Origin: Candidatus Binataceae bacterium
Lineage (GTDB): Bacteria > Desulfobacterota > Binatia > Binatales > Binataceae
Assembly: GCA_035650475.1 (NCBI GenBank)
Contig: DASRHP010000010.1
Coordinates: forward strand, 138,591-202,590
Length of the DNA stretch: 64,000 nt
Direction of reading: 5' to 3'
The translations under genes were made by a program, and so were the position numbers. The stretch's first letter is position 1. Each line of letters opens with the position of its first letter. This document shows, piece by piece, positions 1 through 64,000 of this stretch. Under the pieces are notes generated by a model. That model made no database searches. It worked only from the letters and a program-made list of their open reading frames with translations, and was not told the DNA's origin.

Positions 1-1
1 C

Positions 2-715
2 CTCCTGCGCTTCGTTCCCTACAGGCTGCATCGCGTGGCCGTGCGAGTGACGTTGCCCGCGTTCTGCCGTCTGCAGGACGACGATCGCGAGCTCGCGCGC
101 GCCTACCGCGGCCTGTTCAACTATCTCGCCCGTATCGTGCTGCCGATCATCGCCTGCGTCGCCGTCGCCGCCCCCGAACTGCTGCATACGCTTTACGGGG
201 CGCAGTGGGCGGCGGCGGCGACGCCGCTGCGCCTGATGGCCGCGGGGCTCGCGGTGGCCGGACTGCGCGAAGGGATTGGTTCGATCTACTACGCCAAGGA
301 CCATCCGGCGTTCGACATTTATCTCAACGCCCTGCGCTTCATCCTGATCGTAGCCGCGGTCCTTTCGCTCGCCGGCGGAGGGCTGTTCGCAATCAGCGCC
401 GGCATGAGCGTCGTGGAAGGCCTGACGAGTGTGATCGGCGTCCGTCTCGCCTGCGAATTGCTCAATCTGAACCTGCGCGGGCTCATCGCCGCCGCAGTTC
501 CGGGTCTGCGCCTGGCGGTCGCGTGCGCCATCGTGAGCGCACTGGGCAAGGCCGGCGCGCGCGCCGCCAACCTCGACACTCCGGCAGTCGCGGCGATCGC
601 CGCGTTCCTCCCGGCGATCGTCTTTTGCTGGGTTGAGTCGGCGGCGATGAGCGAGATCTTGGCGCGCGCGTTCGGCCGCACCCGCCTGGCAACGCTCCAG
701 GGAGCGACGCGATGA
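2..715 (+). CDS. Polysaccharide-biosynthesis flippase (MOP/Wzx-type), C-terminal part; 5' end outside the window
   Basis: The frame is open from the window edge; ORF 35..715 is only the first in-frame start. The translation is a series of hydrophobic helices (LPIIACVAVAAP, FILIVAAVLSLAGGGLF, AAIAAFLPAIVFCW), as in the last TM segments of Wzx/MurJ-like exporters. Its stop overlaps the next start (ATGA at 712-715). Neighbouring genes are glycosyltransferases. Confidence 0.55.
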   Translation, partial: LLRFVPYRLHRVAVRVTLPAFCRLQDDDRELARAYRGLFNYLARIVLPIIACVAVAAPELLHTLYGAQWAAAATPLRLMAAGLAVAGLREGIGSIYYAKDHPAFDIYLNALRFILIVAAVLSLAGGGLFAISAGMSVVEGLTSVIGVRLACELLNLNLRGLIAAAVPGLRLAVACAIVSALGKAGARAANLDTPAVAAIAAFLPAIVFCWVESAAMSEILARAFGRTRLATLQGATR

Positions 716-1800
716 GCGGCGGATCGCAACGCGCTGTGAGCGCGGCGCCCGACAGCAACGGGGGCCTCCACTTCGACTTGCGCCCATTTGCCGAGAACCG
801 GGCGGCTTGGCGCCGGTTTGCTGAGAGCCACCCCGATGCCGTCCTGTACCATCGCGACGAATGGATCGAGCTCCTGCGCCGCGCCTACGGATTCGACATC
901 CAGCTTGCGACGCTGGCGGAAAAAGGCGAAATCCGCGCAGCCTGCCCGTTGGCCCGCTCCAAGCGGCCCTTCTCGCGCAGGCTTATCGCGTTGCCGTTTT
1001 CCGACTTCTGTCCGCCCCTCGCTGCCGATCCCGCCGCCGGCGCGCACTTGCTGGCTCATCTGGCGGAGCATCCGCAAGCCGCGGGCGGCGTTGAAGTCCG
1101 CGGCAGTGCGGCCGTATCGCCTTGGCAGCTCTCCACGTGTTTCGAAAACTGGACGCTCGACCTACGCCGTCCGCTCAGCGCGGTCGAGCGCGAGCTGGGT
1201 GGTGTGCTGCGGCGCAAGCTGAATCGCAACCTGCGTCACGCGATGGTCTCGGGCATTAGCATTGCACGGGGTTCGGCCGCGACCGATGCGCAGCATTTTT
1301 GTGAACTTCAATTCGACGCGCGCCGCCGGCTCGGTTTGCCGTCCCAGCCCGCCTCCTTCTTCCGCCTGGCGCATTCGATTTTCGCTCCCAGCGGCGCGTT
1401 CGAGGTGTGGCTGGCGCGGATGTCCGGGCGTGTCGTAGGCGGCCTGGTGCTCCTGCGCGCGGGTGGCCAACTCTATGAGAAATGGAGCGCGCGCGCGGCC
1501 GACGCTCCTTTCGGTGCGGCCCACCTGCTGCTGTGGAGCGTGATCGAGGAATTCGCGGGCAAAGCTGAAATGCTCGACCTCGGCCGCGCCGATGTTCGCA
1601 ACCAGGGCCTGGGCCAATTCAAAAAAGCGATAGGCGCGGTTGCCGCACCTCTTCCCTATTCATTTTTCCCGCGGTCGCCGCGCACCGTCAGTTCCGAAGC
1701 GCCGGGCGCGATGCAACGCGTGTTGTCAACGCTGTGGCGCCGGATTCCATCACCGGCCAGCCGTCTGCTCGGCTCGGCGATCTACGGGTACCTCGCATGA
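712..1800 (+). CDS. FemAB-related / GNAT-fold (Acetyltransf_6, CelD/BioF2-like) acyl- or aminoacyl-transferase
   Basis: 362-aa ORF. Its C-terminal half (FEVWLARMSGRVVGGLVLLRAGGQLYEKWSA..AAHLLLWSVIEEFAGKAEMLDLGRA..NQGLGQFKKAIGA) reads like the FemAB-related acetyltransferase fold found in exopolysaccharide loci. ATGA overlaps occur at both ends. Confidence 0.6.
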   Translation: MSGGSQRAVSAAPDSNGGLHFDLRPFAENRAAWRRFAESHPDAVLYHRDEWIELLRRAYGFDIQLATLAEKGEIRAACPLARSKRPFSRRLIALPFSDFCPPLAADPAAGAHLLAHLAEHPQAAGGVEVRGSAAVSPWQLSTCFENWTLDLRRPLSAVERELGGVLRRKLNRNLRHAMVSGISIARGSAATDAQHFCELQFDARRRLGLPSQPASFFRLAHSIFAPSGAFEVWLARMSGRVVGGLVLLRAGGQLYEKWSARAADAPFGAAHLLLWSVIEEFAGKAEMLDLGRADVRNQGLGQFKKAIGAVAAPLPYSFFPRSPRTVSSEAPGAMQRVLSTLWRRIPSPASRLLGSAIYGYLA

Positions 1801-2654
1801 GTAACTATCTCTCAATCACTCCGGTCCGCGATGAAGAGCGCTTTCTGCCCGGGCTGATCGCCTCGATGGTGTCGCAGACCCGCAGGCCCGAGCGCTGGCT
1901 GTTGATCGACGACGGCTCGGCTGACGCCACGCCCGCGATCATTGAGGAGGCGGCGCGCGTGCATCGATGGATTGAGCCGCGCCATCTTCCCCGCGAGCGC
2001 GTGCGCCGGCCCGGCGGTGAATCGGTGATTATGCAGTTCCTGCCGCCCGAAGCGTGGCGCGATGTAGACTTCATCGCGCGCTTCGACGCCGATCTCACCT
2101 TCGATTCCGACTACATAGAGCGGTTGCTGGCGGAGTTCGCTCGCCAGCCGCGGCTGGGTATCGCCAGCGGCACGTTGCTCGAACCCGGTTCCGATGGCGC
2201 GTGGCGCGAAGTTGTCACTCCCACATTCCACACCCGTGGCCCGAGTAAGCTGTACTCGCGGCCCTGCTTCGCGGCCATCGGCGGGCTGGAGCCCGGCCTT
2301 GGATGGGACACGATCGACGAAATCCGCGCCATCATGCACGGCTTCGTCACTCGCAGCTTCCGCCACATTCATGCCTGGCATCATCGGCCCACCGGCAGCG
2401 CTCGCGGGATGAGCCGCGGACGGTTCAACGCCGGCCGTGCCGCCTACCAGGCCGGTTATTCGCCCGTCTTCATGGGCGCGCGTGTGCTGCGCCATCTGGT
2501 CATCGGGCGGCCGCTGCAGGGCGTGGCGATGCTGGCGGGGTTTGCCGATGGTTATCTGCGTCGCGCCAAACGGGCCGCTTCGCCTGACGTGGTCAGGTTC
2601 GTGCGCACCCAGCAGATGCGCAGGCTGTTCGCGATGGAGAGCCGCTGGCGATGA
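1797..2654 (+). CDS. Family-2 glycosyltransferase
   Basis: Start taken at ATG 1797, which overlaps the previous stop as ATGA. MSNYLSITPVRDEERFLPGLIASMVSQTRRPERWLLIDDGSADATPAII is the classic GT2 N-terminus with the DDGS motif, and a DAD motif (ARFDADLTF) follows. The longer ORF from 1734 would overlap the previous gene. Confidence 0.8.
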   Translation: MSNYLSITPVRDEERFLPGLIASMVSQTRRPERWLLIDDGSADATPAIIEEAARVHRWIEPRHLPRERVRRPGGESVIMQFLPPEAWRDVDFIARFDADLTFDSDYIERLLAEFARQPRLGIASGTLLEPGSDGAWREVVTPTFHTRGPSKLYSRPCFAAIGGLEPGLGWDTIDEIRAIMHGFVTRSFRHIHAWHHRPTGSARGMSRGRFNAGRAAYQAGYSPVFMGARVLRHLVIGRPLQGVAMLAGFADGYLRRAKRAASPDVVRFVRTQQMRRLFAMESRWR

Positions 2655-3862
2655 TACACCAATCGCAATCGCCGCCGCCGCCTCCGGCGGCGGCGGCGCT
2701 GGGCCGCTGGCGCGCGCGCAACGACGCTTTCACGTTCTGGAAGCTGTCCGAGAACTGGCGCGAGCCGCTGCGTGCCGGTATCGGGGCCTCCGAGCCGTTG
2801 ATTGAGCACTACCTGTGGGAGAACTACCTACCGCTCAAGCGCCGCCGCCCACCCGCCGCGATGCGCGCTTACTATGCGGTCAAGCAACTGATTCCGGAAC
2901 GCCTGCGGCATCGCCTCAACGGGATGATAGTGCGTAGCCGCAGGCGTGCGGAATTTCCCGCCTGGCCGTGCGAAAGCGTCCTGCTCGAATTCTGGCGCGA
3001 ATGGCTCCGGCAGAGCCTTGCGACTCTCGGGGTCAGCGACGGCTGGCATATCAGCTTCTGGCCGGGCGGACACGACTGCTGTGTTGTCCTTACGCACGAT
3101 GTCGAGGGCCCGGCGGGACAGCGCCGGATGGAAGCGATGGCCGATTTGGAAGAGCGCTACGGCTTCCGTTCGGCGTGGAACCTGCCGCTCGCGCAATATC
3201 CGATCGACTGGAACCTTGTCGAACGTCTGCGCGCGCGCGGATTCGAATTCGGCGCGCACGGGCTCAGCCACGACGGCAAGCTGTTCCGCAGCCACGACGA
3301 TTTCGTTCGCCTTGCTCCTGAACTCGAGCGGCGAGCGCGCGAGCACGGCTTGCGCGGCTTCCGCGCGCCCTCGACGTTGCGCCGGCCGGAGTGGATTGCC
3401 TCGATGTCGTTCGATTTCGATTCGAGCTTCGCTGACACCGATCCTTGGGAGCCTCAGGCCGGCGGCACCTGCGCGGTTTTTCCCTTCCATCTGGAACATC
3501 TGGTCGAGCTCCCCTACACGCTGCCGCAGGACCACACAATGCTGCATCTGCTGCGGCGCAGCCCGTTGGAGGTCTGGATCACAAAGCTCGAGTGGATCGC
3601 CGCGGTAGGCGGGATGATCCTCGCGCTGGTTCATCCCGATTACTGCGGCGCGGGATGGCAGCTCGCCGAGTACGAGGAATTGCTCAAGCGGCTGAGCGCG
3701 CTCGAGTCGAGCTGGCGGGCGCTGCCCTCGGAAGCCGCCGATTGGTGGCGGCGGCGAGCCGCTTTCAAGTTGCTGGTCAAGGACGACAAGCCGCTGATCA
3801 CTGGTCGCAACACTGCGGGCGCGGTGGCGCGCCGCTTGAGCACAACGCGGCTCGCCGCGTGA
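2651..3862 (+). CDS. Polysaccharide deacetylase-family protein (CE4-like, EPS-locus subtype)
   Basis: 403 aa. VVLTHDVEGPAG replaces the TFDDG motif, as in EPS-locus deacetylases, and HGLSHDGKLF gives the second His motif. The start overlaps the previous stop (ATGA at 2651-2654). Confidence 0.7.
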   Translation: MIHQSQSPPPPPAAAALGRWRARNDAFTFWKLSENWREPLRAGIGASEPLIEHYLWENYLPLKRRRPPAAMRAYYAVKQLIPERLRHRLNGMIVRSRRRAEFPAWPCESVLLEFWREWLRQSLATLGVSDGWHISFWPGGHDCCVVLTHDVEGPAGQRRMEAMADLEERYGFRSAWNLPLAQYPIDWNLVERLRARGFEFGAHGLSHDGKLFRSHDDFVRLAPELERRAREHGLRGFRAPSTLRRPEWIASMSFDFDSSFADTDPWEPQAGGTCAVFPFHLEHLVELPYTLPQDHTMLHLLRRSPLEVWITKLEWIAAVGGMILALVHPDYCGAGWQLAEYEELLKRLSALESSWRALPSEAADWWRRRAAFKLLVKDDKPLITGRNTAGAVARRLSTTRLAA

Positions 3863-3875
3863 GGTTGATGGCGCA

Positions 3876-5111
3876 ATGACACGGGCACTGATCATTGCCT
3901 ACACCAGTTACGCGCATGATGCGCGCGTGCGCCGTCACGCCGAAGCGCTCGCCCAACGCGGCGACGAAATCGACGTGATCTGCCTTGGCGGCCGCCCGGC
4001 GGCCGGATTCAAGGGCGTCAACGTGATCGAGGTCCCCGTCGCGCGCTACCGCGGTGCGAGCCGCCGCCGCTACCTCGGCAGTTACCTGCACTTTTTCAGC
4101 CGCGCCGCGGCGATCGCGGCGCGCCGCGCCTGGGCGCGACCATACGACGTCGTGATCGTATGCACGATGCCCGACGCGGCGGTGCTGTGCGCGCTCGGGC
4201 CGAGGCTGCTCGGCAGCAAGGTGCTGCTCGATATCCACGACACGATGCCCGAGTTGTACCGCGACAAGTTCTCCGGCGCCTGGCGCGGGGCGCTCGGGGC
4301 GCGCCTGCTGATGTTCGAGGAACGCCTGAGCGCGCTGCTCGCCCATCGCGTGGTTGCCGTTCACGAGCTGCATCGCCGCCGTCTCGAAGCGGCAGGAGTC
4401 GCGCCGGAAAAGATCCGCGTGGTTCTGAACTCGCCGGATCCCGCGATTTTCGCCGCCGGCGAAATCTCCAGCGGCGCCCGTCGCGGCGGCGGCGCATTTA
4501 CGCTTGTGTGCCACGGAATGATTTCGCACCGGCTCGGACTCGACGTCGCCTTACGCGCGGTGCAGCGCCTGCGCTTCAGGATTCCGGGCCTGCGCCTGAG
4601 GATCGCGGGCGGCGGCGAGTACGTACTTGCACTGCGTCGGACTGTCGAACGCCTGCGGCTGGAAGCGTGGACTGAGTTCGTCGATCGCGTGCCGCTCGAC
4701 GAGCTTCCCTCGGTATTGCGCGGCGCCGCGGTCGGCCTGGTGCCCAATCACGCGAGCAGCGCGACCCATCTGATGCTGCCGGTGAAGCTGCTCGAGTACG
4801 CGATGCTTGGCATCCCGGTGATCGCGGCGCGCCTGCGCACCATCGAACACTACTTTGACCCCGACGCGGTCGAGTTTTTCACACCCGACGACGCTTGCGA
4901 CCTCGCACGCGCGATCGACCGTCTCTACCGGGAGCCCAAGCGTCGCGCTCAGCTTGCGCGCAACGCGCGTGGGGTCGCCGAGGGTCTGGGCTGGGCGGCC
5001 CAGCGTTCCAGCTTCTACGACGCGATTGACTCGCTGCTGCGCGAGCCGACAGAGAGGGCGCTGCCCACGCGGCTTGGCCGAGAGGATGTGGTCGATGCCA
5101 GCCGCAACTGA
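3876..5111 (+). CDS. Family-4 (GT-B, group 1) glycosyltransferase
   Basis: 411 aa. The C-terminal half has the GT4 pattern (FTLVCHGMISHRLGLDVALRAV..IAGGGEY...LMLPVKLLEYAMLGIPVIAARL). ATG at 3876. Confidence 0.85.
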   Translation: MTRALIIAYTSYAHDARVRRHAEALAQRGDEIDVICLGGRPAAGFKGVNVIEVPVARYRGASRRRYLGSYLHFFSRAAAIAARRAWARPYDVVIVCTMPDAAVLCALGPRLLGSKVLLDIHDTMPELYRDKFSGAWRGALGARLLMFEERLSALLAHRVVAVHELHRRRLEAAGVAPEKIRVVLNSPDPAIFAAGEISSGARRGGGAFTLVCHGMISHRLGLDVALRAVQRLRFRIPGLRLRIAGGGEYVLALRRTVERLRLEAWTEFVDRVPLDELPSVLRGAAVGLVPNHASSATHLMLPVKLLEYAMLGIPVIAARLRTIEHYFDPDAVEFFTPDDACDLARAIDRLYREPKRRAQLARNARGVAEGLGWAAQRSSFYDAIDSLLREPTERALPTRLGREDVVDASRN

Positions 5112-5133
5112 AACACAGTGGGCCGCCAGGGTT

Positions 5134-5850
5134 ATGAAGGGCGCCTCGGGGGCCTGCGGCTACCGGATGCTAACGGTCCATGACGCGGTGCGCAGCGTGG
5201 TCGAGCGCCGCTGGGACATCCCGCGTTTCCAGCGCGCGTTCAGTTGGAGCCCCCAGCAGGTGCGCGATCTCGCCGATTCGCTTTGGCGCGGATATCCGAT
5301 GGGCCTGCTGCTGCTGTGGCGTGCGGCTGAAGGAGCGGGCTCGCCCCTGCTGATCGTTGACGGTCAGCATCGGCTCACCGCGATGTGCATCCTGCTGGGC
5401 GAGCGGCCGGCCTGGTGGAACGGCGCGCGCGCCGCCGCATGGCGCGAGCTGCTGCCACGATATGATGTCCGGTTCGATCTCCTTGCACCCGGTGTTTCGC
5501 CGTTCAGGTTGGGCGGACCGGGCCGCGGCGACGCGGCGCCGCCGCTTTCGTCGCTGCTTGCGATCGATCCCGACGGCGCCGACGGCCGCCAGCAACTGCA
5601 ACGAATCGCCCACGAGGCTTGCGCGCGCGCGACGAATAAAAGTTTCGACGAAGTATATGCGCGCCTCGAGCGCCTTTGTCGGATCGCCGAGCAGCCTTTG
5701 GTTGCCAGCGTCGCCGAGCGCCCGATCGACGACGTGCTCGAGATCTTCGCCCGGCTCAGCGGGCATGGGATCCGGTTTCGGCGCCTTCTGTTGCGCACCG
5801 CGCTGCGCGCTTTGAAGGGAATGTGGGTTTCACAAACTGTGCACGGCTAG
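5134..5850 (+). CDS. DUF262 (ParB-like / GmrSD N-terminal domain, PF03235) protein, stand-alone
   Basis: WDIPRFQRAFSWSPQQVRDLADSLWRGYPMGLLLLW....LLIVDGQHRLTA matches the DUF262 signature (xIPxFQRxxxW ... DGQQR). The C-terminal IDDVLEIFARLSGHGIRF matches the end of the domain. Start taken at ATG 5134, just after the GT4 stop at 5111; the longer ORF from 4855 would overlap GT4. Confidence 0.7.
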   Translation: MKGASGACGYRMLTVHDAVRSVVERRWDIPRFQRAFSWSPQQVRDLADSLWRGYPMGLLLLWRAAEGAGSPLLIVDGQHRLTAMCILLGERPAWWNGARAAAWRELLPRYDVRFDLLAPGVSPFRLGGPGRGDAAPPLSSLLAIDPDGADGRQQLQRIAHEACARATNKSFDEVYARLERLCRIAEQPLVASVAERPIDDVLEIFARLSGHGIRFRRLLLRTALRALKGMWVSQTVHG

Positions 5851-5858
5851 GTGGGTAC

Positions 5859-6824
5859 ATGGTGGGAATTAAAGGCAGTCACAATGATCGCGCTCCGGGC
5901 TGTCCGATCTGCAAGAGCTCTTCCCGGCACTGCGCCGACGCGCCCGGGTGGGGCGAGTGGCGGGCGTGCGTAAAGTGCGGGATCGAATTCGTTCAACCGA
6001 TGCGCCTGCCCGAGGACGCGCGGACGATGTTCGACGGTGCCTATCGCGGCCAGCGCCACGAAGCCGCCTTTTACGACTTCAATCGCAATCTCAGGCGCCG
6101 CGCCGCCCTCGTCAACGACCCGGCGCTGGGTTTCTGGACCCCGGCCTACTCCGCAGTGCTCGAATGGCTGGTCGGCAGATTCGCGCGCGGTGCAACTGTG
6201 CTCGAGCTTGGATGCGGCCCGGGATTGTTTCTACACGCGCTCAGGAACCGCGGCTTCAATGCGGTAGGTCTCGACGTCGCCCGCGAGGTGGTTGAGCTCA
6301 ACCGCCGCGACGGCTTCACCGTGTGGCACGGCGGAGTCGAGAGCGTGTCGGCCGATTGGGTGCGCCCCGATGCGGTGGTTTCGTTCTTTATGCTCCACCA
6401 CCTTGAGAATCCGATGGGTTTTTTCGCTGCGATCCGCTCCCTATGGCCGTGGGCGCCGCTGGCGGTCGCGCAATACGGGCCCGGGCGCCGCAGCCCTTTG
6501 CGCTCGGCGCCGCCGCGAAACCTGACGCATTGGAACGCAGGCTGTTTGCGCACCGCGCTGGAAATCTCGGGTTATCGGCCTGCGGTCAGCGATTTGCCGA
6601 GCAGCGGCGTCGAGCAGCCTTTCCTCGTTCCATTGCGCAGGATCCTGAAGCCGACCGTCGGTGTTCCATCGCTGTTCCGACTGAATAAGCGGATCGAGCG
6701 CCAGCTTCTGCCCAGGCTTTTGCAACCCTTGCGGGTGAATGCCGAAGTGGTGCTCGCCCTTGCCGATCCAGCACAACCGGGACTCAGAGACGGGCCCCAA
6801 GAGGACGCGGAAAGCAGGGCCTGA
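5859..6824 (+). CDS. Class I SAM-dependent methyltransferase with N-terminal Cys4 zinc ribbon
   Basis: In-frame ATG at 5859, just after the DUF262 stop. CPICKSS...CVKCG forms the zinc ribbon. VLELGCGPGLFLHAL..GFNAVGLDV is SAM motif I plus the post-I acidic residue. Confidence 0.75.
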   Translation: MVGIKGSHNDRAPGCPICKSSSRHCADAPGWGEWRACVKCGIEFVQPMRLPEDARTMFDGAYRGQRHEAAFYDFNRNLRRRAALVNDPALGFWTPAYSAVLEWLVGRFARGATVLELGCGPGLFLHALRNRGFNAVGLDVAREVVELNRRDGFTVWHGGVESVSADWVRPDAVVSFFMLHHLENPMGFFAAIRSLWPWAPLAVAQYGPGRRSPLRSAPPRNLTHWNAGCLRTALEISGYRPAVSDLPSSGVEQPFLVPLRRILKPTVGVPSLFRLNKRIERQLLPRLLQPLRVNAEVVLALADPAQPGLRDGPQEDAESRA

Positions 6825-6837
6825 GATCTCCGTGCAG

Positions 6838-7629
6838 GTGAAGCTTGTGAATAGCGATTCAACCCTGGTGATCGGGATTGGCGAAGTGGGTAGCGCGCTT
6901 GCCGACGTCCTCGAGCAGCGGATGGGACCGGTGCTGCGGCTCGACCTGGCGCCGCAGGAAGTTTCACGGCGGATCGCCGTGATGCATGTATGCATACCAT
7001 TTCACAGTCCCGACAGCTTTCAACGCACCGTAGCTGGTTATATCGGCCGATTTCAGCCCGCTCTTACCATCCTCAACAGCACGGTGCTGCCGGGCACCAC
7101 ACGCGCTTTGCTCCGCGCGACCGGCGCCGCCGTTGCCTATAGCCCGGTTCGCGGCAAGCACGCGAAGATGACGGCGGACCTCAAGCACTATCGAAAATTC
7201 GTCGCCGCGCTCGACGTCGAAACAGCCCGCGCAGCGGAGCGCCACTTCCGGGATGCAGGAATGACAACGCAGCGTGTGTCGCGTCCTGAGACGCTCGAGC
7301 TCGCGAAACTTGCCGAAACCAGTTACTTCGGCGTGCTTATCGGGTTCGCCCAGGAGCTCAACCGATACGCCAATCGGGTGGATGCCGATTACTCAGAAGC
7401 GGCGGAATTTTTCGAGGAAGTGGAGTTTCTGCCGCGGCATCGTTATTTCCCGGGATTCATCGGTGGCCACTGCGTCGTCCCGAATCTGAAGCTCCTGCTG
7501 CGACTCGCACCCTCGGCGCTCTTCGAGGCGGTGCTGACGTCTAACGAGCAGCGGGCCGACGAGTTGCGAATGGCCGCCGCTGGTACCGCCGCAATTGGTG
7601 ACGGGCCCCGGTGCGATGGAAACAAATAA
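6838..7629 (+). CDS. NAD(P)-binding protein, UDP-glucose/GDP-mannose dehydrogenase-like but short (no obvious C-terminal UDP-binding domain)
   Basis: GTG 6838 follows the previous stop. LVIGIGEVGSALA is a GxGxxG dinucleotide fold. ETLELAKLAETSYFGVLIGFAQELNRYANRVDADYSEAAEFF resembles the central helical domain of nucleotide-sugar dehydrogenases. Confidence 0.5.
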   Translation: MKLVNSDSTLVIGIGEVGSALADVLEQRMGPVLRLDLAPQEVSRRIAVMHVCIPFHSPDSFQRTVAGYIGRFQPALTILNSTVLPGTTRALLRATGAAVAYSPVRGKHAKMTADLKHYRKFVAALDVETARAAERHFRDAGMTTQRVSRPETLELAKLAETSYFGVLIGFAQELNRYANRVDADYSEAAEFFEEVEFLPRHRYFPGFIGGHCVVPNLKLLLRLAPSALFEAVLTSNEQRADELRMAAAGTAAIGDGPRCDGNK

Positions 7630-8992
7630 TGCGACCTGCTGGGTGGTAGCCGATCCCGGATGGGGCTCCGCGGTCGTGGCGGCCCAGTTCGCCGCGCTGC
7701 GCGGAGCGCGCGTGCGCGTGTGTGCGCAAGCCGATTCGCTCCCCCAGGAGGTACTGGCTGGCAAGGGCACGGTGATTGCGATGACGGCAGCCGCGCTGCG
7801 GCGCTGCGATTGGCGGTTGCTGAAGAGATGCGTGGAAGCCGGCGCGACCGTCCATGTCAGCCGCTTCGAGCAAGCGCTCGAACATTCGCTTCAACCTTTC
7901 GTTGACGGCCGGTTTCGGATTGAGAGCCGCACCGACATTCGCAGTTTCCGTCTGTGCGACGCGGCGACGCTCCCGCAAGCGTTGCGGGGCGAAGAACTTC
8001 CGGCGGGCGGCGCGGCGGCAGTGGCGGTCGGACTAAACGGTCACTGCCGGACGCTGATGGCGGCGGAGCAGGGCGGGTCGCGGGCGCCCGCGCTCTTTAG
8101 TCTCGAGTGTGGCGCCGGCGCCGTCATCTATGATCCGAACTCCGGGGCGGACGAAACCGGCAACCCAATTGTTGAACGTCTTGCGACGCCGCGCGGGATC
8201 CTTGCCGGCACCGGCGCGTTGGTCGCCGCAAACCTTGCGAACCAAAGGCGCTGGCAGGCCCCTACCAGTTTCAACATCACCATCGACGATCGCCCGGCCA
8301 ATTTCGATTATCTCGGGCCGTTCAGGCTCAAGGCTCTGCTTGAGCACTTCAACGCGCATTATCCTGGAGTCCATCTCGATCTGGCGTGGACGCCTGAACA
8401 CGTGCACGTCAGTCGGCGCTACGTTGACCTCGTCCGCCGGTGCGGCGGCGGATTCGTCTGGCATGGATTTCACCGGCACGTTGATCATCGTACGCTCGCC
8501 GATCCAGCGAACGAACTTCGGCGCGGCCAGGCACTGGTTGAGGAGATCGCGCGGCGCTTCCGCGTACAGTTCCAAAAAGTGATGGTGTTTCCGTACGAGC
8601 GGACCAGTTGGGACTTGCTCGCGCGATTGGAGAAGGCGGGTTTCATAGCAGTCACCGAGTGCGCGGCGGCGCGTCCGGAGGCGGAGTTGGGCGTGCCTCC
8701 ATTTATGCGTCGCTCGATCCCGACCCACTTCGTGCCGGGACTCGGCATACCCGTCCTGAGGCGATACCCGGTAGCGGCACTAAACAGGTCAACACTGCTC
8801 GCGCTCGCCGCGCTCGGCCACCCGATTATTGCGATGGCACACCCGCTGGACCTGGCGTTGCGCCGCTTTGCGCTGGGCCAGGGCCCAGGACGCGCGCTCG
8901 GGCATTTCGAACGTCTGCTTGAATTTGCGTCGCACAAAGGACTGCGCCCGGCATCACTTGAGGAAATAGCAAGCGGCTTGCCGCAAGCCTAA
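7616..8992 (+). CDS. Hypothetical protein; C-terminal half resembles a divergent polysaccharide deacetylase / DUF2334-type fold
   Basis: ORF 7595..8992. ATG 7616 (METNNATCW) overlaps the previous stop region. FNITIDDRPANFDY and VWHGFHRHVDH resemble the Asp and His metal motifs of CE4-like enzymes. I could recognise nothing in the N-terminal ~200 aa. Confidence 0.4.
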   Translation: METNNATCWVVADPGWGSAVVAAQFAALRGARVRVCAQADSLPQEVLAGKGTVIAMTAAALRRCDWRLLKRCVEAGATVHVSRFEQALEHSLQPFVDGRFRIESRTDIRSFRLCDAATLPQALRGEELPAGGAAAVAVGLNGHCRTLMAAEQGGSRAPALFSLECGAGAVIYDPNSGADETGNPIVERLATPRGILAGTGALVAANLANQRRWQAPTSFNITIDDRPANFDYLGPFRLKALLEHFNAHYPGVHLDLAWTPEHVHVSRRYVDLVRRCGGGFVWHGFHRHVDHRTLADPANELRRGQALVEEIARRFRVQFQKVMVFPYERTSWDLLARLEKAGFIAVTECAAARPEAELGVPPFMRRSIPTHFVPGLGIPVLRRYPVAALNRSTLLALAALGHPIIAMAHPLDLALRRFALGQGPGRALGHFERLLEFASHKGLRPASLEEIASGLPQA

Positions 8993-8996
8993 GGGT

Positions 8997-10403
8997 GTGA
9001 TGCTCCCACAGGAGACCTTGGCGTTTCGTCGCATCGCGGCCGCGCTGCAGGAGAGCCGCGCGCCGTACTGCGTGCTTCACGGCTGGCGCGATCTGGGAAA
9101 CCGCGAATCGACCGATATCGACATTGCAGTGTCGCCGGGCGCACTGGCGGTGGTTGAAGATGCGCTGAGTCGCGACGGCTGGCACATAATACAGCTCATC
9201 AATTACGAGATCGGAGGCTACTTCTTTGTAGCCACCAGCAGCTCACACGAGCGGCGCGATCTTCTGTGCATCGACGCGATAACCAGTTTTCGTCACAACG
9301 GGCGTCTCTATCTCGACGCCGACGACCTTCTCTCCGGTATCCACACGCACCAGGGTCTGTCGATCGCTGCGCTGGGCACCGAATTCGGCTATCTGCTGGT
9401 GAAGAAAATCATTAAGGGTGCGTTTCCTATACATCAGCGCGTGTTGCTGACGGAGTTGTCCTCGCAGCTTGAGGAGCGGGCGCTTCGAATATCCATTCGG
9501 CTTTTGGGCTCTCGCCTCGGAAAGGAGATGCACGAGTGGATCAAGGGCGCACGGTGGAATGCCGTACAGGGGAACTTGGGGCGGTTGCGTCGCGCGCTGC
9601 GCCGCCAGGCGGCGCGGCGCTATCCGGGTAACCGCCTTGGCTATTGGCCAGGCGAGTTGAAGCGGCTGTGGGGCCGATTTCGCCTCCACACGGGGCTTGC
9701 GGTGGCGCTGCTCGGCCCCGACGGAAGCGGAAAGAGCGCACTGATTGAGCGGATGCGAACCGACCTTCGCGCCGCCTTCCGTGAGTCAGCCGTGTTTCGG
9801 CTGCGCCCGGACATCTTTGGACGCAACTCAGCCGGGGTCAATCCGCATCCCCACGGCGCGCCCAGCCGATCGGCCTCGGCTTCAATCGTAAAGCTGGCGC
9901 TTCTGCTGGTCGACTACATTGCAGGCTACGCGTCGTTGGTCAAGCCGCGCCTGGTACGAAATGACCTTGTACTGTTCGATCGCTACTATCACGATCTGCT
10001 CGCGGATCCCGTGCGCTATCGATTAAGGGGCCTGTCGCGATTAGTGCGCCTGGTCAGTGGCTTTATACCCGAGCCCGATCTCTTTCTGATACTTGACGCT
10101 CCGGAAACAATTATACTCGGGCGCAAGACTGAGCTTCCATGTGAGACGCTTAACGCTCTTCGCGGAGTCTATCGCGATCTTGCCCAATCCCTGGGACAGG
10201 CGGTGGTAATCGACGCTTCAATTGACTGTGCAGGCGTGGCGCGAGCCGCAGAAACGATAGTCTGCGACTATCTGCATAGCCGCTACCTGGCGCGCCGGCA
10301 CGAGTGGTTCAGGCAGCCGGCACGCGCAGACCTCAAGAGCGACGGAGCGCTGCTGACGCGGGCGCCGGAGCCCGGTGTCGAGTCGGCGCTGCGAGTTCAG
10401 TAA
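8997..10403 (+). CDS. Fusion protein: N-terminal nucleotidyltransferase-like domain + C-terminal P-loop (thymidylate-kinase-like) domain
   Basis: N-terminus: YCVLHGWRDLGNRESTDIDIAVSP, a GxxD..DxD-like nucleotidyltransferase-fold motif. C-terminus: Walker A LLGPDGSGKSAL, then LVLFDRYYHDLLADPVRYRL, as in dTMP-kinase-like small-molecule kinases. G+C is visibly lower than in the neighbouring genes. Confidence 0.45.
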   Translation: MMLPQETLAFRRIAAALQESRAPYCVLHGWRDLGNRESTDIDIAVSPGALAVVEDALSRDGWHIIQLINYEIGGYFFVATSSSHERRDLLCIDAITSFRHNGRLYLDADDLLSGIHTHQGLSIAALGTEFGYLLVKKIIKGAFPIHQRVLLTELSSQLEERALRISIRLLGSRLGKEMHEWIKGARWNAVQGNLGRLRRALRRQAARRYPGNRLGYWPGELKRLWGRFRLHTGLAVALLGPDGSGKSALIERMRTDLRAAFRESAVFRLRPDIFGRNSAGVNPHPHGAPSRSASASIVKLALLLVDYIAGYASLVKPRLVRNDLVLFDRYYHDLLADPVRYRLRGLSRLVRLVSGFIPEPDLFLILDAPETIILGRKTELPCETLNALRGVYRDLAQSLGQAVVIDASIDCAGVARAAETIVCDYLHSRYLARRHEWFRQPARADLKSDGALLTRAPEPGVESALRVQ

Positions 10404-10421
10404 CGCAGCGCCGGAGGATGC

Positions 10422-11540
10422 GTGATGCGACGCGCGCTGATTCTGGACAAGCGAGCCGGGTCGTTGTCGATCCAATTGTGCCGCGCGCTCGCACGCAGGG
10501 GCTATCAGGTGGACCTCTTCGGGCAGGCGGGCTCGGCTGCTTTCTGGTCAAGGCATTGTGCCAGGGCTCTCGAGGCCCCGCCTTGGCGTCCGGACGCCGT
10601 CGCACCGGCGTTGCGGCGGATAATCGACAGAGGGACGTACGATGCGGTTTACTTGTGCAATGAAGAGATCCTGGAAATGCTGCATCACGTTCCGCATTCG
10701 GCCGCATGGAACGGGCTCCCGCTTTCGGAAACTGCAACGATCGAGCTGTTACTGAGCAAGCACGATACGCTGTCACAGATGGCGCGCGCCGGGGTGCCCG
10801 TGCCAACTACCATAATTCCGGCCAATGAACAGGAAGTGGAGCATGCAGGGCGCGAGCTGCGCCTGCCGTTGCTGGTGAAGGGCGAGCGGGGTGACGGCGG
10901 CAGAAACGTTCGGCTGGTGAAACGGCGCGGGGATCTGCGCTCGACGTACGCGCAGATCGCGTCCTGCGAGGCGGCTTATGGCGGCCGTCCCGCGCTGCAG
11001 GAAGTCATCCGCGGCGATGCCTATTCGGTCGGGGGGCTCTTTGTCGAGGGCCGCGCGCTGCGCATCTGCGCCCATCGCAAGCTGCTCACCTATCCCCCGA
11101 AGGGCGGATGGACCGTCAAGGGTGTCACGGAGCGGCCGAAGGGGTTGTTGGAAGAGAGTATGAAAGTGTTTGCGGCGCTGCGCTACACGGGCCTCGGACA
11201 CGTTGAGTTTATCCGCGACCGGCGCGACGGCCGCTACAAGTTCATCGAGCTGAATCCGCGGGTATGGGGAAGTATCGGAATTGTCGAGCACGCCGGCGTC
11301 GATCTGTATCAGGCCTACCAGGCGGTGGCGCAAGGGCTGCCAGTTGAGCCGGATCTGAGCTACCGCGAGGGCGTGCAGTACCATCGGTTCTCAGGCGAGA
11401 TCCGTACGATCCTGCAACGGCCGGCGCGGCTGCCCGGCTTTCTAAAGGACGCTCTGGATCCGCGGGTGCGCTCCGACTTCGATTGGTCGGACGCCAAACC
11501 GCATCTCTTCTCACTGAGCTGGAGTACGCGTCACAACTGA
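10422..11540 (+). CDS. ATP-grasp domain protein (carboxylate-amine ligase type)
   Basis: 372 aa. LSKHDTLSQMARAGVPVPTT...LPLLVKGERGDGGRNVRLV...GLGHVEFIRDRRDGRYKFIELNPRVWGS is the ATP-grasp core pattern. GGAGGA lies just upstream (10413-10418). Confidence 0.75.
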   Translation: MMRRALILDKRAGSLSIQLCRALARRGYQVDLFGQAGSAAFWSRHCARALEAPPWRPDAVAPALRRIIDRGTYDAVYLCNEEILEMLHHVPHSAAWNGLPLSETATIELLLSKHDTLSQMARAGVPVPTTIIPANEQEVEHAGRELRLPLLVKGERGDGGRNVRLVKRRGDLRSTYAQIASCEAAYGGRPALQEVIRGDAYSVGGLFVEGRALRICAHRKLLTYPPKGGWTVKGVTERPKGLLEESMKVFAALRYTGLGHVEFIRDRRDGRYKFIELNPRVWGSIGIVEHAGVDLYQAYQAVAQGLPVEPDLSYREGVQYHRFSGEIRTILQRPARLPGFLKDALDPRVRSDFDWSDAKPHLFSLSWSTRHN

Positions 11541-12968
11541 AGGACTGCCGATTACCGGCAATGCCGAGAAACGCGGCGAGCGGCCCGCGGCTCCTCGGAG
11601 GCGCCATTGTCCGAGATCAAGCGTGCGGCGGCCGATACGAAATATGGCCTGCGGCTCCCAATCAGCGTCCTGGTCGCGGACAGTCCCGTTACCGTCAGTT
11701 TCAAAGAAGAGGCGTGCGGATCGAATCAGGTTGTGCGACAGGACTATCTCCGCGGCGCGCGGTCCGAAATAGATTCCCGTACCAACATCATGAATTGAGT
11801 TGTGACCGAGCGACGCGGTCGAGCCCAGCGCCGCCTGAAAGCCATTGCTCGCCCGATACACTGTATTGTCCATCCAGACGATGCCGGTGGCGTGCTCCGA
11901 GTAAAAGGCCGCGCCGTGGTTCGGTCCATCGTGTGCAACATTACGTGTCACTGTTACATGTGAGGAGTTCTTTACGTCGATCCCGTTGTGATTCCAATAG
12001 GAAACGTTGTTGGCGGCGATCAAAGCGTGGTCAGCGCCCTGGCAATTTATCCCGTTGCCATGGCCTCCGGTGTAGGAGATCGTATTGGCGGCGATCACCG
12101 GCGCAGTATCGAGGGTGGGTTCTTGGAGATACATTATGCCGTTGTAGTAACGGTGATCATCGATGGGGCCGGTGCCAGTCTGAGTAACGGTGTTGCGTTC
12201 TATAATTACTCCCGTCAGTCCGCGGCGTCCGCGGTAGGAGTGGAAATATATTCCATACCCGGCGGTGCGTTCGATACGCAGGCCGCGTATTACGATGTTA
12301 CTGGCCTGGTCGTCGCTCACGTTCGCGTAGAAGCCGGCCGGCCGCACGGCGGCCTCAACGGCGCGCGCCGAAGGGCTGCCACCGTCAGGCAGCCATACGT
12401 AAAGGGCGGCCTGCCGGGAATTGAAAAACCAGCTTCCAGGCCTCATCTCGGCGACCGAACAAGAGCGGGAGGCTGAGCACTGGGCACCCGGCAGACAGCA
12501 TGCGCGAGCAAGCCCCCAGGATGGAGCCCCGTCGACGTACACGTTGCCCGGCTGCGCGCCGAGCGCAGCGCGATAAATCGGCGGACGCCAGGGCGACCAG
12601 CCCGTCACGACGTCGCTGCCGCTGATGACCGGCTGGTCGCCGTGGCCGTAAGAGGTGAAGGTCAGGGGATGCCTGGGCACGCCGCCGCGCTTTGCCACCA
12701 GCATTTCACGCCACGTGCGTCCCCTGCGCAGATGCACGGTGTCATCGGCGCCGAGGCGGGCAGAGTTAACGCGTGCGAGTGTCCTCCACGGCGCATGCAG
12801 TGTGCCGGGGCTGGAGTCGTTGCCTAGCATGGAATCGACGAAGAAATCGCTCGCACGGGCCGAGATGTTCGCAAGCGCTATGCTGAAGGTCATCAGGGCA
12901 AGCGCAAGAATGGCGGCTGGCCGGACGGGTCTCTTCCAAGCGGCGCGGCCGGCGGAACAAACGGGCAA
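11511..12968 (-). CDS. Secreted right-handed parallel beta-helix repeat protein (pectate-lyase-fold)
   Basis: Signal-like N-terminus (RPAAILALALMTFSIALANISARA). Repeated NxxxxxN/GxGI motifs follow (GYGIYFHSY, NTVTQTGTG, NTISYTGGHGNGINCQG, NNVSYWNHNGID, RNVAHDG). It is a clear paralogue of the central domain of the 19642..22734 protein. Its 3' end overlaps the convergent ATP-grasp gene by 30 nt. Confidence 0.75.
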   Translation of the reverse strand: MPVCSAGRAAWKRPVRPAAILALALMTFSIALANISARASDFFVDSMLGNDSSPGTLHAPWRTLARVNSARLGADDTVHLRRGRTWREMLVAKRGGVPRHPLTFTSYGHGDQPVISGSDVVTGWSPWRPPIYRAALGAQPGNVYVDGAPSWGLARACCLPGAQCSASRSCSVAEMRPGSWFFNSRQAALYVWLPDGGSPSARAVEAAVRPAGFYANVSDDQASNIVIRGLRIERTAGYGIYFHSYRGRRGLTGVIIERNTVTQTGTGPIDDHRYYNGIMYLQEPTLDTAPVIAANTISYTGGHGNGINCQGADHALIAANNVSYWNHNGIDVKNSSHVTVTRNVAHDGPNHGAAFYSEHATGIVWMDNTVYRASNGFQAALGSTASLGHNSIHDVGTGIYFGPRAAEIVLSHNLIRSARLFFETDGNGTVRDQDADWEPQAIFRIGRRTLDLGQWRLRGAAGRSPRFSALPVIGSPSVVTRTPAQ

Positions 12969-12991
12969 TGTCGGCGCCCGCTCGGGCCGGT

Positions 12992-14437
12992 TCAGGCAGT
13001 GGGGAATAATTGGATTGTCCTGAAAAGCGGATTCTCAGTCGGTACCACCGATGCCGCGCGCTCTCGTTCGAGCAGTCGGAAGCGCTCGGCTGCCATCCAA
13101 CACGCGCACAGGAGCAGTCCTTTCGGATAGCGGATCGGATCGAGGGGGCTTTCGACCAACGCAAGGGTAAGCAGCGGCACGACCACGAGCAGTGCCATGC
13201 TCTTGAGCTCCCAAGGGTCTTCATCGCCGGCAAAGAGACTTAGCCAGGGCCGGATGAACGCCCATAACCAGAGTAGCGTTGCCGGAATTCCCACTCCGAT
13301 CGCGATGCCGAGATAGCCATTATGAAGCGAGGTATTTGCGCCCCGCAGCCAGTAAGCGCCCCAGTCCGGGAACAGACGATCCTGAAAGATCTGCCCTTCG
13401 ACGTCGTAGCCGTATCCGGTAAGTGGACGCCGCTCTATCTGGTGCACCTCGAAACGCCACGCCTCCGTGCGCCCGGACAGATTTGCCGCGCCCCGGTTCA
13501 GATAAACGCGGGCGCCGCTACTCAGGCTGATCCATATCGCACCCGCGACGAGCGCCGCCGCCACGCACGCGAGCAAGCCCTTCAGTCTATATCTCCAGAT
13601 TGCATAAAGAGTTCCTCCGATGCCGAGCGCCACGAAGCCGGAGCGCGAGTCTGCGACCGCCGCGAGCGCGGCGGAGATCGCGATGAGTCCGCCGAGCGTC
13701 GCCTTGCGCCATCCGCTGACATGGGGCCAGCAAACCGCGCCCGCGCCGACCACAACGACCAGCAGCTGCCCTAACACGTTGGGGGTATTGAAGATGCCGC
13801 TGAATCGCGGCGGAAGCCCGGGTTCTTCGGCGCTCCACGACATCGCGGAGGGCAGGGCGACCGCCGCCACCATCTGCAAGGCGAGGATAACGCCGCAACA
13901 AACGAGAAACCGAAGGAGGATGTTTCGAACCTCCACGCCTGCGCTTATATCAGCGATCATGGCGCTCAGCCCCACGAACAGCAAAATCGCGGGGAGAAGA
14001 CGGCCGACCGAAGCCGCCGGCGCGAGCGAGTAAATCGTGGTTGCTGCGGCCCACGCATAATACAGGGCGAAGGCCTTGAAATTCCCGCGCAACAAAATCC
14101 CCGACCGCCACGCCGCCGGCACCATCGGGATACACAGCGCGGCCAGAATCGGGTAGCGAAAGATCCAACGCGACTGCGGATCGTAAGGAATGACGTTCGC
14201 GTAGGGCAGCAGTTCCTCGAGCACGAGCAGGCCCAGCAACCACGCTCTGTGCGACGAGACAAACCGTGATAGCCATATGAGCCCGCCTACTCCGACGACG
14301 GCAGCCAAACCCGCGCCCAGCGCCTTGCCCGGCAAGCTCATAAGAGCGATCATCGCGGCGGTCGTGACAGAGGCGACGGCCAGAGCCTGTCCGGCTGCTC
14401 CCGCGTTAGCTCCTTCGTGAGTATCTATCTCCATCAA
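12992..14437 (-). CDS. O-antigen ligase / polymerase-like integral membrane protein (Wzy_C family, PF04932-type)
   Basis: 481 aa with about 11-12 hydrophobic helices. A central loop plus ADSRSGFVALGIGG segment is typical of the Wzy_C domain. Confidence 0.75.
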   Translation of the reverse strand: MMEIDTHEGANAGAAGQALAVASVTTAAMIALMSLPGKALGAGLAAVVGVGGLIWLSRFVSSHRAWLLGLLVLEELLPYANVIPYDPQSRWIFRYPILAALCIPMVPAAWRSGILLRGNFKAFALYYAWAAATTIYSLAPAASVGRLLPAILLFVGLSAMIADISAGVEVRNILLRFLVCCGVILALQMVAAVALPSAMSWSAEEPGLPPRFSGIFNTPNVLGQLLVVVVGAGAVCWPHVSGWRKATLGGLIAISAALAAVADSRSGFVALGIGGTLYAIWRYRLKGLLACVAAALVAGAIWISLSSGARVYLNRGAANLSGRTEAWRFEVHQIERRPLTGYGYDVEGQIFQDRLFPDWGAYWLRGANTSLHNGYLGIAIGVGIPATLLWLWAFIRPWLSLFAGDEDPWELKSMALLVVVPLLTLALVESPLDPIRYPKGLLLCACWMAAERFRLLERERAASVVPTENPLFRTIQLFPTA

Positions 14438-14449
14438 GCACGCTCCACC

Positions 14450-17400
14450 TTATCGAATCGACGGCGCATCGCTCCGGAACCGGGTAAAGTCGAACATGTT
14501 CATCAAATCACCCACTGCGGGCCGATTCGCGGGCACGTAGGGGTCGCTCGACGCTTGCGGATTCGGCAGGTTGTCGCGCGTGCGTGAGGAAAGACGAGGC
14601 AAACCCCAATTGGCCTCGATAAATTTCAGCACCGAGGCGTGATCATAATAAGTGTGATCCACGTATCCGGCTTTAGCGTATGGGGAGATGATGACCGCCG
14701 GCACTCTGGGGCCGTCGCCGAAGAAGTCGATCGGTTGGATGTATCCGATATCGAAATAGCCACCGCTTTCGTCCATGGTGATCAGGATCGCGGTACTGGA
14801 GAAGAGCGTAGGATTGTTGATTATCGCGTTGACCACGCCGGTCGTGAAGGTTTCGAAGGCGGTCAACGTGGACTGCGCAGGATGGCCGGAATTCGAGGTT
14901 TCAGGCGCCAGGTATGCGACCGCCGGCAGCCAGTTGTTCGACACGTCGGTGATGATTTGGCTTGCGTTTGGCCCGCCCCAGTTCGTTCCGTACAGCTTCC
15001 AGCTGATCTTGTTGGCCGTGAGTCTCTGCGTGATGGTGGGGCTGCGGCCCACGGGCGCCGACGTCCCGACCGGCACGTTATTTAAGAGATAATACGTGTT
15101 GGGCGCGCAGTCACCGCCATTGAATGGCGGGTACGGCAGCGAATTGAGATAGTTCATGATCGCAGCGACCCCCGGCTGCGTCGTGTCCGAACAATTGACA
15201 TAGCTGCCGCCCGAATTGCCGTCCTGCGCGTAGAAATTGTTGGTGCCAGCCTGCGGATCGGGAATGTCGATGAGATTTGAAGGCGGTACCGTGGGGGTGC
15301 CGGAGCTGTCGTTGTAAAAGAGCACGTCGGCATGCGTCAGGTAGAAGAACTCCGGATTGGTCCCGCCCATCACGGCCTGATGATAATTGTCGGCCAATGC
15401 ATAGTTCTGCGCCATGAACAACAGGTGTGGCGCGTCTGCATTGATGTCGTAGTACCCCATCGAAAGGGCGCCCTGGTAAGTGCCGCTTGGTGAGGGCGCC
15501 GGGCTGCTTTGGATTCCGTTGCCCACGGTCTGCGCAACCCACACGAACAGGTCCATCGCGTTTTGCGCGACCTGCTGCCACATCTGGTAAAAGCGATGGA
15601 CCGGGTCGCCAACCGGCTGATCGGGCGCAACATAGGCGCTGATGCGATAGGGCCCATTCGCCAGGTCGCTTGGAAAGCGGTTGTCATTGACGTATTGGGG
15701 CTGGCCGAAGGCGTAGGTTGTATTGGGCTGCGGCAGCGCGCCGTAGGGGCCGGTGCGAGTCGGGTTGATCGAATAGACGTCGGTGTCATTGGCCTGCTGC
15801 TGGGCGGCCAGCGCAAAGTTGGGGCCCGGGGCGTTGGAAGAGGTTATGATACCCTGCGACAGCAGGTTGCGCACCGTCTGCCCGGAGGGCGGCTGGTAGG
15901 TCGCAAACAAATTATCGAAAGAGTGATTTTCGGCAAAAATCACCAACAGGTGCTTGATCGGCGTGGTGGTCGGAAAGGCGGTGGCGTCGTTGGCGGTCGA
16001 CACGCTGATGGAGCTGGTGCCGATTTGGTTCTGGCCGCTGTCATAGCCGTTGGCCGTCAGCGTGTGCGTGCCGTCAGGCAAGGTAGTCGTATTCCAGCTG
16101 TACGTCGAGGGAGCTCCCGAGGCCAGGAGGGCGCCATCAACGTATAGATTGAGCGACTGCACCGCAGAGGTCGTCGAGGTGGTGACATTTACGATGCCCC
16201 AGAGGGTTGCGCCGTTCTGCGGAGCCGTGATGCTGACGGTGTTTTCAACACTGACCGCTATCGAAGTGGTCGCGATGGTTCCGGTCGAGTTCTTTCCGTC
16301 GACGCGAATCGTGTGACTGCCGTTGGTGACGGTGGCGGAGTTCCAACTGAAGGTATAGGGCGGCGATGACGCGATGTACTTGCCGTCAACGTAAAGATTG
16401 ACCCACGACACCGGCGGCGAGGCCTGGGTTGCGATGCTTACGGTGCCGAACACGGCGGCGCCGTTGGCCGGAGAAAGGATGCTCACCAACGGGGTTGGAG
16501 TCGGAGTTGGAAAAGGTGTCGGCGACGGCGTTGGCGTCGGGCTTGCTGTGGGCGCCGGGGTCGGAGAGGGCGACGGCGTGGGCGTCGGTGACGAAGTCGG
16601 CAACGGCGTTGGCGTGGGCGAGGCAACCGGCGTCGGTGTGGAAGCGGGAGTCGGGGTCGGCGAAGAGGCCGAGTTGGCCACGTTAACGGTTATCGAGGCG
16701 GTGGCAATCACGCCCGTGGAGTTTTTTCCCTGGGCGGTGAAGGTATGGCTGCCGTTGGCCACCTTGGTGGAATCCCACGTGAAAGTGAAGGGCGGCGACG
16801 ACGCGTAATATTTGCCGTCGATTACGAGATTGATCCACGACACCGGCGGTGATGCGGTCGTAACTATACTCACTGTGCCCGAGACGACAGCCCCATTGGC
16901 AGGTGAAGTGATGCTCACCAGCGGAGCCGGCGTAGGCGATGGCGCCGGAGTGGGCGTCGGTGTGGAAGTCGGGTTCGGCGACAGCGTGGGAGTCGGCGTC
17001 GGGCTGGAGGTTGGAACCGGCGTCGGGCTCGGCGAATCTGTTGGCATCGGCGAGGGCGTGGCGGTCGGTGCCGGGGTGGGCGAGCTGGTCGGAATCGGTG
17101 ACGGCGTCGCCGTGGGAATCGGCGTAGGCGTTGGTGTTGGTGCCGGGGTCGGACTCGGAGTGGGAACGGGAGTCGGGGTCGAGGCGGGCGTTGGGGTCGG
17201 CGTCACCAGCGGACTCGGAGTTGGCGTCGAAATTGAATTGGCAACCGTTACGGCTATCGAAGCGCTGCCGACAACGGTTCCCGAGGAGCTTTTGCCGTCG
17301 GCGCGGATCGTATGGCTGCCGTTGGCAACGGTGGTCGAGTCCCAGGTGAAAGTATACGGGGGTGAAGACTTGAAGTACTTGCCGTCGATATAAAGGTTGA

Positions 17401-17650
17401 TCCAGGATACCGCGGTGCTCTTCTGAGTTGCGATGCTGACGGTGCCGGACACGCTCGCTCCGTCCGCAGGCGAAATGATAACGACCGCCGGTGTGGGAGT
17501 AGGAGTCGGAGTTGCGCTTTGGGCATCGGCGGCGGGAGCGAGGCCCGCAATCACTAAGACAACCATCATGGCTGCCGCGCCGAGCGCACGCGCCGCGCCG
17601 AGCGCGCGGTTGCACCATCGCAGCAAATCAAAGTGGGAAAAAGCAGTCAC
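14450..17650 (-). CDS. Secreted multidomain protein: signal peptide, four Ig-like (Big-type) repeats separated by Pro/Thr linkers, C-terminal phosphoesterase-family domain (phospholipase C / AcpA-like, PF04185-type)
   Basis: ORF 14450..17887. Start moved to in-frame GTG 17650: GGAG lies 6 nt upstream and the signal-like [22 protein letters not shown] follows, whereas the longer version would overlap the HTH gene at 17839..18060. The repeat [38 protein letters not shown] occurs three times plus one divergent copy. [16 protein letters not shown] opens the ~500-aa C-terminal domain. Confidence 0.8.
16487..16666 (-). repeat. Low-complexity Pro/Thr/Ser linker-coding repeat (PT linker 2 of the 14450..17650 gene)
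   Basis: Encodes [59 protein letters not shown]. On the + strand the DNA is reiterated ggcgtcgg/ggagtcgg-type units. Confidence 0.9.
16922..17233 (-). repeat. Low-complexity Pro/Thr/Ser linker-coding repeat (PT linker 1, about 100 codons)
   Basis: Encodes [46 protein letters not shown]...[12 protein letters not shown]. The mirror + strand ORFs read GVGVG. Confidence 0.9.
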
Positions 17651-17838
17651 TCGGTGCTCCGTCCCATTCGGCTGGCGATGCCGTTGTCTGGGTTGCCACG
17701 ATGGTAACGTGCGCGTGCAACTCGGCCTACTCACTGGCGGCAATATGTAACGGAGAGGGCGGTTACACAGTGACCAGTCACCGGCAGGGAACCGCCAACC
17801 GTCAATAGTCACTTCGTCATGTGATGCGTCGCCCCGGC

Positions 17839-18060
17839 CTAGCTTGAAGGCTCTCCCTCCGAGCCCGGGGGGCGGGTCAGTCGCCACTCGTCAATCTTGC
17901 GCAGGTCGAAACGCCATCGATTGCCCACCTTGAATGCGGGCAATTCGTCCCGCTTGAGGAGGCGGTAGACGGTGGTCGGATGCACATGCAGATAGCGTGA
18001 CAGTTCCTTCACCGTCACGAGGCGCGGACGAGCCGCCTCATCCTGTTGAGCAGGTGGCAC
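17839..18060 (-). CDS. Small helix-turn-helix DNA-binding protein, excisionase/MerR-like family (TIGR01764-type)
   Basis: 73 aa. [46 protein letters not shown] is the canonical excisionase-family HTH pattern. It lies 21 nt downstream of the Crp/Fnr gene on the same strand. Confidence 0.7.
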
Positions 18061-18081
18061 GGGAACCCGCGCGCGGGCAGC

Positions 18082-18861
18082 CTAGTTGGCGTGCGACTGC
18101 GACTGGTAGTGTTTTGCAAACCCGTTCTGCGCGACGACTCCCGTATTGCTCGCCGGCACGATCTTCGTCGGGATCCGACCGTCGAGAAGAATGTACTGTT
18201 TGCCGTGGCGCGCGAGCTCCCGCCGCGCGACCATCTGCCCGATCAGCCTGCTCACCATCGGGCGCGAGCTGCCAATCATGTCAGCCAGCTCGCCATGGGT
18301 GAGCTCCGGGGTCAGAATAATCCCGCGCTTGTCCTGGACCCCGAAACGCTCGGCGAGGTCGCCCAGTACGGCTTCGAGGCGCCGGCGGAAGGACAGATTG
18401 AAGAGTGCCGCGTACCAGTAGGCGAGGGCTGACCAGCGGGTGTTAACCTGTTCGAAGAGCTTGAGCAAGGTCGCGTGATCGAGGCCGTGGAGGACCTTGA
18501 GCGCGCGCTCGCGGGTGAGCACGCCCACCGAGCAGCGGGTCAGCGCACGCGCCTCGAAGGCCTGGTTGCGGCGCCCTTTGACGTCGACGAAGTCAACGTG
18601 ACCGAGCAAATCCCCGGGCCCGGCGAGCCGCACGAGTCGGCGTTGTCCTTCAGGCGTCACGAAGCAGAGCTTGGCGATGCCGGTAAAGATCCAGAACATC
18701 AGGTCGGCGGGCGAACTTTGCTCAAAGATCACCGCCTCCTTTGGATAGAGGATCGAAGTGTGGTGGTCGAAAAGTTCCTCGAGCAGCTCCGGCGGCAGCG
18801 AGTCAGCGAGCTGCGTTTGCAGGCGGCGATGGGTTTCTTCCGAAAGCCGGTAGGAGAACAT
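18082..18861 (-). CDS. Crp/Fnr-family transcriptional regulator (cNMP-binding domain + C-terminal HTH); no N-terminal Cys cluster
   Basis: 259 aa. The beta-barrel effector domain reads YPKEAVIFEQSSPADLMFWIFTGIAKL....RRLVRLAGPGDLLG. The C-terminal HTH reads LTHGELADMIGSSRPMVSRLIGQM. Confidence 0.85.
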   Translation of the reverse strand: MFSYRLSEETHRRLQTQLADSLPPELLEELFDHHTSILYPKEAVIFEQSSPADLMFWIFTGIAKLCFVTPEGQRRLVRLAGPGDLLGHVDFVDVKGRRNQAFEARALTRCSVGVLTRERALKVLHGLDHATLLKLFEQVNTRWSALAYWYAALFNLSFRRRLEAVLGDLAERFGVQDKRGIILTPELTHGELADMIGSSRPMVSRLIGQMVARRELARHGKQYILLDGRIPTKIVPASNTGVVAQNGFAKHYQSQSHAN

Positions 18862-19641
18862 TGCGCCTTTACCCCCTAAAAACCGTTGGGGCCGGCTCCC
18901 GCGCTTCCCCTCCTGCCAGCTGCGAGATACGACCGTAAGCAGAATGTAACGTCTGCCCTTTGATGAAGATAGAGAAAAATTGAGGCCTAAGAGTTATTTC
19001 AGGCGGAATTTTGAAGTGCGTGCGGTGAATTAAAACCGCGTGCGCTTGACGCTCTTCTGGTTCGCCCTGTGAGTTAGGCGAAGATCCTCTCCGGAAATAA
19101 TCGAGACCGGAAATTTTTTAGGTTCTGCTGAAATTTGTTCATTTGCGACTAAGGGAAACAAAACCTGACAACAAGACACTTGATCGAGAGACTTCCGATC
19201 GCTGACGAGCTTCGCTTGTTCACGTTTTTCTTTTTCGTGACACCTGTCGCGCACTTCGTCAGGGTGCCCACGTTCTTCCTGCACGAGAGATCGCCGCGGC
19301 ATTTTGCGGCTTCCGAACGATCGCCGACTTGATCAGTTTGCCTCCTCTGCGGCAACATCCAGCGCATCGAGGTTGGGGGGAGCCCTCGCAATACCTGTGA
19401 AGTTCCTGTTCCGCCTGAGTCCGCAACCTTCGTAGAGTCTCCCCTTAAGACCAACTGGCGTAGTGCTCCTTGGGAGGCGGCGCGATGCGCGCCGAAACCG
19501 GGGATGGTGAGGTGCGGTGGGGGCCTCGACTACGTTCTTCGCAAGCTCAGTTTGTGCGGCCCACCAGACAATTGACGCGTGTCAGTGTGCGCCGGGCTTG
19601 TCGCGACAGAGCGGTGTGGTGCGGCGCGGGAGGGAAGAACC
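18862..19641. promoter_or_regulatory. Unusually long (about 780 nt), A+T-richer divergent intergenic region between the Crp/Fnr operon and the giant fusion gene
   Basis: No convincing ORF. Composition is clearly less G+C-rich than the flanks, especially 18940-19330. It must contain the promoters of both divergent units. I could assign no individual -35/-10 or operator with confidence. Confidence 0.4.
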
Positions 19642-22600
19642 ATGCGAACGCGAGGCGCCCAAGTGTGTGGGCTAGCGGCCGCGATGGCCGCGCTGGTGTG
19701 GCTGGCCGCATTCGCCGATGCGGCGACGAGCTCGGCTGTCAGCATAACGTCGCCGAGCGACGGGGCGACGGTCTCGGGCACAGTCACAATCACGCTGGCC
19801 CAAGGGCCGCACGTGAAAACCGTCAACGTGTATATCGATAACGTCGAGCTGGCGACCGCACCGCCCGACACCATTTCGTGGAACACCGTCACCGTCGCCA
19901 ACGGTTCGCATACGATAGTTGCCAAGGCATATTCGGCTAAAGGCAACCTGCAGGGCACGGACTCGGTGACAGTGTCGGTTGCCAACCCGACGACTGCGAC
20001 GCCCGCGCCGCCGCCGGCGACGCCGGTTGCAACGCCGTCATCCACGCCCGCGGCGACCGCCACGCCGATCGCAACTGCGTCGCCGACTCCCGCACCCACG
20101 CCTGCGCCGGGCGCGCACGCCTACTACGTGGATCCCGCCGGCAACGACACCAACTCGGGCACCAGTCCGACCACTCCCTGGCGCACGGTTGCGCGCGTGA
20201 ACGCCGCCAGCCTGCAGCCCGGCGACGTGGTTTATTTCAAGGCCGGCGGGCTGTGGCGGGAAACTCTTGCACCGGCCAATGGCGGCGCGGCGGGCTACCC
20301 GATCACGTTTACTTCCTACGGCAGCGGGGCCAAGCCGATAATCAGCGGCAGCGACGTAGTCAGCGGATGGACGCTGAACAGCGGCTCGACCTATCGGGCG
20401 GCGTTGGCCGTCCAGCCCAACAACGTCTACGTCGACGGCGGTCCTGGATGGGGCCTCACGCGCGCCGGATCGGTCTCCGCGATGACCGCCGGAAGCTGGT
20501 TCTGGAGCGCCTCGGTGCTCTACGTGCGGCTCGCCGACGGCTCCAACCCGTCCACCCATCTGATCGAGGCGGCGACCCGCGTGTACGGCTTCAGGGTCAA
20601 TACCGGCGCCGGCTCAAGCTTCAGCTACATCACCATCGACGGGCTCGAGTTTGAGCGCACTGGCGGCTACGGAATTTACTTCCACGACTACGCGACGCCC
20701 GGCCATGCCGGCCTCGCGGGCATCGTGATCAGCAACAACACCGTGACCCAGACCGGCACCGGCACGGTGGATGGCGGACAGTACTACAACGCGGTGCATT
20801 TCCTCGACGAGACGCACTCGACCGACAGCGTCAGGATTCTCAACAACGTCATCAGCTACTGCGGCGGGCACAACTGCCTCGAGGCGCAGGACGCCAACAA
20901 CGTCGACATCGTGGGCAATGACGTCTCCCACTACAATCACAACGGAATCGACACCAAGGGCGGCTCGGGAATCCTCGTCCGCGCCAACTACGTCCACGAC
21001 CAGCCGAGCATCGGCGCCGCCTTCTATATCGAGGACACCACCAGCTACAACGCCGACGTGACCTGGGAGCAGAACACCGTCTACAACGCCTCCAACGGGT
21101 TCCAGTGCGCGGGCGGCGCGGCCGCCGCTCATGTCAGCTGCACCCTGTACAACAACAGCATGCTGAACGCTGCGACCGGGATCTTCCTCGGGCCCTCGGG
21201 CACCGACGCGGTCTCGATCAACGTCAAGAACAACGTCACTTTCGGCAGCAGCATCAGCTTCGAGAATGACGACGGCAAGGGAACCTATTCGATCGACTAC
21301 AACGATTGGGGGTCGAACCCGCGCCTGATGCTGGGCGGCACGAGCTACAGCTTCAGCCAGTGGCAGGCGCTGGGCGGCCACTCGCACGACATCGCGGCCG
21401 ACCCGCTGTGGGTGGACGCGCCCGCCAACTTCAGCCTGCAATCGACCTCGCCCTGTATCAACGCCGGCGTCAACGTGGGACTGCCGTACAGCGGAAGCGC
21501 GCCCGACATGGGTGCGGTCGAATGGCAGGCGGGCGGGGCGACCCCGACGCCCACAGCGACGGCGCCGAGCGCAACTGCAACGCCGACCACGACGCCTGCG
21601 CCGACGCCGACGCCTGCCGCCGCGGTGAGCATCACGACCCCAGCCGCGGGCGCGACCGTCTCGGGCACCACCAGCATCGCAACGGTGGTGAGCCCGCAGG
21701 TCAGCTGGATTAACGTTTTTATCGACAGCACCTACCTGGCCTCTTCGCCGCCGTATACCTTCGCATGGAACACCACCGCCAGCACCAACGGCAGCCATAT
21801 CGTGATGGCGCAGGCGAAGAACTCCAGCGGCACCGTGATCGGCACCGATTCGATCAGCGTCACCGTCCAGAACGGTGCGGCGACGCCGACTCCGGCGGCG
21901 ACTCCGACGCCGAGCCCGCTGGCGACCGCTACCCCGGCGCCGCGCGCCTTCAGCCACGTCTTCGTCGTGGTCGAGGAGAACCACGGCTACACCGACGTGG
22001 TCGGCAATACGGCCTCGATGCCGTACCTCAACTCGCTCATCGCCAAATACGGGCTCGCCACCCGGTACTACGCGAATACGCATCCGTCGCTGCCCAACTA
22101 CCTGTGGCTGACCACCGGCAGCGCCGACGGGATCACCGCCGACGTCTGCGGGGTGACCGTCACCGCTGACAACGTGGTGCGCGAGCTCAACGCGGCCGGG
22201 CTATCCTGGAAAGCGTACGAGGAGAGCCTGCCCTCGCCAGGTTACCTCGGATGCAGCTCTGGCGAGTACGTGGAGAAGCACGATCCTTTCGCGTACTTCA
22301 GCGACGTGATCAACAGCAGCGCGCAGCAGCAGAACATCGTGCCGTTCAGCCAGTTCGCGGTTGACCTGGCCAACAACACCCTGCCGCGCTACAGCTTCAT
22401 CACGCCCAACCTGCTCGACGACGCGCACGACGGCACCTTGGAGCAGGCCGACGTCTGGCTCCAGACCAACATCGCGCCGCTGCTGAGCACCCCGCTTTTC
22501 CAGCCGGGCGGCAGCGGACTGTTGATCATCGTTTTCGACGAGGGAACCGACAACACCAACGGCGGTGGACAGGTAGCCTGGGTCGTCGTCAGCCCGCTGG

Positions 22601-22734
22601 CCAAGGCCGGCTACCGCTCCACCACCTTCTACCAGCATCAGAGCACGCTGCGTCTGATGCTGGAGGGATTGGGGGTGACCAGGCTGCCGGGCGCAGCAGC
22701 CACCGCGCCCGACATGTGGGAGTTCTTCAACTAG
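19642..22734 (+). CDS. Secreted fusion protein: signal peptide, Ig-like domain, PT linker, right-handed beta-helix domain, PT linker, Ig-like domain, PT linker, phosphoesterase-family (acid-phosphatase/PLC-like) domain
   Basis: Start taken at ATG 19642 (GGGAGGGAAG just upstream; MRTRGAQVCGLAAAMAALVWLAAFADA signal). The Ig-like domains and the beta-helix are paralogous to those of the 14450..17650 and 11511..12968 proteins. The C-terminal FSHVFVVVEENHGYTDVVGN..HPSLPNYLWLTTGS..LLDDAHDG is a phosphoesterase-family pattern. Confidence 0.8.
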   Translation: MRTRGAQVCGLAAAMAALVWLAAFADAATSSAVSITSPSDGATVSGTVTITLAQGPHVKTVNVYIDNVELATAPPDTISWNTVTVANGSHTIVAKAYSAKGNLQGTDSVTVSVANPTTATPAPPPATPVATPSSTPAATATPIATASPTPAPTPAPGAHAYYVDPAGNDTNSGTSPTTPWRTVARVNAASLQPGDVVYFKAGGLWRETLAPANGGAAGYPITFTSYGSGAKPIISGSDVVSGWTLNSGSTYRAALAVQPNNVYVDGGPGWGLTRAGSVSAMTAGSWFWSASVLYVRLADGSNPSTHLIEAATRVYGFRVNTGAGSSFSYITIDGLEFERTGGYGIYFHDYATPGHAGLAGIVISNNTVTQTGTGTVDGGQYYNAVHFLDETHSTDSVRILNNVISYCGGHNCLEAQDANNVDIVGNDVSHYNHNGIDTKGGSGILVRANYVHDQPSIGAAFYIEDTTSYNADVTWEQNTVYNASNGFQCAGGAAAAHVSCTLYNNSMLNAATGIFLGPSGTDAVSINVKNNVTFGSSISFENDDGKGTYSIDYNDWGSNPRLMLGGTSYSFSQWQALGGHSHDIAADPLWVDAPANFSLQSTSPCINAGVNVGLPYSGSAPDMGAVEWQAGGATPTPTATAPSATATPTTTPAPTPTPAAAVSITTPAAGATVSGTTSIATVVSPQVSWINVFIDSTYLASSPPYTFAWNTTASTNGSHIVMAQAKNSSGTVIGTDSISVTVQNGAATPTPAATPTPSPLATATPAPRAFSHVFVVVEENHGYTDVVGNTASMPYLNSLIAKYGLATRYYANTHPSLPNYLWLTTGSADGITADVCGVTVTADNVVRELNAAGLSWKAYEESLPSPGYLGCSSGEYVEKHDPFAYFSDVINSSAQQQNIVPFSQFAVDLANNTLPRYSFITPNLLDDAHDGTLEQADVWLQTNIAPLLSTPLFQPGGSGLLIIVFDEGTDNTNGGGQVAWVVVSPLAKAGYRSTTFYQHQSTLRLMLEGLGVTRLPGAAATAPDMWEFFN
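19984..20109 (+). repeat. Pro/Thr/Ala linker-coding low-complexity repeat in the 19642..22734 gene
   Basis: Encodes [42 protein letters not shown]. Similar shorter linkers lie at about 21541-21618 and 21880-21945. Confidence 0.85.
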
Positions 22735-22948
22735 GCGCAAGCGGGGAGGCGGCCCGGCGCACTCTCGGCAGGCCACGGGTGGAACTTCGTGGTGGTGCGG
22801 AGGGGGCCCACCGGGGGGCCGATGGTGGGGCGCAGGGTTGGATGCGCCGCGGCTCGCCTCTCCGCCCGCAATTGGATTCTCGCTGCATGGCCCGCCGCCA
22901 CCACCTCGCCCGTGGTCGCGGCGGGCCAGGGATGCTGCTGAAGGGCCG

Positions 22949-23956
22949 TCAGTCCGCGAGCAGCTCGCGCAGCGCGCTGTCGATCGCCGGGATGTCCTGC
23001 GGGTTCATCGGAGCCATGTGGCCCCAGATCGAAGCGATAACGCGGCATTCGGCGCCCGCGATATGCCGCGCCTCGTATTCACTGTCCGCGGGCGGGAAGT
23101 AGCGGTCGTTGTCCACCGGCAGCACGATCGTGCGCGCCCGGATCGCGCCGAGCGCGGCTTCGAAGTCGCCGCCGTAGAGCGGATTGTCGCTGATATCGGC
23201 GTGCTCCCAGGTCCAGAGCTGGGAGAGCAAATTGTTCGCGTCGCATCGCAGAAAGAACGGTTCCCAGAACGACCACACGTGCTCGGCCCAGTCGCGCGCG
23301 CCAAGCACCCGATATGCCTCCGTGCGATAGAACGCCGCCGACGTTCCCCATCCGGCGTAAATCGCGGCGAAAGCCTTCAGGCCATTGACCGGCGGCCGCT
23401 CGTAAAAGCCGTCCGCAAATCCCGGGTCCAGCTCCAGCGCGCGGCGCAGCGAGAGCAGGAAGACCTTGTTGTAGGCGGCGGTGCGGGCCGAGCCCGCGAT
23501 CGGGCAGGCGGCGCGCACCATGTCGGGGAACTGGGCCGCCCACTGGAAGGTCTGGCAGGCGCCCATCGACCATCCGGTCACCAAATGCAGGCGCGCGATG
23601 CCGAGCTTCCGGGTGACCAGCAGGTGCTGCAAGCGCACGTTGTCGAAGATGCTGACCTTGGGAAAGCGGCCGCGCTCGCTCGGCGCCGGCGCGTTGCTCG
23701 GCGAGGACGACAGGCCGTTGCCGAGCAGGTTTGGCATCACGATGAAGTACTTGCGTGGATCGAGCGCGCGCCCCTCGCCGACCATGAAGCTCTGGATGTC
23801 GGTGTGAGTACCGGTGTACCAGGTCGGCACCAGCACCGCGTTGTCGCGCGCCGAATTCAAGGTGCCCAGGGTCTTGTAGGCGAGCCGGGCCGTCGGGAGC
23901 ATCCCGCCCTTTTGCAGGAGAAGGTTCGGAACTTCGAGGACGTCGTAGTCGGTCAT
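22949..23956 (-). CDS. Homoserine O-acetyltransferase-family alpha/beta hydrolase (MetX-like)
   Basis: Start taken at ATG 23956 (MTDYDVLEVPNLLLQKGGMLPTARLAYKTLGTLN..NAVLVPTWYTGTH). The nucleophile elbow is TGWSMGACQ. The longer ORF to 24412 is an Arg-rich extension that overlaps the upstream gene. Confidence 0.75.
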   Translation of the reverse strand: MTDYDVLEVPNLLLQKGGMLPTARLAYKTLGTLNSARDNAVLVPTWYTGTHTDIQSFMVGEGRALDPRKYFIVMPNLLGNGLSSSPSNAPAPSERGRFPKVSIFDNVRLQHLLVTRKLGIARLHLVTGWSMGACQTFQWAAQFPDMVRAACPIAGSARTAAYNKVFLLSLRRALELDPGFADGFYERPPVNGLKAFAAIYAGWGTSAAFYRTEAYRVLGARDWAEHVWSFWEPFFLRCDANNLLSQLWTWEHADISDNPLYGGDFEAALGAIRARTIVLPVDNDRYFPPADSEYEARHIAGAECRVIASIWGHMAPMNPQDIPAIDSALRELLAD

Positions 23957-25077
23957 GGCCTTGACCGGTTGCCGATCGTTCCGAGCTGGCGGAGCAGCGG
24001 CATGATCTCGCGCGCGAAGCGCAGGGTGTCTTCGTAGTACGACAGGAACACCATCAGCACGCCGTCGATTCCGCAGCGGTAAAGCCGGTCGAGCTTTTCC
24101 GCCACCTGCTCGCGGGTGCCGAAGATCGGCAGCGCGCCGGCGCCCAGCGCGAACATTTCGAGAGTAAAGTCGTCGAACGATCCGCTCTGCGGAAGCAGGC
24201 CGCGCGCCCAGTTCTCCGCCGCCTCGCGATCCATGTGGTCGACGATGCGGCGGCGCTCGGCCTCGGCCTCGCGCTCGGTCTCGCGCCACACCACCAGCGG
24301 ATAGTTGGCGCACTTGACCGAACGGCCGTAGTGGCCGGCGCGCGCGCGGATATCCGCAGTCACCTGCGCGGTCGCTTCCAGCGAGGGCAGCGCGATGAAG
24401 GCCCAGTCGCACAGCCGGGCCACCATCTCGCGCGCCTCATCCGACACGCCGGCGTTGGCGATCGGCGGATGCGGCTTGCGCGTCGGCTGCGGCATCACCG
24501 ACCCGCCGCGGATGCGGTACCACTTTGACTCGTGTTCGAACGTTCCGGGCTCGCAGGTCCACAGCCCCTTGACGATTTCGATGTAGGCCTCGGTACGCTG
24601 GTAGCGCTCGGCATGCGGGAGCACCTCGATTCCCATCATCCCAAACTCCCGCTCGCTCCATCCGCTGACCACGTTGAGGCCCCAGCGTCCGTTGCCGATA
24701 TGGTCGAGCGTCGCCCCCATCTTGGCCGCGACCAGCGGGTGAAAGATCGGCACATGGACGGTGGAGAAGACGTTGATGCGCCGGGTGATGGCGAGCAGCG
24801 CCCCGGCCCAGGTCATCGTTTCCAGCGAGATGCCGAGGAAGTCGGTTTTGCCGCCGTAGCCTTTCCATTTGGCGACTGGAAAGAGGAACTCGAAGCCGGC
24901 GACCTCGGCCGCCCGCGCGATTTGCGCGTTCGATTCGTAGGTCCAATCATCGGGCACCGGCTTGTAGGTGCTGATCGAATAGGCGTTGCTGCAGTTGGGC
25001 ATGAAGAGGCCGAGCGCGAGCGGCGCGCGCGCCTCCTCCTCTGGTGCGCTGCGTTTTGTAACTGGTGAATGCGCCAC
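23953..25077 (-). CDS. LLM-class (luciferase-like) flavin-dependent oxidoreductase, RutA-like subgroup
   Basis: LALGLFMPNCSNAYSISTYKP...FLFPVAKWKGYGG..., a typical LLM N-terminus. Start proposed at GTG 25077 (GGAG 8 nt upstream); ATG 25122 is the alternative. The stop overlaps the MetX-like start (ATGA at 23953-23956). Confidence 0.8.
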   Translation of the reverse strand: MAHSPVTKRSAPEEEARAPLALGLFMPNCSNAYSISTYKPVPDDWTYESNAQIARAAEVAGFEFLFPVAKWKGYGGKTDFLGISLETMTWAGALLAITRRINVFSTVHVPIFHPLVAAKMGATLDHIGNGRWGLNVVSGWSEREFGMMGIEVLPHAERYQRTEAYIEIVKGLWTCEPGTFEHESKWYRIRGGSVMPQPTRKPHPPIANAGVSDEAREMVARLCDWAFIALPSLEATAQVTADIRARAGHYGRSVKCANYPLVVWRETEREAEAERRRIVDHMDREAAENWARGLLPQSGSFDDFTLEMFALGAGALPIFGTREQVAEKLDRLYRCGIDGVLMVFLSYYEDTLRFAREIMPLLRQLGTIGNRSRP

Positions 25078-25197
25078 CCGGATATCTCCGCTGGACCGAA
25101 TTCCCGGGCCTGATCTGGCCATTGCGCCGGATTCGACGCAAGGGCCGCGTGTGGGTCCTTCCGCCGCGGCGCGCCCAGCGGCGCCGCCGGCGCCGGG

Positions 25198-26913
25198 TCA
25201 CGCGCTGCGGCGATTGCGGCGCAGCGCGGCCAACGGCTGCGTATTGAGCACGTCCACCGCCTCGACCCATCCGCGGCGCGCCTGCGCCACGCCAAATTCG
25301 AGCAGGCCGAAGCCGCTGGTGTGATGGGAGTCGCTGGAGATGACGAGCCTGACGCCAGCCTGACACGCCGCGCGGCACGCGGTGTCGGTCAGATCGAGCC
25401 GCTCGGGCTGTGAATTGACCTCCAGCGCGCATCCCTCCTCGCGCGCCACCTTCATCACCTCGCCCATCTCAAAGTTGCTCGCCGCGCGCTCGTGGAGCAG
25501 GCGGTTGCTCGGGTGGCCGACGACATCGACGTGCGGGTTGCGGAGCGCCTTGACAAGCCGGCGGGTCATCTCGCGCGCTGGCTGGTTGAGCTTGAAGTGC
25601 ACTGAGGCGACCACCCAGTCGAGCTCGGCCAGCGCGTCGTCGGGCAGGTCGAGGCTGCCGTCGTCGAGGATGTCGACCTCGATGCCATGGAGAACGGCGA
25701 TGCCGTGAACGGCGGCGCGCACGCGCTCGAGTTCGCGCGCCTGCTGGCGCAAGCGCTGCGGGTCAAGCCCGTGCACCATCGTCAGATGGCGCGAGTGGTC
25801 GGTCAGCGCCAGATATTCGAGCCCGGCGCGCTTGGCCGCCCGCACCATCTCCTCGACCGAGGAGCGGCCGTCGGTCCAGGTCGAATGAGTATGCAGATCG
25901 CCGCGCAGGTCGGCGCGCTCGATGAGCTTGGGCAGGCGGCCGTTCTCTGCGGCTTCGATCTCGCCGCGGTCTTCGCGCAGCTCAGGCGGAATCCACGGCA
26001 GTCCTAGGGCACGATAGATGCCCTGCTCGTCTTTGCCCGCGATCGGCTTGTCGCCGCGGAACAGACCGTATTCGTTGAGCAGCATCCCGCGCGCCTGCGC
26101 GATACGCCGCAGATGGACATTGTGCGCCTTCGAGCCGGTGAAGTAGGCGAGCGCGGCGCCGTAACTGGCGAGCGAGACCACCCGCAGGTCAACCTGGAGG
26201 CCGCCCCTGAGCACGACCGTGCTCTTGGTTTCGCCGCTGCCCAAGGTGCGCGCGATCCGGTCGAATTTAAGAAAGTGCGCGGTCACCCGCGCGGGCTCGG
26301 CCGAAGCGGCGAGCACGTCGAGGTCGCCGATCGTTTCGCACTTGCGGCGGAAGCTGCCGGCCACCTCGGCCTTTTCCACCGCGGGTGACTTTCTCAAATG
26401 CTCTTCGAGCGCGGCGGCGATTCCAGCCGCGTCCCGATAGAGCATCCGCTTGGGGGCCTCCGCTTCACCCGCCGATAGCGCGCGCAGGATCTGCTGTTCC
26501 ATCTTGGGGCCGAAGCCGCGAATGCCCTTGAGCTGCCCCGCCTTGACCGCCTTGAGCAGGCTAGCGCCGTCGCGCACTTTGAGCCGCTCGGCCAGAAGTT
26601 TGACCCGCTTGGGGCCGAGCCCCGGCACGTTGAGCAGTTCGAGCAGGCCGCTTGGAACCTTGGCGACCAGCTCGCGATGGAGGTCGAAGTCGCCGGTCTT
26701 GACCAGGGTGACGATTTTGCCGGCGAGGTCGGCCCCGATGCCAGGAATCTCCTGGAGCGCTTCGGCGTCGAGCTCTGCGACGGCCGTCGGATGGTCACGG
26801 ATGGCGCGAGCGGCGTTGCGGTACGCGCGGACGCGGAAGAAATTCTCGCCCTGGACCTCGAGCATCTCGGCCACCTCGTCGAGAACCTTTGCGACTTCCG
26901 CGTTCTGCATCAT
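25198..26913 (-). CDS. polX: DNA polymerase X family protein with C-terminal PHP phosphoesterase domain
   Basis: 571 aa. The N-terminal HhH / pol beta-like region reads NAEVAKVLDEVAEMLEVQGENFFRVRAYRNAARAI, IPGIGADLAGKI, GSFRRKCETIGDLDVL. The C-terminal PHP reads DLHTHSTWTDG...ALTDHS. Confidence 0.9.
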   Translation of the reverse strand: MMQNAEVAKVLDEVAEMLEVQGENFFRVRAYRNAARAIRDHPTAVAELDAEALQEIPGIGADLAGKIVTLVKTGDFDLHRELVAKVPSGLLELLNVPGLGPKRVKLLAERLKVRDGASLLKAVKAGQLKGIRGFGPKMEQQILRALSAGEAEAPKRMLYRDAAGIAAALEEHLRKSPAVEKAEVAGSFRRKCETIGDLDVLAASAEPARVTAHFLKFDRIARTLGSGETKSTVVLRGGLQVDLRVVSLASYGAALAYFTGSKAHNVHLRRIAQARGMLLNEYGLFRGDKPIAGKDEQGIYRALGLPWIPPELREDRGEIEAAENGRLPKLIERADLRGDLHTHSTWTDGRSSVEEMVRAAKRAGLEYLALTDHSRHLTMVHGLDPQRLRQQARELERVRAAVHGIAVLHGIEVDILDDGSLDLPDDALAELDWVVASVHFKLNQPAREMTRRLVKALRNPHVDVVGHPSNRLLHERAASNFEMGEVMKVAREEGCALEVNSQPERLDLTDTACRAACQAGVRLVISSDSHHTSGFGLLEFGVAQARRGWVEAVDVLNTQPLAALRRNRRSA

Positions 26914-27284
26914 TGCTTGGCTATCAGCACGGTGAGTCAGTGCGCAAAATGCCGGGCGCTCCCGGTGTTTGCAAATTTCCCGCCGGCCGCGGACCGGCGT
27001 GAAGTTCGGCGGTTGGCGTCATACGTTTGCCGCGCTGCTTCCGGGAGAGTTCGTCGATGTCTCAAATGGATACATCAACGCTCTCCCAAAACCCGAGCCT
27101 AGACAAAGGTTCGACCAATTTCACGAAAAATTGCAGCGGGTCGCAAATTTCCTTCACTTTGGCACGCTCGCTGCTTGGATCGACAAGGACAAGTTTAAAC
27201 GGCGACAGCCGGTCGGCGTACGGTGCCCACCGCGTGCGGGCTGCCGGTAAGCGTCGGCCCAGCGCCATGGCGCGGGAGGCTCTT

Positions 27285-27770
27285 ATGCAGGTCGAAAGGA
27301 TTATGATTCGCGACGTCAAGACGTGCAGTGCGAACGACACGCTCAATCGCGCCGCCCAACTGATGTGGGAGAACGATTGCGGCTGTATCCCGGTTATCGC
27401 GGCGGACGGCGACGGCCGGGTGATCGGGATAGTCACCGATCGCGATATCTGCATGGCGGCGTACACCCAAGGACGGCCGCTGTTCGAGATCCCGGTGGCG
27501 AGCGCGATGGCGCGTAAGGTCATCGCCTGCTCACCCACCGACGACCTCAAGCGCGCAGAGACGCTGATGCATGACAACCAGATCCGGCGGCTGCCCGTGC
27601 TCGACGAGCGCGGCCGCTTGCTCGGCATCATTTCGATCAACGATATCGCGCGCGAGGCCGCTCGCGAGCGCGCCTCCCGCCGCGGCGCGGTCGAAGTGTC
27701 CGACGCCGAGATCGGCTACACCTTCGAGGGTATCTGTCAGCCCCATCGCCACGATGGGCCCGCCGCTTGA
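27285..27770 (+). CDS. CBS-domain pair protein
   Basis: Start taken at ATG 27285 (GGGAGG 5 nt upstream). There are two CBS motifs: IMIRDVKTCSANDTL..GCIPVIAADGDGRVIGIVTDRDI and MARKVIACSPTDDL..IRRLPVLDERGRLLGIISINDI. Confidence 0.85.
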   Translation: MQVERIMIRDVKTCSANDTLNRAAQLMWENDCGCIPVIAADGDGRVIGIVTDRDICMAAYTQGRPLFEIPVASAMARKVIACSPTDDLKRAETLMHDNQIRRLPVLDERGRLLGIISINDIAREAARERASRRGAVEVSDAEIGYTFEGICQPHRHDGPAA

Positions 27771-27838
27771 GGCGGCGGGCCGTTGCTCGTTAGTTCGCTG
27801 CGCAGGCGCCGGGCGTATGATCGCTTCAGGAGCGCGCC

Positions 27839-29212
27839 ATGTCCTCAAAAAGCGTCATCGTGCTGGGCGCTGGTCTGGCCGGTCTGGCCGCAGCCTACGA
27901 ACTGAGCGAAGCCGGCCACACGGTATGCGTCCTGGAAGCGCGTAGCCGGCCCGGCGGCCGGGTGCATACGCTGCGAGACCCCTTCGCCGAAGGGATGCAT
28001 GCCGAGGCGGGCGCATTCGCCTTCGTCCCCTCCGCGCCTGACTATGTGATGAACTACGTCAGACGCTTTGGCTTGGCGATAACGCCCGCCGTTCCGAACG
28101 AAGTGAGCGGGCTCGGAGTCGTGTATCACTTTCGCGGCCGGCGTGTGCCCGAGTCCGTGCAGATGGACTGGCCGCTCGGGCTTTCCGACGAGGAGCGGCG
28201 GATCGGATTGCCCGCGATGCGCAGCCGCTATCTGCGCTCCGCCGTCGATGAGGTGATTCGCGCCGCCGGCGCCGGCGATCTCGAAGGCGTCCTCCGAAAG
28301 TATGACCGCTACTCGTTTGCCGAGTTCCTCGACCAAGTTGGAGCGTCGCCCGAGGCGGGTGAACTGATGGCGGTCACCGACTGGGACCCGGTGGGCGAAA
28401 AGCTCGACGAGCGTTCGGCGCTCGACGTTCTGGCGCAGACCGCCTGCTACGGCGCCTTTCGCGGCCAGCGCTATTCGATTGTCGGCGGCAACGACCGGCT
28501 GCCCCGGGCGTTCGCCGAGCGCCTCGGCGAGCGCGTGCGCTACGGTGCGGCCGCGGCGCGGATCGAGCAAAATCGCCGCGGCGTGCGCGCGGTGTACATC
28601 CAGGGCGGCAGGGAAGCGGCGGTCGAGGCGGACTACCTCGTATGCAGCCTGCCGTTGCCCGCCCTGCGTGCGATCGAAACCTCGCCCCCCTTGGCCGCGC
28701 TCAAGCGCAGAGCGATCGAGGAGTTGCCGTATTCTTGCGTGACATCGATCGCGCTTCAGTGCCGCACCCGCTTCTGGGGCGAGGCAGGGCTCGCCGGCAG
28801 CGCCTTCACCGATCTGCCGATAAGCCTGCTGTGGGACGGCACCGACAGCCAGCGCACCCGGCGCGGAATTCTCCAGGGAGTGATGACCGGCGCGCGCGCG
28901 CGGCACGCGCTCGCACTCCCGCACGAGCGGCGGGTCGAGTTGATCCTCGATAGCGCCGAGAAGGTCTTCCCGCCGCTGCGAAGCTGGTGCGAAGGCGTGG
29001 AGTACCGATGCTGGGACGAAGAGCCGTGCTCACGTGGAGCCAACGCCTGGTTCAGAACTGGGCAGATGACCGCGCTGATGCCGGCGCTGGCGCAGGCCGA
29101 GGGGCGCTTTTACTTCGCTGGCGAGCACGGCGGCTCGCTGCTGCTGCATGGCTCGGCGCAGGGGGCACTGGAATCCGGCCTCCGCGCTGCCCGCGAGATC
29201 ATCGCCGCGTAA
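27839..29212 (+). CDS. Flavin-containing amine oxidase (FAD/NAD(P)-binding, monoamine/L-amino-acid oxidase-like)
   Basis: The FAD dinucleotide fold is SVIVLGAGLAGLAAAYELSEAGHTVCVLEARSRPGGR. The C-terminal FYFAGEH motif is also present. Confidence 0.8.
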   Translation: MSSKSVIVLGAGLAGLAAAYELSEAGHTVCVLEARSRPGGRVHTLRDPFAEGMHAEAGAFAFVPSAPDYVMNYVRRFGLAITPAVPNEVSGLGVVYHFRGRRVPESVQMDWPLGLSDEERRIGLPAMRSRYLRSAVDEVIRAAGAGDLEGVLRKYDRYSFAEFLDQVGASPEAGELMAVTDWDPVGEKLDERSALDVLAQTACYGAFRGQRYSIVGGNDRLPRAFAERLGERVRYGAAAARIEQNRRGVRAVYIQGGREAAVEADYLVCSLPLPALRAIETSPPLAALKRRAIEELPYSCVTSIALQCRTRFWGEAGLAGSAFTDLPISLLWDGTDSQRTRRGILQGVMTGARARHALALPHERRVELILDSAEKVFPPLRSWCEGVEYRCWDEEPCSRGANAWFRTGQMTALMPALAQAEGRFYFAGEHGGSLLLHGSAQGALESGLRAAREIIAA

Positions 29213-29352
29213 GCTTCGTTTTCACGCAGCGGATTGTGCCGCTTGCGCAATTGAGAGCTGACCTTTGATCAATTTTGCATGCTCGGGCCGGAACCACAGG
29301 ACAATTCGGTCCCGTCTCTTAGCGGCCCGACAGCTTCAGCCTGTGAAATTCC

Positions 29353-29387
29353 CAAAAAACGAGAGCGCCGATTCTTCGTCGGCGCTC
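29353..29387 (-). terminator. Rho-independent terminator of dnaJ
   Basis: A perfect 9-bp stem, gagcgccga (29363-29371) / tcggcgctc (29379-29387), encloses a 7-nt loop. On the minus strand it is followed by GTTTTTTGGG (complement of cccaaaaaac, 29351-29360). It lies 34 nt downstream of the dnaJ stop. Confidence 0.7.
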
Positions 29388-29420
29388 GGGTTGGGCTAGG
29401 TCGGCGGCACGCGAAGATCG

Positions 29421-30551
29421 TTACCCGAACATCTCCTTGAGCTTGTCTACGAAGCCCTTGGAGAGTGGATGGTTGACGGCCTCGCCGTCGATGCGCGCGA
29501 ACTCCTCAAGCAGCTCGCGCTGGCGCGGGGTCAGCCGCCGCGGAGTCTCGATCACCACGCGCACGAGCTGGTCGCCGCGGCCGTAGCCGTGGAGGTCCGG
29601 GAAGCCCTTGCCCTTGAGCCGGAAGACCTTGCCCGACTGCGTGCCGGCCTGGATTTTCAGCTTGACCTTGCCGTCAAGCGTGGGGACCTCGATCTCGGTA
29701 CCGAGCGCGGCCTGCGGAAAGCTGACCGGAACCTCGATAATGACGTCGTTTTCCTGGCGCACGAAGAGCGGATGCTCTTTGACGTGGACCACGACGTAGA
29801 GGTCGCCCGCCAGCCCGCCGGCCCATCCTGCCTCGCCCTCGCCGCGCAGCTTGAGCCGCGAGCCATTGTCTACCCCGGGCGGAATCCGCACCGAGAGCGA
29901 TTCCTGGCGGCGCACCCGTCCCTGCCCCTGACACTTGGGACAGGGATCGGCGATGATCATTCCCTCGCCGCGACAATTGCCACAGGTGGTCGCAATTGAA
30001 AAGAATCCCTGTTGGGTGCGGACCTGGCCCGTTCCACGGCAGTTGGGGCAGGTGCGCACGCCTTCGCTGCCGCCGCCCCGCGCGCGCGTCCCGCGGCAGG
30101 CGTCGCAGGTCGCCAGGCGCTGGAATTTGATGACCTTCTCGGTGCCGCGCGCCGCCTCCTCGAACTCGATCTCGAGGTCGTAGCGCAGGTCGTCGCCGCG
30201 CCGCGAGCGCGAGCGGGTGCGTCCGCGCCCGGTGCCGAAGAAGTCGCCGAAGATGTCGGAGAAGACTTCCTCGAAGCCCTGGGTGAACTCGAAGCCGAAG
30301 CCGCCGCCTTGCGGACCCTGGAAGGCGGCGTGGCCGTAGCGGTCGTACTGCGCGCGCCGCTCGGGATCGGAGAGCACTTGGTAGGCCTCGTTGATCTCCT
30401 TGAAGCGCTCCTCGGCGGCCTTGTCGCCCGGATTACGGTCGGGATGGTACTGGATGGCGAGGCGGCGGTAGGCTTTTTTGAATTCCTCCTCGCTGGCGCC
30501 GCGCGCCACGCCGAGGACTTCGTAGTAGTCGCGTTTGGAGGCGGGAGGCAT
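29421..30551 (-). CDS. dnaJ: Molecular chaperone DnaJ (Hsp40)
   Basis: [15 protein letters not shown]...HPDRNPGD forms the J domain, followed by a G/F region and four CxxCxGxG zinc motifs ([32 protein letters not shown]). Start at ATG 30551 is preferred over the TTG at 30581. Confidence 0.95.
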
Positions 30552-30658
30552 TGGCGCGATTTTAAACCAGGGCGCGGGCAAAAGTAAGCGGACCGCGAAC
30601 GTTGCGGTTAATCCGGGCGCTCGCGGTCCGCATCAGGGCCATTCTGCTCGGTCACGCC

Positions 30659-32584
<1,926 letters not shown>

Positions 32585-32622
32585 GGTTTCAGGAAACCTC
32601 TAATTCTCCAGATAATCATTAT

Positions 32623-33321
32623 TTATTGGCTTTCAACGCTGCCGTCTCCGCCTTCGCCATCTTTTTGCTCCCCTGAGCCGTCGCTGCGCCCCTTTGCCAC
32701 CACCACCCGCGCCGGACGCAGAACGCGCTCGCCGATTTGGTAGCCGCGGTGGAACTCGCGGATGACCGTGTTGGGCGCGTACTGGTCGCTCTCGATGTGG
32801 TCGGCCGCCTCGTGGAATTGTGGGTTGAAGGGTTGACCGACCGCCTCCTGCGGCGTGACGCCGTGGCGGCGCAGAAGGTCGAGCAGCGAGCGAAGCACCA
32901 TCTCGACTCCCTCTACGATCGGCTTGCCGTTGCCGCCGCCGCGCGCCGCGTCCACCGCGCGTTCGAGGTTATCGATTATGGGTAACAGCTCGCGCAAGAG
33001 GTTCTCGCGCTGAAGCCGGATGTTCTCCTCGCTCTGCTGGCGGATGCGCTTGCGGGCGTTTTCGCCGTCAGCCAGCGCGCGAAGGTACTTGTCTTTGAGC
33101 TCAGCGATTTCGCGCTCCTTTTCGGCAACTTGAGCGCGCAGGGCCTCAAGCTCGGAGTTGGGTGCGGCCTTCGCGGCGCCGTCGCCGCCCGCTTGCCCTC
33201 TGGGGTCGGCAGCGCCTTCAATCGCAGCCTGTTCCTCGCCGAGCCCCTGCGACTCGGAGGCTCCGGGGTCGGAAGCGCCCGCGGTGGGGACGCGATGCTT
33301 GTCATCTTTAGTTTTGCTCAT
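32623..33321 (-). CDS. grpE: Nucleotide exchange factor GrpE
   Basis: Start taken at ATG 33321 (MSKTKDDKH). YLRALADGENARKRIRQ...LLPIIDNLERA...GYQIGERVLRPARVVV are the GrpE signatures. It lies immediately upstream of dnaK. Confidence 0.9.
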   Translation of the reverse strand: MSKTKDDKHRVPTAGASDPGASESQGLGEEQAAIEGAADPRGQAGGDGAAKAAPNSELEALRAQVAEKEREIAELKDKYLRALADGENARKRIRQQSEENIRLQRENLLRELLPIIDNLERAVDAARGGGNGKPIVEGVEMVLRSLLDLLRRHGVTPQEAVGQPFNPQFHEAADHIESDQYAPNTVIREFHRGYQIGERVLRPARVVVAKGRSDGSGEQKDGEGGDGSVESQ

Positions 33322-33435
33322 CGATCGGAAATGCACAGCTTCGAAATACCTTCCACTTAAGATAAGCACGATTTCCTCGCCCGCCAGCATCATGGCCGGC
33401 TTTTCTCAGGATCCCCGAAACTGTGCCCCCATTCG

Positions 33436-33690
33436 CTAGCCCACCGCGCGAAGACGGCGCGGATTGCCCGCCATTATCGACTCGATCTGTTCGGTGGACG
33501 CGCTGAGCGACCTCAGCCGCGGGATGATGTTTTCGTAGATGTGCGAGTAACGTCCGCCGTAGGCCTTGTGACAGATCTTTATCGCGACCTTGGCCGACAG
33601 CAGGATCTGGTCCGCAAAACCAGCGTTGAGCAGCTCGACGATGCAGCGCACCTCCTCTTTGTCGGTCGAGTAGCCCAATCCGGTAGACAG
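33436..33690 (-). pseudogene. Remnant (C-terminal ~85 codons) of a phosphotriesterase-family (PTE, PF02126-type) amidohydrolase gene
   Basis: GLGYSTDKEEVRCIVELLNAGFADQILLSAKVAIKICHKAYGGRYSHIYENIIPRLRSLSASTEQIESIMAGNPRRL follows the C-terminal pattern of PTE/Php proteins (..GY.D.I..SHD......YGG.GY..I...IP.L...G......I...NP...). The SHD catalytic Asp position reads SAK. The ~230 N-terminal codons are absent, and the upstream part of the ORF is low-complexity and runs into the divergent thiolase gene. Confidence 0.5.
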
Positions 33691-33825
33691 GGTTGCCGAA
33701 CAACTCCTCGTGCCCGCGCTGGTCGAACGGGGCTGCGGGTGCTCGATCCGCAAATCTAGCCGGCGCAAGGTCGTGGACGGCGAGGAGGAGAGTTTTGTAG
33801 GCTCGCGAAGGAACGGGTCGGGCCG

Positions 33826-35001
33826 ATGCAGGGTTGGCAATTCAAAGACAGTGCCGCTATCGCCGGCGTCGGCAATTCCGCCTACGGCCGCAGACTCAAC
33901 CGCAGCGCGATCGACCTCGCCGCCGAGGCCATCCGCGCCGCGCTCGCCGACGCCGGCATGGGCCGCGACGATCTCGACGGCCTGATTGTCACTTTCGGCT
34001 CGCCGATCGGCGCCGACGCCGACACGCTGGCGCAGGTGATGGGGCTAAGGCTGCGCGCCTACAACCAGACCTGGGCGCACGGCCGCTTCACCGCGAGCGC
34101 CGTGCAGTGGGCGGCGATGATGGTGGCGGCGGGGTTAGCCAACGCGGTCGCCTGTCTGGCTGCGGTTAGCTTCTCCGCGATGCGCCGGCCGATGATGGGC
34201 GGCGGCGGCGACCGCGAAGGCGCACGCGAGGCCGGCGGCGGCCACGGCGAGGACCCGGTCTATGGGATGACCTCGCCGGGTGCGGGCGCCGCGCTGGTCG
34301 CCCGCCGCTACTTCGAGCGCTACGGGGCGAGCAGCCGCGAGCTCGCCGCCGTGGCCGTCGCGATGCGCCGACACGCCGTGATGAACCCGGCCGCGATCAT
34401 GCGCGAGCCGATCACCGCCGACGACCATCAGCGCTCGCGTTTGGTGTGCGAGCCGCTCCACCTGCTCGACTACTGCCTTATCAACGACGGCGCCGCCTGC
34501 GTGATCGTGACCAGCGCCGAGCGCGCGCGCGACCTGCGCAAGCCGCCAGTTTATATCGGCGGGATGCAGGCGCTGCCCGCCGGCCATCACGAGTTCATCT
34601 GGGCCTACCCGGGCTTCGGCGTCGGCCAGCAGGAAGTCTTCGACTACGCGGCGGGTGAGCAGCCGGTGTACCGGATGGCGGGAATTTCGCAGCGCGATGT
34701 CGACGTATTGTTCACCTACGACGCATTTTCGATCCTGGTCTGGATGGCGCTCGAGCGGTGGGGCTTCTGCAAGCCCGGCGAAGCGGCAGCCTTCACCCAG
34801 GGCGGGCAAATCGAAGTCGGCGGTGCGCTACCGATCAACACCAACGGCGGACTGCTTTCCGAGGCCCACATCATGGGCTGGAACCATCAGGTCGAAGCGG
34901 TACGCCAGCTACGCGGCGAATGCGGGGAGCGCCAGGTCAAGGACGCCAAAGTCGCGCAGTGGGCCAACGTATATGGCGACTCGTTGATCTACCATCGCTA
35001 G
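33826..35001 (+). CDS. Thiolase-like protein, SCP-x / lipid-transfer-protein type (non-condensing thiolase fold)
   Basis: 391 aa. AAIAGVGNSAYGRRL..SAIDLAAEAIRAALADAGM at the N-terminus and NTNGGLLSEAHIMGWN at the C-terminus fit the family. The pairing with the downstream DUF35 gene is the standard arrangement. Confidence 0.8.
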   Translation: MQGWQFKDSAAIAGVGNSAYGRRLNRSAIDLAAEAIRAALADAGMGRDDLDGLIVTFGSPIGADADTLAQVMGLRLRAYNQTWAHGRFTASAVQWAAMMVAAGLANAVACLAAVSFSAMRRPMMGGGGDREGAREAGGGHGEDPVYGMTSPGAGAALVARRYFERYGASSRELAAVAVAMRRHAVMNPAAIMREPITADDHQRSRLVCEPLHLLDYCLINDGAACVIVTSAERARDLRKPPVYIGGMQALPAGHHEFIWAYPGFGVGQQEVFDYAAGEQPVYRMAGISQRDVDVLFTYDAFSILVWMALERWGFCKPGEAAAFTQGGQIEVGGALPINTNGGLLSEAHIMGWNHQVEAVRQLRGECGERQVKDAKVAQWANVYGDSLIYHR

Positions 35002-35026
35002 GCGCGTCCCGCACTGAGGAAGATCG

Positions 35027-35449
35027 ATGGCGCAATACCCGAAGCCGCTGCCCGCCGTGACCCCGCTCAACGCGCCGTTTTGGGAGGGTCTTAAGCGGCG
35101 CGAGCTGCGGCTCCAGCGATGCGACGGATGCAGCCGGATGTGGTATCCGCCGGGGCCGCTGTGTCCGTACTGCTGGTCGGACAAGTTCACGTGGAGGCGG
35201 CTTTGCGGGCGCGGGCGAGTGAACTCCTGGGTCGTTTTCCATCAGGCCTACTTCAAGAGCTTCGAGGCCGAGCTGCCCTACAACGTCGCCGAGGTCGAGC
35301 TTGAAGAGGGGCCGCGGCTGCTCACCAACCTGGTCGGCGTGCGCAACGAGGAGATCCGGGCTGGGATGGCGGTCGAGGTCGTCTTCGAGGACGCGACCGA
35401 GGAAATCACGCTCGCCAAGTTCAAACCCGCCGCCGCTGATCGCAATTAG
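35027..35449 (+). CDS. Zn-ribbon + OB-fold acyl-CoA-associated protein (DUF35 family, PF01796/PF12172-type)
   Basis: 140 aa. FWEGLKRRELRLQRCDGCSRMWYPPGPLCPYCWS forms the rubredoxin-like ribbon, and GRVNSWVVFH...YNVAEVELEEGPRLLTNLVG the OB fold. Confidence 0.85.
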   Translation: MAQYPKPLPAVTPLNAPFWEGLKRRELRLQRCDGCSRMWYPPGPLCPYCWSDKFTWRRLCGRGRVNSWVVFHQAYFKSFEAELPYNVAEVELEEGPRLLTNLVGVRNEEIRAGMAVEVVFEDATEEITLAKFKPAAADRN

Positions 35450-35533
35450 CAGGTTTTACAGCGTCGGCCGGTTTTTGTAATCTGGCGGCAACCAGCCTGT
35501 GCGCTGCGGCCATACGGATGGAGGACTCGCCAG

Positions 35534-36805
35534 ATGCCGAACAATCCGCGGATGCTCGAAGGTTACCGGGTGCTCGACTTCACCCAGTTCGTCGCCGGCC
35601 CCACCTGCACGCGCGTGCTGGGCGAGATGGGTGCCGAGGTGATCAAGGTCGAGCTGGCCCCGGCCGGCGACCGCGTGCGCGCCGGCGGGCTCAAGCCGTT
35701 GACTCCCGAGTACAAGGACTCCAGCCAGAGCACCTATTACCTCCAGCATAACCACAGCAAGCTCAGCTTCGCCGTGGACATGAACAAGCCCGGCGCCCGC
35801 GAGCTCATCTACGCACTGATCCCGAAGATCGACGTCGTGGTGGAGAACTACGCGCCCGGGATTATCAAGAAGATGGGCTTCGGCTACGAGGAGCTGCGCA
35901 AGCTCAACCCGCGGATCATCATGTGCTCGATCTCGGCGCTCGGGCAGAGCGGCCCGCTCTCGCACAAGGTCGGCTACGACTACATGGGCCAGGCCTACGC
36001 TGCAGTCACCGACGGCATCGGCGAGGCCGACCGCGCGCCGGCGGTGGTGACGATGGCGATCGGCGACGTCTCGACCGGGATGTCGGCGGCGATGGCGGTG
36101 GGCTTCGCCCTACTGCATCGCGAGCGCACCGGCGAGGGCCAGTACCTCGACGCGTCGATCCTCGACACCTACTTCCACATGCACGAGGCGAACGTGCCGA
36201 TGGTTTCGCTGCGCGGCAACAAATATCGCCCGACGCGCAACGGCTCGCAGCATCCGGGCGGCGGTCCCACCGGAATTTTCCACTACCGCGACGGCCAGTA
36301 CATTTATCTCGCCGTGATGCCGCATCAGTGGCCGCAGCTGGTGCGCGCGATGGGGATGCCTGAGCTGGCCAGCGACCCGCGCTTTCGCAGCGCGCGCGGC
36401 CGGCGCGACAACAACGACGCGCTCAAGGATATTATCGAGAACTGGCTCGCCACCTTCCCCAGCCGCGACGACGCGCTCGCCGCGCTCGACAAGGAGCGCG
36501 TGGCCTGCGCGCCCGTGCTCACGCTCAACGAGGCGATGGAGCATCCGCATCTGCGCGCGCGCAAGACCGTGCGCCGGGTCAGGGACCGGTTCCTCGGGGA
36601 CGTGGATATCCCGGGCCTGCCGGTGAAGTTCTCGGCGTGGCCCGACAAACTCGACGTGCGCGCGGCGCTGCTCGGTGAGGACAACGAGCGCGTGCTGCGC
36701 GAGCTGCTTGGGATGGACGACAGCCGCATCCGCGAGCTCTACGCGCAGGGCGTGCTGGTGCGCGACCCGGTGCTCGAGGCGCAGCCGCAGATCCAGGCCT
36801 CGTAG
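35534..36805 (+). CDS. Family III CoA-transferase (CaiB/BaiF, PF02515-type)
   Basis: LEGYRVLDFTQFVAGPTCTRVLGEMGAEVIKVE...DVVVENYAPG...GYDYMGQAYAA are signature stretches of the family. Confidence 0.9.
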   Translation: MPNNPRMLEGYRVLDFTQFVAGPTCTRVLGEMGAEVIKVELAPAGDRVRAGGLKPLTPEYKDSSQSTYYLQHNHSKLSFAVDMNKPGARELIYALIPKIDVVVENYAPGIIKKMGFGYEELRKLNPRIIMCSISALGQSGPLSHKVGYDYMGQAYAAVTDGIGEADRAPAVVTMAIGDVSTGMSAAMAVGFALLHRERTGEGQYLDASILDTYFHMHEANVPMVSLRGNKYRPTRNGSQHPGGGPTGIFHYRDGQYIYLAVMPHQWPQLVRAMGMPELASDPRFRSARGRRDNNDALKDIIENWLATFPSRDDALAALDKERVACAPVLTLNEAMEHPHLRARKTVRRVRDRFLGDVDIPGLPVKFSAWPDKLDVRAALLGEDNERVLRELLGMDDSRIRELYAQGVLVRDPVLEAQPQIQAS

Positions 36806-36830
36806 ACGAACGAAGCGGGAATTGAAAATG

Positions 36831-36865
36831 AAGCGGGCGGCCGTGCGGCCGCCCGCTTTTCTTTC
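36831..36865. terminator. Rho-independent (probably bidirectional) terminator between the convergent CoA-transferase and DUF1329-like genes
   Basis: A perfect 12-bp stem, aagcgggcggcc (36831-36842) / ggccgcccgctt (36847-36858), encloses a 4-nt loop. It is followed by ttctttc on the + strand and preceded by gaaaat (a T-run on the minus strand). Confidence 0.7.
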
Positions 36866-36905
36866 GAGGGCGTGCGGCTGGCTCGGGCCGCGGGCCGCTG
36901 CGCGC

Positions 36906-37778
36906 TCAACGCATTATCTGCATCAGGCCGCCCGGCGTCGCGTACTTGCTGAAGTTGTGATACTCCGAGGGCGCGTCGCTGTTAAACACCGCTTCGTGGC
37001 CGTATTTGTCCATGCTCGAAAAGCAGGTTTCGTGATCATTCTGGATGTCGATGCCGCATCCGCTGTAGGAATTGGTAACTACTTTTCCGATCTCCGGCAC
37101 GCTAACCACATGCGCCCCCGGGCCCATGAAGATTTTCCACAGCTTCATGTTGGCGCCATAGACTTCCTCCCAGATCGCGTACCAGAATGCGTTGTCGACA
37201 TACATGATCCGGCTCCCATAGCAGTAGCCCGGTCGCTCTGAGGGTGCTCGTCGGACATCGATTACGTTGACATCGCGCAATTCCCACTTGCCCCAGGCGG
37301 GCGTCGGCAGGCCCAATTGCAGGATTTTTCTCTGGCCGAGGAATTTTGCGTCAAACAGCGCGAGGCCGCCGTTGAAACCGGTGGTCTTGTAGTCGTCCTG
37401 CACGAAGTCGCTGCCGACCACCGGCGCGCATCGTGCGGTCACCGACAGCCGCAACGAGCGACGCAGCGGGGGCACGAAGACGTAGCTGTCCTGCGGAAGC
37501 TCGTTGTTGCGATGGAAGACGATCAGATTGGCCGTGTACTTGGACTGCTCAGGCTCCTCGACCATCAGCGCTTCCGTAAACCATGCGTCGCCAGCTCGCG
37601 GATCGTCGCGCGGCACTCCCGGGTAGGTGTTATAGCGCTCCTGGCGATAGACAACGGCGTTTGACAGTGCAGACGTGGCGGAGCTACATCGCCGATCAGC
37701 CGCGCGCGGTATCAGGTGATCGAGCGCTGGTCGCGCGCGCGGAAGGAGGACGCCATGGCCGACGGTCCGCGCTCGCAA
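36906..37778 (-). CDS. DUF1329-family (LolA-like outer-membrane lipoprotein-sorting fold) protein, N-terminally truncated; possible pseudogene
   Basis: YVFVPPLRRSLRLSVTARCAPVVGSDFVQDDYKTTGFNGGLALFDAKFLGQRKIL matches the central DUF1329 pattern (yvP.lRRVRR......d...GSD...DD...FnG....y.WKL.G.ke). Only about 250 homologous residues are present. There is no signal peptide, and the ORF's first ~40 codons are Arg-rich filler overlapping the divergent cupin gene. G+C is visibly lower than in the neighbours. Confidence 0.5.
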   Translation of the reverse strand: MRARTVGHGVLLPRARPALDHLIPRAADRRCSSATSALSNAVVYRQERYNTYPGVPRDDPRAGDAWFTEALMVEEPEQSKYTANLIVFHRNNELPQDSYVFVPPLRRSLRLSVTARCAPVVGSDFVQDDYKTTGFNGGLALFDAKFLGQRKILQLGLPTPAWGKWELRDVNVIDVRRAPSERPGYCYGSRIMYVDNAFWYAIWEEVYGANMKLWKIFMGPGAHVVSVPEIGKVVTNSYSGCGIDIQNDHETCFSSMDKYGHEAVFNSDAPSEYHNFSKYATPGGLMQIMR

Positions 37779-38423
37779 CTCATCCAGGTCACCGATATCC
37801 CGTGGCAGCAGGCGCTGCCGGGCGTGCGGCAGAAGCCGCTATGGTCTGATCCGGGGACCAAGCGGCGCGCCGTGCTGAGCCGCTTCGAGCCGGGCGCGCA
37901 CCTGCCGATGCATCGCCACGTCGGCGACGAGATCCTCTACGTGATCGAGGGCTCGATCGCCGACCGGTCCGGCACGATCACCGCGGGCAACCTCGGCTAC
38001 CGCCCCGACGGCTGCGTGCACGACGTCAGTAGCAAAAACGGCGCGACGGTGCTGGCCGTGATCACGGGCGGCGTCGAGCCGGCCAAAGAGCTTGGCGGCG
38101 CGCCGCGCTCACAGATAATCGCGCTCAGCGAGCTCGAGTGGCACGACGCGCTTCCCGGCGTGCGTCAGAAGCGCATCTGGGAGGACAAGACGACCAGACG
38201 CAGCGCCGTGCTCGCGCGGTTCGAACCGGGCGCCCAGATCCCGCGCCATCGCCACAGCGGCGAGGAGCTGCTCTACGTCATCGAGGGCTCGCACGCCGAC
38301 GAGAGCGCCGAGGTAACGGTCGGCAACATGAGCCTGCGGCCGACCGGATGCACGCATGCGGTGAGCTCGCACAATGGCGCGATCACACTCGCGTTTTTGT
38401 GGGGGCCGATCGAGCTAGTCTAG
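37755..38423 (+). CDS. Bicupin protein: two tandem ChrR-like cupin domains
   Basis: ATG 37755 is preceded by GGAAGGAGGA. Two homologous halves each carry PGVRQK..W.D....R.AVL.RFEPGA..P.HRH.G.E.LYVIEGS.AD. Confidence 0.7.
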   Translation: MADGPRSQLIQVTDIPWQQALPGVRQKPLWSDPGTKRRAVLSRFEPGAHLPMHRHVGDEILYVIEGSIADRSGTITAGNLGYRPDGCVHDVSSKNGATVLAVITGGVEPAKELGGAPRSQIIALSELEWHDALPGVRQKRIWEDKTTRRSAVLARFEPGAQIPRHRHSGEELLYVIEGSHADESAEVTVGNMSLRPTGCTHAVSSHNGAITLAFLWGPIELV

Positions 38424-38451
38424 CGGCCAAGCGCCGCCGCCACCAAGGGCG

Positions 38452-39102
38452 TCAGATCTTCTGCTTGGTGGCGCGCCAGTCGGCGAGGAACTTTTCCAGT
38501 CCGCTGTCGGTCAGCGGATGATGCAGCATCTGCTTCATCACGTTGAACGGGATGGTGGCGACGTGGGCGCCGCTTTCGGCCGCGCGCAGCAGGTGGGTCG
38601 GATTGCGGATCGACGCGACCAGCACCTGGGTCGGGTAGGCGTAGTTGTGCAGGATGCGCACGAGCTGCTCGACCATCCCGATCCCGTCGTGCCCGATGTC
38701 GTCGAGGCGGCCGACGAAGGGCGAGACGTAGGTCGCGCCGCACTTGGCCGCAGCCAGTCCCTGGAGCGGGCTGAAGGCGAGCGTCACGTTGACCTTGATG
38801 CCGCGCTTGCTCAGCGCGCGCGTGGCCTTTAGGCCTTCGACGATAAGCGGGCACTTGACCACGATGTTGGGATGCAGGCGGGCGAGGCGCTCGCCCTCTT
38901 CGAGCATCGCGGCGGCCTCGGTGGCGACCACCTCGGCACTGACCGGACCGTCCACCGCGTCGCAGATCTCGCGCAGGACGTCGGCGTAGGGCCGCCCGGT
39001 CTTGGCGATCAGGCTGGGATTGGTGGTGGCGCCGTCAACCAGCCCCCAGGAGACGGCCTCGCGGATCTCGTTGATGTCGGCGGTATCGATAAAGAATTTC
39101 AT
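38452..39102 (-). CDS. tal: Short-type transaldolase / fructose-6-phosphate aldolase
   Basis: 216 aa. [31 protein letters not shown] and VNVTLAFS are the TalB-subfamily-3 / Fsa signatures. The start overlaps the folK stop (ATGA at 39099-39102). Confidence 0.9.
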
Positions 39103-39656
39103 CGCGAGGCTACCCCTCCCCCTACGGCGGACGGCGGCCGCAGCAGATCCGCCCGCGCCAACGTGACCCGGTACGGCGACTTGAGCGCGGCGAGCAGCTC
39201 CGAAATCGAGGCGTTGAGCTTCGGATGAATGAGCGCCGGCGCCAGTTCACTCATCGGCGCCAGCACGAAGCGCCTCTCGTGCAGGCGCGGATGCGGCACC
39301 TTGAGCGTCCGGGTGTCGATAATCTCGTTGTCGAAAAAGAGCAAGTCAAGATCCATGATGCGCGGGCGGTACTTGCCGCGGGCCGGCTTGCGTCCGCGCA
39401 CCCGCTTGCGCCCCATGATTCGTTCGATCGCCAGCAGCCGGCGCATCAGCGCGTCCGGGCCCAGCTCGGTCTCGACCTCGACCACGCCGTTGAGGAACGG
39501 CCCCTTAAGCTCGCCCACCGGCTCGGTTTCATAAATCGACGACTGGCGCACGACCCGAGTGCCGGGCAGTGTCCCGATGCGTTGGACCGCCTCGCGGTAA
39601 TTGGCCGCCCTGTCGCCGAGATTCGTTCCTATTCCGATGAAAGCCCGATGGGGCAT
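39099..39656 (-). CDS. folK: 2-amino-4-hydroxy-6-hydroxymethyldihydropteridine diphosphokinase (HPPK)
   Basis: [42 protein letters not shown]...[11 protein letters not shown]...[18 protein letters not shown] are the canonical HPPK motifs. Confidence 0.9.
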
Positions 39657-39664
39657 CCTCTGAG

Positions 39665-40831
39665 CTAGAGCCGCAGCGTCTGGATTCTTTGCACCGCCTC
39701 GTTGAGCCGCTCGCTGGACACCGTCAGTGAGAAGCGAACGAATCCTTCACCGCCCTTGCCGAATCCTGAGCCTGGAGTGATCACCACGCCGGTTTCCTTG
39801 AGCACGCGCTCGGCGAACGAGGCCGAAGTGTAGCCCCTGGGAACCGCGGCCCAGACGTAGAAAGTAGCGCGCGGCCGCTCGCATTCCAGCCCCAGGCGCT
39901 GGAGCGCGCCGACCATCAGGTCGCGCCGTTGCTGATAAATTGCGCAATACCGCTGCAGCGTCTCTTCGCCGCCCTCGAGTCCCGCGATCGCCGCCTCCTG
40001 CACCGCCTGGAAGACGCCCGAGTCGATGTTGGTCTTGACCTTGCCCAGCGCCGCGATCAGCTCGGCGTTGCCGACCGCGAACCCAACGCGCCATCCAGTC
40101 ATCGAGTAGGTCTTCGACAGCGAATGGAATTCGATCGCGCACTCGCGCGCGCCGTCCACTTCGAGCACGCTGGGCGCGCGGTAGCCGTCGAAGGCGATCT
40201 CGGAGTAGGCGAAGTCGTGGGCGAGGATGATGTTGTGCTTGAGGCAGAAGTTGACCGCGTCTTGCAAAAAGGCGCGCTCGGCGGTCGCCGCGGTTGGATT
40301 GTTCGGATAGTTGAGCCACATCAGCTTGGCCCGCCGTGCGACCTCGGCCGGAATCGCGCCGAGATCGGGCAGGAAGCCGTTGGGCCTGCGCAGGGTCATG
40401 AAGTACGGCTCGCCGCCGTTGAACACGCATCCCGAGTAATAGACCGGATAGCCGGGATCGGGGATGAGCACGATGTCGCCCGGATCGACGACCGCGGTGG
40501 GGAAGTTGGCGATTCCTTCCTTGGAGCCGATGAGTGCGCAAGCCTCGCGCCGCGGGTCGAGCGCGACCTCGAAGCGTCGCCGGTACCATTCGGTGGCCGC
40601 CGCGCGGAAGCGCTCGAGCCCTTCGTAATCGGGATAGCGATGGTTGACGGGTTCGGCAGCGGCCTGCTGCAGGCGCGCGACGATATGGGCGGGCGTCGGT
40701 AAATCGGGGTCGCCGATGCCCAGGCTAATTACGTCGACACCTTTTTGCTGGACCTCTTTTTTCAGCCGGTCGAGTTCGGCGAACAGATATGGCGGCAGCA
40801 GTCCAAGTCTGGCGGCGGGCTTAATCTGCAC
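39665..40831 (-). CDS. dapL: Class I/II aminotransferase, LL-diaminopimelate aminotransferase (DapL)-like
   Basis: AARLGLLPPYLFAELDRLKKEV..GVDVISLGIGDPDLPTP and the PLP lysine region HSLSKTYSMTGWRVG fit DapL. Start proposed at GTG 40831; the 66 upstream codons of the long ORF to 41029 show no aminotransferase similarity. The start is uncertain. Confidence 0.75.
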   Translation of the reverse strand: MQIKPAARLGLLPPYLFAELDRLKKEVQQKGVDVISLGIGDPDLPTPAHIVARLQQAAAEPVNHRYPDYEGLERFRAAATEWYRRRFEVALDPRREACALIGSKEGIANFPTAVVDPGDIVLIPDPGYPVYYSGCVFNGGEPYFMTLRRPNGFLPDLGAIPAEVARRAKLMWLNYPNNPTAATAERAFLQDAVNFCLKHNIILAHDFAYSEIAFDGYRAPSVLEVDGARECAIEFHSLSKTYSMTGWRVGFAVGNAELIAALGKVKTNIDSGVFQAVQEAAIAGLEGGEETLQRYCAIYQQRRDLMVGALQRLGLECERPRATFYVWAAVPRGYTSASFAERVLKETGVVITPGSGFGKGGEGFVRFSLTVSSERLNEAVQRIQTLRL

Positions 40832-41081
40832 CTTGTTGGCTAGATCTCCAGTCTCTTGACTGTACCGGTAATTACCACACTTTGCCCAGCGCTCAAATAT
40901 CGTCTTCCGCGCCTGCCCACAGGCGCCGGGCGCGGGCTGTGGGGAAGCGGGGCGCACGGCGAAGCGCAGCGCGTCGGGCCGCCCGGCACGGGCGAAGTTT
41001 GCCAACCCAGAGCGATGCGAAGCTTCCAAAAGCGCCCGCCTTAAGGGAGAACGAAAATTCTTCCGCGGCCATTACTTTCTC

Positions 41082-41095
41082 TTGATGAACACCAA
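41082..41095. promoter_or_regulatory. FNR/CRP-family-like palindromic box upstream of the act operon
   Basis: TTGATgaacACCAA matches 9 of the 10 specified positions of the FNR consensus TTGAT-N4-ATCAA. It lies about 200 nt upstream of the actA ATG, in the dapL/actA divergent spacer. Confidence 0.3.
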
Positions 41096-41297
41096 GCGCA
41101 ATGTTAGTTCTCTTGGCGTTTGTAGTTTGGAAACCCCGGTTCGTCTGGCGCCTGCGAGGTGAGGAGCGAAGCGCGCGCGAGCCGGTTGATTTCGCGTGCG
41201 AAGGCTGCTTAGTTGGCACGCGCCGCGCCGGTACGTAGGCGGCTGCGGCAGCGCTGGGCTGCGTCAGAGCCTCGGAGAACGCTGAACCGGATTTGAA

Positions 41298-41822
41298 ATG
41301 AACCTCAATCTCAACCGCACCTTGCTCACGCTGTCGCTGCTGATGTTCGTCGGCGGGCTCAGCGTGATCGCTTTTTCCCAGCGGCCGTGGGCGCCGCGCT
41401 ACGACGTCGACCAGCCGATCCCGTTCAGCCACCGCATCCACGCCGGCGTCAACAAGATCCCCTGCCAGTACTGCCATGAGTACGCGCGGCGCTCGCAGAC
41501 CTCGGGCGCGCCGCCCGTCCAGCGCTGCGTGGGATGCCACGGCAGCCAGAAGACTGGCGGCCTGCTGCCGGTAACTCGGCCGTGGACCGACGATACCCAG
41601 CCGTCGTTTGAGATTCGCTGGAACCGGGTCTATACCCTGCCCGATTTCGTGCGTTTCACCCATCGCCCGCATATCAACGCCGGGCTGGCCTGCCAGACCT
41701 GTCACGGCCCGGTGGAGACGATGGATCGAGTGCAGCCGGTGCACGAGATCAACATGGGCTTCTGCATCGACTGCCACACCAAGCGCGGAGCCACCCAGGA
41801 CTGCTACGTCTGCCATCACTGA
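41298..41822 (+). CDS. actA: Alternative complex III subunit ActA (pentahaem cytochrome c)
   Basis: An N-terminal TM anchor is followed by five CxxCH motifs (CQYCH, CVGCH, CQTCH, CIDCH, CYVCH). It is the first gene of an act-type cluster. Confidence 0.8.
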   Translation: MNLNLNRTLLTLSLLMFVGGLSVIAFSQRPWAPRYDVDQPIPFSHRIHAGVNKIPCQYCHEYARRSQTSGAPPVQRCVGCHGSQKTGGLLPVTRPWTDDTQPSFEIRWNRVYTLPDFVRFTHRPHINAGLACQTCHGPVETMDRVQPVHEINMGFCIDCHTKRGATQDCYVCHH

Positions 41823-41842
41823 GCGAGAAGGGACCATCCACA

Positions 41843-44758
41843 ATGTCAGAGGGTTTGTCCAGGCGGTCGTTTATCAAGCTGGCCGCCACCGCCGGCGCGG
41901 CGGCGGCTATTCCGGGCTGCGAGCCGGCCGCCCGCCAGCTGATTCCCTACGTCGTCCCTGACGAAAACGTCATCCCGGGCGTCCCGTCCTTCTACGCCAC
42001 GGTATGCAATGAATGCCCTGCGGGTTGCGGCGTGGTGGCGCGCGTGCGCGAGGGCCGGGCAATCAAGCTGGAGGGCAACCCGGCCGATCCCATCAGCCAG
42101 GGTTCGATCTGTGCGCGTGGCCAGGCCGCGCTCCAGGGCCTCTACAATCCCGACCGGCTGGCGCGACCGGAGCGCCGCGCCGAGGGCGGGACGTTCCAGA
42201 CGCTCAACTGGGAGGAGGCGCTCAAGCAATTCAACGACCGGCTCGCCGCCGCCGCCAAGGCCGGCAGGAACCGGGTCGCCCTGATAGCCGCGCCGCTGGG
42301 GCCGACCCAGACCAAGATCGCGAAGATGTGGCTGGCCGCCTATGGTTCGGAGCGGATGGTGACCTACGAGCGGGTCGGCGGCGAGCACGCCGCGCGCGCT
42401 GCCGCCAAGGCCTGCTTCGGGCGCGACGAGCTGCCAATTTACAGGATCGACCAGGCGCAGGCGCTGCTCTCGTTCGACGCCGATTTTCTCGGCACCTGGG
42501 GCTCGCCCGTCGAGTACCATCGTCAGTACGCGGCCTTCCGCACGCCCAGGCGCCGGCGCGGACAACTGACGCTGGCGCGCGCGACCTACGTCGGCCCGCG
42601 GATGAGCATGACCGCGGCCAAGTGCGACGAATGGGTGGCCGCGGCTCCCGGCAGTGAGGCCGCCATCGCGCTAAGCGTGCTCAACGTGCTGGTCAAGCAG
42701 GGGTGGGTGTCGCACGACTCGGGTGTTGACCTCGACGCGCTGCGCCAGTTCGTCGCCGACTACGACCCCGCCACCGTCGCGCAGAAAACCGGCGTGCCGG
42801 CTGAGGCGATTACCCGGATGGGCGAGTCGTTCGGCCAGGCTGAGAGCGCGGTGGCGCTCGCCGGCACCGACGATCCAGCGCTGCATACCGCGGTCTTCAT
42901 CCTCAACGCTGTCACCGGCAACATCGGCAAGACCGTAGTCTTTGCTGAAGGCGCACCTGCGCCCGCGGCCAGTTCGCCCGAGGAAGTCGAGGCGCTGATC
43001 AAGGCGATGGCGGGCGGCGAGATTGACGCGCTTGTGATCGCCGGCGGCAATCCGGCATTCTCGATGCCGGCGGCGCTGAAATTCCAGGAAGCGCTAAAGA
43101 AGGTCGGCTTCGTGGCTTGGCTGGGCGACATGCCCGACGAGACCGCCGCGCTGGCCCATCTGCGCCTGCCCACCGACCATCCGCTCGAGACCTGGCGCGA
43201 TACGCAGCCACGCGCAGGTATCCATGGATTGGGCCAGCCGGTGATGGCGCGCGTGTTCGATACCCGCCCGTTGGGCGATATCCTGCTCGCGTCGGCGCAC
43301 GCCGGCGGCGCAAGCTCCCAGCAAGTGCCATGGGAGAACACGGCCGACGCGGTGAACGCCACCTGGCAGGATCTCGCCAAGGCGAGCGGTGCAGCCAACT
43401 TCCCTGAGTTCTGGGAGAAGACGCTGCGCGATGGTGGCCTGTTCGCCGAGGCCAAGCCTTCAGCGGTCACGCTGGACAAGGCGGTCTTCCAGGCCAAGCC
43501 GCAGGTGGCGGCGGCGGGCGGGTTGGTGCTGGCGGCCTTTCCGCACATGTTTTTCTACGACGGTCGCGGGGCCAACAAGCCGTGGCTCCAGGAAATTCCG
43601 GAGCCGGTCGCGCAGTTCGTCTGGGACGCGTGGGTGCAGATCCATCCGGAAACCGCGCGCAACCTGGGCGTTTCGCAGAACGGGATGGTCGAGTTGAGCA
43701 CGGCGGCGGGAGCGATTGCGCTGCCCGCCTATGTCTCGGAGCACGTTCGCCCGGGCGTGCTGGCAGTGCCCACCGGCCAAGGACACACAGCTTACGGGCG
43801 TTATGCCAACGGCAAGGGCGCCAACGCGTGGGCGCTGCTGGCGGGATGGGAGAAGAGCGCGACGGTGAAGGCGCGACCCACCGGCGACGTGCGCAAGCTG
43901 ATCTCGCCCCTGTACAGCGCGGACCAGATGGAGCGCGGAATCGTTCAGACCGTCAGCATCGACGACCTCGCCAAGGGTGTCGTGCCGGCATCCGACGAAC
44001 CCAAGCCGCCGCAGCCCTATGAGTTCTACGCGCCGTTTGAATACCCCAAACACAAGTGGGGGATGACGATCGACGTCAACGCGTGTACCGGATGCAGCGC
44101 CTGTGTGGCGGCTTGCTACGCCGAAAACAATCTGTACGTCGCGGGCAAGGACGCCATCGAGCGCGGGCGCATCATGTCGTGGATCCGCGTCGAGCGCTAC
44201 TTTCCCAAGGAGCAGGGCGAGGGGCCGTTGATGTACGTTACGCCGATGCTCTGCCAGCAGTGCGACCGTGCGCCCTGTGAGCCCGTGTGTCCGGTGTTTG
44301 CCTCGGCGCATACCAACGAGGGGCTCAACCAGCAGATCTACAACCGCTGCGTCGGCACCCGCTACTGCAACAATAACTGCCCTTACAAGGTGCGCCGCTT
44401 CAACTGGTTCGCGCCGGAGTGGGACGAGCCGCTCAATCTGCAGCTCAACCCCGACGTCTCGGTGCGCGGCGCGGGCGTGATGGAAAAGTGCTCGTTCTGC
44501 ATTCAGCGCATCACGCACGCCGAGATCACCGCGCTCATCGAGAAGCGTCCGGTGCGCGATGGCGAGATTCAACCGGCGTGCGTGCAGGCCTGCCCGTCCA
44601 AGGCGATGACTTTCGGCGACGAGAACGATCCGCAGAGCGCGATGATGCGCCGGCGGGTCGATAACAATCTGCGCAGATACGTGGTCTTCGAGGATCTCAA
44701 CGTCGGTCCCAACGTGGTCTATCTGCGCGACATCTACCAGGGGAAAGGAAAAGCGTGA
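41843..44758 (+). CDS. actB: Alternative complex III subunit ActB (molybdopterin-oxidoreductase-like domain fused to 4Fe-4S ferredoxin domain)
   Basis: 971 aa with a twin-arginine signal, SRRSFIKLAATAGAAAA. The N-terminal Cys cluster is CNECPAGCG. The C-terminal FeS motifs are CTGCSACVAAC, CQQCDRAPCEPVCP, CVGTRYCNNNCPY and CVQACP. Confidence 0.85.
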   Translation: MSEGLSRRSFIKLAATAGAAAAIPGCEPAARQLIPYVVPDENVIPGVPSFYATVCNECPAGCGVVARVREGRAIKLEGNPADPISQGSICARGQAALQGLYNPDRLARPERRAEGGTFQTLNWEEALKQFNDRLAAAAKAGRNRVALIAAPLGPTQTKIAKMWLAAYGSERMVTYERVGGEHAARAAAKACFGRDELPIYRIDQAQALLSFDADFLGTWGSPVEYHRQYAAFRTPRRRRGQLTLARATYVGPRMSMTAAKCDEWVAAAPGSEAAIALSVLNVLVKQGWVSHDSGVDLDALRQFVADYDPATVAQKTGVPAEAITRMGESFGQAESAVALAGTDDPALHTAVFILNAVTGNIGKTVVFAEGAPAPAASSPEEVEALIKAMAGGEIDALVIAGGNPAFSMPAALKFQEALKKVGFVAWLGDMPDETAALAHLRLPTDHPLETWRDTQPRAGIHGLGQPVMARVFDTRPLGDILLASAHAGGASSQQVPWENTADAVNATWQDLAKASGAANFPEFWEKTLRDGGLFAEAKPSAVTLDKAVFQAKPQVAAAGGLVLAAFPHMFFYDGRGANKPWLQEIPEPVAQFVWDAWVQIHPETARNLGVSQNGMVELSTAAGAIALPAYVSEHVRPGVLAVPTGQGHTAYGRYANGKGANAWALLAGWEKSATVKARPTGDVRKLISPLYSADQMERGIVQTVSIDDLAKGVVPASDEPKPPQPYEFYAPFEYPKHKWGMTIDVNACTGCSACVAACYAENNLYVAGKDAIERGRIMSWIRVERYFPKEQGEGPLMYVTPMLCQQCDRAPCEPVCPVFASAHTNEGLNQQIYNRCVGTRYCNNNCPYKVRRFNWFAPEWDEPLNLQLNPDVSVRGAGVMEKCSFCIQRITHAEITALIEKRPVRDGEIQPACVQACPSKAMTFGDENDPQSAMMRRRVDNNLRRYVVFEDLNVGPNVVYLRDIYQGKGKA

Positions 44759-46117
44759 GTGGCTGCCGCAGTCGACATTAATCTGGAGCCGACCTACGCC
44801 GACATCGATCGCAGCGTGCGCGCGATCATGGCGCCGCCGGGCTACAAGTACTGGATCTGGGTCGGCTTCCTCTCGGCCCTCGTGGCGCTCGCGATAGCGC
44901 TATGGACCCGCCAGATCTACGAAGGCTTGGGCGTCACTGGGATGGGGAACCCGACGATGTGGGCGGTGTATATCACCAACTTCGTCTTCTGGGTCGGTAT
45001 TGCTCACTCGGGCACGCTGATCTCGGCGATCCTTTACCTGTTCCGCACTCGCTGGCGCACCGCGGTCTACCGCGCGGCCGAGACCATGACAATTTTCGCG
45101 GTGGCCACCGCCGGGCTGTTTCCGATCATCCATCTTGGCCGGCCCTGGTTCTTCTACTGGCTGGCGCCGTATCCCAACGAGCGCTATCTCCAGCCCGACT
45201 TCCGCTCGCCGCTGGTGTGGGACTTCTTCGCGATCAGCACCTACTTCACGATCAGCGCCTGCTTCTGGTTCACCGGCCTGATCCCCGACGTCGCCAACGC
45301 GCGCGACGTCGCCACGGGCTGGCGCAAGACCCTTTACAAGATCCTGGCGATTGGGTGGCAGGGGACCGACCGCCAGTGGCGCAACTTCTCGATGGCGTAC
45401 CTGCTGATGGCAGGGTTGGCCACCCCGCTGGTGCTCTCGGTGCACAGCGTGGTCAGCTGGGACTTTGCGATGGCGCAGCTGCCGGGCTGGCACAGCACCA
45501 TCTTCGCCCCCTACTTCGTTGCCGGCGCGATCTTTTCAGGAGTGGCGCTGGTCATCACGCTGCTCATCCCGATGCGCTGGATCATGGGAATCGAGGATCT
45601 GATTACGCCGTGGCATCTTGACAATCTGGCCAAGGTCGTCCTGCTCACCTCGCTCATCATCAGCTACTCCTATGGCGTCGAGTCGTTCATTGCGTGGTAC
45701 AGCCACGATCCGATCGAGATGGCAACCTTCCACATGCGCTATTTTGGGCCCTGGGGATGGATGTTCTGGGTGATGGTGTTCTGTAACTGCGTCGCGCCGC
45801 TCGCCCTGTTCTCGCCGCGTGTGCGTACCACTCCGATTCCGCTCTTCATCGTCACCATCTTCGTCAATATCGGGATGTGGTTTGAGCGCTTCGTGATCAT
45901 CGCGGGCTCGCTTGCGACCAACTTCGAGCCCAGCACCTGGCGGTTTTGGCACCCCTCCTTCACCGAGATAATGATCACGGTGGGCGCCTTTGCGTGGTTC
46001 CTGTTGTTGTTCTCGCTGTTCGCGCGTTTCATGCCGATCATCTCGATGACGGAGCTCAAGGAGGGCATTACCTGGCTCAAGCAGGCGCTGCGCCTGGGGT
46101 ATGCGAAAGCGGCATGA
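44759..46117 (+). CDS. actC: Alternative complex III subunit ActC (NrfD/PsrC-like quinol-interacting membrane subunit)
   Basis: 452 aa and polytopic. It has the NrfD-like pattern WAVYITNFVFWVGIAHSGTLISAIL. GTG 44759 directly abuts the actB stop. Confidence 0.85.
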   Translation: MAAAVDINLEPTYADIDRSVRAIMAPPGYKYWIWVGFLSALVALAIALWTRQIYEGLGVTGMGNPTMWAVYITNFVFWVGIAHSGTLISAILYLFRTRWRTAVYRAAETMTIFAVATAGLFPIIHLGRPWFFYWLAPYPNERYLQPDFRSPLVWDFFAISTYFTISACFWFTGLIPDVANARDVATGWRKTLYKILAIGWQGTDRQWRNFSMAYLLMAGLATPLVLSVHSVVSWDFAMAQLPGWHSTIFAPYFVAGAIFSGVALVITLLIPMRWIMGIEDLITPWHLDNLAKVVLLTSLIISYSYGVESFIAWYSHDPIEMATFHMRYFGPWGWMFWVMVFCNCVAPLALFSPRVRTTPIPLFIVTIFVNIGMWFERFVIIAGSLATNFEPSTWRFWHPSFTEIMITVGAFAWFLLLFSLFARFMPIISMTELKEGITWLKQALRLGYAKAA

Positions 46118-46623
46118 ACGGAGAAATCGAACTGGTAGGAGCCTTCGCCGATGAGGAGCAGCTCGTGCACTGCATCGGGCAGCTCCGGCAGACGCGCGCG
46201 CGCTTTCGGGTCTTCTCACCGATCCCGAGCGAGAAGATCAACGAGGCGATCTACGAGCGCCCGAGCTTCGTGCGCTGGTGGGTTCTGCTCGGCGGCATCA
46301 GCGGCGCGATTAGCGCCTTCGCCCTGACCATCGGCACTTCGCTGGAGTGGAACCTGGTTGCCGGCGGCAAACCGATTGCCTCGCTTCCGCCTTACATCAT
46401 CATCGCCTTCGAGATGATGGTGCTGTTCGGCGGGCTGTCGGCGCTCGGCGGCTGGATTCTGCTCTCCAACCTGCCGTCCTTCGAACCGTTTGCTGGTTAC
46501 CGCGAGCGCTTTTCGGGCGACGAGTTCGGCCTAGTGGTGCGCTGCGCCGAGGCCGACGCGGCGCGGATGGAGTCGATGCTGCGCGAGGCCGGCGCGCAGG
46601 AGATCAGCCGCGAGGCGGCCTGA
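46114..46623 (+). CDS. actD: Alternative complex III subunit ActD (DUF3341-type)
   Basis: ATG 46114 overlaps the actC stop (ATGA). A soluble N-terminus (LVGAFADEEQLVHCIGQLRQ) is followed by two TM helices, as in ActD. There is no haem motif. Confidence 0.7.
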   Translation: MNGEIELVGAFADEEQLVHCIGQLRQTRARFRVFSPIPSEKINEAIYERPSFVRWWVLLGGISGAISAFALTIGTSLEWNLVAGGKPIASLPPYIIIAFEMMVLFGGLSALGGWILLSNLPSFEPFAGYRERFSGDEFGLVVRCAEADAARMESMLREAGAQEISREAA

Positions 46624-46668
46624 CGCAAACCTGATGACGGCGCGGATCACACGAGCCCTGGAATAACG

Positions 46669-47871
46669 ATGAGCCCCAATTCTCATTCTTCGCATCAGCC
46701 CGCGGCGCACCGGCCCGCCTTCGAGCTGCCCGCGCAGCCGATGAGCACGGTCGCCGTGGTGCTGGTGATCGCCGGCATAATCGGCTTCGGCACCGCGCTC
46801 AGTTACGGCCTGAGCGCGCGCGCGTGGGAAGCCTACCTGGTCAACCTGCTGTTCTGGATGGGTGTGGCGCAGGGCGGAGTGGTCGCCTCAGCCGCGTTCT
46901 ACCTGACCCAGGGGCGCTGGGCCGGCCGTGCGCATTACCGGCTGGCCGAGGCCTTTTCGGGCTTTCTGGTGCTCGGCTTCATCCTGTTCTGGGCGCTGTA
47001 TTTCGGGCGCGACGCGATCTTTCCCTGGATCAAGCATCCGGTGCCCGCCAAGGAGGGCTGGCTCAACGTGCCCTTCCTGTTTGCCCGCGACGGTATAGCG
47101 CTGTTCGTGATGACCGTGCTGAGCCTATGGTTCGTGGCCGCCTCGCGCAGCGATGAAGCGAGGAAGTGGGCCGAGACCTCCGGCAACATCTATATGCCGC
47201 CCAAGGCGGTGCGCCGCCTCGCGCCCGCGGTCGCGATCTGCTTTGCGCTGGTTTACACACTGCTGTCGTTCGACCTCGTGATGTCGCTCTCGCCGCTGTG
47301 GCACTCGACGCTGTTTGGATGGTGGTTCTTCGCGGGCACGTTCTGGAGCGCGATCGTGACGATGTCGCTCAGCGCGGTGTGGCTGCGCCGGGTGCTGCCC
47401 GCGGGCAATGCCTTCACCAACAAGCGGGTGCTGCACGACTTCGGCAAGATGGTTTTTGCGTTCTCGATTTTCTGGGTTTACACGCTGTTCGCCCAGTACA
47501 TCGTGATCTGGTACGGCGACATCCCGATCGAGACCTTCTTCGTGGTTTTGCGCACCCAGTATCTGCCGTGGGCCTTCGTGTCGTGGCTGACGCTAACCCT
47601 GGTCTGGATAATCCCGTTCTTCGTGCTGCTCGGCCAGCGGCCCAAGCGCACGCCGCGTATCCTGGGCACGGTGGCGCTGCTCGGGATGATCGGAATCTGG
47701 TGCGAAATTTACGTGCTGGTGGTGCCTTCGCTGTCGCCGCGCACGGTGCCCTTCGGCTGGGTTGAAATCCTGGTCACCGCGGGCTTCGCGGGCGCCTTCT
47801 GGCTGTGTTCCTACCCTGGGCTGAAGCTCGCGTCAGTGGCCGCGGCCGAGCCAATCGGAGAGTTGCACTGA
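46669..47871 (+). CDS. actF: Alternative complex III subunit ActF (second NrfD-like membrane subunit)
   Basis: 400 aa and polytopic. It sits at the ActF position, and its stop overlaps the coxB start (TGATG at 47869-47873). Confidence 0.7.
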   Translation: MSPNSHSSHQPAAHRPAFELPAQPMSTVAVVLVIAGIIGFGTALSYGLSARAWEAYLVNLLFWMGVAQGGVVASAAFYLTQGRWAGRAHYRLAEAFSGFLVLGFILFWALYFGRDAIFPWIKHPVPAKEGWLNVPFLFARDGIALFVMTVLSLWFVAASRSDEARKWAETSGNIYMPPKAVRRLAPAVAICFALVYTLLSFDLVMSLSPLWHSTLFGWWFFAGTFWSAIVTMSLSAVWLRRVLPAGNAFTNKRVLHDFGKMVFAFSIFWVYTLFAQYIVIWYGDIPIETFFVVLRTQYLPWAFVSWLTLTLVWIIPFFVLLGQRPKRTPRILGTVALLGMIGIWCEIYVLVVPSLSPRTVPFGWVEILVTAGFAGAFWLCSYPGLKLASVAAAEPIGELH

Positions 47872-48917
47872 TGAAGCCCCCGCTTCGCTTTATGACCAAG
47901 GCTTCGCTTGCCTCAGCGCTGCTCGCGCTGGCCGCGGCGTTGGCCGGCTGCGCCAAGCAGTATCCGATGGATACGCTGAGCAACGGCTCGGACTACGCGG
48001 TCAAGATCCATTCGCTGTACGTCTTCGTCAACTGGATCGACGCCGTGATCATGCTCATCGTGCTGGTCACCGCGTTTCTCGCGCTGTTCTGGTTCTCGAC
48101 CCGGGTGGGCGAGCCGGGCGAGCCCAGCTCGGTCACTTCCGACCTGCGGCTGGAAGTGGCATGGACCGCGATCCCGGCACTCATCCTGGTGATGATCTCG
48201 GTCCCCACCATCCGCACCATCTGGCAGACCCAACCCGACAAGTGGCCGGCCGACGCCCTGACCATCAACGTCATCGGCCATCAATGGTGGTGGGAGTTCC
48301 AGTATCCGCAGTACGGGATCGATACTGCCGACGAGGTTCATTTCCCGGTCGGGCGAGTGATCCACTTCACCCTGCGCTCGGGCGACGTGATCCACAGCTT
48401 CTGGATCCCGGCGATGGGCGGAAAACGCGACGTTATCCCGGGGCAGATCAACGAGATTACGTTCACCGCGCGCGAGACCGGCGAGTTTCCCGGCCAGTGC
48501 GTGGAGTTCTGCGGCACTTCGCACGCCAACATGCGGTTGCGCGCCTTCTCCCAGACGCCGGAGGATTTTGCCAAGTGGGTCAAGGCGCAGCAGGCGCCGC
48601 CGGTGACGCCCAAGGAAGGCACGCCGGCCGCCGCCGGAGCGCAGGTCTTCGCCGACGCGCCGTGCGCGATCTGCCACACGGTCAAGGGGCTGTCGGGCTT
48701 CTCCAAGGAATACGCCGGGACCTATAAAGGCCCCGACCTCACGCATTTCGGCTCGCGCACCACGCTGGCCGGAAGCATTCTGACCAACGATCCGCACAAC
48801 GTGGCGATGTGGATCCAGGAGCCGGACCGGGTCAAGCCGGGCGCGATGATGCCGACGCTGGGCGTCAAGGGCAAGGACCTCAACGATCTCGTCGCTTATC
48901 TCGAGAGCCTGAAGTAG
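47871..48917 (+). CDS. coxB: Cytochrome c oxidase subunit II with C-terminal cytochrome c domain (caa3-type)
   Basis: Lipoprotein-type signal (LAAALAGC) and two TM helices. The CuA site is HSFWIP...CVEFCGTSHANM. The C-terminal haem c motif is CAICH. Confidence 0.9.
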   Translation: MKPPLRFMTKASLASALLALAAALAGCAKQYPMDTLSNGSDYAVKIHSLYVFVNWIDAVIMLIVLVTAFLALFWFSTRVGEPGEPSSVTSDLRLEVAWTAIPALILVMISVPTIRTIWQTQPDKWPADALTINVIGHQWWWEFQYPQYGIDTADEVHFPVGRVIHFTLRSGDVIHSFWIPAMGGKRDVIPGQINEITFTARETGEFPGQCVEFCGTSHANMRLRAFSQTPEDFAKWVKAQQAPPVTPKEGTPAAAGAQVFADAPCAICHTVKGLSGFSKEYAGTYKGPDLTHFGSRTTLAGSILTNDPHNVAMWIQEPDRVKPGAMMPTLGVKGKDLNDLVAYLESLK

Positions 48918-48927
48918 GTAGGGGCCA

Positions 48928-51417
48928 ATGGCTGCGCAACCAAAAGAGCTGGCGCTGGAACACGCGAACTATCTGACGAGCGAGCGCGGGATCTACAGTT
49001 GGTTGACCACTGTCGATCACAAGCGGGTGGCCGTGCTCTACGGCATCGCCTCGCTGTTCTTCATGCTGATCGGCGGCATCGAGGCGATGCTGATCCGGAC
49101 CCAGCTGGCAGTGCCCGACAACACCGTGCTCTCGGCGCAGGTCTATAACCAGATGTTCACGATGCACGGCACGACCATGATCTTCATGGTCGTGATGCCG
49201 TTAGAGATGGGGTTCTTCGCCAACTTCCTTATCCCGCTCCAGGTCGGCGCCCGCGACGTCGCCTTCCCACGCATCAACGCGCTGAGCTTTTGGGTCTTCC
49301 TGTTCGGCGCGCTGTTCATGAACGTCGGCTGGTTTACCCTCTCGCTGCCTGACGCCGGATGGTTCGGCTACGCCAACCTGACCGAGCGCTACTACACCCC
49401 CGGGATCAACATCGACCTCTGGAACATCGGCCTGCTCATCCTGGGCGTTTCGACGCTGCTGAGCGGCCTCAACTTCTTCGTCACCATCGTCAACATGCGC
49501 GCCCGCGGCATGACGTTTATGCGGATGCCGATGTTCATGTGGGCGATGCTGGTAACGACAATCCTGATCCTGCTCGCCTTTCCCTGCCTGACTGTGGGGC
49601 TGATCTTCCTCTTCCTCGACCGTTTCGTCGGCACCCATTTCTACCGGGTCGCGATCGGCGCCACGCCGATTCTGTGGCAGCACCTGTTCTGGCTGTTCGG
49701 CCATCCCGAGGTTTACATCATGGCGCTGCCGGCTTTCGGGATGATGTCGGAAATCATTCCGGTGTTCGCCCGCAAGCCGTTGTTCGGGTACGCCGGCATG
49801 GCCTATTCGATCGTGCTGATCGGCTTCCTGTCCTACGGCGTGTGGGGCCACCACATGTTCGCGACCGGGATGGGGCCGGTGGCCGACTCGACGTTCGCCA
49901 TCACCACCATGCTGATCGCGCTGCCGACCGGGGTCAAAATCTTCAGCTGGATTGCGACCATCTGGGGCGGCTCGCTGCGGATGAAGACCGCCTTCCTCTT
50001 CGCCGTCGGCGCGGTGCTCGAGTTTACGATCGGCGGGCTGAGCGGGGTGATGCACGCCACGGTGCCGGTCGATCTCCAGCAGACCGATACTTACATCGTG
50101 GTCGCCCATTTCCACTACGTGCTGTTCGGCGGGATGATGTTCGCGATCCTGGGCTCGTTCTTCTACTGGTGGCCCAAGATCACCGGCCGGATGATGAGCG
50201 AGACGATGGGCAAATGGCAGTTCTGGCTAACCATCATCGCCTTCAACGGCACATTTTTCCCGATGCATTTCCTCGGCGTGTGGGGGATGCCGCGGCGCAT
50301 CTACACCTACGCGCCCGGGATGGGCTGGTCGTTCTGGAACATGTTCGAAACCCTTTCCGCCTACCTGCTTTTCCTGACCTTCGTCCTGTTCGGAATAAAC
50401 CTTATCTGGAGCCTGTTTTACGGCGAAAAGGCGGAGGCCGACCCTTGGGACGGGCGCACTCTGGAGTGGGCGATTCCCTCGCCGCCCCCGCCGTACAACT
50501 TCGAAACCCTGCCGCTGGTTCGCGGCCGCGACGCGTTTTGGGTTGACAAGTACGGGGTGATGGTCGAGGAGGGGCACGGCCACGGTAGTGCGCCCGCCTA
50601 TGGCGAGACCTCCGGCGCGGCGCCGGCGGCGGAGCATGCGCCGAGCGAACACGGGCCGATTCATATGCCGGCGCCCTCGCTCTATCCGCTGCTCTTCGGG
50701 CTCAGCCTGACGCTGGGCGGGATCGGTGCGCTGATGGACTGGTACCGCATCGACATCCTTGCCGCGCTGTTCCTGTTCCTGTCGATCATCGGTATGGCTT
50801 TCGAGTACGCCGACCACGGCGAGGAGCACGTCCACGCCGATCCGCCGACCTACCGCGGCATCGACCACCGCAAAGCCGGGATGTGGGCGTTCCTCGGCTC
50901 CGAGTGCGTGTTCTTCGCCTGCTTGATCTCGACCTACCTGGTTTACAAGCCGCGCAACGTTGGCGTGGGCGCCGAGGTGCTCAACATCCCGCTGACCTCC
51001 TTCAGCACCTTCATCCTGCTGATGTCGAGTTTCCTGATGGTGCTGGCGTTGGCGGCCACCCAGCGCGGCGACCGCAAGTGGTCAACCATCTGGCTGTTCG
51101 GCACCGCCTTCTTCGGTCTGATCTTCCTCGGCGGCCAGGTTTACGAGTTCAGCACCCTCTTCCTGGACGAACACCTCTCGATGCAGGGCAGCCTGTTCGG
51201 CCAAACCTTTTACACCCTGGTCGGCACGCACGGATGCCACGTCGCGATCGGCGTAATCTGGCTGTTCGTGATGGCGGTCGCGTCGCTGGGCGGCAGAGTT
51301 GGCAAGTCGCGCGCGCTGTCGGTCGAGATCGCCGGCCTGTACTGGCACTTCGTTGACGTGGTGTGGATCCTGATCTTCACCTTGATCTACCTGATGAGGA
51401 CGGTGAAGGGCGCATGA
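48928..51417 (+). CDS. coxA: Cytochrome c oxidase subunit I fused to subunit III
   Basis: 829 aa. Subunit I signatures are FWLFGHPEVYI and VAHFHYVLFGG. About 200 C-terminal residues have the subunit III pattern (MWAFLGSECVFFACLISTY...YWHFVDVVWILIF). Confidence 0.9.
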   Translation: MAAQPKELALEHANYLTSERGIYSWLTTVDHKRVAVLYGIASLFFMLIGGIEAMLIRTQLAVPDNTVLSAQVYNQMFTMHGTTMIFMVVMPLEMGFFANFLIPLQVGARDVAFPRINALSFWVFLFGALFMNVGWFTLSLPDAGWFGYANLTERYYTPGINIDLWNIGLLILGVSTLLSGLNFFVTIVNMRARGMTFMRMPMFMWAMLVTTILILLAFPCLTVGLIFLFLDRFVGTHFYRVAIGATPILWQHLFWLFGHPEVYIMALPAFGMMSEIIPVFARKPLFGYAGMAYSIVLIGFLSYGVWGHHMFATGMGPVADSTFAITTMLIALPTGVKIFSWIATIWGGSLRMKTAFLFAVGAVLEFTIGGLSGVMHATVPVDLQQTDTYIVVAHFHYVLFGGMMFAILGSFFYWWPKITGRMMSETMGKWQFWLTIIAFNGTFFPMHFLGVWGMPRRIYTYAPGMGWSFWNMFETLSAYLLFLTFVLFGINLIWSLFYGEKAEADPWDGRTLEWAIPSPPPPYNFETLPLVRGRDAFWVDKYGVMVEEGHGHGSAPAYGETSGAAPAAEHAPSEHGPIHMPAPSLYPLLFGLSLTLGGIGALMDWYRIDILAALFLFLSIIGMAFEYADHGEEHVHADPPTYRGIDHRKAGMWAFLGSECVFFACLISTYLVYKPRNVGVGAEVLNIPLTSFSTFILLMSSFLMVLALAATQRGDRKWSTIWLFGTAFFGLIFLGGQVYEFSTLFLDEHLSMQGSLFGQTFYTLVGTHGCHVAIGVIWLFVMAVASLGGRVGKSRALSVEIAGLYWHFVDVVWILIFTLIYLMRTVKGA

Positions 51418-51755
51418 GCGAGAACGTGGCAGTCGCTGGGCACGCTCCCGGCGCGATGGAACATGGCGGACATCCCGGACCTGGGGTGTATGCGATCATC
51501 GCGGTCATCCTGGTCATCCTGACCCTGATGGAGCTGACCGTCTATTACGTGCCGGCATTGCAGCCGGTGCTGGTGCCGATTCTGATCCTGCTGGCGATCG
51601 CCAAGTTCATCCTGGTCGCCGGCTTCTACATGCATCTGCACTACGACCAGAAAATCTTCAGCATCTTCTTCGTCTTCCCGTTGGTCCTGGCCTGCTTCAT
51701 CGGCGCGGCCCTGATGATGATCTTTTCGGCGCTGGGGACGCATCTGGCGCTCTGA
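51414..51755 (+). CDS. Prokaryotic cytochrome c oxidase subunit IV-family small membrane protein
   Basis: ATG 51414 overlaps the coxA-C stop (ATGA). It is 113 aa with three hydrophobic helices. LAIAKFILVAGFYMHLHYD is typical of the COX4_pro family. Confidence 0.7.
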   Translation: MSENVAVAGHAPGAMEHGGHPGPGVYAIIAVILVILTLMELTVYYVPALQPVLVPILILLAIAKFILVAGFYMHLHYDQKIFSIFFVFPLVLACFIGAALMMIFSALGTHLAL

Positions 51756-51758
51756 AGT

Positions 51759-52616
51759 ATGTTTGGCGGCCGGTGTGCGTCGCGCGCCAGCCGCATCGGT
51801 ACTATGTTCGAAATCGATCCCTCCTCGGCGGTTGGCATTGCTTTTCTCGCGCTCCTGTACGTCGCGCTCGCGTGGCGGCTGGGGCGCCGGCCGACCCAGC
51901 GTCAGATCTTTTTCTTTGGCCTGTTCATCTTTTCGATGCTGCTTACGTTCGGGCCGCTCGACGAGCTTTCGGACGACCGCTCGTTCTGGGCCCACATGCT
52001 CGAGCACTCGCTTCAGAGCTGGGTGATCCCGCCGCTGCTGTTGCTTTCGGTGCCGGATTGGATGCTGCGGCCGTTCCTGACGAGCAAGCCGGTCGCGCCG
52101 CTGGCGCGCTGGTTTTCCAATCCGCTGGTCGCCTTCGTCACCTTCACCTTCGTTTACGTCTTCGCGCACGACCCGCCGATCTTCGACCTGATGACGGCCA
52201 ACGAGAATTTCCACATCGCGGTCCACGTCGCTTTCATGGTCGCCGGCACGATCCTGTGGTGGCCGCTGCTTAGCCCGATGCCGGAGTTTCCGCGCCTGAG
52301 CTACCCGATGCAGATCCTGTACATCTTCCTGCTGATGGTGCCGATGACGGCGGTGGCGGCGCCGCTCACGCTGTCGGAGAGCGTCACCTATCCGTGGTAC
52401 CTCGGTGGGCCCCATCCGTTCGGACTGACCCCGCATCAGGACCAGGTGATAGGCGGAATCCTGATGTGGGTCGCCGACAGCTTCTACCTGATTCTGGTTA
52501 CGACGCTGATCTTCTTCCGATGGGCGCGCAGCGACGAGATCGAGGAGCCGCCCGTCAACTTCCGCCGCCCGCCCGAGCTGCGCGTCCTGCGCCCGCATCA
52601 TCGCGCTCGCGTCTGA
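51759..52616 (+). CDS. ctaG: caa3-type oxidase assembly factor CtaG-like membrane protein
   Basis: Polytopic. HMLEHSLQSWVIPPLLL ... HIAVHVAFMVAGTILWWPLL is characteristic of the Caa3_CtaG family. It lies 3 nt after the subunit IV gene. The start (51759 or the Met of MFEIDPSS) is uncertain. Confidence 0.7.
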   Translation: MFGGRCASRASRIGTMFEIDPSSAVGIAFLALLYVALAWRLGRRPTQRQIFFFGLFIFSMLLTFGPLDELSDDRSFWAHMLEHSLQSWVIPPLLLLSVPDWMLRPFLTSKPVAPLARWFSNPLVAFVTFTFVYVFAHDPPIFDLMTANENFHIAVHVAFMVAGTILWWPLLSPMPEFPRLSYPMQILYIFLLMVPMTAVAAPLTLSESVTYPWYLGGPHPFGLTPHQDQVIGGILMWVADSFYLILVTTLIFFRWARSDEIEEPPVNFRRPPELRVLRPHHRARV

Positions 52617-52873
52617 GCCTGGATCGCAGCGTCCGCCTTCGCCCATCGTACCGAATTCCTATATCCGGTGAGGGTTTACGGCGCCGGCGCCGGAGGTGGC
52701 TTCCATCACCCCGCAACCTGGCCTAATACTGAAAATAAGGCGGCACCCTGACGCGCGGGCCGCAGGAGGCCACGTCATCATTCACAGAACAGCGGGCCGG
52801 CCCGGTCCGCGACGCTCGTACTTGAGTTTGCGGCGCTCTCCGCTCTTAGCGCTACGCCCGGAAGGAGGATGCG

Positions 52874-53842
52874 ATGATTTCCCGAGTGCGCATGCTGATC
52901 GACGGGGCGGTGGCGGGAGTAATCGGTGCGGTCGTGATGGCGCTGTGGTATCTGATCTTCGACGCGGCGCGCGGCGCGCCGCTCAACTCTGCTGAGGCGC
53001 TCGCCGGCACGCTCTTCGCCGGTTTCGGTCCCGGTGTGCAGCATGCCCAGGTCGGGACAGAAATCCTGGGGCATGTCGTCTTCTACTTGTGCGTCTTTGC
53101 CCTGATCGGCATCGCGGCGGCGGTCCTGCTGGAAGCCGCCGAGGCCGACACGGCGTTGTTTGCCACGATGCTCGTGTTCGTGATCGCTTTTGAGATTTTT
53201 TCGATCATGATCATGATGCTGCTCGGGCCGTCGAGCGCCGTGTCGCAGCCGTGGTGGAAGTTCATCATCGGCGACCTGATGGCGACTGCGGCGATGCTCG
53301 CGTTTTTCCTCGAACGCCATCCGACCCTGGCCCGCCAGCTCGAGGGCCCGTGGATGGGCGTGGCCGACGAGGGCGCGATCGCCGGTGTGATCGGCGCGAT
53401 CGTTGTCGCCGTGTGGTTCCTGATTTACGACGCCGCGGCCGGCCATATGTTCCTGACCCCTGCGCTGCTCGGCGCTGCCATCTTTCAGGGCGTGTTCGAC
53501 CCGGGCCAGGTGGCGGTGACGCTGCCGCTGGTGCTCGGCTACACGGCGCTGCACTTCTTTGCCTTCATTTTGTTCGGGATCGCAACCGCGATCCTGCTGC
53601 GCGCGGCCGACGCCGAGCCGGCGTTCGCCGTCGGCGCGCTGTTCCTGCTCGCGATCTTCGAGGTCTTCTTCGTCGGCGCTTTGGCGGCGTTCGACCGCGC
53701 GGCACTCGACGCGCTGGGCTTTTGGAAGATCCTTGCGGGCAACGTGGTCGCGATAGCCGCGATGCTGGTGTACTTCAGCCGGCGGCATCGAGGATGGATA
53801 CCGCGCCTGTTGGAGCGCTGGGAATCGTTGCAGCGCGTGTGA
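52874..53842 (+). CDS. Hypothetical integral membrane protein made of two homologous ~155-aa halves (about 4+4 TM helices)
   Basis: GGAAGGAGGA lies 4 nt upstream of ATG 52874. The internal repeat is seen directly: GAVAGVIGAVVMALWYLIFDAARG / GAIAGVIGAIVVAVWFLIYDAAAG, then AAAVLLEAAEADTALF / ATAILLRAADAEPAFA, then WWKFIIGDLMATAAMLAFFLERH / FWKILAGNVVAIAAMLVYFSRRH. Confidence 0.55.
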   Translation: MISRVRMLIDGAVAGVIGAVVMALWYLIFDAARGAPLNSAEALAGTLFAGFGPGVQHAQVGTEILGHVVFYLCVFALIGIAAAVLLEAAEADTALFATMLVFVIAFEIFSIMIMMLLGPSSAVSQPWWKFIIGDLMATAAMLAFFLERHPTLARQLEGPWMGVADEGAIAGVIGAIVVAVWFLIYDAAAGHMFLTPALLGAAIFQGVFDPGQVAVTLPLVLGYTALHFFAFILFGIATAILLRAADAEPAFAVGALFLLAIFEVFFVGALAAFDRAALDALGFWKILAGNVVAIAAMLVYFSRRHRGWIPRLLERWESLQRV

Positions 53843-54010
53843 ATCTCCCGACCGCTTCTTGTCCGAGGGAGACCGCCATCAGCAGCGCAAACGAGGGAGC
53901 GAGGTCACCAGGTTCGCCTTTGTGCCATAAGCGCTCGGGCCACTGCCTTGCGGGCGCATGACCTCTTCCCAACCCTCCTCTTGGGCAAACGAGGGGAACG
54001 GAAGGGCGCT

Positions 54011-54808
54011 CTACAGCCCGAGCACGTCACGCATCGAGTACAACCCGGGCGGACGCTTTTCCAGCCATGCCGCCGCACGCAACGCGCCGCGCGCGAGGGA
54101 CTCGCGGCTCTGTGCGCGATGCACCAGTTCCAGGCGTTCGCCCTGGCCGCCGAAGATCACCGTATGGTCGCCGACGGCGTCGCCCGCCCGCAATGCCATC
54201 ACCGCGATCTTCTCTGCCGGCCGCACGCCGGTTATCCCTTCACGCCCGTAGATCGCGGCGGCGGCGAAGTCCTGCCCGCGCGCCTGCGCGATCAACCTTC
54301 CCAGCGCGACCGCAGTGCCGCTGGGCGCATCGATCTTCGTGCGATGGTGGATCTCCATCACCTCGGCGTCGAAGTCGGGCAGGATCGCGGCGACTTCGGC
54401 GACGATCTTCATCAGCACGTTGACGCCCACGCTCATGTTGGGCGCGATCACGGTACGCGTGCGCGGGGCGATCACGCGCGCGCGCGCCTCCATCTCAGGT
54501 GTGAAACCGGTGGACCCGACGACGATCGCGGCGCCGTTGTTGGCCGCGATTTCCAGATGTTCGAGCGCGGCGCCGGCGTTGGTGAAATCCAGCGTGACGG
54601 TGTCAGGACGGGCGAGCGCGGCGTAGTCGGTGGTGATCGCGACGCCTAACCTACCTGCGCCTGCGACTTCGCCCGCGTCACGGCCGAGCGCGGCGACGCC
54701 CGGCGCCTCCAGCGCGCCGGCGAGGTGATGGGTCTTGTCGGCGGCGACCAACGAGACCAGCAGCCGGCCCATCCGGCCAGCCGCTCCAGCCACGATAAGG
54801 TTAGCCAT
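54011..54808 (-). CDS. dapB: 4-hydroxy-tetrahydrodipicolinate reductase
   Basis: The NAD fold is MANLIVAGAAGRMGRLLV. EIHHRTKIDAPSGTA is the DapB signature (E-x-HH-x-K-x-DAPSGTA). Confidence 0.92.
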   Translation of the reverse strand: MANLIVAGAAGRMGRLLVSLVAADKTHHLAGALEAPGVAALGRDAGEVAGAGRLGVAITTDYAALARPDTVTLDFTNAGAALEHLEIAANNGAAIVVGSTGFTPEMEARARVIAPRTRTVIAPNMSVGVNVLMKIVAEVAAILPDFDAEVMEIHHRTKIDAPSGTAVALGRLIAQARGQDFAAAAIYGREGITGVRPAEKIAVMALRAGDAVGDHTVIFGGQGERLELVHRAQSRESLARGALRAAAWLEKRPPGLYSMRDVLGL

Positions 54809-54914
54809 CGTCGCCTCCGTCGCGTCGGCCCTTTCCAGTTGCGAGCGGCCCAGCCCCCAACCGCCTTAAGGGCGGGTCAGGATTGCTCCGCGTGTCGCCG
54901 TGAGGGTACGGACC

Positions 54915-55169
54915 TCAGCTTGCGGGGGCCGCGGGCGCGGCGGCGCCACCGCCGGCCGCGGCTGCCTTGCCGTGGGCGGCCTTCCAGTGCTCTTCGCACA
55001 GGCTGCCGCGAAAGCGCCGCTTGCGGCACTTCTCCGTGGTGCAGGTCTTGTAGCGCGGCTTGGGCATCTCGCCCGCGCGCCACAGCCGGTAATGTTTGCG
55101 GCAGTAGTGCTTCGCGATCGCCTCGCGGTTGCAGTCCTTGGCTTTGCAGGTTCCCTTGTTCGCCATCAA
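54915..55169 (-). CDS. Small Cys-rich protein with two tandem C-x4-C-x9-C-x2-H modules and an Ala/Gly/Pro tail
   Basis: 84 aa. The two modules are CKAKDCNREAIAKHYCRKHYRLWRAG and CTTEKCRKRRFRGSLCEEHW. It has its own ATG and lies between gpsA and dapB on the same strand. Confidence 0.5.
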   Translation of the reverse strand: MMANKGTCKAKDCNREAIAKHYCRKHYRLWRAGEMPKPRYKTCTTEKCRKRRFRGSLCEEHWKAAHGKAAAAGGGAAAPAAPAS

Positions 55170-55190
55170 TGTTTCTCTTGAGGGCCGCGC

Positions 55191-56204
55191 CTAAAATTCG
55201 GCTTTCAGCTCGCGGCTCAGCAGTTCCTCGACCATAGCGTTTGCCGCCGCGCCTTCATAGAGGACCCGGCAGACCGCGGCGACGATCGGCATCTCGACGC
55301 CCATGCGCTGGGCGAGGCGGCGGATCGCGCGCGCGTTGGACATCCCTTCCGCCACCGGGCGCCCGCCCGCTGCGCCGTGTTCCGACTCCGTGCTTGCGCC
55401 GGCGGGCTCGCCACGTCCGATCCTGAGCCCCAGCGCACGGTTGCGCGAGAGTTCGCCGGTACAGGTCAGGACGAGATCGCCCAATCCCGCCAGCCCCGCC
55501 ATCGTTTCCGCACGTCCGCCCGCGCTCGTCGCAAGCCGCCCGACCTCGGCCAGGCCGCGGGTTATCAGCGCGGCACGCGCGCTGGCCCCGAGCTCGAGCC
55601 CGTCGCAGATGCCAGCGGCGATCGCGATCACGTTCTTGGCCGCGCCCGCCAGCTCGACACCGACGACGTCGGTGCTGCGATAGACCCGCAGCGAGCGCGA
55701 GGCGAACAGCTCCTGCACGTCGCGCGCGACCGCATCGTCGCGGGCGGCGGCCACCACCGCGGCCGGTTTGCTGCGCGCCACCTCGGCCGCGAACGAGGGG
55801 CCGGAGAGCACCGCGACGCGGCTGACAGCGGGCGCCGCCTCGGCCAGCATCGCGCTCATCGTTTTGAGCGAGCCGTCTTCGATCCCCTTGGCGACGCTGA
55901 CCAGCGTGGTATGCGCGCCGAGGGCGGCGCCGACCGGCGTCATCGCGGTCCGCGCGAAACCCGACGGCACCGCCATCACGACGACCTCGGCCGTGCCCGC
56001 CGCTTCCACCCATCGGTCGCTCAGGGCGAGCGCCGCGGGCAGCGGCACGCCCGGTAGGTAGGCCTCGTTCTCGCGCCGCGCGCGCATCGCGGCCGCATGC
56101 TCCGCGCGGCGCGCGCACAGCGTCACGCGATGGCCTGCGCGGGCCAGGCCGACGGCGATCGCGGTACCCCATGCACCGGCGCCGAGGACCGCTATTGCGC
56201 TCAT
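55191..56204 (-). CDS. gpsA: NAD(P)H-dependent glycerol-3-phosphate dehydrogenase
   Basis: IAVLGAGAWGTAIAV is the NAD fold. GAAKNVIAIAAGI, CDGL.LG.SARAALITRGLAE and TGELSRNR are GpsA motifs. Confidence 0.9.
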   Translation of the reverse strand: MSAIAVLGAGAWGTAIAVGLARAGHRVTLCARRAEHAAAMRARRENEAYLPGVPLPAALALSDRWVEAAGTAEVVVMAVPSGFARTAMTPVGAALGAHTTLVSVAKGIEDGSLKTMSAMLAEAAPAVSRVAVLSGPSFAAEVARSKPAAVVAAARDDAVARDVQELFASRSLRVYRSTDVVGVELAGAAKNVIAIAAGICDGLELGASARAALITRGLAEVGRLATSAGGRAETMAGLAGLGDLVLTCTGELSRNRALGLRIGRGEPAGASTESEHGAAGGRPVAEGMSNARAIRRLAQRMGVEMPIVAAVCRVLYEGAAANAMVEELLSRELKAEF

Positions 56205-56236
56205 ATCCCGATTGTGCGCCGCAGTCGGCGCGCACG

Positions 56237-56857
56237 CTACGCGACCGAGCGGACAGCGCGGTACAGCGGCTCCAGCTCGCGGTAGGCGTCGAGCAGCTCG
56301 GCGCGATCCAGGCGCAACGCCTCGCGCACGTTCCAGCCGAAGCCGAGGTCGATCCCGCCGGTTTTCTTGCTCAGCGCCTGCGCAAGCTCATCGAAAAGCT
56401 CCTGGCCGGCGGTCGCGGAGGAGGGTAGGGTGCTGAAGTCCCACTTGTCATAGCGTGCGATCGCAGTGCCACGCAGCGCACGCGCAAGTTCGCCGGCGCG
56501 GCTTCTGATCGCGCGCGCCATCTGCGGCCGCCGGTCGGCCTCCGACTTGACCACCACGCGCGCATGGAGTCCGGCGCCCGACACGCACAGCGCAAGATAG
56601 CCGTAGCGCTTGTAGCCCTTGGGCGAGGGACCGAAGGCGGCCCACGTCTCGGGCGGCGGATTCACGGTGCGGCGCGCGTGCTTGGCGACATGCGGGAAAA
56701 ATTCGAGATGGAGCTTGCGCGCCAGCTCGGGCGCCAGTTCCTCGCCCAGTCGCAGCAGCTTGGGCCGCACATGCGCATAAATCTGCTGCATCCGCTCGTT
56801 GAAGCCCTCGACCTTGAAGACCGCGAAGTCGGTCGGAGTGAACCCCAGGCCTGCCAT
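56237..56857 (-). CDS. DUF1054 (YktB/UPF0637) family protein
   Basis: GFTPTDFAVFKVEGFNERMQQIYAHVRPKLLRLGEELAPEL...FPHVAKHARRTVNPPPETWAAFG matches the YktB-type N-terminal pattern. Confidence 0.7.
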   Translation of the reverse strand: MAGLGFTPTDFAVFKVEGFNERMQQIYAHVRPKLLRLGEELAPELARKLHLEFFPHVAKHARRTVNPPPETWAAFGPSPKGYKRYGYLALCVSGAGLHARVVVKSEADRRPQMARAIRSRAGELARALRGTAIARYDKWDFSTLPSSATAGQELFDELAQALSKKTGGIDLGFGWNVREALRLDRAELLDAYRELEPLYRAVRSVA

Positions 56858-56907
56858 GTCTCCACCGTTCCCGATAAAAGGTTTGATTCGGCGCCAGGCG
56901 CGGGCGG

Positions 56908-57294
56908 TTAGCCGCGCGCCGCGCGGTAGCCCACGATCGCGGCCTCCCAGTTGCGGCCGTCGAAATGATCGCGCGCGAGGCCGGTCAGGTCGAGGCCCTC
57001 CAGGCAGCGCGCGTTGACGTCAATCTTGTCGGGGTCGGAGCGCGGGATGTAGAACGGTGCGCATCCGCACGTCGGGCAGAAGTGGTGGCGGGCGACGCCG
57101 GTGTTGAAGGTGTAGGTGGCGAGGTGGGACTCCGGCGTCCGCAGGCGGAAGCGCTCGCGCGGGACAATCCAGTGCAGATAGCCTTTCTTCGCACAGATCG
57201 AGCAGTTGCACTCGCTCACCCGCTCGGGACGCCCCTCGACCTCGAACGCGATACGTCCGCAATGACATCCGCCGCGCGAGACCTCCGCGCTCAT
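56908..57294 (-). CDS. GFA-family protein (glutathione-dependent formaldehyde-activating / CENP-V-like, PF04828-type)
   Basis: GGCHCGRIAFEV ... CNCSICAKKGYLH ... HHFCPTCG are the zinc-binding Cys motifs of the GFA fold. Confidence 0.85.
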   Translation of the reverse strand: MSAEVSRGGCHCGRIAFEVEGRPERVSECNCSICAKKGYLHWIVPRERFRLRTPESHLATYTFNTGVARHHFCPTCGCAPFYIPRSDPDKIDVNARCLEGLDLTGLARDHFDGRNWEAAIVGYRAARG

Positions 57295-57379
57295 CGATCG
57301 TCCTCCGCCGCTCGCTTTCTTTTATGGAATCGGAACCAGGGAGAGCTTAGCCCGTTTTGCGCCGGGGCCCAAACCCGCC

Positions 57380-58000
57380 TCAGGAGAAGAGCTCGGGGAC
57401 GTGCTGGCTGAGGAAAACCAGCCCCTGGTAGGAGTAATGGACGCCCGCGATCGCGGTCACCCCAGCCGTCAGGTACAGCAGCGCATACCAGCTAGTGACG
57501 CCGAGACCGAAGTTCCCGGTGAGCGCGCCGATCACGCATGCGATCTGGAGCACAGTAGTCAGCTTGCCGAAGATGCTGGGGCGCACCGGGAAGCGCTCGC
57601 TTGAGGTGAACGAGATCATCAGGTAGCCGAGCAGCAGGACCACGTCGCGCATCCCGGCCACGATCAGCAGCCACGGCGGCAGGCGATGATTGATCGTCAG
57701 CATCACCAGTCCACTCAGCAGCAGCATCTTGTCCGCGAAGGGGTCGAGGATCGCGCCCAGCTCGGTGCGGATGTCGAGGTAGCGCGCCACCGTGCCGTCG
57801 AGCGCGTCGGTCAGCGCGGCGATGCCGAAAACGTACAGCGCCCCTCGGTCGCGCTCCTTGCTCATCAGTACAAGGAACACCGGCACCAGGCCCAGGCGGC
57901 ACAGGGTGATGATGTTGGGGGCCTTGAGCAGCTGCCCCAGGCGCACACGGGCGAACGTGGGCGGCGCCTGCTCCGGCCTTGGCGAGGGCGTAGTAGTCAT
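57380..58000 (-). CDS. pgsA: CDP-alcohol phosphatidyltransferase (PgsA-like)
   Basis: DALDGTVARYLDIRTELGAILDPFADK is the D-x2-DG-x2-AR-x8-G-x3-D-x3-D motif. The protein has 5-6 TM helices. Confidence 0.8.
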   Translation of the reverse strand: MTTTPSPRPEQAPPTFARVRLGQLLKAPNIITLCRLGLVPVFLVLMSKERDRGALYVFGIAALTDALDGTVARYLDIRTELGAILDPFADKMLLLSGLVMLTINHRLPPWLLIVAGMRDVVLLLGYLMISFTSSERFPVRPSIFGKLTTVLQIACVIGALTGNFGLGVTSWYALLYLTAGVTAIAGVHYSYQGLVFLSQHVPELFS

Positions 58001-58032
58001 CGCGCCCCCCTATTGTTGGACGTGCAGATAGC

Positions 58033-59325
58033 TCAGGCAATCGCCGCCTTGCGCAGCCGCCCGGCCAGCGGCGCACTGACCCGCGCATGCAGGGCGACCG
58101 TGCCGTCTCGGTACTCTTCGCCCAGCACCTCGCCGTCGCGCCGCGCCATCGCGATCAGGTCGCCACGTCCGACGGGCAGGGTGACCGCGATCTCCTCGCG
58201 CCAGCCGGCAAAGCGGCGCGCCAGCGCGCCGCGCAGCGTGTCGAGTCCGCGGCCGCGCAGGGCAGAAATCGTGACCACCTCGGCGTCTGGTGACGGCCGG
58301 ATCGTGTCGGCCGGCAGCAGATCAACCTTGTTCATTACGACGATCCGCGGCCGCCCGCCCGCGCCGATTTCCTCCAGCACGCGATCGACGACTTCCATCC
58401 GCTCCGCCGCCAGCGGCGAACTGACGTCAACCACGTGCAGCAGGAGGTCCGCCGTGCGCACTTCCTCCAGCGTTGCCTTGAACGCCTCGACCAGCATGTG
58501 CGGCAGGCGATGGATGAAGCCAACGGTGTCGGCCAGCATCACGGTCGCGCGGTTAGGCAGGCGCAGGCGGCGGATGGTCGGATCGAGGGTGGAGAACGGG
58601 CGGTCGGCGGCCTCGACCCCGGCCTGAGTCAACGCGTTCATCAGGGTGGATTTGCCGGAGTTGGTGTAGCCGACCAACGCGACGGTCGGATACGGGACTT
58701 CGATTCGGCGCCGGCGCTGGACCGCGCGCGTGCGTTCCACCTCGCGCAGACGCGCGCGCAGCCGGGTCAGCCGCTCGCGTACGCGCCGGCGGTCAACTTC
58801 AAGCTGGGTCTCACCGGGGCCGCGGGTGCCGATCCGTCCGCCGCCGGCGCCCGCACCCGCGGCCTGGCGCGAAAGGTGGGCCCACTGGCGGGTCAGGCGC
58901 GGCGCGAGGTAGCTGAGCTGCGCGATCTCGACCTGGAGCTTGCCCTCCAGCGTGCGCGCGCGCTGGGCGAAGATGTCGAGGATGAGCTGGCTGCGATCGA
59001 GCACGCGCAGGCCGAGTTCCTTCTCGAGGTTGCGCGCCTGGCCGGGGCTGAGCGCGTCGTCGAAGATCGCCAGCGTCGCGCCGCGCTCGCGCGCCAGCTC
59101 GCGCAGCTCGGCGACCTTGCCGCGCCCGATGAAAGTGCGCGGGTCGGGGCTTCTAAGGCGCTGGCTGAGCGTGGCCGAGACGTCGGCGCCGGCGCTATGC
59201 GCCAGCGCGTCGAGTTCGGCGAGTGAATCTTCGCTGGTGATCGCGCCGTTCGCTCCGGCCAGCTCGATGCCGACCAGGACGGCGCGCTCAGCTTCTTCGA
59301 CGGTGGGGGTCGGCGTGAAACCCAG
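58033..59325 (-). CDS. hflX: GTPase HflX; 5' end set at a non-canonical CTG because no ATG/GTG/TTG precedes the conserved N-terminal domain
   Basis: The G domain reads VALVGYTNSGKSTL, DTVGF, NKVD. The HflX N-terminal domain (ERAVLVGIELAG...TFIGRGKVAELRELA...LAIFDDALSPGQARNLEKELGLRVLDRSQLILDIF) continues in frame upstream of the track's GTG at 59004, up to a TAG at 59350-59352. That stretch contains no ATG/GTG/TTG. CTG 59325 has GAGG 8 nt upstream. Confidence 0.8.
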   Translation of the reverse strand: MGFTPTPTVEEAERAVLVGIELAGANGAITSEDSLAELDALAHSAGADVSATLSQRLRSPDPRTFIGRGKVAELRELARERGATLAIFDDALSPGQARNLEKELGLRVLDRSQLILDIFAQRARTLEGKLQVEIAQLSYLAPRLTRQWAHLSRQAAGAGAGGGRIGTRGPGETQLEVDRRRVRERLTRLRARLREVERTRAVQRRRRIEVPYPTVALVGYTNSGKSTLMNALTQAGVEAADRPFSTLDPTIRRLRLPNRATVMLADTVGFIHRLPHMLVEAFKATLEEVRTADLLLHVVDVSSPLAAERMEVVDRVLEEIGAGGRPRIVVMNKVDLLPADTIRPSPDAEVVTISALRGRGLDTLRGALARRFAGWREEIAVTLPVGRGDLIAMARRDGEVLGEEYRDGTVALHARVSAPLAGRLRKAAIA

Positions 59326-59396
59326 AAGGCAAACCTCGTTCGATTTCCGCTACCAGTCTATCAGAGATCGCCGTCTCAGGGGCAGGGCGGAGCCCT

Positions 59397-60548
59397 TCAG
59401 TTAGCGACGGCGCGCTCGGCGATCAACTTGTCCACTTCGAGCTTGAGCCGGCCGAGCACTTCGCCGTAGCGGAAGTTGCCCAGCTTGCGGTCTTTGCGCT
59501 TGAGGTTCACCGTGGTCGGGCCGCACCACAGGCCGAGGTCGGCGTCGTCGGTTTCGCCCGGCCCGTTCACCCGGCATCCCATCACCGCGATCGTGATCCG
59601 ATGGCGCGCGGCGTATGCGGTAATCTCCTTGACCTGCTGCGCCAGCTCGACGAACTTCTCGTTCTCCACCCGCGAGCACGACGGGCACGAGATGATGTTC
59701 AGCCCGGTGCCGAAGTCGGGCACCGAGATGAAGCGGCCCTCGGCGACGTCGCTGATGATCTGATGGCCGACCACGACCTCCTCGTGCTTGCGCTCGTTGG
59801 GCAGCGTGAGCGAAACGCGCAGAGTGTCGCCGATGCGTTGGGCGAGCAGCTTCTCGAACGCGATGCGGGTCTTGATGATGCCGTCGGGCGGCAGCCCTGC
59901 CTCGGTGACACCGAGATGGAGCGGGACGTCGGGACGGCGCGCGGCGAAGCGGCGGTTGGCTTCGAGCACTTTGGCCGGGTCGGAGTCCTTGAGCGAGACC
60001 ACGAAGCGCTCGAAGCCGAGCTCGTCCATCAGCTCGCAGTGCCAGACCGCTGATTCGACCAGCGCGGTCAGCTGGTCGCCCGGATACCTTTCCACAAACG
60101 CCGGCGCGACCGAGCCGCAGTTGACACCGATGCGGATGGCGAGGTTGTAAGCGCGCGCCACCTCGACCAGCCATCGCACCTTCTGCGGGATGCTCTTGGA
60201 CTTCTCGATATGGTGCAGGTGGCCCGGGTTGTAGCGGATCTTGTCGACGTACGGACCGACCTTGTCGGCGATCCGGTAGTTTTCCTGGAGATCGACCGAG
60301 AGCACCACGCCGGCGGTCTGCGCGCGAATCTCCTTGAGTGCGGCGACCTCTTTTTCGTTGTCGAGCGCGATGCGCACGATGCCGGCGCCGGCGCGCGCGA
60401 GCTGATGGGTCTGGGCGATGGTCTGGTCGACGTCCATCGTGCGCGTCGCGCACATCGACTGCACCACCAGCGGCGCGTCGCCGCCCACTTTCAGTCCGCC
60501 GATATCGATCTGCCGCGTCGTGCGGCGGCTTGTCCCTGCCTGCTCCAT
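59397..60548 (-). CDS. ispG: 4-hydroxy-3-methylbut-2-en-1-yl diphosphate synthase (flavodoxin)
   Basis: [30 protein letters not shown]..., ISCPSCSR and [11 protein letters not shown] are GcpE signatures. Start taken at ATG 60548, which avoids overlap with the upstream gene ending at 60574. Confidence 0.92.
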
Positions 60549-60573
60549 CGCGCCGATTCCGCCTCCACCCGCT

Positions 60574-60945
60574 CTAGTGATTGTGGCCCTCGTGGCCGTG
60601 CGCTTCGGCGATCGCCTTGCGCTGCTCATCGCTCACCGCCATCGCGATCGACGAATGGGCGAACGGCGCGCCCGCGCGCAGCGCCATCGCGACGAACGCA
60701 GCCTCGGCGATCTCCTCGTCGGTCGCGCCCTGCTTGATCGCGCGCTTGACGTGGTCCTCGATGCACCACGGGCAGGCGGTGACGTGCGCCGCGGTGACTG
60801 CCATCAGCTCCTTGGTCTTGGCCGGCAGCGCGCCGTCCTTGAACACCGCCTGGTCCCAGTCCATGAAGCCCTTGAACAGATCGGGCTTGAGTTGGCGCAG
60901 CTTGCGCAGGCTCTTGATCGTTTCCTTGGCAAAGAAGTCGGGCAT
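60574..60945 (-). CDS. Carboxymuconolactone decarboxylase-family (AhpD-like) protein
   Basis: 123 aa. [20 protein letters not shown] is the CMD-family CxxC active-site helix (PF02627-type). Confidence 0.8.
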
Positions 60946-61310
60946 GACGTTCTCCCCGTGCGAGCGCGGATTCTCCGGCGACCTGAAGCCGGACAGCTAC
61001 CCCCCGAACTATAACAGGAATCCCGCGGCTTTTGCTCACCGCGCGCTCGATCCTGCTGCGACCGATGTTGCCACGCCGCCGCTGGCCTCGCATAACTCGC
61101 GGGCGTAGGCTCTGCGCGTTAGAGGCGGTTGCTAATCCATTAGGCGGTGATTCTCTTGCAATGCTTCATTGGCGTCACTATGGTCGGCTAGAGCGCCGTG
61201 AGCTACAGGGGACGTAACTCGCGGCCATCGGGGAGACAGGCGGCTTAATTGGGGGAGCCTCCGCCTCGGAGCGGCGTCCGCCGCGCCGGCAGGGGCGAGG
61301 AGTCGCAGCT

Positions 61311-61772
61311 ATGCGCCAGCGCAATCAGGCGGTTGACCCGTCAGATTCGTTCAACGCGTCGGACCTCATCCTGCCCAGCCAGTTCTTCGAACTCGTCGGC
61401 AAGACCCGCTTCAGCTGCGAGCAGCGGCTGATGCTCGCGGTGCTGGCCGACGCGATCAATATCCTGCACGATTGGCGTGCCGCGGCGAGCGTTCGCAAGC
61501 GGCGACTGTTTGCCGAAGCGGCGCGCTGGGTGATGGCGCATGGGAGCAATGTCCCCTTCAGCTTCGACAACGTCTGCGACGCGCTGGAGATCAATCCGGA
61601 TGCGTTGCGCCGGCGCCTTACCGCGATGATCACCGACGGAGGCGCCAATTCGCGTCTGCCGCTTGGCCGTTTGCGGCTTAAGGAAGCCGGCCGCCTCCAG
61701 CATATGACCGTCAATCGGAGGCGGCGGCTGCGCGCGCGCGCCCGCGCCGCGCTGCACGCCCGCCGCGCCTAG
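61311..61772 (+). CDS. Hypothetical protein with Arg-rich C-terminal tail
   Basis: 153-aa ORF preceded by GAGGAG. I recognised no family. The core EQRLMLAVLADAINIL..FAEAARWV..PFSFDNVCDALEINPDALRRRL looks like an ordered helical domain. Confidence 0.35.
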   Translation: MRQRNQAVDPSDSFNASDLILPSQFFELVGKTRFSCEQRLMLAVLADAINILHDWRAAASVRKRRLFAEAARWVMAHGSNVPFSFDNVCDALEINPDALRRRLTAMITDGGANSRLPLGRLRLKEAGRLQHMTVNRRRRLRARARAALHARRA

Positions 61773-62025
61773 CCGCAGCCTGTTGCGTCCCCGCCCCCGC
61801 TCCCTCCGTCTTGCGGCCGAGCGGGAACGACCGCCGCGGACCGTCCGCGCAAGCTAATCTTAAGGAAAATGAGGTTCTTTTAGGGTTTTTGCGCCTCATT
61901 TGACTGCGGCGCCATGACCTTCCTATGATGCTGGCGGGAGAGGGCCGGAGCACCGGCCGTCCGGAACGTCCGGGCGCGACCGCGCTGCAGGGGAGGGGAT
62001 TGGGAATGCGGATGCCGGCTCTGTC

Positions 62026-62634
62026 GTGAGCTCCCATGAGAAGTCGTCGGAGGTTTTTGCGGCCGTGCGAATGATCGTTCCTCCCATTGTCCATCGCAGA
62101 GCGATCGATCGCGACTTCGTAACGTTTTTCCGCGAGCATCGCGCCTCGGCTTTTCGCCGCGCCCTCGCGGCCTTCTGCAACTACTACGGCGTCAGGCGCC
62201 CGACTATCGAGTGGTACGAGTACCTCGACTGGGGCAAGACCGCAGGCAAGACCTTCGAGGACGGGCGCATCCACCTCGTCCATCCCGAGAACTGGAAGCG
62301 CGGGCGCATCTACAACAGCGAGCGGATGTGGATCCAGATGGTCTATCACGAGATGGGCCATTACCTGTTCTGGACCGACGCCGAGCGCAAGGCCGACGCG
62401 TTTGCGCTCCGGATGGTGCGCGGATTGCGGCGCTCCGCCGAGCGCCGCGCGCGGCCGCGCGGGTTGACTCGCGTGATGCGCCGCATCGGCGCTGCGCGCC
62501 GCCGAGCCGCATCATTTGCCCAGCGCGCGGCGGGCGCAGCGATGCGCCGCGCGGGCTCGTCCTCGGCGCGCCGGCGGCGGACGCGGCTACGCGCCGGCGG
62601 CGCGCGCGCGGGGCGTCGGATGCGCCGCGGATAA
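62026..62634 (+). CDS. Hypothetical HExxH protein (possible ImmA/IrrE-like, M78-type metallopeptidase core) with long Arg-rich tail
   Basis: MVYHEMGHYLFWTDAERKADAFALRMV gives HExxH followed by an E..A..FA segment. The last ~80 residues are Arg/Ala low complexity. The start is uncertain. Confidence 0.4.
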   Translation: MSSHEKSSEVFAAVRMIVPPIVHRRAIDRDFVTFFREHRASAFRRALAAFCNYYGVRRPTIEWYEYLDWGKTAGKTFEDGRIHLVHPENWKRGRIYNSERMWIQMVYHEMGHYLFWTDAERKADAFALRMVRGLRRSAERRARPRGLTRVMRRIGAARRRAASFAQRAAGAAMRRAGSSSARRRRTRLRAGGARAGRRMRRG

Positions 62635-62784
62635 GCCTCTTCGCGCCCGACAGGTCGGCTGCGACGCACGTTACTCCGCGGTTCGCCCTCCACTTCCTCG
62701 AACTCAGTGGGGGCGGACTCCCCCGCCCGCCGTCCGCAAACACCTCGCACAGGCTGCGCTCTGGCGGCTAAGATAGGGCCTGCG

Positions 62785-63363
62785 ATGGCGCACAAGCCGA
62801 ACGTGGAGAATCGATGGTGGGTCGAAACCACCGTCAAGCGGCCGCGGCAGACCAGACCCGAGGCGGCGCAGCCTGCTGAGGAACAGACGATTGAGCACGC
62901 CCCCGACTCTGAATTAGTCGCTCGCTTCTATTCGGTGGCAAGGGGCTATGAGCAGGAGCGGGCCAAGGAAGACCTCACCGATAACAACCTCAGGATCGCG
63001 CGCGCGGCCAACCCGCAGCCTGGCCAGTGGGTCTACGTCCCAATGACCGAGGAGCATTACCCCGAGCGGCTGATCAAACGGGTCAAGGACGAATTCCGCC
63101 TGCCGCGCGAGGCGCGCGGCGTGTTGCTCGACCACGGCCGCCTGGTGCGCCTGCTGATCTGCGGCCCGCAACTCGAAGACTGGATGATCGACGTGACGCT
63201 GGGCGAGGAGCCGTCGGTGGACGTTTACGTGTGGAACACGATGCAGCGCGAGCGGCTGTTCCGGCGCGCCGAGGAGGCGCTGCGCCAGGCGCGGCGCTGG
63301 GCGCTCAGCCTGCTCCAGCATCCGCCCCAGCGCGACGACCCCTTCCGCGGCGCGCTGCTGTAG
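62785..63363 (+). CDS. Hypothetical protein
   Basis: ATG 62785 (MAHKPNVENRWW). The composition is non-repetitive and mixed-charge over 192 aa, unlike the mirror-frame ORFs. No family recognised. Confidence 0.35.
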   Translation: MAHKPNVENRWWVETTVKRPRQTRPEAAQPAEEQTIEHAPDSELVARFYSVARGYEQERAKEDLTDNNLRIARAANPQPGQWVYVPMTEEHYPERLIKRVKDEFRLPREARGVLLDHGRLVRLLICGPQLEDWMIDVTLGEEPSVDVYVWNTMQRERLFRRAEEALRQARRWALSLLQHPPQRDDPFRGALL

Positions 63364-63389
63364 GGGGCACCTACGAGAATTGAAGCATA

Positions 63390-63437
63390 GAGGGCGGAAT
63401 CTCAGGCTCCGCCCTCGGAGATTACCGAGGGCGGAGC
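63390..63437. terminator. Three-arm inverted-repeat element between convergent genes (probable bidirectional terminator)
   Basis: GAGGGCGGA (63390-63398), CTCCGCCCTCGG (63407-63418) and CCGAGGGCGGAG (63426-63437). Arm 2 can pair with arm 1 (9 bp) or arm 3 (12 bp, perfect). There are no strong T-runs. Confidence 0.45.
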
Positions 63438-63451
63438 CGTTCCGGAGTGGC

Positions 63452-64000
63452 TCAGGGGTTTAGTGAATTGGCGTGTACCTTCGTAGCGGTGCTGGAATCG
63501 GTATCGATGGAACAGGTTTCTGTGCCGCCGGAGACCAGCGCGCAGGGGGCCGGCGTTGCGTAACCTTTGCCGGAGATATCGTTGTTGATAATCTTGTCGT
63601 TGACTCCGCTGTCCAACACGCCGGCCTGGTAGCCATCGGGAGAGCCGTTGCCGCTGACATTGGTGATCTGGCCGTTAGTTATGGCGTTGTTGATCGCCTT
63701 GTTGTTGGTCGCTGTGGTCGGGACGGTCGTACAGGTTGGGTTGTAGTTCGCGAGCGCGACACCGATGTCGTTTCCGTCGCCGGACGTCGAATCGCCGACG
63801 ATGTTCTTGACGATTTGCACACCGGTGGTTAGCAGGGAATTCTCGAAGAAGTCCTGGCAGCCGCCGAATATCAGGATCCCTGCCGACGACGCGTCGTTTG
63901 CCCCCGTATACGCATTACCAGTGACGGTGTTGCGCGTCACCTGTCCGGTCGCACCAAAGGCGATCTCGATCCCGTTCTGAGCGATGCGGTTGGTCGGTCC
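63452..64000 (-). CDS. Right-handed beta-helix repeat protein, C-terminal part (5' end beyond the window)
   Basis: The frame stays open to base 64000. Repeated N-x-I/V-x-G/N turns (TRNTVTGN, VKNIVGD, AINNAITNG, KIINNDISG) are typical of parallel beta-helix repeats. Confidence 0.6.
   Translation of the reverse strand, partial: GPTNRIAQNGIEIAFGATGQVTRNTVTGNAYTGANDASSAGILIFGGCQDFFENSLLTTGVQIVKNIVGDSTSGDGNDIGVALANYNPTCTTVPTTATNNKAINNAITNGQITNVSGNGSPDGYQAGVLDSGVNDKIINNDISGKGYATPAPCALVSGGTETCSIDTDSSTATKVHANSLNP

Follow-up and report, generated by a model that had tools for sequence, protein, structure and literature searches.

WceF of Pantoea stewartii is a beta-helix glycanase of a Wzy-dependent exopolysaccharide (EPS) cluster, and its loss lengthens the polysaccharide chains (PMC7949094). 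WceF therefore acts on the cell's own polymer. Like the beta-helix of the locus described here, it is right-handed, tailspike-like, exported to the periplasm or the outside, and encoded among Wzx/Wzy biosynthesis genes. However, WceF is a free Tat-exported trimer, whereas here the beta-helix is anchored in the membrane next to Wzy or fused to it, and the likeness is one of fold class and context. WceF also has no phosphatase partner, unlike this locus. AmsF and WcaM are homologues of WceF. AlgG/AlgL, PslG, PelA and RbmB share the same logic of a hydrolase, lyase or epimerase encoded with, and acting on, the nascent exopolysaccharide, but these periplasmic enzymes are separate soluble proteins of other (synthase-type) pathways; the fold matches given below include AlgE4 and RbmB.

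Three groups of phosphoesterases are relevant. First, Francisella AcpA and PlcH/PlcN, the prototypes of PF04185, have in common with the long PF04185 domain of this locus the metal ligands E/N and D/E and the equivalent of H350, and its nucleophile is a Thr as in bacterial PLCs. The AcpA/PLC enzymes differ in that the long domain follows a series of four Big_7 modules and lacks the H287/H288 loop. Second, SapM of Mycobacterium tuberculosis requires eight residues according to mutagenesis, namely E59, N60, S95, K159, H160, H204, D238 and E239 (PMC6635428). SapM and the compact PF04185 domain of this locus are both secreted and span about 270-300 aa, and a comparison of residue positions matches all eight with similar spacing; close relatives are called 'phosphatidylinositol-3-phosphatase' in JGI naming. 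The nucleophile motif is PSL here versus PSE in SapM. SapM stands alone, as a virulence factor with host phosphoinositides as its target, whereas its counterpart belongs to a polysaccharide locus and forms the C-terminal end of a beta-helix/Big_7 protein. Finally, Bacillus subtilis GlpQ and PhoD degrade wall teichoic acid under phosphate starvation. As secreted phosphoesterases that reclaim phosphate from a surface polymer of the cell itself, they are the closest precedent for a phosphate-recovery reading, although they belong to other enzyme families, act on a phosphodiester backbone, for which this locus lacks biosynthetic genes, and have no glycanase partner.

Organization of the Locus

The region described here, positions 35 to 22734 of the window (the whole stretch of 64,000 nucleotides), is best read as the distal, processing end of a Wzx/Wzy-type EPS locus of an uncultured soil Binatia-like bacterium (Table 1). 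Pfam and NCBIfam assignments of the upstream biosynthesis genes begin with the 3' part of a Wzx flippase, followed by a FemAB/GNAT-like protein, a GT2, an unknown 403-aa protein, a GT4 and a GmrSD_N/DUF262 protein; a methyltransferase, an NDP-sugar dehydrogenase fragment and an unknown 465-aa protein are also encoded. The order of these genes is syntenic with three related loci (L003, L008 and L025), and Poly_export and Bac_transf open the complete relative locus. The accessory protein that follows contains a P-loop (GPDGSGKS) and a DRY motif, and matches thymidylate kinases of the PDB at E 4e-4; its kinase-like assignment is weak, falling under the Pfam cut-offs.

All five genes described in an earlier note on this DNA lie where it had placed them, and its Beta_helix, PF04185 and Big-type Ig assignments hold in Pfam. 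The reading frame of the first large protein is open to 17887, with the signal peptide read from 17569 or from a GTG at 17650. The source gene call covers only 678 aa (P0216); the longer frame, which exceeds 1000 codons and encodes a signal peptide plus four Big_7 units, is nevertheless kept in an 80%-identical relative (L001, 1091-aa ORF).

Table 1. Features of the locus, with window coordinates, strand and supporting evidence.
Feature	Coordinates	Strand	Evidence
Upstream EPS biosynthesis genes	35..8992	+	Pfam + NCBIfam
Accessory protein, NTP_transf_5-like N-terminus + thymidylate-kinase-like P-loop	8997..10403	+	weak Pfam, E 6e-5
ATP-grasp ligase, final gene of the + operon	10422..11540	+	Pfam CPSase_L_D2/ATP-grasp_3
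Lineage-A right-handed beta-helix protein, 485 aa	11511..12968	-	Pfam Beta_helix PF13229, E 1e-15
Wzy_C-family polytopic membrane protein	12992..14437	-	PF04932, E 1.6e-15
First large secreted protein, four Big_7 stretches + PF04185	14450..17650	-	Big_7 E 4e-48; PF04185 E 4e-54
Its long PF04185 domain, AcpA/PLC-like, ~500 aa	14450..15970	-	PF04185 E 4e-54
Its N-terminal part: signal peptide, four Big_7 Ig-like modules, Pro/Thr linkers	15971..17650	-	Pfam
HTH_17 (excisionase/MerR-like) small DNA-binding protein, 73 aa	17839..18060	-	PF12728, E 1.8e-15
Crp/Fnr-family regulator, cNMP_binding + HTH_Crp_2	18082..18861	-	Pfam
Divergent regulatory region, 780 nt	18862..19641	.	alignment with L001
Fusion protein, 1030 aa: signal peptide, Big_7, Beta_helix, Big_7, PF04185	19642..22734	+	Pfam, PF04185 E 8e-32
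Fusion protein parts: Big_7; lineage-B beta-helix; Big_7	from 19735; ~20113-21500; from 21619	+	Pfam, coordinates computed
SapM-type compact PF04185 domain, 266 aa	21943..22734	+	alignment; AF2 model

Linkage of the Wzy-Like Protein and the Beta-Helix

Hydropathy analysis of the Wzy_C protein, a presumed repeat-unit polymerase, indicates about 10 TM segments and a C-terminal tail rich in K/R, and the stretches examined of the complete relative locus (L002+L031) contain no other Wzy_C gene. The beta-helix gene comes directly after Wzy in 19 related loci (18 loci and L031), and in at least 10 proteins of relatives the two are fused. Wzy and beta-helix form one ORF in L003, L004, L008, L009, L024 and L031; fusions are also found in the 90%-identity clusters P0016 and P0017 (P0017 being the L003 gene), and they span four separate 50%-identity clusters (P0016, P0340, P0344 and P0350). 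The stand-alone beta-helix finds its best matches in the fusion proteins P0016/P0017 (E 5e-142). Judged by sequence similarity, this protein is thus, beyond its paralogy with the secreted beta-helix, an orthologue, now split off, of the domain that ends the Wzy-beta-helix fusions, and the Wzy/beta-helix pair of the window is a derived split of that fusion, cut in the cytoplasmic linker. TM analysis of the beta-helix protein finds a K/R-rich N-terminal stretch and a single hydrophobic segment, a signal anchor that would correspond to the former last TM helix. Since a K/R-rich loop and an extra TM segment precede the beta-helix, the predicted topology places it in the periplasm. This connection, by adjacency or by fusion, is conserved far more widely than that with PF04185 and, although overlooked in the earlier note, is the strongest link in the region; a 2025 review on Wzy polymerases (PMC12004945) mentions no covalent Wzy-enzyme fusion.

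The AF2 model of the tethered beta-helix (pLDDT 82.7) retrieves GH120, GH136, capsule lyases, tailspikes, AlgE4/AlgE6, PL6/PL9 lyases and RbmB with Foldseek, and relatives carry fused GH18 and CHB_HEX_C domains. WceF is absent among the best 50 listed PDB fold matches. Instead of a hydrolase, the tethered beta-helix could be a polymer-level C5-epimerase, or a lyase acting on a uronic-acid polymer; this reading concerns its chemistry alone and can hold alongside any of the other explanations. The matches to the AlgE4/AlgE6 epimerases, PL6/PL9 lyases and RbmB are consistent with it, as are the NDP-sugar dehydrogenase gene of the locus and an invariant NHNGID-K turn, which we take to resemble the YG(F/I)DPH(D/E) turn of mannuronan epimerases. 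However, the motif likeness is loose, the best fold matches are the glycoside hydrolases GH120, BT_1002 and GH136, and TM-scores reach at most 0.58; we regard this chemistry as doubtful.

Two PF04185 Domains of Different Subtypes

As the earlier note had recognized, the lone beta-helix and the core of the fusion protein are paralogues: BLASTP aligns them at 44% identity over 448 aa (E 8e-97), far beyond chance. Their Big_7 repeats, compared between the first large protein and the fusion protein, likewise form one family, with 58-60% identity (BLASTP, E 1e-24). Both large proteins end in PF04185; these domains share 29% identity over just 127 aa by BLASTP, and their description as different subtypes is therefore correct.

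In the SapM-type domain, the catalytic set comprises E779, N780, S816, K879, H880, H929, D966 and E967 (numbered from the ATG at 19642), all of them invariant columns in the alignment. The set is intact, and the AF2 model (pLDDT 86.4) has AcpA as its best PDB match (TM 0.76). The long domain matches AcpA (2d1g) at E 1.6e-25, and the residue alignment shows that it retains E653/N654, T843, H1002 and D1039/E1040. Here too the catalytic set is intact, with metal ligands and Thr nucleophile kept, but the loop bearing AcpA H287/H288 is missing through a 29-aa deletion seen in the family alignment; the corresponding position reads CxICDP in the wider family and is deleted in the Binatia subclade. 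Two substrate-binding histidines essential in AcpA sat on this lost loop. The long domain scores under the NCBIfam cut-offs of both acid_phos_Burk and PC_PLC.

The earlier note had proposed a phosphodiester-containing surface polymer, teichoic-acid-like or a phosphoglycan; in this version, the locus would make or degrade such a polymer and the PF04185 domains would be phosphodiesterases cleaving its backbone. The family does include true phosphodiesterases, namely PlcH/PlcN, plant NPCs and the soluble glycerophosphoethanolamine phosphodiesterase 8yk5, matched by sequence at E 1e-14 and also by fold, and the lost His-pair loop could open the site of the long domain to a polymer. However, Glyphos_transf/TagF, LicD, Stealth and PF00884 are all absent from the Pfam tables of the locus and its relatives; with no teichoic-acid-type phosphotransferase gene there, a phosphodiester backbone is unsupported. 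Moreover, the pathway resembles ordinary Wzx/Wzy glycosidic polymerisation, and each catalytic residue of the fused domain has its counterpart in the monoesterase SapM. This proposal appears quite unlikely.

Association of PF04185 Genes with the Locus

PF04185 genes adjoin Wzy/beta-helix in four loci, all from metagenome-assembled genomes, that fall in two separated Wzy clades of a simple NJ tree built without support values. They occur within the Wzy operon, ending 12 nt ahead of Wzy (window), as a tandem triplicate beside the Wzy-beta-helix gene (L031), or as stand-alone and fused forms (L004). The ATP-grasp gene accompanies PF04185 in all four, its orthologues being restricted to L001, L004 and L031 besides the window, and the thymidylate-kinase-like gene is present in the three whose contig extends that far (window, L001 and L031). 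Both genes are absent from the PF04185-free loci L003, L008 and L025. At least five proteins (P0001, P0002, P0003, P0005 and that of the window) are beta-helix-PF04185 fusions, with identities down to 46%, and the Rosetta-stone logic of split and fused modules, as well as a co-localisation beyond chance, withstood the comparison of related genomes.

That the PF04185 genes are mere passengers beside a polysaccharide locus is disfavoured and highly improbable. These genomes contain many ordinary members, mostly on their own and in unrelated contexts; nevertheless, the covalent beta-helix fusion is conserved, one PF04185 gene shares an operon with Wzy, two separated clades show the association, and Big_7-PF04185 genes also adjoin other glycan loci, where Crp and HTH_17 genes are present as well. 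The gene order PF04185-Wzy-beta-helix and the lipid phosphodiesterases of the family could also point to lipid-carrier chemistry, in which a PLC-like enzyme would release the finished chain from undecaprenyl diphosphate, giving a release or termination step of the Wzy pathway, or would cleave membrane phospholipid. We consider this very unlikely: four Big_7 modules and long Pro/Thr linkers suggest action far from the membrane, and most Wzy-beta-helix loci lack any PF04185 gene, which is therefore not a general pathway step.

The main rival, itself on the unlikely side, is matrix-anchored phosphate scavenging, whereby the beta-helix and Big_7 modules would bind or loosely trim a phosphate-free polysaccharide of the cell and hold on it broad phosphatases that free phosphate from environmental organophosphates. 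The fused domain is of the type of SapM, a broad phosphomonoesterase (PMC6635428). Both PF04185 types are very large families (more than 7000 matches each), mostly stand-alone secreted phosphatases of soil bacteria, abundant in Acidobacteriota, Chloroflexota and Proteobacteria, and tethered enzymes outside the cell typically carry Pro/Thr linkers and Ig-like modules. Scavenging leaves unexplained, however, the co-transcription of PF04185 with Wzy, the three copies in L031, and the joint presence or absence of PF04185 with the kinase-like protein and the ATP-grasp ligase. In addition, the secreted fused paralogue retains the invariant polar residues of the beta-helix, suggesting that it is still an enzyme, and the palindrome described below is Crp/Fnr-like.

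We tentatively prefer, at a little under even chances, the reading that these enzymes process a polysaccharide which the cell itself makes and which is probably decorated with phosphate. The polymerase would work beside a membrane-anchored periplasmic carbohydrate-active enzyme, and, by analogy with WceF and stewartan, the most likely role of the tethered beta-helix is to cut or modify the growing chain and so control its length or maturation. The paralogous beta-helix borne on Big_7 modules would act on the same glycan outside the cell. The lineage would have recruited two kinds of PF04185, an AcpA/PLC-like one co-transcribed with Wzy and a SapM-like one fused to the secreted beta-helix, and the cytoplasmic thymidylate-kinase-like protein and ATP-grasp ligase would have come along with them. 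The association suggests that the polysaccharide plausibly carries phosphate: we infer that substituents would be added to the repeat unit in the cytoplasm and that the extracytoplasmic phosphoesterases would remove or trim them alongside glycan cleavage, which would mirror glycanase-esterase fusions that remove decorations from the polymer they cut. Such a pairing of a polymerase and a glycan-cutting-type enzyme with secreted phosphatases is unusual. Counting against this explanation, the beta-helix may be an epimerase or a mere binding module, the kinase-like assignment is weak, the long domain lacks the His-pair loop, both PF04185 types belong to very large families with ordinary members in unrelated contexts, and the PF04185 association comes from four loci in two lineages.

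Regulators and the Divergent Intergenic Region

The Crp gene is divergent from the fusion gene, an arrangement shared by L001 and L002. A separate 73-aa HTH_17 gene (E 2e-15) lies beside it, and the Crp + HTH pair of the earlier note is therefore real. The Rfam search of the divergent region matched no family. The region is 85% identical to its L001 counterpart and contains a candidate Crp/Fnr-like palindrome, TTGACGCGTGTCA, at 19572-19584, 58 nt ahead of the ATG of the fusion gene, in a pattern search that gave 1 match versus 0.23 expected. The secreted fusion is probably controlled by the neighbouring Crp-family and HTH_17 regulators. HTH_17 genes also adjoin the Big_7-PF04185 genes of L033 and L035.

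Architecture of the locus

The region described in the earlier note is part of a Wzx/Wzy-dependent exopolysaccharide locus. Window ORFs were taken from a six-frame listing and translated, and domain assignment with Pfam bore out the genes and coordinates described in the earlier note; the proposed pairing of a Crp-family regulator with an HTH gene is real, a separate 73-aa HTH_17 gene completing the pair. The plus-strand genes of positions 35-11540 form a polysaccharide biosynthesis operon (Pfam, NCBIfam), and those downstream of position 22734 are housekeeping genes unrelated to the polysaccharide locus. Within the operon, the 465-aa and 403-aa proteins have no usable Pfam match, and the 468-aa protein displays a weak thymidylate-kinase similarity and nothing stronger in Pfam or PDB. 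NCBIfam provides no named equivalog for the Wzy, beta-helix or uncharacterised proteins. Membership in the PEP-CTERM/XrtA EPS system was considered and rejected (pepcterm_femAB, 91 vs 260 bits; stp3, 50 vs 442 bits; NCBIfam): the resemblance to XrtA/PEP-CTERM markers is distant, and neither large protein ends with a PEP-CTERM motif.

Features of the window, with positions in window coordinates
Feature	Position	Strand	Basis or remark
Operon genes 1-4: Wzx flippase 3' end; FemAB/GNAT-like; GT2; uncharacterised protein	within 35-11540	+	
Operon genes 5-8: GT4; GmrSD_N; methyltransferase; NDP-sugar dehydrogenase fragment	within 35-11540	+	
Operon genes 9-11: uncharacterised protein; thymidylate-kinase-like/NTP-transferase-like; ATP-grasp ligase	within 35-11540	+	
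GmrSD_N/DUF262 gene	4855-5850	+	between GT4 and methyltransferase
Beta_helix protein, 485 aa	11511-12968	-	Pfam PF13229, E 1e-15
Wzy_C membrane protein	12992-14437	-	Pfam PF04932, E 1.6e-15
First large protein: four Big_7 units + C-terminal PF04185	14450-17887 (ORF)	-	Pfam, PF04185 E 4e-54
Long PF04185 domain	14450-15970	-	'CxICDP...MTT' loop gone
HTH_17 gene, 73 aa	17839-18060	-	Pfam
Crp-family regulator	18082-18861	-	Pfam PF00027 (cNMP_binding) 49 bits + PF13545 (Crp-type HTH) 35 bits
Spacer, 780 nt	18862-19641		between the Crp and fusion genes
Palindrome TTGACGCGTGTCA	19572-19584		putative Crp/Fnr-type site; 58 nt before fusion-gene ATG
Fusion protein: Big_7 + Beta_helix + Big_7 + PF04185	19579/19642-22734	+	Pfam, PF04185 E 8e-32
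Short PF04185 domain, 266 aa	21943-22734	+	
dnaJ	29421-30581		
713-aa ORF, 'NAD-GH'	30602-32743	+	Pfam PF10712, E 2e-184
641-aa ORF	30659-32584	-	
grpE	32623-33393		

A beta-helix profile retrieved 23 homologous genome loci, all of them from MAGs; some are labelled Binataceae or Binatus, others 'Deltaproteobacteria bacterium', 'uncultured delta proteobacterium', 'Proteobacteria bacterium' and the like. These relatives suggest a Binatia-like source for the window. The whole locus except about 5 kb in the middle is displayed by the 34-kb contig of one relative (L002 + L031), in the order Crp, beta-helix-PF04185 fusion, Poly_export and, further on, Bac_transf, Wzx, then, again further on, methyltransferase, dehydrogenase, uncharacterised gene, kinase-like gene, ATP-grasp, Wzy-beta-helix and three convergent PF04185 genes. 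A GmrSD_N/DUF262 gene of the restriction-endonuclease type is also kept in the polysaccharide locus of relatives, where it directly follows Wzy-beta-helix (L003, 12770-13576; L008, 11367-12065).

The source annotation calls the first large protein at 678 aa (P0216), versus 1145 aa for the window ORF. The short call is rejected, and the long form is likely the actual protein, because the upstream part of the ORF specifies a signal peptide together with significant Big_7 domains, and because the counterpart in the closest relative (L001) is an equally long ORF of 1091 aa, itself called at 660 aa. More generally, automatic calls shorten proteins with Pro/Thr linkers (window 14450-17887; L001 1761-3200 and 4683-7958). 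For the L001 beta-helix the call is 300 aa, versus an ORF of 479 aa, and two plus-strand genes called over the L001 linker region (6667-7659) are probably spurious.

Coupling of Wzy and the beta-helix

The beta-helix protein encoded on its own and the central part of the fusion protein were proposed to be paralogues, and they are (44% identity over 448 residues, E 8e-97). Likewise, Big_7 repeats from both large proteins belong to one family (58-60% identical), and the two PF04185 domains differ in subtype as anticipated, with a mere 29% identity over 127 residues. The Rosetta-stone reasoning built on these modules is sound, since split and fused forms are both found, and it is strengthened by a link that the earlier note overlooked, namely the adjacency or fusion of Wzy and the beta-helix.

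Searching the fetched loci by tblastn with the window proteins revealed the beta-helix directly after Wzy, on the same strand, in 18 loci, to which L031 adds a nineteenth. Both occupy one uninterrupted frame in L003, L004, L008, L009 and L024, and L031 harbors a 951-aa gene carrying both domains; they are separate genes in the window, L001 and 11 other loci. Pfam further places Wzy_C and Beta_helix in one protein in four separate 50%-identity clusters (P0016, P0340, P0344 and P0350). The window stand-alone beta-helix is most similar to these Wzy-fused domains (E 5e-142). A 2025 review of Wzy polymerases makes no mention of a Wzy-enzyme fusion (PMC12004945).

The window Wzy_C protein scores 57.6 bits against PF04932 (cut-off 31.7) and contains about 10 hydrophobic segments according to hydropathy. 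By inference only, a polymerase is favoured over a ligase because a single Wzy_C gene occurs in the fetched parts of L002 + L031, beside Wzx, Bac_transf and Poly_export. In the Wzy-beta-helix fusions, hydropathy delineates a Wzy core, a K/R-rich loop, one extra TM helix and a 425-aa beta-helix; given the positive-inside rule applied to this loop and the extra TM helix, the fused beta-helix is predicted to be periplasmic. The window Wzy has a K/R-rich C-terminal tail, and the beta-helix ORF opens with a stretch rich in K and R ahead of a single hydrophobic segment, which places the gene split inside the predicted cytoplasmic linker, the two halves lying 23 nt apart. The split state is probably derived, as the window and L001 together branch from within fused lineages in a neighbor-joining tree of Wzy sequences, and it was probably accompanied by an inversion that brought Wzy and the beta-helix to the downstream side of the long PF04185 gene, leaving a gap of 12 nt.

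In seven loci (L013, L016, L018, L019, L022, L023 and L026), a second, more divergent beta-helix is found about 3 kb downstream of the first, with 28-34% identity over the core; beta-helix duplication near Wzy is therefore widespread in Binatia loci.

Nature of the beta-helix

Parallel beta-helix repeats (PF13229) occur in both paralogues (E 1e-15 and 2e-10). The AlphaFold2 model of the stand-alone protein (pLDDT 82.7) matches the GH120 enzyme XylC in Foldseek (E 6e-11, TM 0.58). Other fold matches include BT_1002, GH136 lacto-N-biosidases, the Klebsiella K1 capsule lyase, rhamnogalacturonan and alginate lyases, the AlgE4/AlgE6 epimerases, RbmB and phage tailspikes. PDB and viral fold searches thus returned generic CAZyme and tailspike matches with TM <=0.58, among which hydrolase, lyase and epimerase are not separable. 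The wider family spans 1137 clusters (E <= 1e-30), and in some of them the protein carries a fused GH18 or chitobiase-type module. A set of polar residues is invariant across both the Wzy-associated lineage and the lineage of the secreted paralogue; the conserved polar cluster (D234, H267, H291, D295, K297, D311 and Y320, numbered as in alignment A1) could not be assigned to any single GH, PL or epimerase family. Together, the fold matches, the GH18/chitobiase-type fusions and the invariant polar residues point to a carbohydrate-active protein, which may be a hydrolase, a lyase or an epimerase. The closest functional precedent is WceF, a beta-helix glycanase of the Wzy-dependent stewartan cluster, whose loss lengthens chains (PMC7949094).

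A close homologue of the secreted lineage (55% identity) was found on ENA ERZ25039482 contig_57285 beside RepA_C, ParA, a Tn3 transposase, a resolvase and a toxin-antitoxin system; this plasmid-like, mobile context suggests that the gene can move horizontally.

The two PF04185 phosphoesterase domains

The long domain belongs to PF04185 (184.6 bits, gathering cut-off 23) and matches AcpA (E 1.6e-25). The AcpA metal ligands E43, N44, D386 and D387 and nucleophile S175 correspond to E653/N654, D1039/E1040 and T843, and H350 of AcpA has its equivalent in H1002. The loop bearing the substrate-binding H287/H288 in AcpA reads CxICDP in the wider, ~595-aa family, and a deletion of about 29 residues removes it in the Binatia subclade to which the long domain belongs together with P0217, P0220, P0223, P0227 and P0229. 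In the same subclade, the nucleophile Thr is replaced by Ser in some members and the DE metal pair by DK in one. These changes may mark a changed substrate pocket. The long domain falls below the NCBIfam cut-offs of two characterised subfamilies, acid_phos_Burk (TIGR03397, 145 vs 363 bits) and PC_PLC (TIGR03396, 118 vs 580 bits).

The short domain has more than 7200 relatives of ~280-320 aa, named 'phosphatidylinositol-3-phosphatase' or acid phosphatase by JGI. Its AlphaFold2 model (pLDDT 86.4) adopts the alkaline-phosphatase-superfamily core fold, with AcpA as top PDB match (TM 0.76, E 1.6e-14); with 28 bits for acid_phos_Burk and 24 bits for PC_PLC, it lies below the cut-offs of these NCBIfam families and is not a member. 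Eight residues are required for the activity of SapM of M. tuberculosis (PMC6635428), and they correspond to E779, N780, S816, K879, H880, H929, D966 and E967 of the short domain, with spacings of 37/64/49/37 versus 36/65/44/34 in SapM. Seven of the eight are invariant in 21 homologues, the K879 column being neither invariant nor 90%-conserved. Residues and model make a compact phosphomonoesterase of the SapM type plausible.

Metal-ligand and nucleophile residues, the loss of which would have spoken against the earlier proposal, are thus present in both domains, and both are plausibly active enzymes for this reason. According to fold matches, PF04185 spans monoesterases, lipid phosphodiesterases and one soluble phosphodiesterase.

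Association of PF04185 genes with Wzy loci

Four loci (window, L001, L004 and L002 + L031) carry PF04185 genes. These share an operon with Wzy, lie in tandem beside it, stand alone, or are fused to the secreted paralogue of the beta-helix; stand-alone genes and the beta-helix-PF04185 fusion coexist in L004 and in L031 + L002. In the neighbor-joining tree, the PF04185-bearing loci belong to two Wzy clades that lie apart from one another, and each clade has a sister lacking PF04185; identities agree with this division (window-L003, 50%; window-L031, 40%). The supposed conservation of the co-localisation therefore holds in part: it recurs in four loci and two Wzy clades, but most Wzy-beta-helix loci lack a PF04185 gene, as judged by tblastn on the fetched loci. 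Chance adjacency is rejected in view of the covalent fusions and of this recurrence. All four PF04185-bearing loci have the ATP-grasp gene, and the three that extend far enough have the kinase-like gene; neither was found in the PF04185-free L003, L008 and L025.

Loop-deleted members of the long-domain subclade are also located near glycan genes elsewhere. Ordinary members of both PF04185 families occur in unrelated contexts, and neither Pho-regulon nor glycan genes lie near the ordinary stand-alone relatives P0135 and P0280. On Logan contig SRR31012000_681272, two Crp-family genes and an HTH_17 gene flank a loop-deleted Big_7-PF04185 gene, and further neighbours encode GT2, GT4, an RND adaptor, an outer-membrane factor and a Wzx flippase; the regulator/phosphoesterase combination of the window recurs here in a second glycan locus that differs from the first.

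Regulation

The Crp gene and the fusion gene point away from each other. The spacer between them is ~85% identical to L001 9222-10020 and includes long perfectly conserved blocks, compared with 70-89% identity between window and L001 proteins; a long 5' leader or more than one operator may lie within it. No Rfam family matched anywhere in the window at gathering threshold, this region included. The spacer contains the palindrome TTGACGCGTGTCA, of the Crp/Fnr-like form TTGAC-N4-GTCA, kept in L001 as TTGACGAGTGTCA. A pattern search returned it as the sole match in 64 kb, with 0.23 expected, and we regard it as a candidate Crp/Fnr-type site. A promoter and terminator scan of positions 11300-19700 gave no excess of sites over shuffled sequence.

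Proposed role of the locus

We prefer, on indirect evidence, a reading in which the window enzymes would process the cell's own polysaccharide, taken to bear phosphate. This preference stems from the co-transcription of a PF04185 gene with the polymerase, from the fact that PF04185 genes travel with cytoplasmic modification genes, and from the beta-helix-PF04185 fusion, as two catalytic domains in one protein usually share one complex substrate. The rival that remains is phosphate scavenging, in which the glycan-binding modules would merely anchor general phosphatases in the matrix. A phosphodiester, teichoic-acid-like backbone, as the earlier note envisaged, is unlikely because no teichoic-acid-type phosphotransferase gene (TagF/Glyphos_transf, LicD or Stealth) figures in the Pfam matches of window 35-11540, L001-L004 and L031, the window starting ~15 kb into the locus and the relative contig being covered but for ~5 kb.

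Release of the chain from its lipid carrier by the PF04185 enzyme is possible but improbable, as the enzyme is missing from most related loci. A further proposal, to which we give very little credence, is that the Wzy-tethered beta-helix and the co-transcribed phospholipase C-like phosphoesterase constitute a built-in termination and release device for Wzy-dependent synthesis; enzymes physically attached to the polymerase would then cut the chain from the undecaprenyl-diphosphate carrier or at a phosphate-marked position. If true, this would be a way of ending and releasing a Wzy product not previously described.

Little is understood so far of the sizing, maturation and release of Wzy-dependent polymers, one reason being that Wzy proteins are difficult to work with. 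A natural Wzy-beta-helix fusion that recurs across several 50%-identity clusters within a single phylum is an argument for the possibility of a physical link between polymerisation and glycan processing, and it supplies soluble domains suited to expression and testing. We know of no prior description of two PF04185 types in one locus with one of the two joined to a glycan enzyme, and literature searches on PF04185, Binatota exopolysaccharide and Wzy + beta-helix fusion yielded no description of this arrangement. PF04185 recruitment suggests either an exopolysaccharide decorated with phosphate and equipped with dedicated 'erasers' or phosphatases immobilised in the matrix, and both readings bear on phosphorus cycling by Binatia, which are abundant, uncultured soil and peat bacteria. 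All the parts come from known families, their distribution is narrow and every functional step is inferred; what stands is an exopolysaccharide locus in which a beta-helix enzyme is tethered to the polymerase and PF04185 enzymes have been recruited, so far confined to uncultured Binatia.

Additional observation

The 713-aa 'NAD-GH' ORF is antisense to the 641-aa ORF flanked by dnaJ and grpE, and we regard it, with near certainty, as the known shadow ORF on the strand opposite dnaK rather than a real gene.
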